From: an uncultured virus (IMG/VR IMGVR_UViG_3300021599_002354)
Lineage: Duplodnaviria; Heunggongvirae; Uroviricota; Caudoviricetes
Length of the DNA: 64,000 nucleotides
IMG/VR virus record: IMGVR_UViG_3300021599_002354
Direction: 5' to 3' (one strand)
The notes below the pieces were generated by a model. The model saw only the letters and a list, made by a program, of their open reading frames with translations, searched no databases and was not told the DNA's origin. A program made the position numbers and the translations under genes. Positions 1-64,000 of the stretch are shown here, in pieces; position 1 is the stretch's first letter; every line of letters starts with the position of its first letter.

Positions 1-660
1 CTGAGGAACCAGATGATCCTGAAGATCCAGATGTTCCACTTGTACCAGATGTACCTCTTGTACCTGAAGAACCGGAAGATCCTGATGAACCCGATGTTCC
101 TGAAGAACCCGATGTTCCTGAAGAACCATTAGATCCAGATGATCCACTACTACCACTTGTACCTGAAGATCCACTTGAACCCGAAGAACCGTTAGACCCT
201 GAAGTACCAGATGATCCCGAAGATCCAGATGTTCCTGAAGATCCTGAGGATCCACTCGATCCACTCGATCCACTTGAACCTGATGATCCTGATGTACCAC
301 TACTTCCTGAACTTCCTGATGTACCTGAAGATCCAGAACTTCCACTTGTACCAGAAGAACCTGACGATCCTGATGTACCGCTACTTCCTGATGAACCGGA
401 ACTTCCACTTGTGCCTGAGGTTCCTGATGTACCTCTTGTTCCAGATGAACCAGATGATCCTGAAGAACCTGAAGAACCAGATGTTCCGCTTGAACCTGAT
501 GATCCAGAAGTTCCTGAACTACCTGATGATCCACTTGTACCAGAAGAACCCGAACTACCACTTGAACCTGAGGAACCAGATGATCCTGAAGATCCAGATG
601 TTCCACTTGTACCAGATGTACCTCTTGTACCTGAAGAACCGGAAGATCCTGATGAACCTC
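1..660 (-). repeat. Coding Gly-Ser-Ser/Gly-Thr-Ser 9-bp periodic tract; includes an exact 91-bp direct repeat (1..91 = 568..658)
   Basis: Direct reading of the sequence. Confidence 0.9.
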
Positions 661-2449
661 CTGTATATCTATATATGTTGTTATTTGTTGTGTTAAAATA
701 TATTTGACCAACTACTGTTCCCGTTGGGTCTGATGGTGAAGTTGGTACCTGTAATGCTCCCGTTATGAATACTGAACCCGTAAATTTATGATAATCATCT
801 AACGTGTTACCAAAATCATGTGAACCACTTGCGTATGATTCTGTAACATATAACACCGAAGATGATAGAATTAATTGTTGTGCAGTGATATTACCTTGAA
901 CTGTTAAGTTATTATCAATGAATGTGTGTCCATGAAGTTGTACTTTATGTGTTGCTGCGGTTGCACCTGTTAAATTACCAAGTCCATTTCCAAGACCTGG
1001 CCCAATTAAAACGTTACCATAAGTTGGTTCAGAAATAAATACATAATCAGTATTTGAATTAGAAGCGTTTGAAGGGTTACCGATTTCAAACATTGAACTA
1101 TTTTGATACGGTAATAATCTAAAAATTGGATATAATGATGATTTATCGTAACTTAATTCAAATTGCTTAGTACCCCCATTTAGGAAATACAAAGCATTAA
1201 TATTTGCCGAAGAATCCAAACCAACGAGTTGGTCATTCGCAGCACCACTTACATATAATGAATATGAACCTTGAGGTGCTACATTTATTCCAAGTTGTGA
1301 TCCGTTAAATTGTAAATTTGATTCACCGTTAATTAGTCCGCTTGTTCCTGTTGCGGTTAAAACGTAATTATCTACATTATTGTTAATTGTTGCTGCCCCC
1401 GATGTTCCTGAACTTCCCGCACTTCCACTACTACCACTTGTACCCGAAGAACCCGAACTACCCGATGTTCCACTTGAACCAGATGATCCTGAAGAACCAC
1501 TACTACCACTTGAACCTGAACTACCTGATGTTCCGCTTGAACCAGACGATCCACTTGTTCCTGAAGAACCAGATGATCCAGAGGTTCCTGAAGATCCCGA
1601 TGTGCCAGATGTACCTGAAGTACCTCTTGTACCAGAAGATCCTGAAGAACCCGAACTACCTGATGATCCAGAAGTACCTGATGATCCAGAAGTACCTGAA
1701 CTACCTGACGTTCCACTTGTACCTGATGTACCGGAACTTCCGCTTGTACCTGATGATCCACTTGATCCTGATGTACCTGATGTACCGGAACTTCCGCTTG
1801 TACCAGAAGAACCAGAAGAACCTGAGGAACCAGAACTTCCACTTGTACCCGAAGAACCTGAGGAACCGGATGTTCCACTTGTTCCTGAAGAACCTGAAGA
1901 ACCTGAAGAACCTGAGGAACCTGATGTTCCAGATGACCCACTACTACCTGATGTTCCACTTGTTCCTGAAGAACCGGAACTACCAGAACTACCAGAAGAA
2001 CCTGAGGAACCAGAACTTCCACTTGTACCCGATGTGCCAGAAGTTCCTGAAGAACCGGCAGTACCCGAAGAACCCGCACCACTTACCCAAGCAGTACCAT
2101 TATATCTATATAAATTATTATCTGATGTATTATAGAATAATTGACCCGCCGTACCTGTAGCAGGATTTACATTTCCTGTTGGTAATTTAAATGATCCTGT
2201 TACTCTAAGACTACCTGTAAAATCATGATAGTCATCCATGGTATCACCAAAAACATGAGAACCACTCGCAAAAGATTCTGTCGCATAAAAGACAGATGAA
2301 CTAACAATATATTGTTGTGCGGTAATTGATCCAGTAATAACTAAATTACCGGCAATGTTTTGATTACCTTTAACTGATAAATCACCACCGACTTCAGCCG
2401 AACTTGATACGGAAAGAGATCCGGTTATTTGTGCGTCAAATATTCTCAT
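1..2449 (-). CDS. Gly-X-Ser triplet-repeat fibre/virion structural protein (3' end runs off the window; missing from the ORF track)
   Basis: ATG at 2449 (MRIFDAQITGSLSVSSSAEVGGDL...) stays open to base 2. Two long (GSS/GTS)n tracts are separated by a globular region. Confidence 0.85.
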   Translation of the reverse strand, partial: MRIFDAQITGSLSVSSSAEVGGDLSVKGNQNIAGNLVITGSITAQQYIVSSSVFYATESFASGSHVFGDTMDDYHDFTGSLRVTGSFKLPTGNVNPATGTAGQLFYNTSDNNLYRYNGTAWVSGAGSSGTAGSSGTSGTSGTSGSSGSSGSSGSSGSSGSSGTSGTSGSSGSSGTSGSSGSSGSSGSSGTSGTSGSSGSSGTSGSSGSSGSSGSSGTSGSSGTSGTSGSSGSSGTSGSSGTSGTSGTSGSSGTSGSSGTSGSSGSSGSSGSSGTRGTSGTSGTSGSSGTSGSSGSSGTSGSSGSSGTSGSSGSSGSSGSSGSSGSSGTSGSSGSSGTSGSSGSAGSSGTSGAATINNNVDNYVLTATGTSGLINGESNLQFNGSQLGINVAPQGSYSLYVSGAANDQLVGLDSSANINALYFLNGGTKQFELSYDKSSLYPIFRLLPYQNSSMFEIGNPSNASNSNTDYVFISEPTYGNVLIGPGLGNGLGNLTGATAATHKVQLHGHTFIDNNLTVQGNITAQQLILSSSVLYVTESYASGSHDFGNTLDDYHKFTGSVFITGALQVPTSPSDPTGTVVGQIYFNTTNNNIYRYTGGSSGSSGSSGTRGTSGTSGTSGSSGSSGSSGSSGSSGSSGTSGSSGSSGTSGSSGSSGTSGSSGSSGSSGSSGTRGTSGTSGTSGSSGSSGSSGTSGSSGSSGTSGSSGSSGTSGSSGSSGTSGSSGSSGSSGSSGSSGSSGTSGSSGSSGTSGSNGSSGSSGSSGTSGSSGSSGSNGSSGTSGSSGTSGSSGSSGSSGTRGTSGTSGTSGSSGSSGSS
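1400..2080 (-). repeat. Coding Gly-X-Ser tract
   Basis: 9-bp periodicity; translates as GSSGTSGSS... Confidence 0.9.
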
Positions 2450-2470
2450 GTAAAATTGGTATTATACTCA

Positions 2471-2479
2471 TATAAATAC
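2471..2479 (-). promoter_or_regulatory. GTATTTATA putative phage (late) promoter motif
   Basis: 22 nt upstream of ATG 2449; the motif recurs before several other genes. Confidence 0.55.
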
Positions 2480-2510
2480 TTAGTACATACCTTTTATACA
2501 ATAAAATATT

Positions 2511-4910
2511 CTATCTTATTATATTAATAAATGAATTTATAACGTCTGATGAAGATATTGACTTAGAACATTCGAACTGTCTGTCGGTTCCTTTATGTTC
2601 AGGACACCAATTCCAATCCCCTGGATCAAATTTATGTTTGTGCCAACAACTATTACAAACATTTTTATTAATTACTCTTATGATACCTTCTTTTGGTTCT
2701 AAATAATCATCCGTGAAACCAGAAATTAAAACTGTTGGTGTTTCACTTGCCCAACTTAACCAACTCAAACCGCTACTAATACCAATAAAAAATTCAGATT
2801 CTTGTAATGTTTTCAGGATTTCTTTTATGTTACTTGGAGGTTGTTGTATAACCCCTTTTGGATTTTTATTTCCCATAAACCCATCCTCTTCTCTTGATAA
2901 TAATCTAACTTCGTATCCCTGACTTTTTAATTTATCTACAACTTCCTGCCATCCGTTTGGATTATTCCAATACTTTGCTTGGGCGGTTGAATGAATTGCA
3001 ATACAAACTCTTTTTTTCTTTTGTTTTCCCAACTTAGGTAATTTTGGTTTCAATTCTTCAAAATCGAAACCAAGAATGTCAGATCCAATTTTTTGTAATG
3101 GTTCTTTAATTGGATTGGATGGGTGTCTTGTCATATCAACATTACCATCATTATCATAAAATAAACCAAGTCTAAATAATGAATATATATTTTCTACGGA
3201 CGTACCCGGTTCAACAAATTCTATTTCAGGATATTGTTTTGCAAATAAATCATTATGAAATGTGGAACAAATAACTTTACAATTTTTTTCTTTTCTGAAC
3301 TTTTCAACATATGGAATAAAAGCCAAATTGTCACCCAAAGATTTTGTTTCAAAACAAATTAGATTTCTATTTCCTTCAGGATTGAAAACAAAATCATGTT
3401 TAAAATCATTATCAAGACCCTGAACTCTAATTATCCAATCAACATAATATTTTGTCGAGGACTTTGCCCACTGATTACTTTTTAATTCAGTTTCATATTC
3501 AATTACATTTGTTTTAGAATTGATGAAACTAACCTTATACTTTAAAGATACATCATCTAATATTTCAATAAACGGACCGTCTATGAAGTTAACATTAACT
3601 CTTCTGTTAGAACTTTTGTTCGTCCATTCCAAATAATTTTTTCTTTTATACTCTCTAAGATTTTCTTTTAATACCTCAGAAAATACCTCAAGTCCTTGGT
3701 AATAAATTTTTACAATTCCGTTTTGATGATAGTAACCAAGTTCTTCTACTTGGTAATGTCCTTTGAAAACTGTGATAAATTTAGACCTATTGTTATATAC
3801 TATTTCTATTAAATAATCTTTATCTGCCGGTTTTTCTGAGAATCCTGAAATGAAGTGTGAGTATAATTTGTTATTTGCATCAACGACCAAATAGGTTTGG
3901 AATCTTGCACCGTATTTTAATATTCCGTTTCTATTCCAAGCCGCAAATATGTTTAATTCATCGTCATTTGCAATATACTTACTCACAGTAACATTATCTG
4001 TAACTCTTCTTAGTGATTGATAAAACACATTTTCAAGTTGCCAACCATTTGGTTTATTTTTAAAATATTCTTTTTTAGAATTAAATTGTTCAACTACTTT
4101 CAAACCAACTTCAGTTCTTATTGAGAAGATATACGTGGCACAATATGGAATACTTTCTCTCGTAGATCCTTCTGAGTATTCATATAAAACCGCATCATGA
4201 TTTCTTATATACTCCATAAAAGATTGTCGATATTGAATCTCATCAGGTAAATTATCATATTCTAAAAAGTGAATATATTTTTTACCCAAACGATTTGCAA
4301 ATTCAAATGCATTTTTCATTGTTAACCAAATTGCATAATCGTGATGAAAATTAACCCTATTAGTTATTTTACAATTATGCATTTGGGTCCATCTATTACT
4401 ATAAACCTCGTATTCTTCAAAATCTTTTTCAAGAAGGATATCATTATTGTTATCAAACAAATAATAATCAACTTTCTTTTGGATTTCAGGATTTACAGGG
4501 TAATGTCCACACAAAATCACCGGTGCACCAAACACTTTAACTCTATCAATTAAATCTGATAATACCTTTTCTTTATCTTTATTATCCGGCCAACAATCAA
4601 TTATGAAAACATCATCAGTGAATTGTGTGTATTTTGGTTCTGATTTCTTAAAACCATAAAAATATAAGTCAGATGGTATTTCAATATCAGTGTCTTTTAT
4701 TTCAAAATATGTATTTGTAAATGTTTCTGTAAAATTTGGTATAACTTTAAAATCTTCTGGTGTTAAATTTTTATAATAATCCGCCCACTTTTCAGATATT
4801 TGAATTAATAATGGTGCACAATCTTCTCCTTGTCTTCTTGTTCCATGTTCAGGTCTTCCTGGTGCAGCACAAGTAAACAAAAATAAACCACCAGGTTTTA
4901 ACATTCTCAT
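2511..4910 (-). CDS. Multidomain protein: methyltransferase remnant + central unknown/GT-like region + C-terminal Aah/TibC-family (autotransporter O-heptosyltransferase-like) glycosyltransferase
   Basis: Motifs VNFIDGPFIEI, SLGDNLAFIPY, HSTAQAKYWNNPNGW, FIGISSGLSWLSWA and Cys cluster CNSCW...WNWCP...FECSK. Confidence 0.8.
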   Translation of the reverse strand: MRMLKPGGLFLFTCAAPGRPEHGTRRQGEDCAPLLIQISEKWADYYKNLTPEDFKVIPNFTETFTNTYFEIKDTDIEIPSDLYFYGFKKSEPKYTQFTDDVFIIDCWPDNKDKEKVLSDLIDRVKVFGAPVILCGHYPVNPEIQKKVDYYLFDNNNDILLEKDFEEYEVYSNRWTQMHNCKITNRVNFHHDYAIWLTMKNAFEFANRLGKKYIHFLEYDNLPDEIQYRQSFMEYIRNHDAVLYEYSEGSTRESIPYCATYIFSIRTEVGLKVVEQFNSKKEYFKNKPNGWQLENVFYQSLRRVTDNVTVSKYIANDDELNIFAAWNRNGILKYGARFQTYLVVDANNKLYSHFISGFSEKPADKDYLIEIVYNNRSKFITVFKGHYQVEELGYYHQNGIVKIYYQGLEVFSEVLKENLREYKRKNYLEWTNKSSNRRVNVNFIDGPFIEILDDVSLKYKVSFINSKTNVIEYETELKSNQWAKSSTKYYVDWIIRVQGLDNDFKHDFVFNPEGNRNLICFETKSLGDNLAFIPYVEKFRKEKNCKVICSTFHNDLFAKQYPEIEFVEPGTSVENIYSLFRLGLFYDNDGNVDMTRHPSNPIKEPLQKIGSDILGFDFEELKPKLPKLGKQKKKRVCIAIHSTAQAKYWNNPNGWQEVVDKLKSQGYEVRLLSREEDGFMGNKNPKGVIQQPPSNIKEILKTLQESEFFIGISSGLSWLSWASETPTVLISGFTDDYLEPKEGIIRVINKNVCNSCWHKHKFDPGDWNWCPEHKGTDRQFECSKSISSSDVINSFINIIR

Positions 4911-4931
4911 GACATTTTCTACTGTTTTTTG

Positions 4932-5105
4932 TTAGTATCTACCTTCACCAACGTCAATACCTGTATAGTCACAATGTTCAAATAGTGTTCTATTACTTCC
5001 ATTGATGTCCAATGAACCAATGTCTAATACTCTTTTATATTTAAAAAATTCAGGAAACTGTTCTTTAACACTTTCGCAAAACGCTCTTTGTTCAATATGT
5101 GCCAT
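4932..5105 (-). pseudogene. N-terminal half of a class I SAM methyltransferase, in frame with 2511..4910 but cut off by TAA at 4932..4934
   Basis: MAHIEQRAFCESVKEQFPEFFKYKRVLDIGSLDINGSNR...GIDVGEGRY*QKTVENVMRMLKPGG. Confidence 0.7.
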
Positions 5106-5767
5106 TATCTTTTTGTAATTATTGTTATGCTATTTAAAAAGTTTATTGATTCAATATCAGTTCTACAATCAGGTTGTTGTCTTTTTGATATAGGTATTAA
5201 TATATCTTCTTTTCTCCACCAAACTCTTTTTTGATCGTCAATATTTTCCATACCTCTAAAATTAATATCGTCAACTAATTTTTTAGTGTACTCTATCATC
5301 GTATTTGTTTGTAAATGATTTCCTCCATACGGTGGCCAATATGAACAACAAGTATCTTCCATAACATAAACACCATTTGGTTTTACGTAAGGAAATAATT
5401 TCTCGAAAGAAAATATTACGTGTTCATTCATATGTGATCCGTCATCAAGTATCATATCGAAAGGACCATATTTTTCACAGATGTACTTAAGAAAATTTTC
5501 ATCAATTTGTGATCCAATTTCTACTATTACTTTATCTTCTTCATATTTTTTACAATCAGGATTTATATCAATTCCAATTATGTAAGAATTATAAAAATAT
5601 TCTTTCCATGTTTTTAGTGATTCACCATTCAAAACACCAATTTCTAAAATTTTTAAATAATCATGTCTTTCGAAAGGAAGGTACTTCTCATACTTTACAC
5701 AATAGTTATGAACTTCAGATGATTTGTCTGTTCCGTATTTTTTTGCTATATTATTTAATTCACTCAT
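5105..5767 (-). CDS. Class I SAM-dependent (sugar) O-methyltransferase, MycE/TylE-like
   Basis: KYGTDK..HNY, ILEIGV, FDMILDDGSH, GVYVMED. Confidence 0.8.
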   Translation of the reverse strand: MSELNNIAKKYGTDKSSEVHNYCVKYEKYLPFERHDYLKILEIGVLNGESLKTWKEYFYNSYIIGIDINPDCKKYEEDKVIVEIGSQIDENFLKYICEKYGPFDMILDDGSHMNEHVIFSFEKLFPYVKPNGVYVMEDTCCSYWPPYGGNHLQTNTMIEYTKKLVDDINFRGMENIDDQKRVWWRKEDILIPISKRQQPDCRTDIESINFLNSITIITKR

Positions 5768-8472
5768 TTCCAAAAATATATTAATTGTAAACTATTATCT
5801 GGCCCACAAAATAACAAATATGAATTGAAACCAAGTTTTACTAACCTATTAATTAATTGATCTCTAAGTTCATCATTATAGTTGAATTGTGCGTTATGGT
5901 ATTCCATAGAAATATTTCTAACTTTCATTAAGTTTTCGTCAGAAATTCCCATCATCGCATGTTGTTCTGCACCTTCAATGTCAATTTTTAAGAAATCAAT
6001 CTTATCGACCATTCCCACATCAAAAAGATAATCTAAAGTGTAAGTTCTTACAGGATATTTATTTAACGCATCTCCAAACTCAATTAAACTTGATCCTCCG
6101 AGATGTGGACTTTCGTGTAAAATAAATTCACCCATACTATCACTAATTGCCGCGTTAAATAAAATAGATCTTGGGTCGGCATTTAATGATAATAGTTTAA
6201 AATATCTTTTATCTGGTTCAAATGAAATAACTCTTGATGCACCTTCACTGTATGCCCATCTATTAAACACACCGATATTTCCACCAAGATCCACAACAAC
6301 ATCACCCTCATTAATTTTTTTAATTCTTTGGTGATAATAATCTTTTAAATTATAAATTTCATGATATATTGCCCTTCCCCAACCATATTGATTTGCCACT
6401 AACATAGTTCCACCTTCAACATCTTTTATATCACCAAAGTTTTCTAATTTGTAAACATCCGTATAAAATTGTTCTGATTTATAAAACGAACCATCTCTTT
6501 TCATTTTAATAAAATCAATCATTTTATCTGAAATATCGGCATTTTTATTTCCGTGAAAATAAATTATTTGAGACTTATCTTTAGGTATAAATTGATATCC
6601 AAATATTCTATTGAAGTTTTGTGGGCCATCCTCATTCCAAAATTTATAGAAATGATGTAGACTTTGATTAGTTACACCATCATCTCCGTCATATGATGAG
6701 GTATCAAAATTGGAAAGTGGTAAATGTTTTTTAAACCCATGTTTCCATCTTAAAAAATTATCAATTCCCTCATCATTCCATAGAAAATATTTTGAATATT
6801 CATCTAACGGAATCTCCATGTACATTTTTATAATCTCATCAAACCACCATTTACAATTTTTATTGTACACATAAAAACAAATGTGCATGTATGGTTGTCC
6901 TTTTGGTATATTATATTTTTCAGATAGTCTTTGATTGAATAATTGAGATCCTCCTTCATATATTCCGAAAAATTCTTCCTGAACATGTATATCAGATAAT
7001 GGATAATTTTCAATGTCTTTGAAATATTTTTTTACACTATCGATATTGTAGTTTACAACTACGTCGCCATCAATCCAAATGTAATTGTCAAAATCTTCTT
7101 TAATTGATTCAATACATGCATATTGTTTCCAATACCATTTATCATGTTTTGAATGTTTTGGTGGGTCAATTCTTCTTTTTATTATATTTGGATAATCAAA
7201 AGGAACGTCACAATCAATACCGTAAACGATAATTTTTTGTTCTGAAAATTCCAATAAAGATTGTACAAGTTTTTCAATAACCGGCATATACCCAATATTT
7301 CCAGTGGTAACAAATGCAAACGGTTTAATTTTTGTTTCAAGATGTTCTGCAGCCTCTTTTGCAATCTTTTCCCAATTAAAGTTTTCATGTATATCCTTTG
7401 AATCCCCAACTGCCTTTATCCACATTGCAGTATGATAGTTGTACGCTTCTCTCATTCTATACTTTAGATCATCCCAATCTGGTTCACAATATTCACCAGG
7501 CCATTCTTTATGTTCAATGTTGGCCGGTCTTAAATGTGAAATATCAACAGGTACCCCTTTACCTTTTGCAAACTGTAATTGTCCACCCCAATTAGAATAT
7601 ATTGAAGGTGTACCACAAGCCATTGCTTCAATTAATGGTAAATTCCAACCTTCACTTCTTGCACATGAAACAAAAACATGTCCAGTTTGTAAATAATTAA
7701 CATATTCTTCTCTTGATGGAAAATTCAAAAACTTAATGTTCTTTGTATCGATATTATGTTTTTGAATTCTTTCTTCAGTGGAATTCATTCCATCAAAAGG
7801 ATAAGGATTTTCAACAGACGCAAGTAATTCCACATCGTCATCGTCTTTAAATTCTTCGGCGAAAGCTTTTAATATTTCAGTGGTGCCTTTTCTATAATCC
7901 CATCTACCAAAATGTACAAATCTGATCTTATCTCTTTCAGGGAACTTTTCAATTGGTTTGAATGTATCAACATCCACACCTTCAGGAACTATATGGATTT
8001 TTTCTTTAGGGTATCCCTGTTCAACTAAACAATCAAACTGCCATTCAGTTGGTACCCATACCTCATCAAAATAAAATAATCTTTTGAAAAATTCATCAGG
8101 ATATCTCGTAGATTCCCATACATTATATGCAATTTTATAACCATTATATTCATCATAAAAATAGTGGTTATTTGTTTCCACTAAGACTATGTGTACATCT
8201 GGTATATAATTTTCTTGATATGCATACATTGGGTGATCGGTCATTGTCCCATCTATATTATATAATGTTTGTTGGAAAAGCATAGATTTTATCTCATCAG
8301 TCATGTATGATTCACCATCATGAGGATGGTAATTCATACCTTTCCAACTATTACCGATTGTTAAATTTCTAACTTTAACAGTATGATGTTTATTTAATGC
8401 ACAAAAAAAGGACCTTGCGTGGTTAGCATATCCTGTTGTTCCTATAAATGAAGTGTGAGCAAGTATTTTCAT
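5764..8472 (-). CDS. Tri-domain protein: GT4 glycosyltransferase + GT-A-like domain + FkbM-family methyltransferase
   Basis: TTGYANHAR, GRWDYRKG, SEGWNLPLIEAMACG; WIDGD; VVDLGGNIG, FEPD, LKIDIEGAE. Confidence 0.85.
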   Translation of the reverse strand: MKILAHTSFIGTTGYANHARSFFCALNKHHTVKVRNLTIGNSWKGMNYHPHDGESYMTDEIKSMLFQQTLYNIDGTMTDHPMYAYQENYIPDVHIVLVETNNHYFYDEYNGYKIAYNVWESTRYPDEFFKRLFYFDEVWVPTEWQFDCLVEQGYPKEKIHIVPEGVDVDTFKPIEKFPERDKIRFVHFGRWDYRKGTTEILKAFAEEFKDDDDVELLASVENPYPFDGMNSTEERIQKHNIDTKNIKFLNFPSREEYVNYLQTGHVFVSCARSEGWNLPLIEAMACGTPSIYSNWGGQLQFAKGKGVPVDISHLRPANIEHKEWPGEYCEPDWDDLKYRMREAYNYHTAMWIKAVGDSKDIHENFNWEKIAKEAAEHLETKIKPFAFVTTGNIGYMPVIEKLVQSLLEFSEQKIIVYGIDCDVPFDYPNIIKRRIDPPKHSKHDKWYWKQYACIESIKEDFDNYIWIDGDVVVNYNIDSVKKYFKDIENYPLSDIHVQEEFFGIYEGGSQLFNQRLSEKYNIPKGQPYMHICFYVYNKNCKWWFDEIIKMYMEIPLDEYSKYFLWNDEGIDNFLRWKHGFKKHLPLSNFDTSSYDGDDGVTNQSLHHFYKFWNEDGPQNFNRIFGYQFIPKDKSQIIYFHGNKNADISDKMIDFIKMKRDGSFYKSEQFYTDVYKLENFGDIKDVEGGTMLVANQYGWGRAIYHEIYNLKDYYHQRIKKINEGDVVVDLGGNIGVFNRWAYSEGASRVISFEPDKRYFKLLSLNADPRSILFNAAISDSMGEFILHESPHLGGSSLIEFGDALNKYPVRTYTLDYLFDVGMVDKIDFLKIDIEGAEQHAMMGISDENLMKVRNISMEYHNAQFNYNDELRDQLINRLVKLGFNSYLLFCGPDNSLQLIYFWK

Positions 8473-8479
8473 TAGGAAA

Positions 8480-8508
8480 AATATACAAAAAATAAGTTAA
8501 AAAATCAA
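8480..8508 (-). promoter_or_regulatory. sigma70-like promoter TTGATT-N17-TATATT
   Basis: Directly upstream of ATG 8472; the same hexamers and spacing occur at 16803..16831. Confidence 0.45.
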
Positions 8509-9096
8509 TTAAATTATCCTTGTGTTTTTTACCGTTTGTCCACCTCTATATTTCTTACCAATTGACAAATCTTCGATAAATTTTGTCTCATTAATACCCA
8601 CATAAGAACATATTCTATAAAGGTCAGTTTTTTCATAAAAAATTTCTTCATATGTTATTTGTGTTTGTCTTAAGTTTCTTAAATATTCTCTACCTTCCTT
8701 TATTTTTTCAAAAAAATCTTCAATTAAATTCATGTGTTGATTAATCCAATTTTGATCTATTTGATAATTTGTATGCCATTTGTAATTTGTTTTTGCCCAT
8801 ATGGTACTTGTTGCTTGTTCAAATATATTTTCTCTTGTTAATATGAATATATTATTCCAATTAAGTGAAAAAAGATGAAAAATATTTTGTATTTTTCTAT
8901 TATGACTCCATTCACCAGTGTTTTGTTCAAAAATCAATTTCACAACTATATTATCTGAATTAAATATCTTTTCAATATCATCTTCTTTATTGTGTAAAAA
9001 TGGTTCATTTATCCAATCAATTTCTAATTCTTTACTTAACCAATTAGAAAAAACAGTACCACCCGTTCTTGGTTGTGCAATTATTAAAATTCTCAT
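8509..9096 (-). CDS. Sulfotransferase (Stf0-like)
   Basis: 5'-PSB loop AQPRTGGT, NEPF, LTREN..Q..S, ITYEE. Confidence 0.7.
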   Translation of the reverse strand: MRILIIAQPRTGGTVFSNWLSKELEIDWINEPFLHNKEDDIEKIFNSDNIVVKLIFEQNTGEWSHNRKIQNIFHLFSLNWNNIFILTRENIFEQATSTIWAKTNYKWHTNYQIDQNWINQHMNLIEDFFEKIKEGREYLRNLRQTQITYEEIFYEKTDLYRICSYVGINETKFIEDLSIGKKYRGGQTVKNTRII

Positions 9097-9105
9097 ATAA
9101 TTAAA

Positions 9106-9672
9106 CTAAATTAAAGTTTTCTTATAATTAGTATCTGGCAATAAACGAAACCAATTCACTAATGAGTATCTTGTATTTTCAGTAACTTCAGTGACACGAT
9201 GTGTCATGTTCGATAGAAATACGAACAAATTACCTTTACCGTTTTCAAACTTGAAAATTTCCCCATTTTCATCTTTTATTAATTCCAAATCTCCTCCTTT
9301 GTATTCATCATTCAATTGAATAACAATTGAACAATATCTTTCAGATGCAAACCCCACAGTGCTTGAGTCCGTATGCCAATTGTAAAATTCACCAACATCA
9401 TATTTAGTAAACTGATATAATTGATTATCAAAATTTATTTTATAACCTTTTATTTTTATTTCTTTTGATATTTCTTTTAATAATTTTTCTTTTATATATG
9501 GAAAAACGTCATCATAATTTGTAAACGAGATTGAAGATTTTCTTGATTTTTCATTATACTCATTCGCACCAACTAAACCATTTCTAAATTTAAGATTTTG
9601 CAACGAATAATTTACAATTTCATTGCATTGTTCTTCTGTCAAAAATTTTTGTATTGTAAAATATTGTATCAT
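9106..9672 (-). CDS. 2OG-Fe(II) oxygenase (prolyl 4-hydroxylase-like)
   Basis: WHTD, YKGGDL, HRVTEV..RYSLVNW; likely start MIQYF at 9672. Confidence 0.85.
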   Translation of the reverse strand: MIQYFTIQKFLTEEQCNEIVNYSLQNLKFRNGLVGANEYNEKSRKSSISFTNYDDVFPYIKEKLLKEISKEIKIKGYKINFDNQLYQFTKYDVGEFYNWHTDSSTVGFASERYCSIVIQLNDEYKGGDLELIKDENGEIFKFENGKGNLFVFLSNMTHRVTEVTENTRYSLVNWFRLLPDTNYKKTLI

Positions 9673-9673
9673 T

Positions 9674-10282
9674 TTAAATAAATTTTGTATTTGTTTTTTT
9701 TTCAATTAAATTAAAATTTATTAAACACTTGTCAATTTTTGTAGATGGTACGCCGACATGTGGTGTCAATCCATCGAAAACCACTAACCTGTTTCCAACG
9801 CAATCAATTTTATGTTTTATTGTTTTCTTATCATTCTCATATAAAATTGTATATCCATCATTTGTATTGACATAATAAATTAATGTTATGTGTTCAGATA
9901 AATTATCTACATGTATACCCTCATCAATATCTTTTAAATCTAATGTCTGCGGTTTGTTTAAATTTATTTTAATTCTTATTGTATTTCTTACTTTAATTCC
10001 TAATTTGTTAATCGCATATTCTCTAATTTGTTCAATTAATCTTTGTGTTTCTTTAGAAACCGGCGTTTCGTTTCTGTTTAACACGATAACAAATCCATCG
10101 TTTTTTTTTGTTTCTACTTTTGAAGGATTCGTGAGAATAAGAGGATTTTCTTTTAAATTTTGGTAATTTATATTATCATGATAATACCAAGTTAATTTAT
10201 TTTGATTTGTTATAAAATAATCCTTTAATTTATCTAATTCTAAATCATCTAAAAAATTATCAATAATTATCACATCTTTCAT
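9674..10282 (-). CDS. 2OG-Fe(II) oxygenase-like protein
   Basis: IIDNFL, IHVD, TLIYYVN..DGYT, NRLVVFDG..PH. Confidence 0.75.
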   Translation of the reverse strand: MKDVIIIDNFLDDLELDKLKDYFITNQNKLTWYYHDNINYQNLKENPLILTNPSKVETKKNDGFVIVLNRNETPVSKETQRLIEQIREYAINKLGIKVRNTIRIKINLNKPQTLDLKDIDEGIHVDNLSEHITLIYYVNTNDGYTILYENDKKTIKHKIDCVGNRLVVFDGLTPHVGVPSTKIDKCLINFNLIEKKTNTKFI

Positions 10283-10718
10283 AATACCCTATATTTTTTA
10301 TTATATCAATTATTGTCAAATTCCAGTTTTCGACTTCCACTTTTATTTTTTTGTGTTCACATAACATATAATTTGTTACCATATTATAAAACCAATATGC
10401 GGAATATTTCGGTTTTTTTATTTTTTTTGTTACATATAAATTATATCCAAAACAAGTATTATCATCAATTATCTTAAAGAAAACATAACCAATTGCATTT
10501 TCCTTATAATATAAAATGAAAAGAGTTTCATTATTTTGTATTCTATCTTTTACATCTTCGATAGTAAACATCCCTTTCCATTCATATTCTTGATTAAAAA
10601 AATTTATCAAAGTTTTCAATTCATTTGTTAAATTAGTTGTCAAGAAATTAGAAATTCTTTTAATAGTTAAATCTGTGACACACACCTTTTTGTCTATTGA
10701 TATTTCGAAATTTTTCAT
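10260..10718 (-). CDS. Hypothetical protein, possible GNAT-fold acyltransferase
   Basis: AIGYVFF...YNLYV...VENWN...IGY pattern. Confidence 0.45.
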   Translation of the reverse strand: MKNFEISIDKKVCVTDLTIKRISNFLTTNLTNELKTLINFFNQEYEWKGMFTIEDVKDRIQNNETLFILYYKENAIGYVFFKIIDDNTCFGYNLYVTKKIKKPKYSAYWFYNMVTNYMLCEHKKIKVEVENWNLTIIDIIKNIGYYERCDNY

Positions 10719-10719
10719 T

Positions 10720-12003
10720 TTAGATTAATTTTCTTTCTACAGTTTTTTTATTTTCTTTAAATCCGTCTAACAATAGATCCAAAAATGAATTTTCGTTATA
10801 TATTTTATCTATTACTTTTTTATGTACTTTATCAACCCATTTTTTACATAAATCATAATTTGTATCATAATTTTTCATGAATTCATTCACAAAATCAGTA
10901 AACCTGCTTTCAACCCCTCTATAATATTCCGCTTCTTTATAAAAGGGGTGATTTTCAACACCTGTAATCTCTCTCAAAATATCATATGGATACGTATGGG
11001 TTGAAATAAATGGTATATTTGATAAAACAAATCCATATGTTTTTTCAGACAGGTAATTTGAAGTGTATGGTGATTTTAAATAATCCCAAGTCTCACTCAA
11101 AATGTGCATTTTTGCCATCGGCAGTATTCTCATAACATATTCCAAATAATGTTCGATGTTCGAAATATAGGATATGTCGTCAAAATTATCGTCACCATAA
11201 TTATTTAAATGTATTCCTTCTAAATTTTCAATAATATGTTTATATGCCTTATAATCACTGTTATTGCAATGGTTTGATCTTGTAAGATAAATGTCTTTAT
11301 TTTTTAATTTAGATAATAATTCAATAATTCTAACCCTATTTAATTTGTGATTTCTCATAGAGAAGCACAATTTATATGGTGAGTCTAATTTCTCAAAAAT
11401 ATTTTTGAATTCATAATACCATCTTATTGATAAATGTTCATTCCATTGAAACATTGTATTTGTAAAAATAAAATTGTGGTTAGGATAATGTATGGATTCT
11501 ACATTCTTTTCTATGAAAAAATTATCGCTAAAAATAAAATGATTTTTTAATCTTTTAATTTCTGATTCTAAATCCTTAACTAACGCGTAGTTTATGTTAT
11601 CTGATTCTATAAAACTTTTTTCAGTTCTCATTAAAGAAACCAACCAACCATTTTTATTTTCTAACTTATTTGCAATCCACTTCATGATTGGAATATCGTT
11701 TATTCCGAATGGTCCTCCTGCCCTATGTGCCGTTTGATCTTTATATGAGTTTACACATTTAATTTCAGTATATTCGTGCCAATCATACAGTTGATAATTT
11801 ATTGCAAGAAAATCTATCAAATGATATCCATCCTTGTTATCATTAAATTCGGGATTAAAAATTAATTCGAATTTTTTATTTCTATATGTACAAGTTATTA
11901 TACCAATATTGTTTTTTATTTTTGAAATTCTATCAGAGGTTAACGCAAAAAATTTTAAAAATAAAGATCTCGAATAGAAATGATGTATATAAATTTTAAT
12001 CAT
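10720..12003 (-). CDS. 'SEK(T/S)'-family protein (putative GT-B glycosyltransferase-like)
   Basis: HILSET...YLSEKT...PFI motif shared with four other paralogues. Confidence 0.5.
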   Translation of the reverse strand: MIKIYIHHFYSRSLFLKFFALTSDRISKIKNNIGIITCTYRNKKFELIFNPEFNDNKDGYHLIDFLAINYQLYDWHEYTEIKCVNSYKDQTAHRAGGPFGINDIPIMKWIANKLENKNGWLVSLMRTEKSFIESDNINYALVKDLESEIKRLKNHFIFSDNFFIEKNVESIHYPNHNFIFTNTMFQWNEHLSIRWYYEFKNIFEKLDSPYKLCFSMRNHKLNRVRIIELLSKLKNKDIYLTRSNHCNNSDYKAYKHIIENLEGIHLNNYGDDNFDDISYISNIEHYLEYVMRILPMAKMHILSETWDYLKSPYTSNYLSEKTYGFVLSNIPFISTHTYPYDILREITGVENHPFYKEAEYYRGVESRFTDFVNEFMKNYDTNYDLCKKWVDKVHKKVIDKIYNENSFLDLLLDGFKENKKTVERKLI

Positions 12004-12833
12004 TAGAATATTTTTTTACTAAAAAAAGGTTTCTCAAATTTATTCCATACCCAATCTCTTAATTTTTGATCTTCAACTATGTTAATTGAGGAAAACTTTT
12101 TGTTTGTGGTGTTTTCTTTACCAATTTTAATTTTTTTGTCAAATCGATTTTCAAATAAATTTTCTAATTTATATAATTCATTTATATCATATTCAAAAGT
12201 GGGTTTATATCCACTTTTCCACGCCTCTTGTGAATCAAAAATTCTAAAATTTATGTAAGTATTATCATAGAGTTTTGTATTGATTATTTCATTTTTATTA
12301 TGATTAGTTGTATAGTTTTCTATTAATGGAAGGATTAAAAGTTTTTTGATATCTTTATCATATAAATTTGTTTTTTTGTGAGCGATCATTTGTTTTATGA
12401 TTGCGACGGCGTTATCATCAAAATATTTATAAATAAAATCATTAGTTATTTCTGATGGTTTGAAATTTAAATTATATACTTTTTTTATCCACCAATCAAA
12501 TATATAATAAAATGAACTAATAAATCTTTTACAGTAATCTCTTTTTATTGTTATAGTATCCACTTTAGAGTTTAAATAGGTGTATATTTCAGAAATTGTT
12601 AAATGCATATGAAGTTTAACTCTTTTGTTTTGATCTATCATTTTAAAAGAATTGTTAATAAAATCAGGTGGTATTAATTTATCACCTGAGACACTTTCAT
12701 GATTATCAATTGATAATTTCTGATCAAATGTCGGTTCAATTTTTAAATTAGAGTTTTCAAGTGCGTTATGTACCGAAATACTTGCACATTTTGGAATTGA
12801 AACAAATGTCAATTCATTTTCAATTAAAATCAT
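12003..12833 (-). CDS. Sulfotransferase family 2-like protein
   Basis: FVSIPKCASISV (5'-PSB), KRDYCKRFISSF (3'-PB); likely start MILIEN at 12833. Confidence 0.75.
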   Translation of the reverse strand: MILIENELTFVSIPKCASISVHNALENSNLKIEPTFDQKLSIDNHESVSGDKLIPPDFINNSFKMIDQNKRVKLHMHLTISEIYTYLNSKVDTITIKRDYCKRFISSFYYIFDWWIKKVYNLNFKPSEITNDFIYKYFDDNAVAIIKQMIAHKKTNLYDKDIKKLLILPLIENYTTNHNKNEIINTKLYDNTYINFRIFDSQEAWKSGYKPTFEYDINELYKLENLFENRFDKKIKIGKENTTNKKFSSINIVEDQKLRDWVWNKFEKPFFSKKIF

Positions 12834-12861
12834 ATTATAATATATGAAAAATAAACTGAAT

Positions 12862-13188
12862 TTACAATAAGGTTTTTTTCTTTTTTTGGGTGTGGATCCA
12901 CAACAAATCATCAACTTCTTTCCATTTTTTTTGTGGACATTCGTTAAATTCTTTTGTAAAGATTTTTTTCATAAGTGGGCAACCACAATCATTACAATAA
13001 GGTTCACCCGTAATTTCTCTTTCCGATCTAAATTCTGGACATTGAATACAAACATTCCATCTTGCTTCTGCTAAATTTTTTTGCTCAATGGTTGGATTGG
13101 ATGCTGTTACCCATGCATCAACTATAGTAACGATTTTAGATGGGTCTTTAACTAAACCTGTTAAGATTTTTTTAATACCTAAATCCAT
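12862..13188 (-). CDS. Small Cys-rich (metal-binding) protein, DUF6171-like
   Basis: RWNVCIQCP...CNDCGCPL..K....CPQKKW. Confidence 0.65.
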   Translation of the reverse strand: MDLGIKKILTGLVKDPSKIVTIVDAWVTASNPTIEQKNLAEARWNVCIQCPEFRSEREITGEPYCNDCGCPLMKKIFTKEFNECPQKKWKEVDDLLWIHTQKKKKTLL

Positions 13189-13198
13189 AAATAAAATA

Positions 13199-15133
13199 TT
13201 ACATATGTTTATTTTTCAACGCGGTAATAAATTGATTAACAATTGTTTTTAATAATATTGTGTTATCTTTTTCATCATAAATGACGGCATGTTCAAATTC
13301 AGTTCCAATTAACTCATTTCCAATAACACCCTCATACAAACCTTCTTCTCCTTTATAATTAAATCGATAAATGTTAATTCCACTCGGTGATTTACCAACA
13401 AATTGTATATTTTCTTTGTGTATTATATCTGATTTAGCATAATTACAATAACCATTAGTGTTACACGCTGCTCCCGGATTCCAATAGGAATAACATGGGA
13501 ATTGTTTGCAATTCGCTAACCAATAATAAACACAATCACCATAATTAGCACCACCTGGTGAACATCTACAACATTGTGCGCCACCATATTGTGCATAGGC
13601 ACCATTAGAGCACTCATAACAAGATAAACAGTTTGCTGTCACTGATTTACAATCAAATGTGTAGTTATGTGTTAATAAACCATATCTCAAACCACTTTCT
13701 TCAGATGTTAAAAACAAATCTAATTGTTCGAAATTCACAGCATAAACTTCAACTTCATCATATGAAAAGGTGATATTTTGTATTATTTTTTCCGACAAAC
13801 TATTTGTTTGTGAATCAAAAATAATCATTGTGTCACCAGGTTGTAATTTATTATATTCAACAAATTTCACGATTTCTTGGTTCGAGGTTTCCCCTGTTAT
13901 TATTTCTTTCTTTAAAACCATTGCATGGTCTACGTCAGAAAATTTAATTCCGTCAGTTAACTCAACATTATAGAAAAACCCTATATAATTTTGTCTTTTT
14001 ACTATGTCAACTAAATTTGTTGTTCCGATAGTAAAATTTTGCATTAAATTTTCAGATGATCCTGTCCATGTTGCTAAACTAAATTCAGCTTCATTTAATG
14101 GTAAATCGGGTATAGAAATAGATTTTACGGTGTCATTCAGATTTAGTGATGAAAGAAGTGTTAAGGAATTATCAGGTAAGAATACTTTTGTAGATCCATC
14201 TGCAGATATTTTTGGAGCCTTTTCATTATTATTATATTTGTAAAAATATTTTGGTCTTTCCCATATTGGTATTTTGTTTTCGTCATCTAAATCACAAATA
14301 TTATCTAACTCAAATGCATTAGAAAATTGTACATTCCAAAAGTTAAGAATATCCAAATTTGCACCGTAAATTAAGTCAACACTTCTGTAGTGAGTTAATC
14401 TACCTTCTAATAAATCATCCTCGTTTAAAATGTATTCTTGTATATATTCGTCCGATTCTAAATTTGTTTTTAAAATGTTGAGTTCTTCTATGGAATTTAT
14501 TTTATAAAATTTTGGATAAATATGATTGTCTGCCGGTGTTATTCTTTTTTTAACTATATAATTTGGGTGTATTCCGTTGTCACGAATAATCAACCCAATA
14601 GAATCAAAACCAAGTTCAATATCATTTACAAATGTTGCTGGTATTGAAGATGGGTTTGAATCGTACATTAATTTAAGAAATTCCCAATTATCTCTTGCGT
14701 ATGTATCATCAATCAGTGCCGTTACATCATATGCAATTCTTATTATCAATTTATTATCTGAATCTTCAATATGTGGAATTGTCATAGAATTTGCATCCAA
14801 CAATATATTATTAAAAGTAAATCCCTTTTCGTCACAATATTTTTGTAGGGGGGTTGAGAACATTCCTGTTGAAATGCTATTAGGTAATCCAGCTTCTAAA
14901 TTTTCAGATTCAGGTGTTAGATCGATTTCCCGTGCATAGCCACTTCTTAAATTTCTTTTATTGATTAAATGTATTTCATTTATGGATGTCCCTGAAATAA
15001 TGGTATCTAAAACATTCACATCAAAATAATATCTCAAATCTACCGCAGGATGTATATTTGTATTAGTTTCTATTGCTTTAAATGACCCATCGTTATCTCT
15101 AACAAAATCTGTTCCAGTTATAACTGCTCTCAT
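13199..15133 (-). CDS. Polyprotein: circularly permuted ATP-grasp + Hint domain + Cys-rich peptide + S74-type autocleaving chaperone
   Basis: GTDF...IETNTN at the N-terminus, YIVKK...YIQEYI...YRSV; SADGSTKVFLPDN...LQPGD...VYAVNFE...LLTHN; SDIIHKENI...GINIYRFNY...GVIGNEL. Confidence 0.75.
   Translation of the reverse strand: MRAVITGTDFVRDNDGSFKAIETNTNIHPAVDLRYYFDVNVLDTIISGTSINEIHLINKRNLRSGYAREIDLTPESENLEAGLPNSISTGMFSTPLQKYCDEKGFTFNNILLDANSMTIPHIEDSDNKLIIRIAYDVTALIDDTYARDNWEFLKLMYDSNPSSIPATFVNDIELGFDSIGLIIRDNGIHPNYIVKKRITPADNHIYPKFYKINSIEELNILKTNLESDEYIQEYILNEDDLLEGRLTHYRSVDLIYGANLDILNFWNVQFSNAFELDNICDLDDENKIPIWERPKYFYKYNNNEKAPKISADGSTKVFLPDNSLTLLSSLNLNDTVKSISIPDLPLNEAEFSLATWTGSSENLMQNFTIGTTNLVDIVKRQNYIGFFYNVELTDGIKFSDVDHAMVLKKEIITGETSNQEIVKFVEYNKLQPGDTMIIFDSQTNSLSEKIIQNITFSYDEVEVYAVNFEQLDLFLTSEESGLRYGLLTHNYTFDCKSVTANCLSCYECSNGAYAQYGGAQCCRCSPGGANYGDCVYYWLANCKQFPCYSYWNPGAACNTNGYCNYAKSDIIHKENIQFVGKSPSGINIYRFNYKGEEGLYEGVIGNELIGTEFEHAVIYDEKDNTILLKTIVNQFITALKNKHM
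13664..14206 (-). other. Hint (intein-like/BIL-type) domain, Ser310-Asn490
   Basis: Blocks A, B, F and G can be recognised; it ends in His-Asn followed by Tyr. Confidence 0.7.
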
Positions 15134-15154
15134 ATTTTTAATTTTCTATATCTA

Positions 15155-15163
15155 TATAAATAC
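15155..15163 (-). promoter_or_regulatory. GTATTTATA putative phage promoter motif
   Basis: 22 nt upstream of ATG 15133, the same spacing as at 2471. Confidence 0.55.
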
Positions 15164-15164
15164 T

Positions 15165-15767
15165 TCACATAAGTTTATTTTTTTTTATTGGTAGGTCAAA
15201 ATTATGTCCTAATTTTTCACCAATTTTGTTTACAATGTAATTTAAACCCTCCATATTTGGGTGTCCCAAATTATCCCAAGTAAGTCCGTTTTGAACAAAA
15301 AAGTCACGTTTCAAATCGATAAATCTATCCCAATTTATTTCTTTATATACGTTTAAAATTTGTATACTTAAATCTAATCCGAAATAATCAAAAAATAAAT
15401 AGTTAATCCCTCTTTTAACTAACCATTCTTGCATACAATATATGTAATGTAAAGTGTGCTTTGATCCCATGGGTTCAAATTTTGGGTATAGATGCGTGTG
15501 GTCATGTGTATTAACATACCATTCTTTACCGTCAAAATCCTGATGAACCCTTCTATTTGGTGAACTCCATTGTATAATTACCAAATCAGGATTTGGATTT
15601 ATATTAATTAAAGACTCTAAAGTTTTGTGAAAAATCCAATCATTCCCAACCGCTGGTCTTGAGTCGGTTGTATAACCCGAATTTAATTGTTCAGATAATA
15701 TTTTCGTGTAATTTGTGTCTAATCCATATCCAGAGGCAATTGAACATCCGTTCGTATATATGAACAT
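15165..15767 (-). CDS. SGNH/GDSL-like protein
   Basis: TNGCS, GND.I, QWS..NR, GHPN; TAATG-coupled start at 15767. Confidence 0.65.
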   Translation of the reverse strand: MFIYTNGCSIASGYGLDTNYTKILSEQLNSGYTTDSRPAVGNDWIFHKTLESLININPNPDLVIIQWSSPNRRVHQDFDGKEWYVNTHDHTHLYPKFEPMGSKHTLHYIYCMQEWLVKRGINYLFFDYFGLDLSIQILNVYKEINWDRFIDLKRDFFVQNGLTWDNLGHPNMEGLNYIVNKIGEKLGHNFDLPIKKNKLM

Positions 15768-15982
15768 TAATTTTCTTTTTTCAATCCAAATTTGATCCAT
15801 TTATACCATATTCTTTCATGAATATAATATTGAATAGGTTTATACACTAATTCTGCAATACCAAATGCCGCACCTACTTTTATAGACCCACTGACTAACC
15901 ACATAATTAAAAACCCAATTAATGTACTTACTAATCTGTACGAAATTGTTTTAGCAATGTGTCTTTTTTTCTCGACTATCAT
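15767..15982 (-). CDS. Small membrane protein, DUF2061-like
   Basis: RHIAKTISYR...YYIHERIW. Confidence 0.7.
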   Translation of the reverse strand: MIVEKKRHIAKTISYRLVSTLIGFLIMWLVSGSIKVGAAFGIAELVYKPIQYYIHERIWYKWIKFGLKKEN

Positions 15983-16365
15983 TTATCTACATTGTCTACT
16001 GAGTAAATTATAACATCTCCGTTAGTATCCATATAACCTTGTCTTATTTTTGTTCCACTAATACTTTCAATATCGGCGGGTGGTTGATGATAATTTACCT
16101 CATAACCAACACCCCTACCATAATTCACACTTTCAATATCAGGAATAATCGAAATTAAAATTTTATCAGAATTATCTTTAAAAAATTTTTCATTAGATAA
16201 GTCTATTAAAACTTGATGTGCGGATTTGGGGTTATTTTCATCTGCTTCAACGTCTCTAATTGCAACCCAACAATTTTTTCCTTTGTCTAATTGTTGTCTA
16301 ATTAACCATTCATGTCCAGAATGCCAATTTTGCCATCTACCAATGTACAATGCATATTTTTTCAT
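15979..16365 (-). CDS. Cytidylyltransferase-like (HxGH) nucleotidyltransferase
   Basis: GRWQNWHSGH, GRGVGY, ISGTKIR. Confidence 0.7.
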   Translation of the reverse strand: MKKYALYIGRWQNWHSGHEWLIRQQLDKGKNCWVAIRDVEADENNPKSAHQVLIDLSNEKFFKDNSDKILISIIPDIESVNYGRGVGYEVNYHQPPADIESISGTKIRQGYMDTNGDVIIYSVDNVDK

Positions 16366-16796
16366 AGATCTATATATTTTATAAGTTCAATAAATGATTC
16401 ATCCACTCTTTTATTTGTTGTGTCTAACTCTATATAGTCATCCGTTGGTGGATCATATTCTTTGACATGGAACCCTTCTCTACCCCTAATTTCATTAGTT
16501 TTAACCAAAATTTCAATCACATCATTTTCTTTCTTGAAAGTTTCTCTTTGATCCTTATATGGTGAAACCAATGATACGATGACCGTGTATCCCTTTTCAT
16601 TCATAAATCGAGCAATATCTTGAGCTCGTTCAATGTTTTTTCTTCTACCGTTTTCTGAATAATCTTTATTCTTGAAAATATCTCTCAAATCATCCCCATC
16701 AACATGAACAAGCTTTGAGTTGTTGAGATAAGTAATTAATTCTTTAGCTATGGTAGTTTTACCTGCGCCAGGTTGACCTGTAAACCAATAAATCAT
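16362..16796 (-). CDS. cysC: Adenylyl-sulfate (APS) kinase
   Basis: WFTGQPGAGKTT, DGDDLR, R..NI, SLVSPY. Confidence 0.85.
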   Translation of the reverse strand: MIYWFTGQPGAGKTTIAKELITYLNNSKLVHVDGDDLRDIFKNKDYSENGRRKNIERAQDIARFMNEKGYTVIVSLVSPYKDQRETFKKENDVIEILVKTNEIRGREGFHVKEYDPPTDDYIELDTTNKRVDESFIELIKYIDL

Positions 16797-16802
16797 ATTT
16801 AA

Positions 16803-16831
16803 AATATAATGATTTATTTTTAAAAAATCAA
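16803..16831 (-). promoter_or_regulatory. sigma70-like promoter TTGATT-N17-TATATT
   Basis: Directly upstream of cysC; matches 8480..8508. Confidence 0.45.
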
Positions 16832-16832
16832 A

Positions 16833-16949
16833 TTAATGATTATAAATAAATGGGTCTCTTTTACGTAATTCTTCTAATTTCTTTTTGAATTCCTTTTTTC
16901 TTTTACGATCTTCAAAGTACTTCTTAATCCAATTGATTAATTTTTTCAT
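16833..16949 (-). CDS. 38-aa basic peptide ending RDPFIYNH (below the ORF-track cutoff)
   Basis: MKKLINWIKKYFEDRKRKKEFKKKLEELRKRDPFIYNH*; ATGA overlap with the upstream stop. Confidence 0.65.
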   Translation of the reverse strand: MKKLINWIKKYFEDRKRKKEFKKKLEELRKRDPFIYNH

Positions 16950-17659
16950 AAAATATAATTTTTTAATTTCTTATTTATTAAATAGTTATAAAACAATTCA
17001 TGCATTTCCTTACTCCAATGCATGTCTTTTGACACCCCGTCTGTCCAATTAGTTTTTATATAAACATCATTCAAAGTTTCCCATATACCAATATTATCTA
17101 CCAAAATTTTTTTGTCTTCTATTTCGTGATCATCATAAGAAATGTTGTCCCATGAAAATAAATAACTGTAACATGGGGTTATCATTTTTAATGAATTTAT
17201 AACATCTAAATGATTTGTTATTGCAGATGGTGTAGAATTCAATACTTGATAAATCTCTATCAGATCTGTTTTTAATTTGAATCCAGAATGGTTGAAACTA
17301 TCAACCATAGTATCACCCTCTTTATATGAGTTAGCACCAATAAACTTATTTAGGAATTTATATTCACCAAACTCGCAATTAATCCAATTTTCTTTTTTTA
17401 ATGGTAATCTTGTTCTATAAAAAGTTGGGATACACACTATAAGGATATCATCTATAGATAATTTAGGTAAATGAATAATCCATTTATCTATTATTGTTTG
17501 AATATCTCTACTTGATTGTCCGTCTACAATAATTTCATAATTTTTTATATTATCAAATATTAATTTTACCCAAGTTTCTTTGACGTATCCGTGATCAAGA
17601 TTCCAATTCTCATTTGGGAATTCAACAAAACTATCTCCAATAATTAATATTTTTTTCAT
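16946..17659 (-). CDS. SGNH/GDSL-like protein
   Basis: IIGDSF ... DMHW. Confidence 0.65.
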   Translation of the reverse strand: MKKILIIGDSFVEFPNENWNLDHGYVKETWVKLIFDNIKNYEIIVDGQSSRDIQTIIDKWIIHLPKLSIDDILIVCIPTFYRTRLPLKKENWINCEFGEYKFLNKFIGANSYKEGDTMVDSFNHSGFKLKTDLIEIYQVLNSTPSAITNHLDVINSLKMITPCYSYLFSWDNISYDDHEIEDKKILVDNIGIWETLNDVYIKTNWTDGVSKDMHWSKEMHELFYNYLINKKLKNYIL

Positions 17660-19320
17660 TTTTCTAATATAAAATTACCAATAACTAATATATCCATCTC
17701 AGTATCAAAAAAAGTATCAATTGCATCTTTTGGTGTTAAAACCATCGTTTTATCTTTAACATTAAATGATGTGTTTAATAAAATTGGATATCCGCTAATT
17801 TTCTCAAATTCTAACAAAAGATTATGTATAACCGTATGATTTTGAACTGTTTGTACTCGTGCTGTTCCATCAACGTGTGTGACTGCTTTTAATATGTTTT
17901 TAAATTCTTCTTTTACTTTAACCACTTGATTCATGTATGGAACGTCATCTTTCATTTCAAAATATTTGTGTTGTTGATCTTTGATAACCATCGGGGCAAA
18001 TGGTCTGAATCCTTCTCTTTTCTTAATGACTCTATTGATTCTATCTTTCATACCATCTAAGGTAGGATTTGCAAGAATGGATCTATTTCCAAGTGCTCTT
18101 GCCCCAAATTCTATATGTCCTTGAAACCAACCAACTACCTTACCATCATTTAATGGTTGAACAATATGTTTTATAATTTCTTCAACACTCTTAAACTTTT
18201 TGTGTTTGTACGATTTTATCGCGTTAAAAATCTCATCTTCATTATAACTTGGTCCTAAAAATGGATTTTTAGATACTTTATCACAAAAACTTTTATTTTT
18301 AACTAAGTAATGAATTACTGCACCTATTGCCGATCCCGCATCTGATGGTGCTGCGGGTATCCATAACTTATTAAAATGTGATTCGTTTATAATTTTTCCA
18401 TTTGCGGTACCGTTATATGCGCAACCACCACCCAACGATAAGTTAGTATTTTCAGTTATAATTTTTACTGTTTTTAAAATATTGAATAGAACTTCTTCGT
18501 ACACTCTTTGTACTGCCGCCGCAAGATTTTGATGAACTTCGGTCAATGGTTCCTTTGTAATTCTGGGTGGAATACCTAATAACAATTCTAACTTCTCATT
18601 AAACATTATAAAATTAGATCTATCCCAACAAAATACATCCATATTACATTTCAATGATCCGTTTTTATATTCAATTAATTTTCTTACTTTGTCTAAGTAT
18701 ACATTAGGATTCCCATAAGAAGCAAGACCCATCATTTTATATTCACCTTCGTTTGGTCTAAAACCTAAATAAGTTGTCATTGCAGTATAGTATAAACCTA
18801 AAGAGTGTGGGTAGGTTGCTAAGGTATTGTATTTTATTCCTTTATAATTTCCAATTCCGAATGATAATGTATCAATTTCTCCAACACCATCTATAGATAA
18901 ACAAACAGATTCATGAAAAGGAGATGTGTAAAAAGAATAGTATAGATGTGCTTCATGGTGTGTTGAATAAAATATGTTTTTTGATATTTTACTTAACTTT
19001 TCGTGAACCTGACTTTTAATCCCGTTTATTTTAAATAATGATTTTAAAGAATATATAGGACTCTTAATGATATTTTTCTTTACGTTATCAATAACTCTTT
19101 TATGTTTTAACTTTGGGTTCTCGTAATAACAAACAGCCTGAATATTTTTTGAATTTAATCTATACTTTTTATAGATATAATTTAACGCATTATCGGGGAA
19201 CCTACTATCATGTTTAACACCTGTGAATTTTTCTTCTTCGCAAGCGAATATTAATTTATTGTCTCTAAATAAACAAACAGACGAATCATGATAAAAAGCA
19301 GAAATTCCTATTATGTACAT
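17656..19320 (-). CDS. O-carbamoyltransferase (NodU/CmcH family)
   Basis: HDSS, EEEKF, HHEAH, DGVGE, EYKMMGLA, EFGARALGNRS, RPFAP, LLNTSFN. Confidence 0.92.
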   Translation of the reverse strand: MYIIGISAFYHDSSVCLFRDNKLIFACEEEKFTGVKHDSRFPDNALNYIYKKYRLNSKNIQAVCYYENPKLKHKRVIDNVKKNIIKSPIYSLKSLFKINGIKSQVHEKLSKISKNIFYSTHHEAHLYYSFYTSPFHESVCLSIDGVGEIDTLSFGIGNYKGIKYNTLATYPHSLGLYYTAMTTYLGFRPNEGEYKMMGLASYGNPNVYLDKVRKLIEYKNGSLKCNMDVFCWDRSNFIMFNEKLELLLGIPPRITKEPLTEVHQNLAAAVQRVYEEVLFNILKTVKIITENTNLSLGGGCAYNGTANGKIINESHFNKLWIPAAPSDAGSAIGAVIHYLVKNKSFCDKVSKNPFLGPSYNEDEIFNAIKSYKHKKFKSVEEIIKHIVQPLNDGKVVGWFQGHIEFGARALGNRSILANPTLDGMKDRINRVIKKREGFRPFAPMVIKDQQHKYFEMKDDVPYMNQVVKVKEEFKNILKAVTHVDGTARVQTVQNHTVIHNLLLEFEKISGYPILLNTSFNVKDKTMVLTPKDAIDTFFDTEMDILVIGNFILEK

Positions 19321-19323
19321 TAT

Positions 19324-20058
19324 TTAACTTTTATATAAAACTTTTTTTAATTGTTCAGGACCTATATGTCTTATTGGATTATGAACACCTAATGGATTAG
19401 GAGAAAAGACATCTTCCATACTAAATTTCATAGCAGTTTCAATATCCGCCACTCCAACTCCTTTCATGTGTTTCATAAAATAAATATCTTCTAAAATTTC
19501 TTCATTTACCGGATTATTTTCACATATTTCTATCATTTTTTTTACTGATCTTAATGATAGTCCACCATTACCAACCCATTGATTTTCTTTTGGTTTTCTC
19601 CATGGTGCCCCCACATAATCATACCCCAAAAAATCGTCAATTCCACTTCTTAATAATAAAGAATCTGTTTGGAAGATTAAAGCCTTGGTTCCTTTAACTT
19701 GTTTCCAAAACTTGACACTTTCCATATATCTACTATGTTCTTCATGAGTTAAGTTATCTATACCCATATTAGTAAGAACAACATTACTTATAATTGATTT
19801 TATATTTTCAACCATTAGTTTATTTTGATTACCGTGAAATATCTGTAATCCCCACTTAATAGGTGAGTCTGTTTCATTTAGGTGATATAACGTAGATTTA
19901 ATAACAGTTAACAGGTCAGGATGTGATCTTGGTTCAATAATTACAGCATAATAATCCGTTTCTTTTGGAATTGATGGTGTGTATTTAGTGTATTTTACAT
20001 GTTCCTGAATAAGAAATTCATCCCAAATTTTTTTCGATTCCTCATTTAATTTTTTCAT
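19324..20058 (-). CDS. DUF5672-like (GT-A-like) protein
   Basis: LIFQTDS, YDYVGAPW, VGNGGLSLR, EDIYF. Confidence 0.75.
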   Translation of the reverse strand: MKKLNEESKKIWDEFLIQEHVKYTKYTPSIPKETDYYAVIIEPRSHPDLLTVIKSTLYHLNETDSPIKWGLQIFHGNQNKLMVENIKSIISNVVLTNMGIDNLTHEEHSRYMESVKFWKQVKGTKALIFQTDSLLLRSGIDDFLGYDYVGAPWRKPKENQWVGNGGLSLRSVKKMIEICENNPVNEEILEDIYFMKHMKGVGVADIETAMKFSMEDVFSPNPLGVHNPIRHIGPEQLKKVLYKS

Positions 20059-20656
20059 ATATGTATTCACCTATTATTTTATAACCCAATAAATTTGGGT
20101 GGTAATCACCCTCATAAAATTTTTCATTATCATTCCAAACACTTCTACTATTATATTCCCAAACCGATATATCATTTTTTAATTCATAATCTTTTAATAA
20201 ATCTGAAACACATCCATTAGGATTTATAAAATACTCAGGTAGTTTAGTAAGATCATAATCTTCGTGCTTAAAGGTTGGGAAAAAAGAATTAAAATAAAAA
20301 TGATTATAATTCTTCAAGAGATCCTCCATCATTTCATATATTTCTATTATGGTGTATACATTTTTATCTTTGTATCTATATGGATATGAAAACATAATAA
20401 TTATAATATCATCATTTTTAAAATACCCATTATCTACACACAACTTTAGATCTTTTAAAATGTATTCGTTACCATACCCACACACACCAAGATTTACATA
20501 TGGACAATTTAATTTTTCCGCAGTCCATCTTGGCCATGAATTCATATCTCTTAATTTTTGGTAAAACATGGGAGGGAATGGTTCTTCTTTATAGATTATT
20601 TCATCTTCTATACCATGACCCGCAGTCCAACTATCACCAAAACATATTAACCTCAT
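20042..20656 (-). CDS. SGNH/GDSL-like protein
   Basis: FGDSWTAG, G.GN, DYHPN..G. Confidence 0.7.
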   Translation of the reverse strand: MRLICFGDSWTAGHGIEDEIIYKEEPFPPMFYQKLRDMNSWPRWTAEKLNCPYVNLGVCGYGNEYILKDLKLCVDNGYFKNDDIIIIMFSYPYRYKDKNVYTIIEIYEMMEDLLKNYNHFYFNSFFPTFKHEDYDLTKLPEYFINPNGCVSDLLKDYELKNDISVWEYNSRSVWNDNEKFYEGDYHPNLLGYKIIGEYIYEKIK

Positions 20657-21441
20657 GGTTGTTTTATTTTCTCTATTTTTGTCTTATCAATTATGTGATT
20701 ATAAAAAACATTTGCTTGTACTTTGTGTCCATATTCACCCATATGTCCATCTTCTACAAGACCCCCTGTTTCATCAATAATTTTACCCATTTGTACTCCG
20801 CCATAATTTTTGGGATGTGTCAAATACCACATCATACTATGTTTATCAACAAACATTTTTGAATTTACAAATTCCTCATCTCTCACTACAATAAATGAAT
20901 CGTTATGTTGGACCTCTTTGTCTTCAATTGTGAAAATCGTATCGTCGCTTGTCCAATGATAAACTTCCGCACCAACATTTTTTACATATACGTTTATCAT
21001 TTTAATCCACTTTAATACTTCATTAGACCATAATTTATGTGTTCTATTTACTAATATTTCATTAATCGTATTTTGTGAAAATTGTAGATCAGGATATGAG
21101 GCTCCTATTGGTAAAACATCATTAAAAATATTTTGAGTAAAATTCGCAGCTAAAAATCTTGTCTTTTGTGTCCAACCAAAAATTAATACATCATCTTTTT
21201 TTATTTTTTCACACACATCGGAGAATTGCATAAGAATTCTGTAATTGGAACTACCACCTATTGCACAATTAATTAAATTGTATTTGATTTTATTTGATAA
21301 AATTACCGGCCAAATATCGGGTAACATTCCTCCTCTGAAATCTCGATATCTATCAAAATTATTTTTATATGGGGGGAATTGATTGTCTATTGTGTCATAT
21401 TCCGCAGTAAAACTACATCCAAATGTCCATAAATTATTCAT
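20653..21441 (-). CDS. SGNH/GDSL-like protein
   Basis: LWTFGCSFT, GGSSN, DGHMGEYGH. Confidence 0.7.
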   Translation of the reverse strand: MNNLWTFGCSFTAEYDTIDNQFPPYKNNFDRYRDFRGGMLPDIWPVILSNKIKYNLINCAIGGSSNYRILMQFSDVCEKIKKDDVLIFGWTQKTRFLAANFTQNIFNDVLPIGASYPDLQFSQNTINEILVNRTHKLWSNEVLKWIKMINVYVKNVGAEVYHWTSDDTIFTIEDKEVQHNDSFIVVRDEEFVNSKMFVDKHSMMWYLTHPKNYGGVQMGKIIDETGGLVEDGHMGEYGHKVQANVFYNHIIDKTKIEKIKQP

Positions 21442-21444
21442 ATG

Positions 21445-22164
21445 TTATTTATTTTCCAATTCTTTATAAAATATTTCGGCTTGCATTTCATGACCTAAAA
21501 TCCCAAAATGAGTATCACCAATTAAGTTATTCGTTTCATCAGATATAGTTAAACATCCAAGTTCTCTTAAATGTATAATCAAAGGTTTTTTACTTTCTTT
21601 ACATAAATAATTTTTCTTTGATTTACAATCTTCGGATTCAGCATAAATCAACCTCGGTTCTTCTGTTGACCAAAAATATATTTTAAAATTTTTATTTTTT
21701 GATAAGACGTGCATTGCGGTTTCCCAACCGTAAACTTCCCATGCCCATCTATCTATTTTCCCACCAACTTCTCTTACTAAAAATTGTGATCTGTTTTCTA
21801 AAACACTATCTATTGTGGTTTTAGAAATCATTCCATGTGAATTTTGATTACTTGGGTGAATGTTTATAAATTTGTTATTATGTGAAATTCTAAATTTTTC
21901 AATTAATCCCCATCCAATTATCACAATATCATTTTCTTTAATTAAATGACATTGATCACAAAAGTCTTGAAATATTTGATAGTTTGAATTTCCTCCCATA
22001 GCATGATTTACCAGTTGGTAATTTAATTTTTCTGATAAAATTTCGGGCCAATGCATCATACTATCTTTCTGAAAGAGTTTTAAATATTCTGTTACATTTT
22101 CATGAGCGTTTTTCAAATTAAAGTTTGACGAAAAACTATCTCCAAAGATCCATAATTTATTCAT
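21445..22164 (-). CDS. SGNH/GDSL-like protein
   Basis: LWIFGDSFS, GGNSN, DTHFGILGH. Confidence 0.7.
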   Translation of the reverse strand: MNKLWIFGDSFSSNFNLKNAHENVTEYLKLFQKDSMMHWPEILSEKLNYQLVNHAMGGNSNYQIFQDFCDQCHLIKENDIVIIGWGLIEKFRISHNNKFINIHPSNQNSHGMISKTTIDSVLENRSQFLVREVGGKIDRWAWEVYGWETAMHVLSKNKNFKIYFWSTEEPRLIYAESEDCKSKKNYLCKESKKPLIIHLRELGCLTISDETNNLIGDTHFGILGHEMQAEIFYKELENK

Positions 22165-22885
22165 GATTAATATTTCTATATCTTATTATTTCGTTGTAAA
22201 AAATATCCGCCATAATCTCATGTCCTTTTTTACCGTAATGCTGGTCATCATTAATTACGTTTTGAGTCTCCCTCATTAAAGTTTTTGCTCCCTTCTTTTC
22301 TATCAAATATCTTGTCAAATCCTGATTTGATTCTGGTACAAGATATTTTCTTTTTGATTTAAATTCGGAATTTTCTGAATTTATGATGAGATTATCGGCA
22401 GACCAAAAATAAATTTCACAACCGTAAGATTTACATATTTCCTCAATTAAATTTTGAAATGAATATAATTCTTCTAAGTAAGGTCTTTCATTTCTATTAA
22501 CTTGTAATTCTCTCACACATTCAACGGGTAATGGCAGTCTACCTGGATCATCTTGGTTGAAAATTGGTAATATAGTTGGGAATGCACCATTTTGAAACGC
22601 CCTAATTCTGTGTATTCTTGTCCATTCGAAAATAACCACATCATTTTTTTCAAACTTTTCACATTCAATACAGAACCTGTCAAATATTTTATAACAGGAA
22701 GAACCCGAATAACCCTTATTCATAGGTTCTAAATTTAATTTTTTTGCAAGTAATTCAGGCCACGCTTCGGGGAAAGAGTTGCCCATCATTTCATAGTAAT
22801 CAATCATTGGGTTTCTTACATTTTGAAACTCCCCCCATAAAAATCCTTGAGTAAAACTGCATCCAAATGTCCAAAGTTTATTCAT
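22157..22885 (-). CDS. SGNH/GDSL-like protein
   Basis: LWTFGCSFT, DQHYGKKGH. Confidence 0.7.
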   Translation of the reverse strand: MNKLWTFGCSFTQGFLWGEFQNVRNPMIDYYEMMGNSFPEAWPELLAKKLNLEPMNKGYSGSSCYKIFDRFCIECEKFEKNDVVIFEWTRIHRIRAFQNGAFPTILPIFNQDDPGRLPLPVECVRELQVNRNERPYLEELYSFQNLIEEICKSYGCEIYFWSADNLIINSENSEFKSKRKYLVPESNQDLTRYLIEKKGAKTLMRETQNVINDDQHYGKKGHEIMADIFYNEIIRYRNINHE

Positions 22886-23444
22886 TTATTAACTTTTTTA
22901 TTTTTTTATAAATCATATTATTTCCTTTATCATTCATATGGTTTATAAGTCCTTTATTCTTTAAAAATATTTCTTCAAAACACATCACTTCTTTACTTAC
23001 GAATGAATCAAAAAAACTTATGTTTATTGAATTTGGGATTTCTTTAATTATTTTATCCATTATTAAATTGTATGTAAAAATAAAATACTCAAAATGAAAT
23101 AAATTCTCATAAAAATCAATCCCTATTTTTGCCAATTTATTATTTTTATGTTCCTTTAGATCACTATAAATCAAATCACAATTTTTATGTAGACTATCTT
23201 TTGAATGTATTGGGTGTTCATAAACGGGTATTCTATATGCACTGGTATGTGATATTATAACCTTATCATAACTTTCGATATCATTTCTTTGTAACTGTTG
23301 GTATATTTTAAATTCAGAAACTCCGGCCTCAGCTACGTTAGTTACTAAAAAATCATTTTCTAACATATTAACCCAACCTATCCCATCATATTTTTTTGTC
23401 CAATCTGCGGCAAAACTATCTCCGGATATTAATATTTTTTTCAT
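22878..23444 (-). CDS. SGNH/GDSL-like protein
   Basis: ISGDSFA, AGVSE, INHM..KGN. Confidence 0.65.
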   Translation of the reverse strand: MKKILISGDSFAADWTKKYDGIGWVNMLENDFLVTNVAEAGVSEFKIYQQLQRNDIESYDKVIISHTSAYRIPVYEHPIHSKDSLHKNCDLIYSDLKEHKNNKLAKIGIDFYENLFHFEYFIFTYNLIMDKIIKEIPNSINISFFDSFVSKEVMCFEEIFLKNKGLINHMNDKGNNMIYKKIKKLINE

Positions 23445-24730
23445 AATAAACTTTCAAAAAATAGGTAATCTTTATCAACTATGTTTAATAAACTTTCAAC
23501 CTTTTTCTTATTTTCTTCAAATCTGTTTTTGTTTTCTTTATAAAAATTAATATACTGTTCTTTTTTTCCATTTATTTTTATAATTTCAGTAACAAAAGCC
23601 GATAATCTTTTTTTGTCATCAATAATATTGTCGTATTCATGATTTATAATATCATCAAAAAAATCTAAACCATATTCTTCTCTCATTTTTTTAATATGAT
23701 GGGGTGACGATAAGATCAATGGAAATTGGTAATAATAAAAAGGTTTAAACGACTTTTCTGAGATGTGTATGTTATCAAATAAATTTTCAAACATAGATTC
23801 TGTTGTGATGTTAAAATAAGATTGCCTATACGATTCTAATGATTCAGGTACATGTATCCATAATGGTAATTTTTCCCTATTGATTTGATCAAATTTTCTA
23901 AAATAATCTTCATCAACTTCAAAATCACTTTTTTTAATTTCTATTTTTTCTAATTCTTCGATCTCTTCTCTCAAAATATTAATTTCAACTGAATCAAAAA
24001 GTGTTGATAGGTATGATTTACCGAAATTACAATTCCACGTTGGTACCAATGACCAATTAAACTGATCTAATATTTTATTTTTCATTAGCAACAATAAAAG
24101 ACCGTATCTGTGTTTTTTTGGTGATTTGTTAAAACACATAAAAAATTTACCCACTTTGTTTTCTAAAAAATCAACACCACCTATTCTTGTCAAAACTTTT
24201 ATTGAAGAATGTGGAATGAAATTTAATTTATAAACATTTATTTTTGTTTCAAATTTATCTCTCCAATAAATTAACTTAGAGTTATTATTAACCAAATAAA
24301 ACTTATTTGCAGGTAAATCGTGTTGATTAATGTAATTTATTAAACATTCATATCCATAAACATCATCTGGTTCATGTTCCGATAAGAACATTATGAAAAA
24401 ATTGTCGTTGTTTGAAACTAAATTTTTTATTTCATCAGACAAAAAATCTAAAGGTTTTTGTTTCTCAACAGTATTATTATAAAAAAATAAATCAGATAAA
24501 GTACAAGAATAACTTATTATATAATAAAATTTTTCATTTGTGTTGATATCGGATATTTTACATCTTCTTATTTTAAACCTATTAGATTTTAAATTTGTAT
24601 CATCATAATAGTGTAAAATAAGATTATGAGGGTCTTTGATACCATGTGTGTCTAAAGACGTTTTTTTAATATTCGGAATTGGGTTTTCATTTTCCCATTG
24701 ATCGTAAACTATATTAAAATTTCTTTCCAT
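23441..24730 (-). CDS. 'SEK(T/S)'-family putative glycosyltransferase-like protein
   Basis: FMCFNK.PK.HR, FNITTES, ISEKSFKPF...PLI; likely start MERNF at 24730. Confidence 0.55.
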   Translation of the reverse strand: MERNFNIVYDQWENENPIPNIKKTSLDTHGIKDPHNLILHYYDDTNLKSNRFKIRRCKISDINTNEKFYYIISYSCTLSDLFFYNNTVEKQKPLDFLSDEIKNLVSNNDNFFIMFLSEHEPDDVYGYECLINYINQHDLPANKFYLVNNNSKLIYWRDKFETKINVYKLNFIPHSSIKVLTRIGGVDFLENKVGKFFMCFNKSPKKHRYGLLLLLMKNKILDQFNWSLVPTWNCNFGKSYLSTLFDSVEINILREEIEELEKIEIKKSDFEVDEDYFRKFDQINREKLPLWIHVPESLESYRQSYFNITTESMFENLFDNIHISEKSFKPFYYYQFPLILSSPHHIKKMREEYGLDFFDDIINHEYDNIIDDKKRLSAFVTEIIKINGKKEQYINFYKENKNRFEENKKKVESLLNIVDKDYLFFESLL

Positions 24731-25868
24731 AATATATTGTATCATTATTAATTCGTTCTCTCCAAGGGTCCAATACGATACTGCCATTAGGAAAAACTGT
24801 ATTATTATATTTAAATCGATGACCTAAAAGATACACACCAACTAAAGATGTGTTATCAAAAATTACGGATTTATTGTTTAATTCTTTTATCATATTAGAA
24901 ATTAAAATAGAATATGACCCATCATATATTTCCACATCAGGTTTGTAACTTTTACCCATAATTATAATTGGTAATTGATGTTTATCCGATAACGATATTA
25001 ATTTTTGTGCAATGTTTTTCGCCTGCATTTCTCTCGCATTCATTATTGTACCAAACAAATCATAACCTAATCTTAAGTTTTTAGACAAATATCTCAATGC
25101 AATATTATCCCTTGGATGACAAGATCCTCCATCTCCCATACCTGCCTTCATATACATAGAACTGACAATTCTTTTTTCACTTTTTGCCAATGCCTCTGTG
25201 ACCAAATCTGTATTAATATTTCCCATTTTTTCCGCAACATCTTGTATCATATTAACCAAAGATATTTTTGTAGAAATAAATGTATTGTAAAATATTTTTA
25301 TACATTCAGCATCCTCGTAAGTTCCAATCTCATATCTCAAATCAGTTTCTTTTATTGAATCATATAAATTCTTCAATTTATCGGTGAATTCATTTTCTTT
25401 CCCATCATTAGTTCCGATAATCACCATTTCAGGATTTTTTACGTCGTACTCCACCGTACCCATGGCAATCAAATATGGATTATAAATTAAATTATAATTT
25501 TGAATCCAAGACCTAAATTCTTTTCTTATTGTACCAGGCAAAACTGTAGAAATTAAAACTACAACTTGGTCTTCATATAAGTAATTGGTTAATTCTAATA
25601 ATATCTCATCTATTATAGAATAACTAAAATCTTTAGGTTCTAAATTTGATGTCGGTTTACTACCATCATAATCAGAATGATGTGGTGTTGGTACCGCAAT
25701 GAAGATTATTTCACGATTTCTACAAACATTTTGAATTGAATCGGTTACTTGAAAATTTGTACCCTCAACATTTTTTATATCATATCCAATAACATCATGA
25801 CCCGCTTGTGACATGACATTCGCAACATCTTTTCCCAATTTACCTAAACCTATAAAACCTATATTCAT
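24714..25868 (-). CDS. ugd: UDP-glucose/GDP-mannose 6-dehydrogenase family
   Basis: IGLGKLG, IAVPTP, STVLPGT, AECIKIFYN, GGSCHPRD. Confidence 0.85.
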   Translation of the reverse strand: MNIGFIGLGKLGKDVANVMSQAGHDVIGYDIKNVEGTNFQVTDSIQNVCRNREIIFIAVPTPHHSDYDGSKPTSNLEPKDFSYSIIDEILLELTNYLYEDQVVVLISTVLPGTIRKEFRSWIQNYNLIYNPYLIAMGTVEYDVKNPEMVIIGTNDGKENEFTDKLKNLYDSIKETDLRYEIGTYEDAECIKIFYNTFISTKISLVNMIQDVAEKMGNINTDLVTEALAKSEKRIVSSMYMKAGMGDGGSCHPRDNIALRYLSKNLRLGYDLFGTIMNAREMQAKNIAQKLISLSDKHQLPIIIMGKSYKPDVEIYDGSYSILISNMIKELNNKSVIFDNTSLVGVYLLGHRFKYNNTVFPNGSIVLDPWRERINNDTIYYGKKF

Positions 25869-27133
25869 TTGTTTATAGTTTCCCATATTTCATTTAAAAT
25901 TTTGCACAAATCATTATTTACATCAGTTGTTCCGTATTTTTCTTGATACAATTTTTTATAGTGATTTTGATTGTGAACACAAACATCATTCATTTCATTC
26001 CTTATAATCTTCAAATCTTCTAATGATTTTTCGCTTAACTTTTTTATTTCATTCACGATCATTTTTGATCTGACTTTGTAATCTAATTCATCATCATGTT
26101 TCTCATCTATCCATCTATCAAATGTTTGATATCCTAAATTTTTTAAATATTTTAATGAGTCTTTATTACCGTATAAAATGAATGGGTGACCTACCATAAT
26201 TGGTTTCCATATTTTTTCAGAAAAAAATAATGTATCCTCATCAATTAGTGATTCGGTTACTAATGAAATAAACGTTCTTTGGTAATCTTCCTTTGTAATA
26301 TTACATGCCAAATTATAATATAAATCGTATCTATCATCAAAAGAGAACGGTGCATTACTTTTCAAATATTCATATAGTTCCGTATCATATTCTTCAGGTG
26401 GTTCATGTATAAATTTGTTTAAACTAATAAGACCTTTATCAAATAAATTATCTTTGAGAAGATCAATTAACAGTACTATTCTTTGTTTTCTCGGATTTCT
26501 ATTATATGATAAAAACAAAAACTTTTCGTCCGTTGGGACAAAGTTTACGGGATTAGAATCATCATACTTGTTCCACGTTTCAAAACAATGAATAGGTCTT
26601 GTTTGAAATTTCAAACCCTTTTTCTTAATAATCTCATCAATTATTAAATTACCGCAAACATAGTATATTGAATCTTCAGGTAAACTTAGTTCATTTCGCC
26701 ATTTTTCTATGATTTCTAAATCGTAATTACCAACCGATCCTGAATACCCCTCATATAAAAAAAGTAAGACAATTTTAGATTTTCCAGATCTGACATCATT
26801 TATATAGTTTTCCGAAACGCATTTAAATCCGATATCAAAATTGTCAACAAAAAAACTATAAGAATATACATTTATAATGTATATATGAGGTCCATTTATT
26901 TCTCGTATCGATGTATAGGACAGATTGTTACAATGGTTTGGTGTGATAATACCCCTAAACATTTGATTATCAAACATTTGTCCATCTTCACTGTAAATGT
27001 TCCAATCTCCCCACATTAATGGTCTGCTAAGTCTGTTAAGTTCTTTTATGTACCAAGTTTTAGAAGATCCGTTTGGTCTAAAATAGTCTATGAGACTATC
27101 CCAATCTTCTAAACTGCAAACAATTTTATCCAT
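25865..27133 (-). CDS. 'SEK(T/S)'-family putative glycosyltransferase-like protein
   Basis: FLSYNRNPR..R, SLVTES, FSEKIWKPI..GHPF. Confidence 0.55.
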   Translation of the reverse strand: MDKIVCSLEDWDSLIDYFRPNGSSKTWYIKELNRLSRPLMWGDWNIYSEDGQMFDNQMFRGIITPNHCNNLSYTSIREINGPHIYIINVYSYSFFVDNFDIGFKCVSENYINDVRSGKSKIVLLFLYEGYSGSVGNYDLEIIEKWRNELSLPEDSIYYVCGNLIIDEIIKKKGLKFQTRPIHCFETWNKYDDSNPVNFVPTDEKFLFLSYNRNPRKQRIVLLIDLLKDNLFDKGLISLNKFIHEPPEEYDTELYEYLKSNAPFSFDDRYDLYYNLACNITKEDYQRTFISLVTESLIDEDTLFFSEKIWKPIMVGHPFILYGNKDSLKYLKNLGYQTFDRWIDEKHDDELDYKVRSKMIVNEIKKLSEKSLEDLKIIRNEMNDVCVHNQNHYKKLYQEKYGTTDVNNDLCKILNEIWETINK

Positions 27134-27208
27134 ATGAAAAATATACCAAAAAAAATTTAAAAAACGAATAACTTGATTTATGTTATTTATTTGTTTATTT
27201 TTCTGATT

Positions 27209-28174
27209 ATGAAGATTTTAATAACAGGGGGAGCCGGTTATTTGGGGTCGGTTATTACCGGTATGATGTTAAGTAAAAATTATGAAGTTACTGTATTAGA
27301 TAAACTTCTTTTTAACCAAACATCTTTATTACAGTATACATCGAACCCAAATTTCCAATTTATATATGGTGATGTCCGTAATGAATCACTTTTAGAAAAA
27401 TTATGTAACGAATCGGATGTGATAATCCCTCTCGCGGCAATCGTCGGATTCCCCGCATGTGCTGCGGATCCACAATTAGCAAAAGAAATTAACCTTAAAC
27501 AAATTGTTAATATTGTAAGATTTGCAAAACATAAGAAAATATTATACCCCAATACAAATAGTGGATATGGTATAGTAGAAGGTCAAACTGAATGTACTGA
27601 AGAATCACCACTTACACCCATATCAGTCTATGGATCAACAAAATGCGATGCTGAGAATTTTTTAAGAAATACAACTGATGCAATAATTTTTAGATTGGCT
27701 ACAGTTTTTGGTGTTTCACCAAGAATGAGAACGGATTTATTAGTTAATGACTTTGTTTATAAAGCAATTACTGACAAATACATAGTCGTATTTGAAAGGT
27801 ATTTCAAAAGAAATTTTATTCATGTACAAGATGTTGCTTCGGCATTTCTTTTTATGTTAGAAAATTATGAAACATATAAAAGTGAAATTTTTAATGTTGG
27901 TTTAAGTTCTGCAAATCTTAATAAGCAAGAATTATTAGAAAAAATTCAAACTCACGTTCCTAATTTCGCGGTTTCATATAATGATTACTATGAAGATCCT
28001 GATAAAAGAGATTATATCGTTTCAAATGCAAAAATAGAAAATGTGGGTTGGAGACCTCAATGGGATTTAGATATGGGAATAAAACAATTAATTCAAGGAT
28101 ATCAAATGATTGTCCCCAAAATGGGTGCAGAATTTAGAAATGGTTTTCCTTTAGGTTACGCTCAAACATTTTAA
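27209..28174 (+). CDS. NAD-dependent nucleotide-sugar epimerase/dehydratase (extended SDR)
   Basis: ITGGAGYLG, YGSTK, RLATVFG. Confidence 0.88.
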   Translation: MKILITGGAGYLGSVITGMMLSKNYEVTVLDKLLFNQTSLLQYTSNPNFQFIYGDVRNESLLEKLCNESDVIIPLAAIVGFPACAADPQLAKEINLKQIVNIVRFAKHKKILYPNTNSGYGIVEGQTECTEESPLTPISVYGSTKCDAENFLRNTTDAIIFRLATVFGVSPRMRTDLLVNDFVYKAITDKYIVVFERYFKRNFIHVQDVASAFLFMLENYETYKSEIFNVGLSSANLNKQELLEKIQTHVPNFAVSYNDYYEDPDKRDYIVSNAKIENVGWRPQWDLDMGIKQLIQGYQMIVPKMGAEFRNGFPLGYAQTF

Positions 28175-28175
28175 A

Positions 28176-28721
28176 ATGAATAATAAATGGGATGAGTTCC
28201 AAATTACTCCATCAAAAAAATTTGGGTATGAGGTTCCGGTATTTCAACCATCAGTATTCAGAGAATATAGAGGTGAGATATGGACAACATTTCATTCAGA
28301 AGAACACCCTGTAATGAATCATATTCATTATGATAAAAGTGAAATATCAATACATGGCAGATTTTCACGTTCTTATAAAGGTGTATTGAGAGGATTGCAT
28401 TGGGATACAAAAACATGGAAATTGGTTCAGGCTGCGGTGGGTGATATCTACTTAGTTGTTTTAGATATGAGAGAATCTTCACCAACTTATGGAGATTGGG
28501 AATCATATATTATCACTGAGAGATTGAGGAATCAAGTACTGGTCCCACCAGGATTTGCAAATGGACATTACGCACTAACCGATTGTATGTTTCATTATAA
28601 TTTATTTTACAAAGATGGTTATGTGGATGCAAATGAGCAAGGTGTTGTTAAGTGGAACGATTCAGAATATCAAATGGAGTGGCCAACAGATAAACCAATA
28701 TTACAAAAAAGAGACAGATGA
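28176..28721 (+). CDS. dTDP-4-dehydrorhamnose 3,5-epimerase family (RmlC-like cupin)
   Basis: RGEIW, GVLRGLH, VPPGFANGH, W.D...EWP. Confidence 0.85.
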   Translation: MNNKWDEFQITPSKKFGYEVPVFQPSVFREYRGEIWTTFHSEEHPVMNHIHYDKSEISIHGRFSRSYKGVLRGLHWDTKTWKLVQAAVGDIYLVVLDMRESSPTYGDWESYIITERLRNQVLVPPGFANGHYALTDCMFHYNLFYKDGYVDANEQGVVKWNDSEYQMEWPTDKPILQKRDR

Positions 28722-29347
28722 TAAAAAATTTAGACCAGTATCCAATAGTATCGGATGCAAAATACACAAAACAAGATCTAATTGATTTTGAAAGAAAAAT
28801 GGCTGACTTTTGGGAATCAGGAAAAGTTAGAGGGCCAATTCATTTGAGTGGTGGAAATGAAGAACAACTGATTGAAATTGGTAAAAGAATTAAACCATCA
28901 GATTGGGTCTTTTCTACATGGAGATCACATTATCATGCATTAATTAAAGGTGTGTGTCCTGTTTGGTTAGAAGAAGAAATTTTAGCAGGAAGATCAATCA
29001 CAATAGTAAGTAAAGAAGATAAATTTTATGCATCCGCAATTGTTGGTGCAATAATACCTATTGCCGTTGGTGTTGCGATGGCAAATAAAAAGAGTGGTAA
29101 TAACGATATTGTTTGGTGTTTTATTGGAGATATGGCATTTGAAACAGGTGGTTTTATGGAAAATTATAAGTATGCAAAAAACTTTGATTTACCAATTAGA
29201 TTTGTTGTCGAAGATAATGGGGTTTCAACCAATACTCCAACAATTGAAACGTGGAAAGTAAAAAGTGAACCACCGAGTGATGTCATTTGGTATGAATATG
29301 ATAAAGTTTGGCCACATTATGGAACAGGTAAATGGGTAATATTTTAA
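28718..29347 (+). CDS. ThDP-dependent enzyme, E1-alpha-like subunit (minimal)
   Basis: HLSGGNE, WRSHYH, SAIVG, IGDMA...VEDN. Confidence 0.85.
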   Translation: MIKNLDQYPIVSDAKYTKQDLIDFERKMADFWESGKVRGPIHLSGGNEEQLIEIGKRIKPSDWVFSTWRSHYHALIKGVCPVWLEEEILAGRSITIVSKEDKFYASAIVGAIIPIAVGVAMANKKSGNNDIVWCFIGDMAFETGGFMENYKYAKNFDLPIRFVVEDNGVSTNTPTIETWKVKSEPPSDVIWYEYDKVWPHYGTGKWVIF

Positions 29348-29354
29348 ATAAATT

Positions 29355-31073
29355 ATGGGATATTTTTTTAACGTAGTATTAGAAGATCACGATAATCTTA
29401 ATGATGATTATTATATAAACAATAATAAGTTAAATTCTGATCAAAAATTAAATTTAATTCAAAGTGCAATCGGGGAATCTGAAAAAATAAAGTTTAGAGA
29501 GTTTAATATTGATGATCTTTACACATTAAGATCTGAAGTGTCATATTACATTTTTTCAAATTTGAAAAAAATAAAACATGATGATAATGTTTACCATTTC
29601 AATAATTTACCGTTAACTTCAAGATTAAGAACAATTTTACATACTCAAAATAATTTATATGTTATTTTTTTGAAAGATGAGTTATCTGAATTCGATGAAA
29701 GTGATATTAAATTTATTGCAAATAAATCTGATGTAGATTCTAATAGATATATTTTAATAGAAAAAAAAGATTTCAATATCGATCTTATTGTAGAATTGTC
29801 ACTTAAGAGAATTAAAGATACCTTTAATGTTGTTTATGATACTTGGAATGATGATTTAAAAACATTCAAACCAAACTTACAAAATCATAGTGAAAGACAA
29901 GACAGATATCGTTTTGTTGAGGGTATCTTTAGATTTTACGGATATTACAATGATATTAGAAATTGCAACATAAAAGAAGTTGAAATTAATAGAAATGAAA
30001 ATTTTTATTATTTTATTAACTGTGATATAATGCCAGAAGAATTTAAAACATCTTTTAATATACCAAGTGATATAAAAGAAATTCATAAAAAACATAAAAA
30101 TTTTAACATCGTTCTATTGAATGAGCACGAATTCGAGACAAAAGAATTCATACAACATCTTGATAATATTTTAAAATCAGATGGTATTGAAACTAACAGA
30201 ATTTATTTGTGGAATAATAACTCCAAACTGGAGGAATATAAAAATGAAGTGGGTACTGAGATAAATATTTATTCATTAGAATTTTTAGTAAAATTTATAT
30301 CTGACCACATGATTAACTTTAACAGAGAACCAAATCTAATTACAGATAAAAATGGTGATCTGTTTTTGTGTCATAATAGAGGACCTAAACCACATAGGTA
30401 CGGATTGTTGTGTACTTTGAAAAAGAATGGAATTTTGAATGATACTGATTGGTCATTAGTACTTGGTTGGTATAAAAAGGAAATGATTTCAGCAAGAGAT
30501 GAAAAAATATTTTACAGTCCAATATTTGATAATGATGATTATAATCATTACATGAATGAAATTGAATATTTTAGAGATATCGATATTAAAAAAAGTAAAT
30601 TTGAGGAAGATAAAGATTGGTTCAATCAAACAAATGATGGTAGGCATATAGAATGGAAAAATGTTTATCAAATTTTAACTTATGAAAAAACATATATAAA
30701 CATAGTCACAGAATCGTGTTATGAAAAAAAAGAAATACATATTACTGAAAAATCAGTAAAACCATTCTATTTTTATCAATTACCAATTTTTCTTTCTTCT
30801 TACAACCATGTAAAATACTTGAAAACAAGATTTGGTTTTGATATGTTCGACGATTTAATAAATCACGAATATGATAATGAACCAGATAATAAAAAAAGAT
30901 TTAAAATGTTTGTCCAAGAGATTGAGCGATTGCATAGTAATAAAGAAAATGTGATAAATTTTTACAAACAAAACACTGATAGATTAATAGAAAATCATAA
31001 AAAGGTGATTGATCTATATAATTCCAAAAAAGACATAGAATATTTTAACAGTTTAATTAATAAAAATTTATGA
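29355..31073 (+). CDS. 'SEK(T/S)'-family putative glycosyltransferase-like protein with a duplicated N-terminal region
   Basis: FLCHNR.PKPHR, NIVTES, ITEKSVKPF..QLP; FNVV occurs twice. Confidence 0.55.
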   Translation: MGYFFNVVLEDHDNLNDDYYINNNKLNSDQKLNLIQSAIGESEKIKFREFNIDDLYTLRSEVSYYIFSNLKKIKHDDNVYHFNNLPLTSRLRTILHTQNNLYVIFLKDELSEFDESDIKFIANKSDVDSNRYILIEKKDFNIDLIVELSLKRIKDTFNVVYDTWNDDLKTFKPNLQNHSERQDRYRFVEGIFRFYGYYNDIRNCNIKEVEINRNENFYYFINCDIMPEEFKTSFNIPSDIKEIHKKHKNFNIVLLNEHEFETKEFIQHLDNILKSDGIETNRIYLWNNNSKLEEYKNEVGTEINIYSLEFLVKFISDHMINFNREPNLITDKNGDLFLCHNRGPKPHRYGLLCTLKKNGILNDTDWSLVLGWYKKEMISARDEKIFYSPIFDNDDYNHYMNEIEYFRDIDIKKSKFEEDKDWFNQTNDGRHIEWKNVYQILTYEKTYINIVTESCYEKKEIHITEKSVKPFYFYQLPIFLSSYNHVKYLKTRFGFDMFDDLINHEYDNEPDNKKRFKMFVQEIERLHSNKENVINFYKQNTDRLIENHKKVIDLYNSKKDIEYFNSLINKNL

Positions 31074-32038
31074 ATAATAAAAAAATTTTAGTTACAGGAT
31101 GTAACGGGTTAGTTGGTAGTTTTCTTATAAAAAAATTATTAGAAAAATATCAAAATTCTATTGTAATAGGTGTCGATACAAAACCATTACAAATATCATT
31201 AACTAATGATGAAAAAGAAAGATTTATACTTATACAAAGAGATCTTAGATTGGATAATGTAATAAAGGAAATATTTGAAATTCATTCACCAGATTACGTG
31301 TTAAATACGTTTGGTATAAAAGGTTCACCAATAAGAGCAAAAACTAAACCAGTTGATTTTCTATACCCTTCGTTTAAAATTAATACTGAAATTATAGACC
31401 AATGTGCAAAAAGAAACATATGGTTATTATTTGTTAGTTCTGTAGGCGTATATGCACCATCTGAGACCTTTATTGAGGATGATGTATGGAAAACATTACC
31501 ATCCGAAAATGATTGGTTTCCTTCTTGGTCAAAAAGAATGGGTGAATTATTGTTACAAGCATATGAAGTTCAATATGAGTACAAAAGATGGGGTATAATT
31601 AGACCCGCAAATATATTCGGTGACTATGATGACTTTAGTGGAAATGGAACAGTTATTTCATCTACCATTAAGAAAATATGTGAATCGGATACTGAATTGG
31701 TTTGTTGGGGTGACGGGAGCCCAATTAGAGACTTTGTTTATGGTGGTGATGTTGCAGATGCTATTATACAAATGTCCGAAAATGAGATACACGATATTGT
31801 AAATTTTGGATCAGGAGAACAGATCACAATTAAAAATATGGTCGATTCTTTGATAAAAATAAGTGGTAAAAACTTATCAGTTATATGGGACACAACTAAA
31901 CCTAATGGAGATTTAAAAAGACAAATGGATACAACAAAACAAAAAAAATATGAACTACTACCTAAGTTAGGTTTCGAAAGGGCATTATTTAATACATATA
32001 ATCATTATAAATTAAAAAAAGAAAATATATGGACATAG
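31070..32038 (+). CDS. GDP-L-fucose synthase-like SDR epimerase/reductase
   Basis: VTGCNGLVG, RPANIFG, WGDGSPIRDF; catalytic YxxxK replaced by PSWSK. Confidence 0.8.
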   Translation: MNNKKILVTGCNGLVGSFLIKKLLEKYQNSIVIGVDTKPLQISLTNDEKERFILIQRDLRLDNVIKEIFEIHSPDYVLNTFGIKGSPIRAKTKPVDFLYPSFKINTEIIDQCAKRNIWLLFVSSVGVYAPSETFIEDDVWKTLPSENDWFPSWSKRMGELLLQAYEVQYEYKRWGIIRPANIFGDYDDFSGNGTVISSTIKKICESDTELVCWGDGSPIRDFVYGGDVADAIIQMSENEIHDIVNFGSGEQITIKNMVDSLIKISGKNLSVIWDTTKPNGDLKRQMDTTKQKKYELLPKLGFERALFNTYNHYKLKKENIWT

Positions 32039-32817
32039 AAAACTATTTTAAAGAAGGATATTATATAGGTAAAACTGAAGAAATATTTGATGATATCGAA
32101 CTATTCAAAAAATATGCAAAGGAAATTTGTGAAGAAGGTGAGGATATAAATACAAGATTTAGTAAAGGATTTAGATATAGATTTGAATATCCATTTTCTG
32201 AAAAGGACAATGCACCTCATGTTGTCACAAGTTTACAAGAAATCAAAGAAAGGGAAGAACATTTAGAAAAAAATGGATATAAAACCATTCAAAGATGGTG
32301 GGAAAGAGGTTTAAACATGGAGGTGAAAGATAAAGTTTATTCAGATTTTTTTAGGGATTCTGTTGATAAATTCATCACAAAACTTTACCCACAATTAATT
32401 GACAATGCTACACACGGTGACTCAATTACAATATATAGTGACGGCGATTTCTTAGAAAGACACACTGATGGCAGACATGAAGAAAGATATTGTGTTGTTT
32501 TAATTTATCTTTCGGAAAAAAATGATTATATTGATGGTGGTGGTAAATTGATAGTTGGAAAAAATGAAAAAGATTTAAAAGAAGTTATTCCAACAAATGA
32601 TACTTTTGTTATTATGGATTTTACAAAACATGATATAATACATGAAGTAGAGAAAGTTAAAAATGGGTTTCATAGAAATACATACATTACTTTTGTCCAT
32701 AATGAAGAGATGTGGTTTAAAAAACAATTAGACCGTGGAAATGTTAATGTTAATCACCTACAACAATTTAATAAAAGAGCATTTGATAAATTATTTCCTA
32801 AAAACAATATATTATGA
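32029..32817 (+). CDS. 2OG-Fe(II) oxygenase
   Basis: HTDG, LIYLS, GGKL, HEVEKV...R. Confidence 0.75.
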   Translation: MDIENYFKEGYYIGKTEEIFDDIELFKKYAKEICEEGEDINTRFSKGFRYRFEYPFSEKDNAPHVVTSLQEIKEREEHLEKNGYKTIQRWWERGLNMEVKDKVYSDFFRDSVDKFITKLYPQLIDNATHGDSITIYSDGDFLERHTDGRHEERYCVVLIYLSEKNDYIDGGGKLIVGKNEKDLKEVIPTNDTFVIMDFTKHDIIHEVEKVKNGFHRNTYITFVHNEEMWFKKQLDRGNVNVNHLQQFNKRAFDKLFPKNNIL

Positions 32818-33788
32818 TAGATAAAAACGCAAGAATCCTAATAACGGGTGGTTCAGGATTAGTTGGTCAAAATTTAACCGCAAGATTAATAAAAGAAGGA
32901 TATACTAAAATTAGAGTAAACCTACACAAAAGAGGTGTTAGAACAAAACACGAAGGTGTTGAGTACACACAACATGATTTACAAACATATCAAGGTTGTC
33001 GAGAGGCAACTGAAGGTGTTAGTGTAGTATTTCACGCCGCAGCGTCGACATCAAATGCGGTAGATACGGTTGTTGATCCTTTAGCACACGTCACACCAAA
33101 TGTTGCAATGAATAATTTTTTAATTGACGCATCGTGGAGAAATGGTGTTGAACATTATGTATTTATATCATCGAACACGGTGTACCCACCAAAAGGTGAT
33201 GAACCGGTTGTTGAAACGGATTTCTTATTCGATGAACCTTATCCTGTTTACTTCCCTGTTGGTTGGATGAAACGTTATGCGGAGGTTCAGTGTGAGCTGT
33301 ATGCGAAATACTTACCACGAACAATGAAATGTACTGTTATTAGACCAGCAAATTTGTTTGGCCCTCACGATAAGTATGACTTCAATAAGTGTCACGTAAC
33401 ACCAGCAACAATTCGTAAAGTTGCGGATAAGATGAACCCGATTCCTGTGTGGGGTGACGGTAGTGAATTAAGAGATTTATTATACATTGAGGATTTTGTT
33501 GAGGCATTACAAGTTGTTATGGAAAAAGAAACAGAAATGTTTCAAGTATATAACGTAGGGTCCAATGAAGTACATTCTGTAAACGAAGTGTTAGATTTGA
33601 TGAAACACATTGTAGATTATAACGCACCAACTGAATATATTCAAGGTAAACCATCTATGATTCCTACAAGGAAAATTGATTCAAATAAAATTAAAAATAA
33701 CTTAGGTTGGGAAGCTAAGACATCATTATCTGAAGGTCTTTCATTATCCTACAATTGGTATAATCAACATAAAAACGAATTTAACTAA
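32814..33788 (+). CDS. GDP-L-fucose synthase-like SDR epimerase/reductase
   Basis: ITGGSGLVG, RPANLFGPHD, HVTPA, WGDGSELRDL; YxxxK replaced by VGWMK. Confidence 0.82.
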   Translation: MIDKNARILITGGSGLVGQNLTARLIKEGYTKIRVNLHKRGVRTKHEGVEYTQHDLQTYQGCREATEGVSVVFHAAASTSNAVDTVVDPLAHVTPNVAMNNFLIDASWRNGVEHYVFISSNTVYPPKGDEPVVETDFLFDEPYPVYFPVGWMKRYAEVQCELYAKYLPRTMKCTVIRPANLFGPHDKYDFNKCHVTPATIRKVADKMNPIPVWGDGSELRDLLYIEDFVEALQVVMEKETEMFQVYNVGSNEVHSVNEVLDLMKHIVDYNAPTEYIQGKPSMIPTRKIDSNKIKNNLGWEAKTSLSEGLSLSYNWYNQHKNEFN

Positions 33789-33789
33789 A

Positions 33790-34614
33790 ATGAAAGGTAT
33801 TTTATTTGGTGGTTGTTCTTTTACTTGGGGTCAGGGTTTGTACTATTATAGTGATTTAAATAGATTAGTTAGACCTGAAAATGAATATACATATAACAAG
33901 GATAAGATTACAGATGCACATATAAAATTTAAAGACACAATAAGATATCCAAGATTAGTTGCAAATCATTTTAAGACTTTCGAAGTTTTTAAAAATGTTA
34001 ATGGGGGATCTGAAGATGAAACATTTGATTTCTTTGAGAATATACTCACTGACCCCAACAGAAGAAAATATTTGACACATTTTTCTTATGATAGATATGA
34101 TTATGACGACTTTGATTTTATTATTATACAATTGTCTCAAATGCATCGAAATCGTTTTTACTATGAGTTAGATGGTAAAACTATTTGGTCAAACGCATCT
34201 CCTTCGGCAGATCATCAAGATGTGTCAAAACTACTCAAATGGATGGAAATTAATAACAAATCAACCGAAGATTGGGGGAGTGATCTTAGAAATCAACAAA
34301 TAGAAAGACTCATAAAACAATTAAAATTCTATGAAGATAAAGGTATAAAAACAATTATCTTTCCTTGGGAAAATGAAATGTTGGAATCTTTAAAGTCTAT
34401 TGAATACTTAAGTTCAAAAATGGTTCCTCTTGTGTATAATAACGAAACTTTCGATAGTATTTCTCTGTTACAAGAAAAATATAACATGATGAAAATAAAA
34501 TATGATTATAGTTTTTTTGGAAGTGAACCACCAGAAGATCATCATCCATCAAAATTATGTCATGAAGTTATGGCAAATAGTATAATAAAACATATAGAAA
34601 ATAAATTTTTATGA
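33790..34614 (+). CDS. SGNH/GDSL-like protein
   Basis: GGCSFTWG, NGGS, DHHPS..CH. Confidence 0.65.
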   Translation: MKGILFGGCSFTWGQGLYYYSDLNRLVRPENEYTYNKDKITDAHIKFKDTIRYPRLVANHFKTFEVFKNVNGGSEDETFDFFENILTDPNRRKYLTHFSYDRYDYDDFDFIIIQLSQMHRNRFYYELDGKTIWSNASPSADHQDVSKLLKWMEINNKSTEDWGSDLRNQQIERLIKQLKFYEDKGIKTIIFPWENEMLESLKSIEYLSSKMVPLVYNNETFDSISLLQEKYNMMKIKYDYSFFGSEPPEDHHPSKLCHEVMANSIIKHIENKFL

Positions 34615-35159
34615 GTTCACCACAATATACACCGTATAAAGACGCATTAACAAATGCAATGACCCTTCTTGGGCAAAAAGAAGACACAATTTTTGTTGGT
34701 CAACAAATTGTTTGGCACGGTAATCCAATGAGCACCACAATAGGTAACGTATCTAAAGATAAATTAATCGAACTTCCTGTCATGGAAGAATCACAAATGG
34801 GTATGAGTTTGGGTATGGCAATGGCAGATAAATTTGTCATTACTTTTTATCCTCGATGGGATTTTATTATTTGTGCCACAAATCAATTAGTAAATCATGT
34901 AGATAAAATTGAATTAATGAGTGGTGGAAAATGGTCTCCAAATATGATCATAAGATTAGGTAAAGGTTCAGATAAACCTTTGGATCCAGGTCATCAACAT
35001 AGAGGTAATTACTTAGAAGAATTTAAATCTCTCTGTAAAAACATAAAGTTTCACGATTTAAAAAATTGGGAGGACATTGAAAGTACATACGAATATGCAT
35101 ACAATACAGGTGGTGTACATGTAATTGTTGAGTATCCTGAATTATATTACGAATCTTAA
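34611..35159 (+). CDS. ThDP-dependent enzyme, E1-beta/transketolase pyrimidine-binding domain only
   Basis: ELPVMEESQMG...GMA, NQLVN, GHQH. Confidence 0.82.
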   Translation: MSSPQYTPYKDALTNAMTLLGQKEDTIFVGQQIVWHGNPMSTTIGNVSKDKLIELPVMEESQMGMSLGMAMADKFVITFYPRWDFIICATNQLVNHVDKIELMSGGKWSPNMIIRLGKGSDKPLDPGHQHRGNYLEEFKSLCKNIKFHDLKNWEDIESTYEYAYNTGGVHVIVEYPELYYES

Positions 35160-35581
35160 CCTTCCTGATTCTTTGGCCAACTTACTTCCCAATCTTTAAA
35201 GTCAGCCGCAATGCAATCAATTTTGTAATCTTTTCTACCTCCAAAAACTTCTTGTATTTTGTTTTTTGCGGTGTTTCTAATACCGTTCAATCCATGAGTC
35301 AACGCTAACATACTCGGTCCTTCTTTACCACTTCTAACGTTAGATTCGTTATACCAAATATGTGCGTTCATTTGTGCACAAACTATAATTGCTCTAACCA
35401 TCTCAGCGGTAATTGGTTGATCGGTTTCATTTATAATTAATTGTATATCATGTACAATGTCAGATATTTCTTCCGCATATGCCACCTTATTTTCAGGTAT
35501 TTTACATTCTTTCAATTGTACGATTGATAATCTATCTATTAATTCTGAAATTGTTGGTAAAAATTTTCTTTCTTTCATCAT
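35156..35581 (-). CDS. Hypothetical protein (DUF6165-like)
   Basis: ELIDRLSIVQLK...N..IW..E...N..R..AKN.I. Confidence 0.6.
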   Translation of the reverse strand: MMKERKFLPTISELIDRLSIVQLKECKIPENKVAYAEEISDIVHDIQLIINETDQPITAEMVRAIIVCAQMNAHIWYNESNVRSGKEGPSMLALTHGLNGIRNTAKNKIQEVFGGRKDYKIDCIAADFKDWEVSWPKNQEG

Positions 35582-36855
35582 ATTATTTTTTTTAAATTTA
35601 TATATTTTCTAATTTCTAAATAAGCATCTGGTGGTCTTTCTAATTTACTTATTAATGTATCATAATTGTATTCAATTATTTCACTCATTTCTTTAAACCA
35701 AGAAAGTTTATCTTTAATTTGATTAACTTTTTTTATTGATTCAATTATCATATTTAATCTATCATGTGTCGGTAAAGAATCGTATGATTCATCGATAAAA
35801 CCATCGAATGTTTTATAACCAATTTGTCTCATCATTTTCATACTATCTTTATTACCCATAATCATAAAAGGATGTCTACACGCAATAACTTTAAATGTTT
35901 TTTCACTTAAAAACATAGTTTTGTCTGAATCCCCACAATGAGCTTCACTAATCACAGTCATAAATGTGTCTAAACAAATTTGATCGTTAAATCTATTTAT
36001 GTAAAAATTATCATCTAATTCGTCATTTCTTTTTCCATGAACTAAAAGTGGTAATTCTTTTGAAATTTCTTCTAACTCACCATCTAAAAAATTTTTATTT
36101 TCAAAATTGTACCAATGTATGGGAAATTCATTCATACTAACTAACCCATCTTTTATCAGTCCTGAATGATATAAGTAATAATAGAACCAAACACGATGTG
36201 GTCTTATTCTTTTATTTAGACACGCAAATGTCTTGATTTTATCAATGTTATTTTTTTTATAAATTAAATGATCATCTAAAGTTGGTAATGGATTTGGACT
36301 ATTTTCCTTGTTTCTTCCCCATGCGGTCATTCCCATATCAAGTTCAAAATGTGGATACGGTATAACCTTCATTCTACTTTCAATTTTATTATTGTCTGCC
36401 CAATCTTTATACGTCACATCAGCAATCATATTACCGGTAACATAAATTATTCTACTTGGACAAACATCAAATTCTTTACATTGTTGATGAAAATAATCCC
36501 ATAACCAATTTGTTTGATAACCTTCTAAACTTTGATCCAATAAAAGATATGCATCATTATTTCTTAAATCTGTTATATATTTTTCATTTAGATGAGAGAA
36601 AAAACTTTTAACTCTTGGGTCATAACCTGTCCAATCATCGGGGCTATGGTTCACACCTGATGCAATTATATAGTCTTTAATATCATCATTAACATCAAAA
36701 TAATTTAATTCATCGTAAATATTTTTAGAACTATAATAAATGTATGTTGGTGAGATAATCGGCGCGGTTCCAAATCTACCTATACCCGATTTATTTATAT
36801 CGGTACAATTTATAAAATTCCTTAAATTAAATTTATCTTCAAATATTAAATTCAT
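35578..36855 (-). CDS. 'SEK(T/S)'-family putative glycosyltransferase-like protein
   Basis: FACLNKR.RPHR, VISEA, FLSEKTFK.I...HPF. Confidence 0.55.
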   Translation of the reverse strand: MNLIFEDKFNLRNFINCTDINKSGIGRFGTAPIISPTYIYYSSKNIYDELNYFDVNDDIKDYIIASGVNHSPDDWTGYDPRVKSFFSHLNEKYITDLRNNDAYLLLDQSLEGYQTNWLWDYFHQQCKEFDVCPSRIIYVTGNMIADVTYKDWADNNKIESRMKVIPYPHFELDMGMTAWGRNKENSPNPLPTLDDHLIYKKNNIDKIKTFACLNKRIRPHRVWFYYYLYHSGLIKDGLVSMNEFPIHWYNFENKNFLDGELEEISKELPLLVHGKRNDELDDNFYINRFNDQICLDTFMTVISEAHCGDSDKTMFLSEKTFKVIACRHPFMIMGNKDSMKMMRQIGYKTFDGFIDESYDSLPTHDRLNMIIESIKKVNQIKDKLSWFKEMSEIIEYNYDTLISKLERPPDAYLEIRKYINLKKII

Positions 36856-38303
36856 TAGTTTTTATATTTGTCTTTGTCTGAAACATATACACCTGGTTCA
36901 AAATGTGTTATTTTTCCATCAGTCATAGATACATCCTGTATAGATTTGTCAATTTCTATAGAGTTAAACCAATCAGCTAATTCAGGAAATGTATCTACAA
37001 AACTTTTATTTCTTCTAACATCATACTGCATGTAAAAACTTTTGAAATCATGATATTGAAGTGTATCGTCTGTTTCAGTGGTTATATGTCCTCTATTTAC
37101 AACTTCTATGTAGTCAATCAATCTTTGAATTTGAGCACCTTCATGCATGTTTATTAATGGATTCTTTTTATGTTTTCTCCACCACATAGATAACTTACCA
37201 TGTAATTCGTATTTAATATCGTTTGGTAATGCAAGTGGTGACATAAATGCCGGCCATCTTAATATATTGAAATCCACTATAAGTTTATGTGCTCCGTATT
37301 TTTGTTTTATTTTCAACATGTCGTCAAGAAATTCAGTAATACTAAACAAACACAAACTATTAATTGTCATCATTATCACTAATTGTCTATAGTTTGCCTT
37401 TTCCATAAAAGTTACTATATTATTTCTCCATATCTCATAATTCAATCCATCTCTTATATACTCGGCGTGTGCACCAAATGATTCGTTACTTGTGTATAAA
37501 TCAAATTCTTTTACTTGAACCTCGTGGGTCATGTCAATTAATCTTTGTAACGTATCAGGTTTTAAACCAAGATTTGAGTTTACTGCAAATCTTAAATTTG
37601 GTGATGGGTATTGTTTCATTAATTCAACAAATTGCCAAAAGTTTCTACTCTGAGATGGTTCACCACCTGTAACTCTTATCTCCATTAATTTTTGTGATAG
37701 TTCTGGCCACCATTCTAAAAACGCTTTTACATATGGGTTATTCTCATTGTATTTTCCATATATCTCAGACCATGATCCGTCTGCATAATATGCACCTGCG
37801 CTCGAAGTTTTGAATTTTTGATATGGACCATTGTCTCTTATGTCTTTACCCCAAGTAGTTGAGTATCCTGAATTACAATAGCTACAAGCAAAATTACATG
37901 TCCTATCAAAACTAACTTCAATAGTTCTTGGTGTAATATCGGCATCCCATGGTAACTCTTTTAACTCTGCGATTTCTTCGGGTTTATATATTTGACTCTT
38001 GTATACACGATCAGATATGTTATTTCTTCCAATATCTTCTATTCTCCAACAATATGAACATTCGGCGGGTCTTGTTCCCTCCAACATCATCTTTCTAATT
38101 TCTTTTTTAAATTTAGTATTGTGAAGTGCAGATGGATTTGTTTTAATTTCCTCCAAATCTATAGGGTGTGGTAATGGTAAATGACATGAGTTAGTGAATC
38201 CGTGTCCTAAATGTAAACTTACGTTCAACCATTTAGCAGCACAAAAACTACAACTAACTTTATTTAAATGCTCATCTCTCCAATTTGCTAATTGTTCTGA
38301 CAT
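36855..38303 (-). CDS. Radical SAM enzyme with N-terminal Cys-rich (SPASM/twitch-like) region
   Basis: CNFACSYC, VTGGEP; CSFCAAKW, SCH, ECSYCW. Confidence 0.88.
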   Translation of the reverse strand: MSEQLANWRDEHLNKVSCSFCAAKWLNVSLHLGHGFTNSCHLPLPHPIDLEEIKTNPSALHNTKFKKEIRKMMLEGTRPAECSYCWRIEDIGRNNISDRVYKSQIYKPEEIAELKELPWDADITPRTIEVSFDRTCNFACSYCNSGYSTTWGKDIRDNGPYQKFKTSSAGAYYADGSWSEIYGKYNENNPYVKAFLEWWPELSQKLMEIRVTGGEPSQSRNFWQFVELMKQYPSPNLRFAVNSNLGLKPDTLQRLIDMTHEVQVKEFDLYTSNESFGAHAEYIRDGLNYEIWRNNIVTFMEKANYRQLVIMMTINSLCLFSITEFLDDMLKIKQKYGAHKLIVDFNILRWPAFMSPLALPNDIKYELHGKLSMWWRKHKKNPLINMHEGAQIQRLIDYIEVVNRGHITTETDDTLQYHDFKSFYMQYDVRRNKSFVDTFPELADWFNSIEIDKSIQDVSMTDGKITHFEPGVYVSDKDKYKN

Positions 38304-38306
38304 ATT

Positions 38307-39050
38307 TTAAAATTTTACGTATTGTAATGGTACTTTTTCTAAAAAATTATTGTTTTTTGATTCGTCATATATTATATCTAAATTATTAATAGTTTCAAAA
38401 TCATATAAACAAATAATATCTTCATAATAATATTTGTCAACTAATAAACTTGATTTAGATTCATATAAATCTTTTGCGTCATTAATATCTGAGGTTTTTT
38501 CTATTATGGAAAAATATTTTAAATCCATTTCACCATAATATCTTTGATGTATAACACTACAATCCGGACTGGAACATCCAAAATATAGACCATCAATTTT
38601 ATAATCCTCAATTAATTGTCCTTCAAAAATATAATCATTAATTTCTGCAAAGTTTTTATATAATATAAATTTATTATTCTTTCTTGTGTAGGATAAAACT
38701 ACACCATTTTCCACATCTTCTTTACTTACATCTTTAAAATGTACGTAATTAAAAACATCAACTCCTTCATTATTTGTCGACCAAAATTCTAAAGCAACAT
38801 CATTTGTTTCTGTATTATATGATAACCCCATGTTTTTACCTGGTTTACCAAAAACCATACAAATTTTGTCCTTTTTATAATCTTCTTTGATCATGAATTC
38901 ACATGTTACGATATATTTCTCTCTACTTTGAAAATCATGAATGTTTTGATTTTTCTCCTTATCAAATTTTGTAACATATTGATTATCGTGATGTTCGGAC
39001 AAATCCCAAACATATTTTGCCCAATATGGATGTTTATATTTTATTCTCAT
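38307..39050 (-). CDS. LamG/concanavalin A-like domain protein
   Basis: Similar to the N-terminus of the adjacent radical SAM (GKPGKNMGLSY, EFW, LYFGC). Confidence 0.55.
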   Translation of the reverse strand: MRIKYKHPYWAKYVWDLSEHHDNQYVTKFDKEKNQNIHDFQSREKYIVTCEFMIKEDYKKDKICMVFGKPGKNMGLSYNTETNDVALEFWSTNNEGVDVFNYVHFKDVSKEDVENGVVLSYTRKNNKFILYKNFAEINDYIFEGQLIEDYKIDGLYFGCSSPDCSVIHQRYYGEMDLKYFSIIEKTSDINDAKDLYESKSSLLVDKYYYEDIICLYDFETINNLDIIYDESKNNNFLEKVPLQYVKF

Positions 39051-41127
39051 ATTCTATTTTCTTTATAAATTTAATTAATTCAGGAAAATATTCTTCACAT
39101 ACATACCCTCTACGTATTTCATATTCTCTTATAAATTTAACAAAATCTAATTTATCTTTATCAAATAACTTTATATCGGTATCATAATCAGCAATAAAAA
39201 TATCTTTTATTCTTGTTAATTTTTCTATTTCTTGTAATGAAAAACCAACATCGGTAATTTCTTGCATTTTATGAAAATTCAAACTTCTAAATGTTGTGTT
39301 GAACTTCATAAATTTTATACATCGATTAAAATATTCTACGTTAACATAATCCTTCAAAATTCTAAAACTTAAAAACGGTGGGTGTCTTAGATAAGACGTA
39401 TCAAGAATTAATGCCGAGTTCCAATATCTTTCATTATTAAAGTGTTTTATTTTAAAATTTAAAACTTTCTTAATAAGATTTTCATATGAGAAAATACTAA
39501 AGATATTAAATGTTGCCATAATCACTATTGTAACTTTCGGTAATGACGTTAATATCCTATCTATATTTGTAAATAATTTATCAAAATCCAACCCATACCT
39601 TGCGTATTCTGCCTGTTTACCATCACCTTCACAAGAAGTAAAAATAATAATCTCTTTTACCTTTTTTTCATTTGTTATTATTTCTAATTTTTCAATCAAT
39701 TTATCAATAAGATCATCAGTAACTCCTAAATTACTATTGATAGATAATTTAAGATTTGTATTGGGATTATCAGTCTCTATAATATAATCTAAAACTTTCC
39801 ATGTATCTTTTGCCAATAATGGTTCTCCTCCGGTAATTCTGAATGTATCTAAACTATTGTAAAGATCGGGAAACCATTCCCAAAATGCATTTACATATGG
39901 ATTATCATCAGAGTATCTATATGGTTTAGTATCTCTTTCTTCCATTCTTTTAGTGCCATTATATTCATATGATAACCTATATGGTCCATATGTGTTGATT
40001 TCTTCCATCCATTTAGATGAATATTCCGGTCCACAATATGCACATTTAAAGTTACATGTGTTTGAAAAACTCACTTCAACATATTTTGGATTAAAGTCGT
40101 CTCTAAAACTTGATTTAGATATTTCTTCGAAATATGGTTCAGACCATGGTTCAGATGATTTGAAGATCCTATCGGAAAAAGATGTCGTATTATCTTCAAC
40201 ATTCCAACAATACTGACATTCAGAAGGTCTTGATCCCTCCAACATTTCTTTTCTTGCTTGTTTTTTAATTTTACTATTGTGTAAAGCGGTTGGATTTCTT
40301 TTAATCTCTTCTAAACCAATTTTATGTGGTTCAGGATGGTGACAACTATGTGTGGTACCATTATGAAGATGCATGGTCACTTGTGTCCATTTCGCCAAAC
40401 AAAAACCACACCCAACGTTATTCAATTTATCTTTCATTAATTCAAAACCAACATCAGACATTTTATTTTTTTTCTTTAAAAATGTTTTGTCTTTTAGTTG
40501 ATCGATTAATAAAAATTCATCATTTTTATTTTTTAAATCATAATAACAATAAAGAGTATCAAAATCATAAGAATGTTTTAGTAATTCTGAATTAGATGTG
40601 TAATTTTTCAAATTTCTCAAATCAATTACATCATTGTATATACTTAAATGGTCAATTTCCATTTCTGTTATACATCTGTGTGCAACATTTGTACTGTCTA
40701 TATTATGACAACCTAAATAAATTGGTTCGTTGATGTAACTATCTATGAGTGGATTTGAGTTGAAGATGGTATCAATAATTTTATAGTTGCAATATATTTT
40801 ATATTCATTTTTATCATATGTCAATGTCAATGTAACTCCTTTAGATAATAAGTCATCATTCATAAAATCATAAGTAAAACAATTAAACTTATCACCATCA
40901 TTTTCTTTTGTCCAAAATTCAAAAACAAATAAATCTACGTTATAGTCATAACTTAATCCGAAATTTTTACCAGGTACACCAATAAATCCTATTTTATTAT
41001 CTTTTATAAAATCTCTCTTAATTTTAAAAGAAATATTGATAGTAAACCTACCTTGTGTAATTATATTTGATTGTTCCTCATTTAACTTTGGTTTTATAAA
41101 CCAAGGGTTTTTATAATCTATTTTCAT
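39034..41127 (-). CDS. LamG-like domain fused to radical SAM enzyme
   Basis: GVPGKNFGLSY..FEFW; CGFCLAKW, ECQYCW, CNFKCAYC, ITGGEP. Confidence 0.85.
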   Translation of the reverse strand: MKIDYKNPWFIKPKLNEEQSNIITQGRFTINISFKIKRDFIKDNKIGFIGVPGKNFGLSYDYNVDLFVFEFWTKENDGDKFNCFTYDFMNDDLLSKGVTLTLTYDKNEYKIYCNYKIIDTIFNSNPLIDSYINEPIYLGCHNIDSTNVAHRCITEMEIDHLSIYNDVIDLRNLKNYTSNSELLKHSYDFDTLYCYYDLKNKNDEFLLIDQLKDKTFLKKKNKMSDVGFELMKDKLNNVGCGFCLAKWTQVTMHLHNGTTHSCHHPEPHKIGLEEIKRNPTALHNSKIKKQARKEMLEGSRPSECQYCWNVEDNTTSFSDRIFKSSEPWSEPYFEEISKSSFRDDFNPKYVEVSFSNTCNFKCAYCGPEYSSKWMEEINTYGPYRLSYEYNGTKRMEERDTKPYRYSDDNPYVNAFWEWFPDLYNSLDTFRITGGEPLLAKDTWKVLDYIIETDNPNTNLKLSINSNLGVTDDLIDKLIEKLEIITNEKKVKEIIIFTSCEGDGKQAEYARYGLDFDKLFTNIDRILTSLPKVTIVIMATFNIFSIFSYENLIKKVLNFKIKHFNNERYWNSALILDTSYLRHPPFLSFRILKDYVNVEYFNRCIKFMKFNTTFRSLNFHKMQEITDVGFSLQEIEKLTRIKDIFIADYDTDIKLFDKDKLDFVKFIREYEIRRGYVCEEYFPELIKFIKKIEYENKI

Positions 41128-42542
41128 TTCATTATTGTATTTATCATCATTGTATTCGGATATGTTGTTTCATCCAATTCAACAACTTCAGTTACATTTG
41201 ATATTTTATTTATACCTTCGTTTTTGTAATTAATTTTTCTTTGTTGCATTTCAGTAACAAATCTTCTTTCGTTTCTTGCTGTTGTTTCTCCTTTCGCCCA
41301 TTTACCATTCACATACCCTTCGTCAACATGAAACATACAATCAAATTTACCTTCTATTCTGTATGGTATAATGTTTTCAACTACATCAATATCTTCTTTA
41401 TCTATACTAACATTTATATTTTGACCTTCTTTTTCATTTGATTTGTTTATTACACCATCTTCAAAATCTAAATGTAACACTAAATCATCGGAATTAAAAA
41501 CATCTTCTATATTATTAAAAAATTTATTAAAAATTTTAACTTCGGATATCTTTCCTTTATAGTACATGCCGGTGTGATTACAGTAACCTATTGTAAATGG
41601 TTTTACAGCATCATGTGTTCTTAAATCCTTACCCACAGGAAATGGTATATTTTCCTTAATTCCTCTATAGTTAGTCACTAACTCATCGTTTACAAAGAAA
41701 TAAACTTCTTTTGTTTCACTATTAAAAGACATTGTAACCCAAGTCCATTCCAATTCGAATTTTTTTGCCCAAGTGTAATGGTGTTGACTACCTCTATCAA
41801 ATAAAACTAAATTTACTGATCTTGAGTTATTAAAAGATAAACCCCAAGTCCACATTCCTTCTCTTCTAATTAACGGATATTCGACAAATTGACCATTTTC
41901 ATCACCAACTAACCAAATAGGAACTTTATCTGGTTGTTGTTCTGCCATAAAAAGTATTTGTATAGTATGATTATCACTTAAACATGAGCTTATATCTCTA
42001 TTCGTTGGTATTTTTATTAAAGAATCCACCCCATTAAAACTTGCAACAGGTTTATTTTTATATGATTTAAAAGTCTTACTTTTTGAGTACCCTTCATAAT
42101 GACATCTCCAAAATAAATCATCATCTTCTTGACCCCAGTCCCAATAATCATTTGAATAACCATTCGTTTTTTCTACTTGTTCTTTAGTGAATAAAATTAC
42201 TCCTCCAAAATATTGATCATATCCAAGTCCGTAATTGTATTTTGACAATTTTGTTGCAATGTGGATTGGATATTTTTCAGGGTAAGAATAATCTGCATCT
42301 TCTAATGGTAACATATCCACATCATGCCAAGCAATATAATCACAACCATCATTAAAAGCATAGTGAGCTGCAATATTTTTCATTGCCCCTCTATTAAATA
42401 ATTTTTCATCAACCTGATGTCCAACATAAAACTTATGATCGATACCTCTTTCATCAAGATGTTTTGATAGGTGTGGTATTAAGTTCTCTAAGTGTTGTTT
42501 TCTATTTCTATATGGTATACAAATACCTAATTTATGTGACAT
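41124..42542 (-). CDS. GT7 (beta-1,4-galactosyltransferase-like) with inserted LamG-like domain
   Basis: IPYRNR..HL, FNRGAMKN, HDVD, FGGV, NGYSN.YW.WG.EDDD. Confidence 0.85.
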   Translation of the reverse strand: MSHKLGICIPYRNRKQHLENLIPHLSKHLDERGIDHKFYVGHQVDEKLFNRGAMKNIAAHYAFNDGCDYIAWHDVDMLPLEDADYSYPEKYPIHIATKLSKYNYGLGYDQYFGGVILFTKEQVEKTNGYSNDYWDWGQEDDDLFWRCHYEGYSKSKTFKSYKNKPVASFNGVDSLIKIPTNRDISSCLSDNHTIQILFMAEQQPDKVPIWLVGDENGQFVEYPLIRREGMWTWGLSFNNSRSVNLVLFDRGSQHHYTWAKKFELEWTWVTMSFNSETKEVYFFVNDELVTNYRGIKENIPFPVGKDLRTHDAVKPFTIGYCNHTGMYYKGKISEVKIFNKFFNNIEDVFNSDDLVLHLDFEDGVINKSNEKEGQNINVSIDKEDIDVVENIIPYRIEGKFDCMFHVDEGYVNGKWAKGETTARNERRFVTEMQQRKINYKNEGINKISNVTEVVELDETTYPNTMMINTIMK

Positions 42543-43984
42543 TAGATTCCTACATTAATTTTAGTTACATTGTTATTATTTTCTTTACCATGAGTGATAT
42601 AAATTAAAGTCGATAAACCATCGTTTTTTAGTAATTCATCGTTTTTAGAGACTTCATTATGAAATCTTAGTTGATTCCATCTTGTCTCCGATTTTTTCCA
42701 CTTATTATTTTCAAACCCATTATTATCATGTGAGAGTGTTTGAAAACTTGAGTTTCTTCTAAATGGTATTTTAACTTCTTTGTATTCATCAAAATTACAT
42801 TCAACTATTTCACAATTATATATTATACCATCATTATCATTTCCTGATATATCTACCAATTTATAGTTCTTTATAAAATTTGAATCATAACAAACTTTCA
42901 TTTTAGTTGCTGAGGTATATTTTTCTATGTTTTGTGTTAACACAATATCTGTTGTTGATATGTATTTAATTTCATCGAGATCTAATTTTTTGTCATATAC
43001 CGCAAATCGATCAAGATATCCCTTGAAAAATGAATCATTATTATCGTCAGAATTGACTGAACACCCCAAATAAAAAAATTGTTCTAATACGTAATCATGA
43101 ATTTCGGGACATTTTTCTTGGTAACCAATTAGTTCACCGTCTTGGTACATTTCAATTTTTTTATTTATATAATCAAACGTAACACAAATTGATGTTTTAT
43201 AATTTGTTTTAATTTTTGAGTTTATATATAATGGTTCATCATATTGGTCAAAACTGCAAAAATTATATCTTTGAAATGAATTATAACTGATTGATGTATT
43301 GAAACCCAAAATACTAAACACAGTAAAATTATCAATTTCTTTAGTGTGATCTAAATAAATTTCATCAGGATAAAAACTTACAAATAATGTTAAATCAGAA
43401 TTAAAATTAAGTAAGTTGTTAAAATTTTTAGATTTAATATATGCATTAACTCCGTTTAATTTTAATTTTGTTCCTTTGATATTAATATTTTTTATTTTTA
43501 ATGTGTCTAATGGTATATTATTCTTAATTGATCTCAACAATAAATCATTATCTTCATAACCCCATCCCCAATATTTGTTAGAATAACCATCTATTTGTTT
43601 GAATTGATCAATAGGAAACATAGTTACCCCACCAAAATATTCATCAAAAATATCATCCGAATTTTCACCAGTATCTCTATTTGTTAATTCAGTTGCCAAA
43701 TGTATTGGTTTATCACAATAAGAATAATCTACACTCATTGGTATCATATCCACATCATGAAACACAACGTAATCACAATTTAATTTTTCGGCATATTTAA
43801 ATCCAATATTTAATAACATTCCTCGATTAAATAACTTACCATTATCTTGACACACAACAATTATCTCATGTGGTATTTTTTCATTATCTAAAAAACGAGA
43901 AATTCTTTTTTGAAAAATTTTCAAATGTGATTCTCTATCTCTATATGGAACAATTACACCAAGTTTTTTATTTTTTCTTAACAT
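42542..43984 (-). CDS. GT7 (beta-1,4-galactosyltransferase-like) with inserted LamG-like domain
   Basis: VPYRDR..HL, FNRGMLLN.G, FHDVD, FGGV, YWGWGYEDND. Confidence 0.85.
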   Translation of the reverse strand: MLRKNKKLGVIVPYRDRESHLKIFQKRISRFLDNEKIPHEIIVVCQDNGKLFNRGMLLNIGFKYAEKLNCDYVVFHDVDMIPMSVDYSYCDKPIHLATELTNRDTGENSDDIFDEYFGGVTMFPIDQFKQIDGYSNKYWGWGYEDNDLLLRSIKNNIPLDTLKIKNINIKGTKLKLNGVNAYIKSKNFNNLLNFNSDLTLFVSFYPDEIYLDHTKEIDNFTVFSILGFNTSISYNSFQRYNFCSFDQYDEPLYINSKIKTNYKTSICVTFDYINKKIEMYQDGELIGYQEKCPEIHDYVLEQFFYLGCSVNSDDNNDSFFKGYLDRFAVYDKKLDLDEIKYISTTDIVLTQNIEKYTSATKMKVCYDSNFIKNYKLVDISGNDNDGIIYNCEIVECNFDEYKEVKIPFRRNSSFQTLSHDNNGFENNKWKKSETRWNQLRFHNEVSKNDELLKNDGLSTLIYITHGKENNNNVTKINVGI

Positions 43985-44192
43985 TCTTATCCTCTTGATT
44001 ATTCAACATATTATTGTGGAATTCGGCCAAATAATATTGAACTCTACTACTCCATTCATCTTTATCGATTTCTTCGAACCAGATTGTCAATGCATCCAAA
44101 GAAGCTGCAATTTTTTCAAGTGCCTTTACTTTTCTTAATTCAATTTCATTAACATCTTCAACTGATGTTTTTGGTGTGGTTGATTTACTCAT
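43968..44192 (-). CDS. Hypothetical protein
   Basis: Coupled ORF within the operon. Confidence 0.6.
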   Translation of the reverse strand: MSKSTTPKTSVEDVNEIELRKVKALEKIAASLDALTIWFEEIDKDEWSSRVQYYLAEFHNNMLNNQEDKNVKKK

Positions 44193-45073
44193 ATTGATAT
44201 GATTTTTTTTATTAATTTATCCCAATTCTTGTAATTTTTATAATCGGGATTTATTTGATTTTTTTCAAAAAGATATTCTTCGTTTTGAACGTTTATTTTG
44301 AATCTATTTTTTCTTAACGCATTGTACATTATACCATATTCTTTTGAATACGCATACTCTTCATTTATATCTGCAACAGATTTGATTCTATCTATCGCAG
44401 TTTTATCCCATTTGAAATGATGAACTTGTACTGAATATTTTTCTATAGGTGCAATCAGTGGGTGGTTCCATCCTTGCCATCTCCAAGTCGTGTGTCCATC
44501 AATTTTTGCATAATGTTGTCCGGCAGTAATTTCTATATTCCCTTTGGTTACACAAATTTTATTTGGACACGCTCTACTCATAGGATATCTAAAAAATCCA
44601 GCAATTGGAAATTGTTTCCATATTGATTTATTTTCAACTATATCTACAAATTCCCCATCATCACCAATTCTGTCGATAAATCCACCCCTAACAATCTGCC
44701 AATTATTATTTTCACATTCACCAATTAGATTACGTAGATCATTATCTGGATATAAATGAAATTCATCTATGTCAGAAATAACCCACCAACAATTAGGATC
44801 TTCGGATTTAATCATGTTATATAATAATGTCACCCTCTCCCAATCATAAATTCTGTTTTTTACAGATTTTATAATTTTAACATTATTATAATTTTTTATT
44901 TGTTCTTTTACAATTTTTAAAAGATTAGGTGAAGCCTCGGATTCATAAACTATAAAATTTATTTCATCAACCATATTCTTATAATGAGTAACAAAATGAT
45001 CTATAAGGTCAGATCCGTGTCCTATAACACTCAATAATTTAATTCTATTTCCTGTTGATAATTGTGATGCCAC
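44189..45073 (-). CDS. GT2-like (GT-A) glycosyltransferase
   Basis: HFVTHY, WWVISDIDEF, GGFIDR, HHFKW. Confidence 0.65.
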   Translation of the reverse strand: MASQLSTGNRIKLLSVIGHGSDLIDHFVTHYKNMVDEINFIVYESEASPNLLKIVKEQIKNYNNVKIIKSVKNRIYDWERVTLLYNMIKSEDPNCWWVISDIDEFHLYPDNDLRNLIGECENNNWQIVRGGFIDRIGDDGEFVDIVENKSIWKQFPIAGFFRYPMSRACPNKICVTKGNIEITAGQHYAKIDGHTTWRWQGWNHPLIAPIEKYSVQVHHFKWDKTAIDRIKSVADINEEYAYSKEYGIMYNALRKNRFKINVQNEEYLFEKNQINPDYKNYKNWDKLIKKIISI

Positions 45074-45770
45074 TCGAAGACGGTTTTGTACTTAATATAC
45101 CAAAATTGTGTAAATTTATCAAGTTCCATAATGAATTTTTTTCGAGTTCTATTATAAATTTAGATGGTCCGTCAAAAGAAAAATGATCTTTCTTTGCATC
45201 TTCCGATACTAATAATTTTTGTTCGTAATTATCATCCGTATCATGTATAATAATGATACCTTTATCATTCAATAAATTTGAATACAATTCAAAATCTTTT
45301 TTAACTCCTTCGTATGAATGATCACCATCAATAAAAAGAAGATCTATTTTAATATCTTGTAAAACAAAAAAATTATAATAAGCTTCCTCTGATGTTGCCT
45401 TAATAAATCTCGGCCAAAAGTTCTTTCTAAAAAAAGATTCTTCATTTTCCAAGTCATTAGGTCCACCTATACCATTACAAGCGTCAACAACGTATGTTAC
45501 ACCAATATCACCCCAATTATAATCTGAATTACCTTCGAATATTTGTTGTTTGTATAGATCTATTCTTGATTGTGTCATGATCCGAGGAATAAAGCCTCCT
45601 CCAGATCCTATACATACACAATTTTTAAATCTCATATGTTGTATAATTGAATATACAACTATTCCATCACCTAAATGTAAATCTGTTGCACCATGTGTCC
45701 ATCTGTAAGGTACTGATTCGTTTCCATTGTTGGTAATAAAATTCTTAATATAATCTTGATTGGTTATCAC
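45045..45770 (-). CDS. Class I SAM methyltransferase (Methyltransf_24-like)
   Basis: CIGSGGG, LLFIDGDHSYEGV..D, IIHD; GTG start. Confidence 0.78.
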   Translation of the reverse strand: MITNQDYIKNFITNNGNESVPYRWTHGATDLHLGDGIVVYSIIQHMRFKNCVCIGSGGGFIPRIMTQSRIDLYKQQIFEGNSDYNWGDIGVTYVVDACNGIGGPNDLENEESFFRKNFWPRFIKATSEEAYYNFFVLQDIKIDLLFIDGDHSYEGVKKDFELYSNLLNDKGIIIIHDTDDNYEQKLLVSEDAKKDHFSFDGPSKFIIELEKNSLWNLINLHNFGILSTKPSSSGITIINRK

Positions 45771-45800
45771 ATTTGTAATATAACCAAAAAATTTTAATTA

Positions 45801-48800
45801 TTAAATGACTCTACCAACTACAACGACACCAGTTTGTGCGGAAGAGAAATAAACGTTTACTGTGTTTGTATCTACTGAATTGATTCTTGTTGGTACAACA
45901 ACATCTCTACTATTATTCCAAACCGTGACTAAAGGATAATCGGTGCCCAAATTATGTGCAACTGACCAAGTTGTTTGATTTGTAAAACTTGCAGTGTATC
46001 CTAAATTTGCAATATTACTTAAAGGTACACTACCACTAATAAAGTGTCCTCCTTTAGCGACATTAACACTACCTGCAACAGGTGATGAGAATGTTACATT
46101 TATATTATTATTGTCAACAGATACGATTTCTTGTGGAACAATAACTTTGTGGTTAATATCCCAAACATTTACTAATGGATATCTCGTTCCAAGATTGTGA
46201 TTTACTGACCAAGTTTGTGAAGCCGTAAACGCCTGTGTTAAACCTCCTGTACCATCTGTACCTGATGTTCCACTTGTTCCCGCAGAACCTGAAGTACCTG
46301 AGGTTCCTGATGTACCTCTTGTACCCGATGAACCACTACTACCTGAAGAACCTGATGATCCAGACGATCCACTTGAACCAGATGTTCCACTTGATCCAGA
46401 AGAACCTGAAGAACCTGATGTTCCAGATGACCCACTACTTCCTGAAGTACCACTTGTGCCTGAAGATCCTGATGAACCACTACTACCAGATGTTCCTGAT
46501 GTTCCTGAACTACCCGAAGTACCGGAAGATCCTGATGATCCACTTGTTCCACTTGTACCTGAAGAACCTGATGTACCAGAAGATCCCGATGTTCCAGACG
46601 TACCTGACGATCCAGAACTACCTGATGAACCACTTGTCCCTGAAGAACCAGACGTTCCTGAGGAACCTGATGTGCCAGACGTTCCTGAACTACCTGAAGT
46701 ACCGGAAGATCCTGATGTGCCAGAAGATCCTGATGATCCACTACTACCTGAAGATCCGCTTGTACCAGAGGTACCACTTGTACCTGAAGAACCAGACGTT
46801 CCTGATGATCCACTACTACCCGAAGATCCTGAGGTGCCAGATGAACCTGAAGATCCTGATGTGCCAGATGAACCTGAGGTTCCCGCTGTCCCTGAGCTAC
46901 CTGAAGTTCCACTTGTGCCTGATGTTCCTGATGAACCACTACTACCTGAAGTACCTGATGTACCGCTTGATCCGGATGTACCAGAACTACCTGAAGTACC
47001 ACTTGTACCAGATGTGCCTGAAGATCCGGATGTACCAGAACTACCTGAAGTGCCAGATGTTCCAGAAGTACCTGAAGATCCTGAGGTACCTGAACTTCCG
47101 CTTGATCCACTCGAACCCGATGTACCTGAACTTCCGCCTGATCCACTCGATCCAGATGTTCCACTTGAACCAGAGGTTCCTGATGGTGTGGATCCAAATA
47201 TTAATATTATGTTTTGATTGTTGGTGAATGTGGATGTACCACCTTGACTTTGTAATGTTGCTGGATATGTGTAATAAGTCGTATTATCCGTTGAACTACC
47301 GACCATCCATCTTTGATAGTTAACATGATTTGCCTTATCCTGTAAAACTATTATTGATCCTGATGCTAATGTTCCTAAGAAAATATCAAGATTATTATTT
47401 AATCCATCTACCTCACTTACATTAAGTGATGTTGCACCTGTTTGAGAAACATTGTTCCATATTATAAAATTTGAACCAGGGTCACCACTTATTGAGTTTG
47501 TTTTTGCTTGATAATTAAAAAAGGAGTTTGAGAGACCTGAAGTACCTGATGTACCGGCAGATCCTGAAGATCCGCTCGATCCCGATGTACCTGACGATCC
47601 TGAAGATCCTGAGGTACCGGAAGATCCTGATGATCCACTTGTTCCACTTGTTCCTGAAGAACCTGAAGTACCAGATGAACCACTTGTACCTGAGGTACCT
47701 GATGACCCAGATGATCCAGATGATCCGGATGAACCTGAAGTTCCACTTGTTCCTGAAGTTCCACTTGATCCTGAAGAACCTGATGTACCAGAAGATCCCG
47801 ATGTTCCTGAAGAACCCGAAGAACCTGATGTTCCACTTGTTCCTGAAGAACCTGAAGAACCTGATGTTCCACTTGTTCCACTTGTACCTGAAGAACCTGA
47901 TGTTCCAGATGACCCACTACTACCTGATGTTCCACTTGTTCCTGAAGAACCTGACGAGCCAGAGGTGCCACTTGTTCCTGAAGAACCCGATGTTCCTGAT
48001 GATCCACTTGTGCCAGACGTACCCGATGTTCCACTTGAACCTGAGGTTCCAGATGTTCCTGAAGTACCACTTGTACCTGAAGAACCTGATGTACCAGAAG
48101 AACCTGAACTACCTGATGTGCCACTGGTACCTGAAGAACCAGATGATCCTGATGTTCCACTCGATCCAGAAGAACCTGAAGAACCACTTGTACCTGATGA
48201 ACCACTTGTACCAGATTGTGCCGCTAATGTGGTGACAAGATATGAATAGTGTAATAGTCCTTCTGTATAAAATTTAATTGTTCTATTAGCGTTATCACTA
48301 TTGTTAGCATAAATTTGAACTACAATTCTATCAGTTGGGTCTAAAACTTGTGTTGTTGCTAATGCGTTGAGTTTAATTTCAACTGGACTTGTATTATTTG
48401 TGTCCCAACCAATTAATGTTGTATCTGAAGTAAATAATAAAGTTTCAGTTCCACCTGTTGTACGTTTACTAACTGTATAATACAAGTTAACAACATCATT
48501 TTCAGCATTTTTAGATGCATATAGGTATGCGTGCCATAAACCATTTGGTACAACTATTGCGTTTGGGTCTCCCACATTAGTTATAAAACCACCATTAACT
48601 AAAACATTTTGTTGATTTGCCGTTAAATTGGTTGTAATTATTGTTTGACCTGCGGTTGTTGTGGTTTGTTCTAATGCCGAATAACCGCCAGTTTGTCCCG
48701 AAACAGAATAATTGAAGAAATAGTTTTGACCACCTGAGATACCCGAAGATCCAGAGGTACCTGATGAACCACTTGTACCAGATGATCCTGAGGATCCACT

Positions 48801-49226
48801 ACTACCACTTGTGCCTGATGTTCCAGATGTACCTGATGTTCCAGATGTTCCAGATGTACCTGATGTACCTGATGTACCTGATGTACCTGATGTACCAGCA
48901 TCTGTCCTTCTTTCTAATCTATTTGTAGACGTATTCCAAACTACAACTTGATTAGATGAACTACCGCTTGGGATATTTGAAACATATAAAGATCCTGTTA
49001 TATTTTGTGGACCCGTAAGATTTATACTTCCACTTAAATTAAGTGATCCTGTATTTGATGTGTTTGATACTAATAATTCTTCGATTGATGGTCCATTTGA
49101 ACCTGATTTAGCCATGAATACTTTACCGTCCGTAGTATTCAATGCTAATTCACCTAACTGTAAGTTGTTGTTTGTTGGTTTTTGACCAGATACAGCGCTT
49201 CTACGCAGTTTTACTATTTGTGCCAT
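45801..49226 (-). CDS. Gly-X-Ser triplet-repeat fibre protein with Mtd_N-like N-terminus and duplicated C-terminal HNLG domain
   Basis: LRRS...P....L..GELALNTTDGK; three GXS tracts; two copies of FT.Q..W.V.HNLGT.YPLV.VW. Confidence 0.85.
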   Translation of the reverse strand: MAQIVKLRRSAVSGQKPTNNNLQLGELALNTTDGKVFMAKSGSNGPSIEELLVSNTSNTGSLNLSGSINLTGPQNITGSLYVSNIPSGSSSNQVVVWNTSTNRLERRTDAGTSGTSGTSGTSGTSGTSGTSGTSGTSGTSGSSGSSGSSGTSGSSGTSGSSGISGGQNYFFNYSVSGQTGGYSALEQTTTTAGQTIITTNLTANQQNVLVNGGFITNVGDPNAIVVPNGLWHAYLYASKNAENDVVNLYYTVSKRTTGGTETLLFTSDTTLIGWDTNNTSPVEIKLNALATTQVLDPTDRIVVQIYANNSDNANRTIKFYTEGLLHYSYLVTTLAAQSGTSGSSGTSGSSGSSGSSGTSGSSGSSGTSGTSGSSGSSGTSGSSGTSGTSGTSGTSGSSGTSGTSGTSGSSGTSGSSGTSGTSGSSGSSGTSGTSGSSGSSGTSGSSGTSGTSGTSGSSGSSGTSGTSGSSGSSGTSGSSGTSGSSGSSGTSGTSGTSGSSGSSGSSGSSGTSGTSGSSGTSGSSGTSGTSGSSGSSGTSGSSGSSGTSGSSGSSGSAGTSGTSGLSNSFFNYQAKTNSISGDPGSNFIIWNNVSQTGATSLNVSEVDGLNNNLDIFLGTLASGSIIVLQDKANHVNYQRWMVGSSTDNTTYYTYPATLQSQGGTSTFTNNQNIILIFGSTPSGTSGSSGTSGSSGSGGSSGTSGSSGSSGSSGTSGSSGTSGTSGTSGSSGTSGSSGTSGTSGTSGSSGTSGSSGTSGTSGSSGSSGTSGTSGTSGSSGTAGTSGSSGTSGSSGSSGTSGSSGSSGSSGTSGSSGTSGTSGTSGSSGSSGSSGSSGTSGSSGTSGSSGTSGTSGSSGTSGSSGTSGSSGSSGSSGTSGTSGSSGTSGSSGTSGTSGSSGSSGTSGSSGTSGTSGSSGSSGSSGTSGTSGSSGSSGTSGSSGSSGSSGTSGSSGSSGSSGSSGSSGSSGTRGTSGTSGTSGSAGTSGTSGTDGTGGLTQAFTASQTWSVNHNLGTRYPLVNVWDINHKVIVPQEIVSVDNNNINVTFSSPVAGSVNVAKGGHFISGSVPLSNIANLGYTASFTNQTTWSVAHNLGTDYPLVTVWNNSRDVVVPTRINSVDTNTVNVYFSSAQTGVVVVGRVI
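46235..47185 (-). repeat. Coding Gly-X-Ser tract
   Basis: 9-bp periodicity. Confidence 0.9.
47530..48215 (-). repeat. Coding Gly-X-Ser tract
   Basis: 9-bp periodicity. Confidence 0.9.
48730..48897 (-). repeat. Coding Gly-X-Ser tract starting with (GTS)n
   Basis: Tandem gatgtacct/gatgttcca units on the + strand. Confidence 0.9.
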
Positions 49227-49289
49227 ATGTATGGATCCATCAATCTTCTGTGGTATATACCACGTTTAATAAACCTATGTAGGTTATAC

Positions 49290-49298
49290 AATAAATAC
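49290..49298 (-). promoter_or_regulatory. GTATTTAT putative phage promoter motif
   Basis: Upstream of the fibre gene starting at 49226. Confidence 0.5.
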
Positions 49299-49321
49299 AA
49301 TAAAGTTTGGTTTAAATAAAT

Positions 49322-49351
49322 AAAAAAGGGAGAATTTTTTTCTCCCTTTTT
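49322..49351 (-). terminator. Rho-independent terminator (probably bidirectional)
   Basis: Stem AAAAAGGGAGA/TCTCCCTTTTT just after the stop at 49360. Confidence 0.75.
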
Positions 49352-49359
49352 ATATTTCA

Positions 49360-52098
49360 TTAATATGATCCACCATCTATCAGATCTGAAAAGACAAGTG
49401 CACCATCTGATTGTTTATATCCTAATAGTCCCGCAGTTTCAACTGTTGACGTTGTAGTTGATACATAACCTAAAACATTACTATTATTTCTGAAAACAAT
49501 TGCTGAAGTACTCGATCCATTGTCAGTTCCTCCTGAGAAAGATAATGTTAAATTACCCGCGATTAAAGTTGAACCGTCTGTAGAAGATACGGTGAATTTA
49601 TTAGTATTGAATGCGAGTGTTGTTCCACTTGCAATCATTGTCAATAAACTATCACCTATAGTATTTGGTCCAGTTGCGATTGGGAATGTGTTATTTGTTA
49701 AACTTATTTCTGAACCATATGTTCCAGCCGTAGTACCAATAAGTTTACTTGATTCCGAACTTGATGATACAAACATCCAATAATCGTTCAATGAATCCCA
49801 AACAAGTGACGCAGAAACTCCTGTTGATCCTGAATCAATAACTTCAAAACCAGTGTATCTTTCAAATGGGGAGTAAGCATTTAATCTTATAATGTTATCA
49901 TCAAGTTCTACTGTTGTAGATTGAATTGTTACACTTGTTGCTCCACCCAATACTTCAAGATTACCCGAAACATATAAGTTTGCCTGTAATTGTGTGTTTC
50001 CTGTTACTGTTAAGACACCATTTACAGTTACATCACCATTGATTGTTTGACCACCCTCAACTGTTAATGAACCTGAAGTTCTGATATCTCCATCACTATT
50101 ATCAATTTCTAATTGACCATTTCCAATTTTTAATGTTGTTCCGTTGAATGTTAAACCACTATAATCTTCTAAGGAACCACCAGCACCAGCAACAACTAAT
50201 CTATATTGTGTTAAATCTTCAACAGTTGCAGATGCTAATGTTGATTCACCATCTACCTCTAAACTATTTTTAAAATATGCCGAACCAGTTACATCTAATG
50301 TTGAATTGATTCCAACAGCACCTTTTAATTCTGATGTTGATAATACTTCTAATGTATCTTGTAGTTCGGTTGTACCTGTCACAGTTAAATCACCATCAAT
50401 TGTTGTTGAACCTGTAAGACCTATTGTACTTGTACCAATTAATAATTTTCTTAACCATGTAGAACCATTGTATTCTGAAATATTAAATCCACCGGTTCCA
50501 CTGTTTCTTGAATCAAATACAAATTCCGCACCACCTCTTTGAGTTGCGGTACTATAGTTATTACCAAACATTTGGTAATAAGAACCTAAAATAGAAGAAC
50601 CATCGTAGAAACCGTAAATAGTATTTGCAGTATCATCAGAAACTCTAATTTGTCTTGTACCTGTTAAATTAATGTGACCATCAACACTTAATGATTGACT
50701 AACTGTTGTATCAATATTAATTGTTACACCACTTAATGAATCAATTGTTATTGTATTAGTATTATCATCTATCTTTAAGAAATTGGTATCATCACCAAAG
50801 AAACTATATGCGGCATTACCCTTGATATGGATATCGGAAGGTGCTGTGTTATATATTCTGAAATCTCTTGAGTCGTTTAAATCTGGTCTTAAATATAATG
50901 AACCAGTACCTTGAATATTTGTTACTTCGAGTGCACCCGATAAATTTAAATTACCATTATCGAAAGTTAAACCACTATAATCAACCAATTGACCATCTGC
51001 ACCAACAACAACTAATCTTTTTTCTGTTAAATCTTCAACCAAAACAGAACCACTCAATGTTGTTGTACCACTTACTGTTAAATCACCAGGTAAATAAAGA
51101 TTTGTTGTTGATATGCCACCAATATTAATATTCTCAATAAATGCGGTACCACTAACATATAAATCTTTCCAAGCATTTGTAGGTGAACCTAAATCAAATA
51201 AATTTGAACCCGATGGAATAATAGACGAACTGACTTCACCATTAAAATCAATTATATCACCACCTTGGTTATCACCAATTGTAATGTTACCCTTCATTGT
51301 AATAGAACCTGAAGTTCTGATGTTACCGGTACTATTATCAACTTCGAATTGACCTTGACCGATATTAAACGTAGTTCCGTCAAATGTTAAATTAGCACTA
51401 TCTTCGAGTAATCCACCTGTGCCAACAATAACTAATCTATTATCCGTCAAACCTGTTATGGTAACTGAATCATTAAAAATCGTATCACCTGTAACATTTA
51501 AATCACCTTGTAGATAAGAATTACTTGTTACAGTTAAAGATCCCGTGATTTCAGTTTTTATATTAATTCTTAAACCGTCTGTTTCATCGATAGAAGCGGT
51601 TGCAGCACCATCAGCAATTTTATCTAATTGTAATCCAGTAACACCACTTGCAGGTATATTATATAAATTTGTACCATCTCCCTTAAATGAACCTGTAAAC
51701 ATGGAAGAAGAAACCGCGGTAATATTTGCAGTTGTACCTGTTAGATTATTGATAGTGACACCAGAAATTAGATTACCTTCGATGTTACCCGTAAGATCTA
51801 ATCTTGTGTTACCCGCTTGACTTAAAATATATAAGGATTCATTTCCACTCGCATAGAAAGGAGTACCATCAAGAACGGAACCATGTGAACCCGCAGTAAG
51901 AGTAGGTGCATTTGATCCTTGATATATTTTTGAAGCGGCTTTGTAGGCTCCAGCAACACCATCGGTATCACCAACGAACATCCAAGGTCCGTTCATATCA
52001 CCAATAGATCCGGTTGCAATTATTAATTCACCTTTTCTCGCCGTTACATCTTTGAGGGTTGTTATACCACCCCTCCTGTGTTTGATTATTTGTGCCAT
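49360..52098 (-). CDS. Phage fibre/spike-like structural protein (beta-strand repeats, Mtd_N-like start)
   Basis: MAQIIKHRRG...KGEL; repeated GDLTV.G and DLT..RLVV.G..G.L.D.SGLTF motifs; C-terminal IDGGSY. Confidence 0.7.
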   Translation of the reverse strand: MAQIIKHRRGGITTLKDVTARKGELIIATGSIGDMNGPWMFVGDTDGVAGAYKAASKIYQGSNAPTLTAGSHGSVLDGTPFYASGNESLYILSQAGNTRLDLTGNIEGNLISGVTINNLTGTTANITAVSSSMFTGSFKGDGTNLYNIPASGVTGLQLDKIADGAATASIDETDGLRINIKTEITGSLTVTSNSYLQGDLNVTGDTIFNDSVTITGLTDNRLVIVGTGGLLEDSANLTFDGTTFNIGQGQFEVDNSTGNIRTSGSITMKGNITIGDNQGGDIIDFNGEVSSSIIPSGSNLFDLGSPTNAWKDLYVSGTAFIENINIGGISTTNLYLPGDLTVSGTTTLSGSVLVEDLTEKRLVVVGADGQLVDYSGLTFDNGNLNLSGALEVTNIQGTGSLYLRPDLNDSRDFRIYNTAPSDIHIKGNAAYSFFGDDTNFLKIDDNTNTITIDSLSGVTINIDTTVSQSLSVDGHINLTGTRQIRVSDDTANTIYGFYDGSSILGSYYQMFGNNYSTATQRGGAEFVFDSRNSGTGGFNISEYNGSTWLRKLLIGTSTIGLTGSTTIDGDLTVTGTTELQDTLEVLSTSELKGAVGINSTLDVTGSAYFKNSLEVDGESTLASATVEDLTQYRLVVAGAGGSLEDYSGLTFNGTTLKIGNGQLEIDNSDGDIRTSGSLTVEGGQTINGDVTVNGVLTVTGNTQLQANLYVSGNLEVLGGATSVTIQSTTVELDDNIIRLNAYSPFERYTGFEVIDSGSTGVSASLVWDSLNDYWMFVSSSSESSKLIGTTAGTYGSEISLTNNTFPIATGPNTIGDSLLTMIASGTTLAFNTNKFTVSSTDGSTLIAGNLTLSFSGGTDNGSSTSAIVFRNNSNVLGYVSTTTSTVETAGLLGYKQSDGALVFSDLIDGGSY

Positions 52099-52123
52099 GT
52101 TTACGTTATGTTATATTTTATTA

Positions 52124-52132
52124 TATAAATAC
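52124..52132 (-). promoter_or_regulatory. GTATTTATA putative phage promoter motif
   Basis: 26 nt upstream of ATG 52098. Confidence 0.55.
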
Positions 52133-52143
52133 TTTATTTTAAA

Positions 52144-52872
52144 TTAAAAAAAACCATCTCCACAGTCAATAACCGTCTTGTCAGTCACATATTCAGCCAA
52201 CATTACATCTTGTAATTTTATCGATGCAGATATAATTTGCCCGCTAATTTCATTTTTCATAATTTTCATTGCTCCTGATACCACAAGAGATTCAACTGAC
52301 GGATCTAAAGTCTGAACTAAAGTTGTTTGACCTTCTACCCTCAAATCCCCTTTTATGGTAACTGAACCCGTGACTTGTAAATCGGATGTTGCACCCCAAA
52401 ATGAACCTGTCTGTTGCCAAACGTTACTATTTGCGGAAGCAACTACATCTGAAATTAATGCAACCTTCTCCTCACTTCCACTCGGACCTGCTATCCAATA
52501 ATCATTGATTGAATCCCATAACAATGAACCCGAAATCTTACTTGGATTAGTTGGATCGTTAACATATAGTCCACCAAAAGACCCATTTACACCATTTAGT
52601 GTGATTATATTATCACCTAAATCTATTGTAGTTGAGTTTATAGTAGTAGTGGTACCCGCAACTGTTAAATTACCTCCAACGATAACATCGCCAGCTGTTT
52701 GTAAACTACCACTCAAAACAACTGAACCGGATGTATTTAAATTTCTAACATAAATTGATTCAAGATAATTAGATCCTGATCCCCCTAATGAAATGAAGGA
52801 GGCAGATCCACTTGCATCGAGTGGTATCGTTTGTGTGTCAATCTGTAACCAGTTAATCTGTTGTAATGGCAT
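52144..52872 (-). CDS. Phage structural/fibre-associated protein
   Basis: Shares the STT..L.DNII.LN...SL.WDS.NDYW module with the 912-aa protein. Confidence 0.65.
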   Translation of the reverse strand: MPLQQINWLQIDTQTIPLDASGSASFISLGGSGSNYLESIYVRNLNTSGSVVLSGSLQTAGDVIVGGNLTVAGTTTTINSTTIDLGDNIITLNGVNGSFGGLYVNDPTNPSKISGSLLWDSINDYWIAGPSGSEEKVALISDVVASANSNVWQQTGSFWGATSDLQVTGSVTIKGDLRVEGQTTLVQTLDPSVESLVVSGAMKIMKNEISGQIISASIKLQDVMLAEYVTDKTVIDCGDGFF

Positions 52873-52892
52873 TTAAAAAGTAAAGTCTTTAA

Positions 52893-52901
52893 CATAAATA
52901 C
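52893..52901 (-). promoter_or_regulatory. GTATTTAT putative phage promoter motif
   Basis: 21 nt upstream of ATG 52872. Confidence 0.55.
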
Positions 52902-52923
52902 TTTTTATTTGATTACAGATATG

Positions 52924-52953
52924 AAAAAGGGGAACTTTTTTTTAATTCCCCTT
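52924..52953 (-). terminator. Rho-independent terminator overlapping the glutaredoxin stop
   Basis: Stem AAGGGGAA/TTCCCCTT plus a T tail on the minus strand. Confidence 0.55.
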
Positions 52954-53226
52954 ATTTTTTCTTTCATTTATGATTCTAAGAATGTCTTCATCGTTTTCAT
53001 AATCTATACTTGGTACAAAAATATCAGATTCTTCACTTCCTTCATCATATATTAAAACCGTGGGAACATAATCATATCCGACTTGATCAACAACTTGTGA
53101 CCACAATTCTTCATTTGCATCTACATCAATATTAACAAATTCTATAGACGCCCTTTTTAATGTCTTTTTAATTGATGTACAATGTGGACATCCTTTTAAT
53201 GTGAATATATATATTTTCTCAGACAT
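52942..53226 (-). CDS. Glutaredoxin-like protein
   Basis: CPHC, VPTV. Confidence 0.85.
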   Translation of the reverse strand: MSEKIYIFTLKGCPHCTSIKKTLKRASIEFVNIDVDANEELWSQVVDQVGYDYVPTVLIYDEGSEESDIFVPSIDYENDEDILRIINERKNKGN

Positions 53227-53530
53227 TTAAAGAATTTAATAAATCACTATAAACGTTTTTAGGATTTAACCCAACTTTTTTATTAACGAGATTTTTTCCT
53301 TCAAAAATCATTACAGTTGGGACAGATGTTACACCCATTTGAAGTGCAAATTCCATATTTTCATCTATGTTTATTTTAACAAATTTTACATTTGTACGAT
53401 TATCTTCAATTGATTCTAAAACAGGCATCAATGATCTACAGGGACCACACCAAGGTGCCCAAAAATCTACCAATAATTTACTATCCTGATCTTGTAATTG
53501 TCTTAACTTAACTCCGTCTATGTTTTCCAT
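53219..53530 (-). CDS. trxA: Thioredoxin
   Basis: DFWAPWCGPC, SVPT. Confidence 0.9.
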   Translation of the reverse strand: MENIDGVKLRQLQDQDSKLLVDFWAPWCGPCRSLMPVLESIEDNRTNVKFVKINIDENMEFALQMGVTSVPTVMIFEGKNLVNKKVGLNPKNVYSDLLNSLNV

Positions 53531-53531
53531 T

Positions 53532-54599
53532 TTAAAAACCTATTTTATTTATCTTATTACTTTTAAATACTTCCACATCTATATTGTAAATGTCGGCCAA
53601 ACACATCCCTTCAAATACGCTTATATTTTTATTTAATTTTTTTAATAATTTTTCAGTATCGGGTAATGAAAGTTTTTCAAATTTGTATTCGGCGATTAAC
53701 CTACCTTTTCTTAATAAAGCCTGATCGATTTTTTCTCTCTTCATGTTAAACGTTGCAACAATTTGAATTGAGAGACAGTCCCCTAAAATTCCATCAGTTA
53801 AATTTAAGATATTTGAAACACCAGCAGGTGAACCATTATTTTCTCTATCACCTATTACTCTTTCAGCATCTTCAATAATTAAAATAGAATTTTTATACTC
53901 CATCAAAAAAGGAATTATTGATGGTTCAGACAACATTTCCGCCATAGATGGTGGAATAAATAAAATATCTTTTTCTTTAATTAATGATGTTAGATATTTT
54001 ATATAAGATGTTTTACCTGTACCGGGATCACCATGTAATAAAATTATACCCTTACCATTATTTTCATTCAATCTTGAGACTACTGTATTGTGTACTTTGA
54101 CAAAATCTTTACCATAATTTAATTCAAGATCCATTGGTGGGGAATATAAATCATAATCTTCTGTGTCTAAGTGACCCATATCACTTTTAACAAGTTTAAT
54201 ACTTGCCTTTTTCTTTTGTTTCTCAAATTTCTTAAATGTATCTAATAATTCTTTTAGATATTCTTTACCTATTTGTAAATTATAATAAATTTCAACTTGA
54301 ACTAAATTATCTTTAACATTATCTAAATTATTGTTTACTATAATTAAAAACTCTTTTTTAAAATTCTCATATAGTATTTGAGATGAATCATCTCTTCTAT
54401 TTTTACTAAAAATTTTTGCAACCTCAATAAAACCTAACTCTTCGATTTTTTTCACAACCTTAGGATCATAGTTAACCCTGATGTCAGTGTATTTTGATGG
54501 AATAAAATCAAATTTTATTACAAAATATTGTTCAGCAGGAATTTGATGTCCATACGTTGTATCATACAACATATAATGATCTGGTATTTTTCTACTCAT
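53532..54599 (-). CDS. AAA+ ATPase
   Basis: GDPGTGKT, IIEDAE, LNLTDG, IDQALLRKGR. Confidence 0.88.
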   Translation of the reverse strand: MSRKIPDHYMLYDTTYGHQIPAEQYFVIKFDFIPSKYTDIRVNYDPKVVKKIEELGFIEVAKIFSKNRRDDSSQILYENFKKEFLIIVNNNLDNVKDNLVQVEIYYNLQIGKEYLKELLDTFKKFEKQKKKASIKLVKSDMGHLDTEDYDLYSPPMDLELNYGKDFVKVHNTVVSRLNENNGKGIILLHGDPGTGKTSYIKYLTSLIKEKDILFIPPSMAEMLSEPSIIPFLMEYKNSILIIEDAERVIGDRENNGSPAGVSNILNLTDGILGDCLSIQIVATFNMKREKIDQALLRKGRLIAEYKFEKLSLPDTEKLLKKLNKNISVFEGMCLADIYNIDVEVFKSNKINKIGF

Positions 54600-54624
54600 A
54601 AATCAAAAATAACTAAATTTTATT

Positions 54625-54921
54625 TTAATTTAAAGAAAAATAACCAAAATCTTTTACTTTAAAAAATAAATTTTCTTGAAATAATTCTTCTTCAGGTTTT
54701 TTTATTACTGATAAAGCAGCCACTGTTTTTTTCAATAACTCAAATTGTGTAATGTTTAATGTGACTTCACCCTTGTCATTAAAATTTTTTTGAGATATTT
54801 CCGCAAGATATTTGTAAAATATTTCCTCATCAACTCCCTTCAAAAAATAATCTCTTGCTTCTTGATTTTTTTGTAGATAATTTTTTACAGATTGTATGTA
54901 TATTAATACCTCTGGAGACAT
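54625..54921 (-). CDS. Hypothetical protein
   Basis: Coupled ORF. Confidence 0.6.
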   Translation of the reverse strand: MSPEVLIYIQSVKNYLQKNQEARDYFLKGVDEEIFYKYLAEISQKNFNDKGEVTLNITQFELLKKTVAALSVIKKPEEELFQENLFFKVKDFGYFSLN

Positions 54922-54922
54922 T

Positions 54923-55444
54923 TTACATTTTTTCGATTTGACTAAGATTCAATTCTATATTGTTGCTCCTTCCAAATATTTTAACCTCAACGTTCACTTT
55001 TTCACCTTTAATTTCTGAAACAATTCCATTGAAGGATTTAAAAGGTCCATCGTTTATTATGACACTTTCACCGCTAATAAATTTTATTTTTTTAGATTCT
55101 AAATGTTCTAAAAGATCATCATCTTTCAATATTCTTTTAATGTCAGATTGACTCATTAACATTGGTCTTCTATCTCCCATCAATCCCATCACATTAGGAA
55201 ACATTGAGACATTTTTAATTTCATCTTCTGTTAATCTATTTTTAGTTTCAAAATATAAATAACCACTATAAATAACTTTTTCTCTTATAGTTTTTTTCTG
55301 TTTCACCAAAATGTATTCTTTTTCTGTTGGACATACAAATCTTTCGATATAGTTTATTTTACCAAGTGAAATCTGTTTATTAAAATCTTCATTCAAAGAT
55401 CTCTCTTTACCTGGCATTACTTTGATAACGTACCATAAATTCAT
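54923..55444 (-). CDS. nusG: Transcription elongation/antitermination factor NusG (NGN + KOW)
   Basis: WYVIKV..GKE, YSGYLY, GESVII.DGPF..F.G.V, VKIFGR. Confidence 0.9.
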   Translation of the reverse strand: MNLWYVIKVMPGKERSLNEDFNKQISLGKINYIERFVCPTEKEYILVKQKKTIREKVIYSGYLYFETKNRLTEDEIKNVSMFPNVMGLMGDRRPMLMSQSDIKRILKDDDLLEHLESKKIKFISGESVIINDGPFKSFNGIVSEIKGEKVNVEVKIFGRSNNIELNLSQIEKM

Positions 55445-55469
55445 ATCATTATTTTTTATAAATATTTTA

Positions 55470-56306
55470 TTAATAATTCATAATTAGTAACTCAGTACCT
55501 ATGTTTTTTTCTTTTTTAGTTGAGGCAGCTTTACTAAAATCTTTTTGTTCCCATCGATATTGATCTTTCGGAAACCATTGTGAGAGTAGTGGGAAATCAT
55601 AATAAGATAAACTAAATTTACCTTTGACACTCTTTATACAATTCGCCAATCTTTCATGGTCTTTAGAGTCAAAGTCGTGATTTGAATAATAATTTTCTGT
55701 TTTCCAATATGGTGGGTCCATATAGAAGTATGTAGTTGGTGAATCATATTCTTCAACCACCTGTTGAAAATCTTTATTTTCTATAAATGTTATTTTATCA
55801 AAATGTTCACGATACTTTGGGTTTTTTAATTTGTCCATAAACACTAAAACTTTACATCTATATTTTCCTTTATAGTCCATATATGATGCTGTTTCCGGTT
55901 TAGATCCTGAAAAGACTTGACCCAAAACATAAACATATTTACAAGCGATCTCCAAACTATTTTCTTCGGTGATTACAAGATCATTACTAAAAATTTCCTT
56001 TTGGTATGTGTTAAACATCTGTTCATACTCAGGAGGAGTATCTACTACTTTAAGTTGTTGACAAGGGTATTTTGATAATTCGTTCCAAAGAATATCGTAC
56101 TGTTTTGCCCACTTAAATAAATTAGTATTTAATCTATTAAAATCATTATATACAACAGTTTTAAGATTTGGGTAATCTTTTAGATCCATGTTAAAAAACA
56201 CCCAGAACATACCTGAAAATCCCTCTACGTATGTTTCAATATCGTTAGGGATATATGTCTTAATCCATTTTCCTATTCTTGCTTTACCTCCAATATATGA
56301 TATCAT
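55470..56306 (-). CDS. DNA adenine methyltransferase (Dam/D12 class)
   Basis: YIGGK, YVEGFSG, YND, YMDPPY, ELLIMNY. Confidence 0.88.
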   Translation of the reverse strand: MISYIGGKARIGKWIKTYIPNDIETYVEGFSGMFWVFFNMDLKDYPNLKTVVYNDFNRLNTNLFKWAKQYDILWNELSKYPCQQLKVVDTPPEYEQMFNTYQKEIFSNDLVITEENSLEIACKYVYVLGQVFSGSKPETASYMDYKGKYRCKVLVFMDKLKNPKYREHFDKITFIENKDFQQVVEEYDSPTTYFYMDPPYWKTENYYSNHDFDSKDHERLANCIKSVKGKFSLSYYDFPLLSQWFPKDQYRWEQKDFSKAASTKKEKNIGTELLIMNY

Positions 56307-56357
56307 TATTAACTATATTATTGAAATAATATAATTAAAAAAAATCAAAAAAAGAAA

Positions 56358-56771
56358 TCAATCGTATCTCTTTGTTTTTCTATTAAATTTTTCTTTATAC
56401 ACCTTATTTTCAATTTCCCATGGACCCTTATTACCATGTTCATTTACCATTTCTCTGAACTGTTTTTCATCATAATACTTACATTGTTCGGGGTATATAT
56501 TTCCAATCCCATAGTACAACATTTTTGGGAATTTTGAGGTTCTGCCGTTAGAATAGTCATATATATTTTCTTCATCTTCACACCATGCATGAGTAAATCT
56601 GTACCCGCTTAATTTTCCATGACCAGATACTATCCCATGGACTAATTTTATATTTTCAATTTTATTTGTAAACGCATTATTGAACATTAAATCAAATGCA
56701 GCATCAAAACAATCACCACCATCCGGTAGATCTTTTTTTGACATCTCATTTATAATCTGCATAATTTTCAT
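56358..56771 (-). CDS. Hypothetical protein with transglutaminase/papain-like C-H-D triad
   Basis: GDCF...HG...HAWCE...IYD. Confidence 0.5.
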   Translation of the reverse strand: MKIMQIINEMSKKDLPDGGDCFDAAFDLMFNNAFTNKIENIKLVHGIVSGHGKLSGYRFTHAWCEDEENIYDYSNGRTSKFPKMLYYGIGNIYPEQCKYYDEKQFREMVNEHGNKGPWEIENKVYKEKFNRKTKRYD

Positions 56772-56806
56772 ATTGATAAATATGAAAAAATGGTATATAT
56801 TCTATT

Positions 56807-56959
56807 ATGGCATGTTCAAGTTGTAAAAAAAAGGAGACTTTTAAAAACGAAATTAAAGAAACGGGTGATTTAGTATCCAAAAAAATTGTTTGGTTTGCAA
56901 TTATTTGGTCGATTTTGGGGTTGTATGGTTTGTATTCTTTGGTAACCAAATTTATATGA
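56807..56959 (+). CDS. 50-aa membrane protein with N-terminal CxxC (not in the ORF track)
   Basis: MACSSCKKKETF...IVWFAIIWSILGLYGLYSLVTKFI*; ATGA overlap with the next gene. Confidence 0.65.
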   Translation: MACSSCKKKETFKNEIKETGDLVSKKIVWFAIIWSILGLYGLYSLVTKFI

Positions 56960-57594
56960 AAAATGGCAAATACTTTATAGTACTTTTTTGTAACAAAAAA
57001 AGAAAAAAAATATTACATCGTTGTATGAAACGTACAACGATAACTGAGTATTGGCATCAATTCAAAACAAAAGTAAAACCACCATTTACTAAAATTCAAG
57101 GTGGTAAAAGAAAACAAGAGAACATATTTGAATTAGCTCTTATATACCCATATAATAGATGGGTCACATCGGTATACGTAAAAGATAGTTTAGGTAGAAA
57201 TATCGAAGCAAAAATGGAAAACGATAAATTTAGAATCAAAGAAATTATTCCATATTGGGAAGAGGAACTGATATATGATTTTCAATCAAAAAAAAGAATT
57301 AGATACTATCAATTGTTAAGTCAAATTTTACCTGTCTCTGAGATCGGTCAGATCTTCACCTTAAATAATAAACTATTGATACAGGTAGAGGATAATATAA
57401 AATTATTTAGTAATAAAAATCCTACAGATGCGGAAAGATTATTTGAAATAATAAAAAACGATTTGTTAAATAAAAAAAGACAAAACTTTATTTTTGTCAA
57501 AGACGTTACAACACATCAGAGAAAGTTATTGTACGATATGTTAGAAAAGAAAGGTTACAAAAGAGAAGAACTTAGTCGGCATTATTCGTATTAA
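56956..57594 (+). CDS. Hypothetical basic protein
   Basis: Start MKNGKY at 56956, coupled to the upstream stop. Confidence 0.65.
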   Translation: MKNGKYFIVLFCNKKRKKILHRCMKRTTITEYWHQFKTKVKPPFTKIQGGKRKQENIFELALIYPYNRWVTSVYVKDSLGRNIEAKMENDKFRIKEIIPYWEEELIYDFQSKKRIRYYQLLSQILPVSEIGQIFTLNNKLLIQVEDNIKLFSNKNPTDAERLFEIIKNDLLNKKRQNFIFVKDVTTHQRKLLYDMLEKKGYKREELSRHYSY

Positions 57595-57811
57595 AAACTA
57601 TTTCAGTCGTTCCGATTTTTATTGTGAAAGTATTTTCAGGTTTTATCTGATTGTATCTTCCAAATTTACTTTCTATTAAATCATATATTTTTTCAAACTC
57701 AACTTTGGATACTTCAAATATCAGTGTCGGTGATTTTAAATTATATTGTAATTTTTCAATTATATCAGATATCTCTGCCAACTTTGTTAAAAATTCAACT
57801 TTTTTTTCCAT
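57572..57811 (-). CDS. Hypothetical protein
   Basis: ORF in a coupled array. Confidence 0.55.
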   Translation of the reverse strand: MEKKVEFLTKLAEISDIIEKLQYNLKSPTLIFEVSKVEFEKIYDLIESKFGRYNQIKPENTFTIKIGTTEIVFNTNNAD

Positions 57812-57998
57812 ATCCTAATATAATAAGTATTTTATCTAATATAGATATTTTCTTTTTTGGTTTAGGTGAGAACATTTTAGATTTATCTAAAGACTTAATC
57901 TCCTCAATCAACTGATTCTTGTGGTTCGTCAGATCGATCTTGTCCTTCTCCATCTCCCGTTTCAACCAATCTGATGCCTGTTGTATCCTTTTGTCCAT
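57795..57998 (-). CDS. Hypothetical protein
   Basis: ORF in a coupled array. Confidence 0.55.
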   Translation of the reverse strand: MDKRIQQASDWLKREMEKDKIDLTNHKNQLIEEIKSLDKSKMFSPKPKKKISILDKILIILGYGKKS

Positions 57999-58359
57999 TT
58001 ATTGGTAGTAAATTTATTTCTTTTAAATTTTCTAAAGATTGTTTTTTGAACAACTCTTGTAATTCTTTTACTTTTTGTTGAAATAAAAATTCTTTTTCTT
58101 CTTCCTCTTTATTAACTCTCAATATTTCATTCGCACAAGCAAAAACAACATCATACCCATTTTGTGTTGCATGTGATATTAATGAAATTAAATTAAATTT
58201 TTCATTCTTATCTTGAATTTTAATTGCGATAGAACTGTAAGGTTTTGCAATATTTTCATACTTCCAAGATAATGGTAATTTAATATCTAAACTCACGTTG
58301 TCTTGTACTTCTCTTAAAGAGTGGAAATAAGGTCTTAATGTTTTTATATTTTCAAACAC
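57904..58359 (-). CDS. Hypothetical protein
   Basis: GTG start; coiled-coil-like C-terminal half. Confidence 0.6.
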   Translation of the reverse strand: MFENIKTLRPYFHSLREVQDNVSLDIKLPLSWKYENIAKPYSSIAIKIQDKNEKFNLISLISHATQNGYDVVFACANEILRVNKEEEEKEFLFQQKVKELQELFKKQSLENLKEINLLPINGQKDTTGIRLVETGDGEGQDRSDEPQESVD

Positions 58360-58363
58360 GAAT

Positions 58364-58546
58364 TTAAATTATTAGGTTAGTTATTATATATGATATCGTT
58401 AAGTATGTGAAAATCTTTTCTACATTTGTATATTTTATTGGTTCAGGATTATTTACAACCAATCTCATGATTAGATCAAATAATCTAACCCCTAAAAACA
58501 ATAACGATAATACAAGAATGAATATATTAATTTGTTGTGGTATCAT
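58364..58546 (-). CDS. Small two-TM membrane protein
   Basis: Two hydrophobic segments. Confidence 0.55.
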   Translation of the reverse strand: MIPQQINIFILVLSLLFLGVRLFDLIMRLVVNNPEPIKYTNVEKIFTYLTISYIITNLII

Positions 58547-58718
58547 GTTTTTTCATTTCTTCTAAAATTTCTTTTCTATATACACCTATCAAGAACTTAA
58601 TTTCTTGTGCATATTTTCTTGCTCTAATTGATGCACTTCGGTTCCCTTTCTCAAAAACTTTTTGTGTATCAACAGACATTTTTTCAACCAATTCTTTGAT
58701 TTTTTTTAAAGTATCCAT
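58527..58718 (-). CDS. Hc1/histone H1-like small DNA-binding protein
   Basis: FEKGNRSASIRARK..QEIK resembles the KGNKAAGTRARK motif of the Hc1-like family. Confidence 0.65.
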   Translation of the reverse strand: MDTLKKIKELVEKMSVDTQKVFEKGNRSASIRARKYAQEIKFLIGVYRKEILEEMKKHDTTTN

Positions 58719-58761
58719 ATTAATTTTTTTCAGTTATTAATACTAATATATGAAAAAAATT

Positions 58762-59217
58762 TTACTTTTTCAAGTTTTGATCAAGTAATTTATATACTTC
58801 GGTTAGAATGTCCAGTTCTGATCTTGTTTTTTTGTGTTTAAAATCAAACAGTTTAGAAAAGTATTCATTTATTTTAATTATACGTTTATCTATTTGAGGG
58901 TAATAGTACGCCTCTAAAAAGAAATTCCAAAAATAATCAAAATGATTACCTCTACTTTTAAAGAATATTTTTTCTTTATCGAAACTTTCTAAGGTTTTAT
59001 CCCAACACCAAATGAAATGTCCTCTTTGTGATGGTTCTTCGAATAGTACGTCAGGTCCGAGATATGTTTTATCAATTAAATCATATAATGATTTTAAAAA
59101 ATCGTAAAACAATTCAGTTTTTTCTCGACTTATATTATATGTCTTATACCAAATGTCTATTTGATGTTTGTAGCTTTCAGATGCAATAAACTCTAAATAA
59201 CCTTCTTTATTTTCCAT
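58762..59217 (-). CDS. Hypothetical protein
   Basis: Clean ORF with an AT-rich upstream region. Confidence 0.65.
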   Translation of the reverse strand: MENKEGYLEFIASESYKHQIDIWYKTYNISREKTELFYDFLKSLYDLIDKTYLGPDVLFEEPSQRGHFIWCWDKTLESFDKEKIFFKSRGNHFDYFWNFFLEAYYYPQIDKRIIKINEYFSKLFDFKHKKTRSELDILTEVYKLLDQNLKK

Positions 59218-59265
59218 ATTCCTTCTATTTTATAATATAAGGATAAAAGAAAATATTAAGAAGAA

Positions 59266-60591
59266 TTACTGAGTTTTTTTATTGTAAACTGCCATATTTT
59301 TCATTTTCTTGATTTCTTCTTCAAGAATTGTTGACAATTTTGTTTTTTCCGATTCGTTTACAACATTAACTTTTTCGGGATCTTTCCAACTATGTCCCCA
59401 GCTAATTTCAGGTTCAGATTTAATCTTCTTATCTTTTCTTTCCGCCTTATCTGCTAATTTTTTTCCTACGTCACTTTTAACTGCATTTGCATATTCATGT
59501 GAATTACCCATAAGTGCATCACCCTCTAATGACATTTTTAATCTTTTCTTAAAATTCTCTGATGGATTTTCAATATTTAAATCTTCTAATCCGCCGCCTC
59601 TAATGTCTGAAACAATTTCATCTTCTTTAGATGAATTCTTTCTTGCCATTTTCTCTTTTGCTTTACCAATTTGATGTGGGAACTCAGGATTGTCATTATT
59701 TGAAAATGAAAGAGCATCTTTAATTTTTGCGGAAACATCACTAATGTTTTTCTTATTTGATGTTTCACTATCTTTTTTTACACGATTGGTTATGTCTAAT
59801 CCAGGTATGGATTCCTTTACCATTTTTTTGATCATTTTGATCATCTCAGTTTCATTCATTCTAACAACTTTTTTCTTAGATTCCATTTTAGAACCATATC
59901 CACATTCATTACACATTCCCTCTTCGTTCATTGACCCACCACATTCGTTACAAACATGTTTAGATTCTTCAACTTCTTTTTCACCTGATTCATCACTTTG
60001 TGTATCGGCATCAGATAACCATTGATCAAACTCACTTTCTTTTGTCTCAACTTCTTTTTTATTACCTTTATTTTTTAACATCATTAAAAAATCTGATTTA
60101 GTTAACTTACCATCTTTATTTTTATCTAATTCAGTTTGTCCGCCATGTAATTTTTCCATCATGTCTTTATCACCACATTCATTACAATCTTCTTCATTTT
60201 CATCTACGTCAGATGTGTCGATATATTCTTTGTTACCTAAATTAAATTTCTCACCTTTAGGTGTATCTTTTAATGCTTTAGTAAATGTATTACCTTCCAT
60301 TGAATCTTCTTCTTCAGAAAGTTCATCATTCATTTCATCTAATTTATCTATCATATCATCATGAGATTCATATATACCTTTTTCAATAATTAACTCACCA
60401 TCATTCTTATCTTTGTAACGTGGTAAAGCTTCCTCAGCTTCTTCTTGTGTATTGAAACTTGCGAGAGGTATTCCTTCACATTTAATGTGATATACTTCTT
60501 TTTTTGAACCTTCAGATTCTTGAATTATTTTCTTTTTTACTTCCTTAAAAATTAAGTCAGTTACGTTTTTATTTAAATCTTTCGTTTTCAT
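59266..60591 (-). CDS. Acidic hypothetical (possibly virion) protein with an EF-hand-like loop and CxxC pairs
   Basis: LDKNKDGKLTKSDF; CNECG three times; ATATTTAT motif just upstream. Confidence 0.65.
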   Translation of the reverse strand: MKTKDLNKNVTDLIFKEVKKKIIQESEGSKKEVYHIKCEGIPLASFNTQEEAEEALPRYKDKNDGELIIEKGIYESHDDMIDKLDEMNDELSEEEDSMEGNTFTKALKDTPKGEKFNLGNKEYIDTSDVDENEEDCNECGDKDMMEKLHGGQTELDKNKDGKLTKSDFLMMLKNKGNKKEVETKESEFDQWLSDADTQSDESGEKEVEESKHVCNECGGSMNEEGMCNECGYGSKMESKKKVVRMNETEMIKMIKKMVKESIPGLDITNRVKKDSETSNKKNISDVSAKIKDALSFSNNDNPEFPHQIGKAKEKMARKNSSKEDEIVSDIRGGGLEDLNIENPSENFKKRLKMSLEGDALMGNSHEYANAVKSDVGKKLADKAERKDKKIKSEPEISWGHSWKDPEKVNVVNESEKTKLSTILEEEIKKMKNMAVYNKKTQ

Positions 60592-61435
60592 ATTCAATAA
60601 ATATCTTGTTTATTTCATTTAATACGAGTTTTTCTATTTCCCTATAAGGTAATTTTAACTCATCAGATGTCTCTTTTATATATATTTGTATTTCTTTATT
60701 TTCAGAAATGAATTCCAATGCTCCGGTGTTACCTTGATTACAATAAGGAAATTTTTTACATTTTTCTTTAATCTTAACATAGATACCCTGAGGTCCACCA
60801 TACTTGGGAAAATTCTTATCTTTTACGGCTCTACCTTTATAAATGGATTTTGGACCTTCGATACTCAAAGGATTTTTTCGACCTTTAGTCGTTTTTCCGA
60901 AAAGAGGTACATCAAATTGACCTGAAGAGGATGCGTCCATTGCCTCATCAATTTCTTTTTCCTCATTTAATTTTGAATTATGGATTTTATATATATCTCT
61001 TTTTTTAATCACATCACCTGAAAATGCACCCTCAAAGGAACCTGAGGAACTCGCATCAGTCGCCTCTTTTGTTTCTATTTTTTTTAACTTATCATAATAT
61101 TTTGGGTCTTCCCACAAATGGTCCATAGCAATTTCTTTTGCCTTTTCTTTATCATCTGTATGTTCCATCTCAACCTTCATACCCATATGTAATTGTTTCC
61201 TTAAAGAGTCCATCATATTTTTAATATGATAATAACCTTTGGCGTCATGTTTTTTGGATATTTGAACTAATGATTTGTTATCCGCCAAACCACCTTCAAT
61301 TTCTTCTGTTTCGTTAACTTTCTTTTTTCCTTGACAATGCGCCCTTTGACTAAACCCCTTTGGATTATTACAATCAATTGATTTCTTATATTTTTCTAAC
61401 CATTTTTCGTTAGTTTCTGTTTCGATTTTTTTCAT
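60569..61435 (-). CDS. Hypothetical phage protein containing a DUF5661-like module
   Basis: GMKVEMEHT...AKEIAMDHL.EDPKYY; IDCNNPKGFSQRAHC. Confidence 0.65.
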   Translation of the reverse strand: MKKIETETNEKWLEKYKKSIDCNNPKGFSQRAHCQGKKKVNETEEIEGGLADNKSLVQISKKHDAKGYYHIKNMMDSLRKQLHMGMKVEMEHTDDKEKAKEIAMDHLWEDPKYYDKLKKIETKEATDASSSGSFEGAFSGDVIKKRDIYKIHNSKLNEEKEIDEAMDASSSGQFDVPLFGKTTKGRKNPLSIEGPKSIYKGRAVKDKNFPKYGGPQGIYVKIKEKCKKFPYCNQGNTGALEFISENKEIQIYIKETSDELKLPYREIEKLVLNEINKIFIEYENERFK

Positions 61436-61674
61436 TATCTAACCGATTTTAATGCACTTTCCCAGAAAGATTTTCTTTGCCAAAGTGTTTTGAATAATTC
61501 TACCACAACTTTGGTTGATAAATCAATTATTTTGTCATCAATTTTTTTTGTTCCGAGTTCATCTTGTATAATTTTGATAACAATTTTATGAGCCTGAGTT
61601 GTCTCCATAAAATTGTTTATTTCTTTTTTTACAATTTTTTCGATTTCTCTTTTATCTTGTTCTGTAAATGACAT
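61435..61674 (-). CDS. Hypothetical protein
   Basis: Coupled ORF. Confidence 0.6.
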   Translation of the reverse strand: MSFTEQDKREIEKIVKKEINNFMETTQAHKIVIKIIQDELGTKKIDDKIIDLSTKVVVELFKTLWQRKSFWESALKSVR

Positions 61675-62216
61675 TATATATTATTCTTTCTACTGTCGAT
61701 TATTGATTCAAAAGTTGTTTTGAATGTCTCTTCAAATTTTACTAATTTATCTAAAACTTGTCCAACTTCATTTTCTAATTTCATCATTTCCGCATTAACA
61801 TATACACCAGAATCTTTACCTGCGATGAATACAAAACTTATATCCTCATCGGATAATTTACCATCTAATCTAACTTGATCTTGATTTATTGTTAAACCTG
61901 GTTCAAAATCTACAATTTGTGAAACTTGTTGTTTGAAGTTATCCAATAGGTCTGATATTGATTTCTTTTGTTCATCTGTCAAATCCATATCCGCCTCGTC
62001 ATTTGATATCATTTTAACATCCACATCATTGATCGCAGTAATGTTGTCTTTTTGTCCACTGTCTCCTGTTTCCTTATTAGAATCCATATCAACACCAAAT
62101 TCAGTGTCTTCTAATAGTTTATTTGCTTTTTTTGATTGATGTGATTCATTTAACTTTCTCAATGTGTTCAACATTGTTTTTGTCTGATCGTATGCTATGA
62201 CTTTTCTCTTATCCAT
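61674..62216 (-). CDS. Hypothetical acidic protein
   Basis: Coupled ORF. Confidence 0.6.
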   Translation of the reverse strand: MDKRKVIAYDQTKTMLNTLRKLNESHQSKKANKLLEDTEFGVDMDSNKETGDSGQKDNITAINDVDVKMISNDEADMDLTDEQKKSISDLLDNFKQQVSQIVDFEPGLTINQDQVRLDGKLSDEDISFVFIAGKDSGVYVNAEMMKLENEVGQVLDKLVKFEETFKTTFESIIDSRKNNI

Positions 62217-62808
62217 TTTTAAAAAATATTGTAAAATCGAACGAAGGGTTTATATCTGTATAAATATCCGAATAATTTGATTTATATACAATCCCATTAA
62301 ACTTAGACACACCATTGTTTAATGCGTGTGATGGCATTGATTTTTTTTCTATTTTATGTTTTTCACATAAAGATTCACATAACTTACTTATGGAGTCGTA
62401 CTGAGATTCATTATATTTGTCCCAAAAAAAATAATTTCTCCAATTTCGTATATGTGGTTCACTTCTATACGTGTCTCCGATCCAATTATTCATGAAACCC
62501 GTTATTGTATTTTTATGTAACCAACCGAGATTTTCGATTGCAATTTTAATAATCTTTCTATCTACGTTAGGTATGTCAAAGGTTTTTGAACTATAATCAG
62601 TATCAAATAATTGATAAATTGCCCCAAGTTTGGAAATAACAAAATGAGGAATATCTTCATATTCCCCATTTTTTCTATACTTTATTTTATTTATGAAATC
62701 GTCAACTCTTCTTTGAGTGTCGTATAATAGAATCTGAGTTTTCTTAGATTTTTTTCTATATATATTTAATTTTTTATCATCTAAACCGTCTACGTTGTGT
62801 ACTAACAT
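62209..62808 (-). CDS. N-acetylmuramoyl-L-alanine amidase (Amidase_2)-like protein, apparently degenerate
   Basis: HFVI...G.IYQL, I.IEN.G, Y...Q...L..L, H, DINP.FD; the first HxT motif reads YDT. Confidence 0.6.
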   Translation of the reverse strand: MLVHNVDGLDDKKLNIYRKKSKKTQILLYDTQRRVDDFINKIKYRKNGEYEDIPHFVISKLGAIYQLFDTDYSSKTFDIPNVDRKIIKIAIENLGWLHKNTITGFMNNWIGDTYRSEPHIRNWRNYFFWDKYNESQYDSISKLCESLCEKHKIEKKSMPSHALNNGVSKFNGIVYKSNYSDIYTDINPSFDFTIFFKNG

Positions 62809-63021
62809 TACGAGAAATTACTTTTCTTATTTGTGTCTGAGGAAGAATTTCTTCTTCTGACTGTGGGATTATGGTTTCATTATTTTCCAAATCATATATT
62901 ACAAGATTTGGGTTTCCGTCGTCCTTTTCCCAATATAAAGATTCTTCATCAACTAATTCTGTCGAATCTAATATTTGTGTTGTATCCGAAACCGGGTCTT
63001 CTGATTGGGTTTTTTCTTCTA

Positions 63022-64000
63022 TTATTTTTTTTTTTCATCTTCCTCATTATTGGGAGATGGTTCATTTATCTCATCGATTTGAGTTGTCTCTTCATTTGTT
63101 GCAAATGGTTCAGGAACCGTTTCTTGTTCCCATTCTTGAAACTGATTTGGGTAATCCTCAATATTATCTTGGAAAATATTCTCAGAATTTGGTTCTATAG
63201 TGGAAAAATTTTGTTCTATTTCTTCTTCAGTAGGTTCTATTGTGGAAAAATCTTCCTCTTCAACTAACTCAAATTTTCTTTCCCATTCATCCATAAACAT
63301 CTCCCTAACTTCCTCGTCTGATAGTGCTGGTGTGATAGTTTCTTGTTTTAGTTGTTCATGAATTTCTTCTGTCATTTCAAATGCCCCCTCCGGTCCTATT
63401 GTAAAGTCATCACTAACAACCGGCTCCTTAACTATAGGAATAGTGTAAGGTGGTGGATCATATAAACCAAGTTCTTCATCTTTTTGCATCATTTCAACAA
63501 GTATTTCTTTTCTTTCTTCTTGTGTAGGAGTGGTTGGAAATGTGTAAACGGGTTTACTGTACTCGTCATCGTATTCCATATTTTCGGGAAATATACTATG
63601 TTTTTCTTCTTCAATTACAGGAGGTTGGTCATCCCAAGTACTAAACGGCATTTCAATATTTTTTTCTGTGATATTATCTTGATATTTTTTTGCCGACTCT
63701 TTTAAGTTTTCATTTGGTTTTGGTGGGTTCAATAAAACCTCTTCTAATTTTTTAAAATCCTCATCGGATAATCTAATTTTAGAAACTTCACTCATTAAAT
63801 GATTTGCAGGAATTACATCCTTTTCTTCTTTTATTTCATTTGTAATTTCTTTTTTCCTATCCTCTTCAGTAAATTTCACTAACATATGAAGAAATGACAA
63901 AGAAATTATTGGTAACATTCCACCAGCAAATAGTGCTAAAAATCTTTTATGACCAACAAGATCACCTTCTTCTACACCCATAAAAGAAACTAAAGGTGAT
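63022..64000 (-). CDS. Membrane-anchored protein with long acidic tail (5' end off the window); probable frameshift extension to 62777
   Basis: TM segment FLALFAGGMLPIISLSFL; frame open beyond 63981; ends in an A11 run plus TAA. Confidence 0.7.
   Translation of the reverse strand, partial: SPLVSFMGVEEGDLVGHKRFLALFAGGMLPIISLSFLHMLVKFTEEDRKKEITNEIKEEKDVIPANHLMSEVSKIRLSDEDFKKLEEVLLNPPKPNENLKESAKKYQDNITEKNIEMPFSTWDDQPPVIEEEKHSIFPENMEYDDEYSKPVYTFPTTPTQEERKEILVEMMQKDEELGLYDPPPYTIPIVKEPVVSDDFTIGPEGAFEMTEEIHEQLKQETITPALSDEEVREMFMDEWERKFELVEEEDFSTIEPTEEEIEQNFSTIEPNSENIFQDNIEDYPNQFQEWEQETVPEPFATNEETTQIDEINEPSPNNEEDEKKK

Follow-up and report, generated by a model that had tools for sequence, protein, structure and literature searches.

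A viral gene joining permuted ATP-grasp, Hint and S74 domains as a possible self-processing precursor of a hypervariable cysteine-rich mini-protein

Organization of the Locus

The window analyzed here is a stretch of 64,000 nucleotides from an uncultured virus of the Caudoviricetes (IMG/VR IMGVR_UViG_3300021599_002354). On its minus strand, at 13199..15133, lies an ORF of 644 aa (641 aa in the natural form of its relatives) in which fold searches and homologue comparison distinguish four modules within one chain: a permuted ATP-grasp domain, a Hint domain, a Cys-rich segment and an S74 domain. The same four domains had been proposed in a sequence-only reading of this DNA, and all of them have been borne out by fold searches, conservation and homologue matches. 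The ORF is real, and the motifs on which that reading was built are found where it placed them: GTDFVRDNDGSFKAIETNTN at residues 7-26, YIVKK at 192-196, YIQEYI at 230-235, SADGSTKV beginning at Ser310, LLTHN terminating at Asn490, and SDIIHK at 568-573. In fact, T488, H489, N490, D494, C495, C563, N564, K567, S568, D569 and K573 are invariant in 46 aligned homologues, and the motifs are therefore not due to chance; the retention of HN and SDxxxK among homologues had been foreseen (H489, N490, S568, D569 and K573, all in 46/46). Database searches with the window protein returned only DrmE_C from Pfam, below threshold (E 0.073), and no match from NCBIfam, nothing significant from the PDB (phmmer and profile search), no tblastn match among 50,697 phage records and none in the nearest virus record. 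In BFVD the top match, with E 5e-9 over 452 columns, is a viral protein of 506 aa that may be a member of the same family. A second gene copy or orphan cassettes were sought within the window, and none was found.

The gene adjoins another one at 12862..13188 (minus strand), which codes for a zinc-ribbon/DUF6171-like partner protein of 108 aa with six invariant Cys (CxxC...CxxCGC...C). This gene is adjacent, on the downstream side, in 31/31 loci of the S74 class, and is present within 74/80 loci of the short class, immediately upstream in 71 of them. A tiny ORF (~46 aa; 49 aa in the near-identical metagenome contig L032) follows the stop of the main gene in 103/107 loci, and is conserved and not cassette-like. 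Prediction of a complex between the full protein and the 108-aa partner gave a median score of 0.02 (runs 0.00, 0.43 and 0.02), values that count neither for nor against binding. Upstream, a promoter-like GTATTTATA motif is located at 15155..15163 (minus strand), 22 nt before the ATG. Three of its five copies in the window stand 22-26 nt before minus-strand ATGs (at 2449, 15133 and 52098), so that it also precedes two other large minus-strand genes, one of them a collagen-like fibre gene. The claim that the gene has its own upstream motif like those of fibre genes thus holds as regards its presence; the promoter argument is weak, as the motif is not enriched in the window (5 copies versus 2.3 expected, a number reached in 12/100 shuffles).

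The Ligase Domain

Residues 1-305 (14219..15133, minus strand) form a permuted ATP-grasp ligase domain resembling GspS, YgiC and eukaryotic GS, as judged from the structural model (pLDDT 90), fold searches and conservation. Foldseek relates this region to yeast and human GS, GspS and YjfC with E values from 3e-6 to 1e-4. Independently, VIA against 48,161 chains places permuted GspS/YgiC/GS-type ligases in all of its top 10 positions (Z 7.1-9.1; YgiC 9.1, GspS 8.6), with alignments of 181-231 residues that run from residue 1 to about 300 of the model. Both searches support the permuted order that had been read from the motifs. By contrast, non-permuted ATP-grasps align in VIA only from residue ~50 onward, and a ligase of the RiPP type (7mgv) ranks 34 with a Z of just 4.8. 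The domain scores moderately in these fold comparisons (Z 8-9, TM 0.3-0.4).

In an alignment of 95 sequences E22, N24, R132, D142 and R250 never vary, and conservation reaches 90% or more at D9 and K195. We take the conserved D...E-x-N, Lys and Arg to be the Mg/ATP-binding residues; hhalign puts D9/E22/N24 in register with D102/E115/N117 of YgiC, in a weak match (E 0.036). Pfam and NCBIfam models (e.g., PF03738 GSP_synth) did not match this domain in the window protein or in 46 homologues. On sequence grounds, the domain is a new family within the permuted fold clade.

The Hint Domain

The Hint domain, at 13664..14206 (minus strand), extends from Ser310 to Thr-His-Asn490. This assignment, already made from the motifs, agrees with a fold that spans exactly those residues: VIA finds 83 chains at a Z of at least 8, the best with Z 15.3, rmsd 2.1 and 144/146 residues, and residues 310..490 of the model align to inteins from their first residue to their last (1..440 in the RecA intein). 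H489 and N490 are kept in 46/46 homologues, and in a wide alignment in 92/94 and 94/94, respectively. The window protein also possesses Ser310 and His403, which its close relatives keep in 43/46 (Ser) and 32/46 (His), and which fall in the wide set to 18/94 (Ser/Thr at position 1) and 13/94 (block-B His). Only the putative C-terminal Asn-cyclisation residues are conserved family-wide. Since the family conserves neither the N-terminal nucleophile nor the block-B His, C-terminal cleavage alone is to be expected. A terminal His-Asn followed by a non-nucleophilic +1 residue leads to cleavage instead of splicing; the +1 residue is Tyr491 here, and Cys, Ser or Thr occupies this position in 18/215 homologues.

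The Hypervariable Segment

Between the Hint and S74 domains lies a segment of 77 aa (13433..13663, minus strand; Tyr491-Lys567) with 12 Cys and, counted by eye, 11 Tyr. Its ends are conserved (Y-x-x-D-C and C-N-x-x-K), and its interior is hypervariable, in agreement with the earlier prediction of a variable segment between conserved flanks. No two of the 189 peptides compared are alike. The mean pairwise identity is 0.29 for the peptide versus 0.56 for the ATP-grasp, 0.43 for the Hint and 0.51 for the S74 domain. In close pairs the dN of the peptide exceeds that of the ligase domain by a factor of 1.7-60 (9/9 pairs), with dS elevated in 8/9. The segment thus appears to evolve as a swappable hypervariable cassette. 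Few parts of these genomes evolve as fast, and this rate is suggestive of a role in conflict between phage and host or between phages.

The number of Cys is even in 114/118 peptides of one set and 69/71 of another, i.e., in 183/189, which favours disulfides over metal. Of the "disulfide- or metal-rich" peptide proposed in the sequence-only reading, the first part is accordingly retained and the second, disfavoured by the same rule, has been dropped. A Pfam search with 30 of the Cys-rich peptides yielded 0 significant families; a resemblance to hevein or knottins was considered and set aside as an unsupported impression.

The S74 Domain and a Deletion at the 3' End

The S74-type intramolecular chaperone and autocleavage domain occupies 13253..13432 (minus strand; residues 568-627) and carries the Ser568/Lys573 dyad. 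Its recognition, anticipated from the S-D-x-x-x-K spacing, is supported by the presence of S568, D569 and K573, together with the preceding K567, in 46/46 homologues, and by matches to PF13884 in 26/46 homologues (best E 1.2e-6) and in 12/19 (best 2e-6). The same model does not match the window protein or the intact C-terminus of L032. The best PDB match is the neck-appendage chaperone of GA-1 (3gud, E 0.063), in which the profile Ser falls on residue 1 of the chain. Residues 565-608 match PHROG_6121, annotated as a virion structural protein, with E 1.3e-4.

In the window the domain is incomplete. Compared with L032, 145 bp are missing at 13252/13253, a deletion that removes the last 14 codons of S74 and the first 32 codons of the 49-aa ORF and leaves an in-frame fusion. 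The tail at 13199..13252 (minus strand; residues 628-644 plus stop) is therefore foreign, being the last 17 codons of that separate ORF in place of the last 14 residues of S74, which are intact in L032; the annotated 3' end of the gene is this deletion fusion. The phage is represented in lake viromes (20 runs in 10 studies, with no RNA run listed among them). In four metagenome runs from four studies the contigs were either undeleted or broken at this point, with undeleted sequence as loose ends. Because the deletion was not found in any of these runs, it represents a rare variant or an assembly artefact. If real, it may leave the window copy unable to self-process.

A Viral Family With Exchangeable C-termini

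The family comprises 416 representatives at 50% identity, and one subclass alone has 218 matches on viral contigs. The loci found are viral in all but one; among bacterial genome contigs there is a single one of 3.7 kb, binned in a Pelagibacterales MAG, which hints weakly at a Pelagibacterales host. The fusion of ligase and Hint is kept across the homologues whose architecture was examined, and variation concerns what follows the peptide. Out of 215 homologues, 119 have an S74 domain, 71 end at a natural stop, and others carry a canonical Hint directly after the peptide; 80 viral loci of the short class come in addition to the 71 with a stop. PT-HINT matches in Pfam are confined to these extra Hints of relatives. 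There would thus be three interchangeable means of freeing the peptide C-terminus, namely a stop codon, S74 and a further Hint of the canonical type. Some relatives have just 0-7 residues between the first and the second Hint, or a tail of 5-9 residues, and in these the module therefore persists with no Cys-rich cargo.

A Precursor Model and its Alternatives

The interpretation that we favour, at somewhat better than even confidence, is that the gene encodes a self-processing precursor in which two cuts free a mini-protein on which the ATP-grasp domain then acts. The Ser568/Lys573 dyad would cut the Lys567|Ser568 bond and S74 would leave, as in the chaperones of endosialidases and tail spikes. 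The Hint domain, lacking conserved machinery for N-terminal cleavage or splicing, would cyclise Asn490 by means of His489-Asn490 and so break the chain at Asn490|Tyr491. Both cuts together would release a 77-residue mini-protein with six disulfides, a free N-terminus and a C-terminal Lys. The clade of glutathione synthetase, glutathionylspermidine synthetase and YgiC, to which the fused ATP-grasp domain belongs, activates the C-terminal carboxylates of peptides; likewise, the fused domain might activate a carboxylate on the freed peptide and join it to an amine, the candidates being the N-terminus of the peptide itself, a polyamine, or a lysine on the zinc-ribbon protein or the ~46-aa protein.

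All the chemical steps of this scheme are predicted: the two cuts, the formation of disulfides and a ligation, if there is one. Excision at both ends, suggested already from the motifs, gains comparative support from the stop, S74 and Hint alternatives and from the preserved Asn-cyclisation residues, and it is from these that we infer cleavage itself. Several considerations count against the precursor model. The window protein reaches no sequence threshold in Pfam, NCBIfam or the PDB, the ATP-grasp fold scores are moderate and the match to YgiC is weak, and the S74 domain of this copy is truncated, if the deletion is real. Disulfide-rich peptides are not expected from a cytoplasmic phage gene without a signal peptide; S74 domains usually belong to trimeric fibres, whereas a region of that kind is not apparent in this chain; and the module persists in relatives without Cys-rich cargo.

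This retention of the ligase in cargo-less relatives could also mean that release is all that the processing achieves. The Hint (and S74) would then free a variable extracellular toxin, adhesin or inhibitor, as part of a polymorphic effector, and the ATP-grasp domain would have a separate job, for example as a YgiC-like peptide-polyamine ligase on host metabolites. The cassette-like dS/dN pattern fits such an effector, and the enzymes closest to the ligase in structure have small peptides and polyamines as substrates. A Hint directly before a hypervariable C-terminal module recalls, moreover, the pre-toxin HINT systems. We nevertheless regard this alternative as unlikely. The ligase-Hint fusion is conserved across the homologues of examined architecture, and if nothing acted on the two ends of the peptide, there would be no explanation for the need to expose them, which is satisfied in three independent ways. 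Furthermore, these loci have shown neither a domain for secretion or trafficking nor a variable gene resembling an immunity gene, and their tiny ORF is conserved.

Less likely again is a virion fibre or decoration protein, the chain of which would stay largely intact, with S74 aiding trimer folding, the Cys-rich tip binding a receptor and the Hint domain persisting as a relic. S74 is typical of tail fibres and spikes, receptor-binding tips are typically hypervariable, residues 565-608 match PHROG_6121 (E 1.3e-4), and the upstream motif is common to the collagen-like fibre gene. Yet 71/215 homologues stop after the peptide with no S74, to which the 80 short-class viral loci add more, and the N-terminal 300 residues are no fibre shaft: they have the fold of an enzyme, and their catalytic-type residues are invariant. 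Whereas other active-site positions of the Hint drift, its terminal His-Asn persists in 92-94 of 94 sequences, which argues for a retained C-terminal cleavage. Finally, the Hint domain could be a functionless insertion in a ligase gene, either a degenerate intein or a selfish element. This would agree with the mini-intein fold and with the canonical Hints that come and go among relatives, but is highly improbable given that a +1 nucleophile occurs in 18/215 homologues, the position-1 nucleophile is missing in most, the domain holds the same position in every aligned homologue, no homing endonuclease insert has been seen, and the "extein" that follows it shows hypervariability where conservation would be expected.

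Significance

The precursor model, if true, would mean that phages make disulfide-rich peptides without a leader peptide, a separate protease or a separate precursor gene, and would broaden the biology of RiPPs as well as that of Hint domains and inteins. A literature search that covered few of the subscription journals found no ATP-grasp-Hint fusion and no Hint and S74 described together; a viral route to variable small peptides, perhaps re-attached, looks undescribed. A bolder proposal is that large phages of freshwater and marine habitats produce a hypervariable, disulfide-knotted peptide that is excised by two autocatalytic cuts and then closed head-to-tail by the fused GspS-type ATP-grasp, or grafted by it, through the freed C-terminal carboxylate, onto the virion or a small partner protein. 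This is a long shot, to which we give even less credence than to a fibre protein. If it were true, there would exist viral cyclotide-like or conjugated cystine-rich peptides forming a natural library of hundreds, matured by the first pathway to combine Hint, S74 and ATP-grasp chemistry. Traceless autocatalytic cuts flanking a cargo, next to a built-in ligase, might also be of use as tools.

Comparison With Known Systems

The closest parallels to residues 1-305 are YgiC/YjfC, GspS, trypanothione synthetase, eukaryotic GS and Cp1B, which share the same permuted ATP-grasp fold. In the phage domain, as in the YgiC/GspS-type enzymes, the Mg-binding strand with D...E-x-N comes before the Lys and the hinge; on the other hand, the phage domain is smaller (~300 aa), fused to a Hint and found almost exclusively at viral loci. 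YgiC/YjfC of E. coli is annotated as a peptide--spermidine ligase, and YgiC/YjfC, GspS, trypanothione synthetase and eukaryotic GS all activate a carboxylate and form an amide bond with an amine. For fungal Cp1B, from the E-64 pathway, activation of a carboxylate and amide formation with an amine are likewise described (PMC12568646).

The Hint fold is shared, with Z 14.4-15.3, by A-type BIL domains, by BIL2 of the Tetrahymena BUBL locus (6y75/6tmm) and by the autoprocessing domain of Hedgehog (1at0/6tyy). Hedgehog and BUBL use an N-terminal (thio)ester, whereas the phage Hint family has no conserved N-terminal nucleophile or block-B His. Endosialidase, the GA-1 neck appendage (3gud) and MYRF display S-D-x-x-x-K at the start of their C-terminal domain, as does the phage gene. 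Compared with these known S74 proteins, the phage domain is short (~74 aa) and is preceded by a small Cys-rich segment instead of a triple beta-helix or fibre, and in relatives a stop codon or a Hint can take the place of S74.

Polymorphic toxins with a pre-toxin HINT have in common with the phage gene the order of a conserved upstream part, a Hint and a hypervariable module at the C-terminus, although the phage gene lacks both a domain for secretion or trafficking and a co-varying immunity gene, and its N-terminus is an enzyme domain. Another related case is that of the graspetide RiPP pathways, in which a ribosomal peptide is also paired with an ATP-grasp. In contrast with graspetides, there is no separate leader-core precursor in the phage system: peptide and enzyme form one chain, the ligase is of the GspS clade and not of the RimK/MdnC type, and processing would be autocatalytic and in cis.

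The proposed precursor gene and its homologues

The minus-strand ORF 13199..15133 gives 644 residues on translation, and it is somewhat probable that its product is a self-processing precursor, in which the S74 domain would cleave at Lys567|Ser568, cyclisation of Asn490 would cut the chain at Asn490|Tyr491, a six-disulfide peptide would be set free, and the fused ligase would act on a freed terminus. All the motifs quoted in a sequence-only reading are found in the translation where it had placed them, and Tyr491-Lys567 indeed corresponds to 13433..13663, with 12 Cys and 11 Tyr (the Tyr counted by eye). The gene is single copy, with no second copy in the window. Taken alone, the window protein has no match below E 0.07 in Pfam, none in NCBIfam, no significant one in PDB sequence searches and none by tblastn against 50,697 deposited phage records. 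Homologues have been found by a word-indexed search (265 proteins, mostly ~640 aa, identity 40-100%) and by an exhaustive search of 50%-identity representatives (416 matches at E <= 1e-3, 71 at E <= 1e-30). In an alignment of 46 close homologues, T488-H489-N490, D494-C495, C563-N564, K567, S568-D569 and K573 are invariant; these residues frame exactly the module borders that had been proposed, and His-Asn and S-D-x-x-x-K are kept in 46/46 sequences. Twenty runs from ten studies contain 95% of the sampled words, and their labels are lake-water or freshwater metagenome, with one labelled fungus metagenome. Viral contigs bearing family members reach 333 kb, and among one genome each of 185,579 prokaryote species the only match is a 3.7-kb contig of a Pelagibacterales MAG.

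The near-identical metagenome contig L032 carries 145 extra bases at window 13252/13253 (L032:2545-2690). These bases code for the final 14 S74 residues, a stop and codons 1-32 of a 49-aa ORF. In the window copy the truncated S74 domain runs in frame into the final 17 codons of this ORF, and short ATTA repeats flank the deletion. When contigs of four runs from four studies were compared over 12700-13900, window-type bridging of 13252/13253 was absent from all of them: one contig has 144 extra letters at the junction and the other three break off there, leaving loose ends of undeleted sequence. It follows that the 145-bp deletion is either an assembly artefact or a rare variant, and that the natural protein has 641 aa (P0002). 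At position 13214 the window has T, but all four compared runs have C, so the window departs from the population consensus by one base there.

The hypervariable peptide and its C-terminal flank

That a hypervariable segment lies between conserved flanks, which had been suggested as a check, is borne out by the mean pairwise identity in the close alignment, which is 0.29 for the peptide (64-95 residues long) vs 0.56 for the ligase, 0.43 for Hint and 0.51 for S74. In nine close locus pairs, dN is 0.14-0.70 in the peptide segment vs 0.003-0.12 in the ligase; dS of the peptide segment is also raised in 8/9 pairs, with omega of 0.24-0.64, a pattern that resembles exchange of cassettes together with relaxed or diversifying selection, not simple positive selection. 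No two of the 189 peptides compared are identical, and no Pfam family was matched by the 30 searched. The Cys count is even in 114/118 peptides of the S74 class and in 69/71 short tails, a parity that favours complete pairing into disulfides over metal sites; of the earlier suggestion of a disulfide- or metal-rich mini-protein, the disulfide side is thus favoured and the metal side disfavoured (even Cys in 183/189).

An S74 chaperone starting from SDIIHK had also been suggested, and the homologues agree: S568 and K573 occur at S-x4-K spacing in 46/46 sequences, and PF13884 matches 26/46 full-length homologues (best E 1.2e-6) and 12/19 isolated C-termini, with no match to the window's own protein. 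The best PDB match of the C-termini profile is 3gud, the released chaperone of the GA-1 neck appendage (E 0.063), with the profile Ser aligned on chain residue 1.

Among 230 homologues with 440 aa or more, whose architectures were compared, 215 have His-Asn at the expected place. In the S74 class (119/215), Ser is preceded by Lys in 86 members and by Pro in 24. Another 71/215 have a short tail (median 44 aa with 8 Cys) and stop once the peptide is complete; on viral contigs this class most often has a 28-31-aa six-Cys peptide ending in ...K-L/I/A. The remaining 25/215 mostly bear 1-3 extra canonical Hint domains detectable by Pfam, which finds Hint-family domains in 22/36 distant homologues scanned. 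In seven of these members, the space from the His-Asn of Hint1 to Cys1 of the canonical Hint2 is filled exactly by a peptide with at least 6 Cys, so three alternative events would expose the peptide C-terminus in different homologues: termination at a stop codon, S74 cleavage, or N-terminal cleavage by a Hint. These apparent three solutions to one requirement give excision at both ends its strongest support. Further members have just 0-7 residues from Hint1 to Hint2, and since such cargo-less forms exist, the ligase-Hint core can persist without a peptide. They keep alive other readings, among them release of the peptide with no ligation, which is unlikely in view of the arguments for a ligase step. 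A slightly more doubtful reading is a fibre or decoration protein of the virion that stays intact; it is favoured by the sole direct signal of the window protein, PHROG_6121, 'virion structural protein' (residues 565-608, E 1.3e-4).

Neighbouring genes

The adjacent minus-strand gene 12862..13188 encodes a 108-aa zinc-ribbon-like protein, a homologue of which follows the family gene in 31/31 S74-class viral loci. This small gene also occurs in 74/80 short-class loci, where the family proteins are only ~30% identical, and in 71 of these it lies immediately upstream on the same strand, 27-98 nt away. Because adjacency outlasts the change of gene order, it points to a probable functional link. 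This protein family has six invariant Cys, resembles zinc ribbons weakly (TFIIB 1pft, E 0.024) and matches DUF6171 in 18/44 members; the Atlas clusters that look like it are 100% viral. Another neighbour is a tiny ORF of 37-58 aa, starting -27 to +64 nt from the family-gene stop in 103/107 loci (directly after the gene in L032, at L032:2592-2741), with a C-terminal ...K-x-K-H-(L/M/S) common to both architecture classes; its product could be a ligation partner. Several unknown proteins and paralogues of 2OG-Fe(II) oxygenase are also often encoded near the family gene. Homologues of a cluster of large unknown proteins (35578..43984) recur near the family gene at some distant loci, and within this cluster 36855..38303 and 39034..41127 have weak radical-SAM PHROG matches.

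The window is a low-GC phage region (GC ~27%) that also contains glycosyltransferases, methyltransferases, one carbamoyltransferase, an APS-kinase-like gene, 2OG-Fe(II) oxygenases and radical-SAM genes. The collagen-like tail-fibre genes (2..2449 and 45801..49226) have GC of 0.43-0.44, far above the ~0.27 background, and the oxygenase paralogues near them, e.g. 9106..9705, could be prolyl-hydroxylase-like. The motif GTATTTATA is found at 2471-2479, 15155-15163 and 52124-52132 (minus), 22-26 nt before three large minus-strand genes, and its positions appear promoter-like; of the view that it is common to the family gene and the fibre genes, the upstream placement stands and overall enrichment in the window is absent (5 copies observed vs 2.3 expected). 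A basic residue plus two hydrophobic residues end 8/13 genes in 8509..17659 vs 5/48 elsewhere (counted by eye), with tails such as ...KKTLI, ...KKTLL, ...KKIF, ...NKLM and ...RKLI; short-class peptides have similar ends (...PPKL), and these tails may be a shared docking tag. APS-kinase-like and adenylyltransferase-like genes adjoin the locus, and with the gene of a 303-aa protein they occupy 12003..12914, 15979..16365 and 16362..16796. The 303-aa protein has no family match, and its N-terminal motif is reminiscent of sulfotransferases; tyrosine sulfation of the Tyr-rich peptide is a candidate modification.

The Hint and ATP-grasp domains

In an AlphaFold model of the entire chain (pLDDT 73), Foldseek matched Hedgehog, intein and BIL structures (E 7e-6 and weaker). 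Structural re-alignment with VIA placed model 310..490 on an intein from residue 1 through the last residue, as expected from the Hint assignment of Ser310-Asn490: the RecA mini-intein (1..440) gave Z 15.1, rmsd 2.0 and 135/139 residues, and the Hedgehog structure 6tyy gave Z 15.3. Since the fit spans the whole intein, Ser310 takes the position of Cys1, and Asn490 coincides with the terminal Asn. Conservation in the close (46) and wide (94) alignments divides the active site in two: Asn490 is present in 46/46 and 94/94 and His489 in 46/46 and 92/94, vs Ser at position 1 in 43/46 (Ser/Thr in 18/94) and the block-B His403 in 32/46 and 13/94. The +1 residue, whose identity as Tyr had been held to oppose canonical splicing, is Cys, Ser or Thr in only 18/215 homologues. 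By established Hint chemistry, this split and the non-nucleophile +1 indicate a domain that is predicted to cleave C-terminally only and not to be a splicing intein, and a selfish degenerate intein, whatever its fold likeness, is very improbable.

Residues 1-305, modelled alone with 95 diverse homologues (pLDDT 90, pTM 0.87), behave as the permuted ATP-grasp that had been recognised, as both structural searches favour permuted ligases. Foldseek gives as best matches yeast and human glutathione synthetase and E. coli glutathionylspermidine synthetase, with YjfC/YgiC, 3n6x, 3k1t, trypanothione synthetase and Cp1B in the same top set (E 3e-6 to 3e-3 for all), and ranks 1-10 of a VIA search of 48,161 chains all belong to this clade. 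YgiC aligns with Z 9.1 over 202 residues (model 1..299 to chain 94..378) and GspS with Z 8.6 (model 2..303 to chain 311..610), whereas non-permuted ATP-grasps (TTLL, ArgX/LysX, RimK, Ddl, PurD) align only from model ~50, with Z 5-6.8, as expected under circular permutation. A weak profile alignment (E 0.036) to E. coli YgiC, annotated 'peptide--spermidine ligase', sets D9/E22/N24 on D102/E115/N117, in agreement with the structural register. Five residues (E22, N24, R132, D142 and R250) do not vary across 95 sequences, and two more, D9 and K195, are almost invariant. Given moderate Z-scores and no match to any curated sequence model, the domain is filed as a probable new sequence family in the GspS/YgiC/glutathione synthetase fold clade. 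A full-text literature search gave no description of the ATP-grasp/Hint/peptide/S74 architecture. Of the steps in the precursor model, action of the ligase is the least secure; it is put forward because the fusion is universal, because the freeing of both termini would be otherwise unexplained, and because of the substrates of the enzymes nearest to the ATP-grasp domain, which are peptide C-terminal carboxylates.
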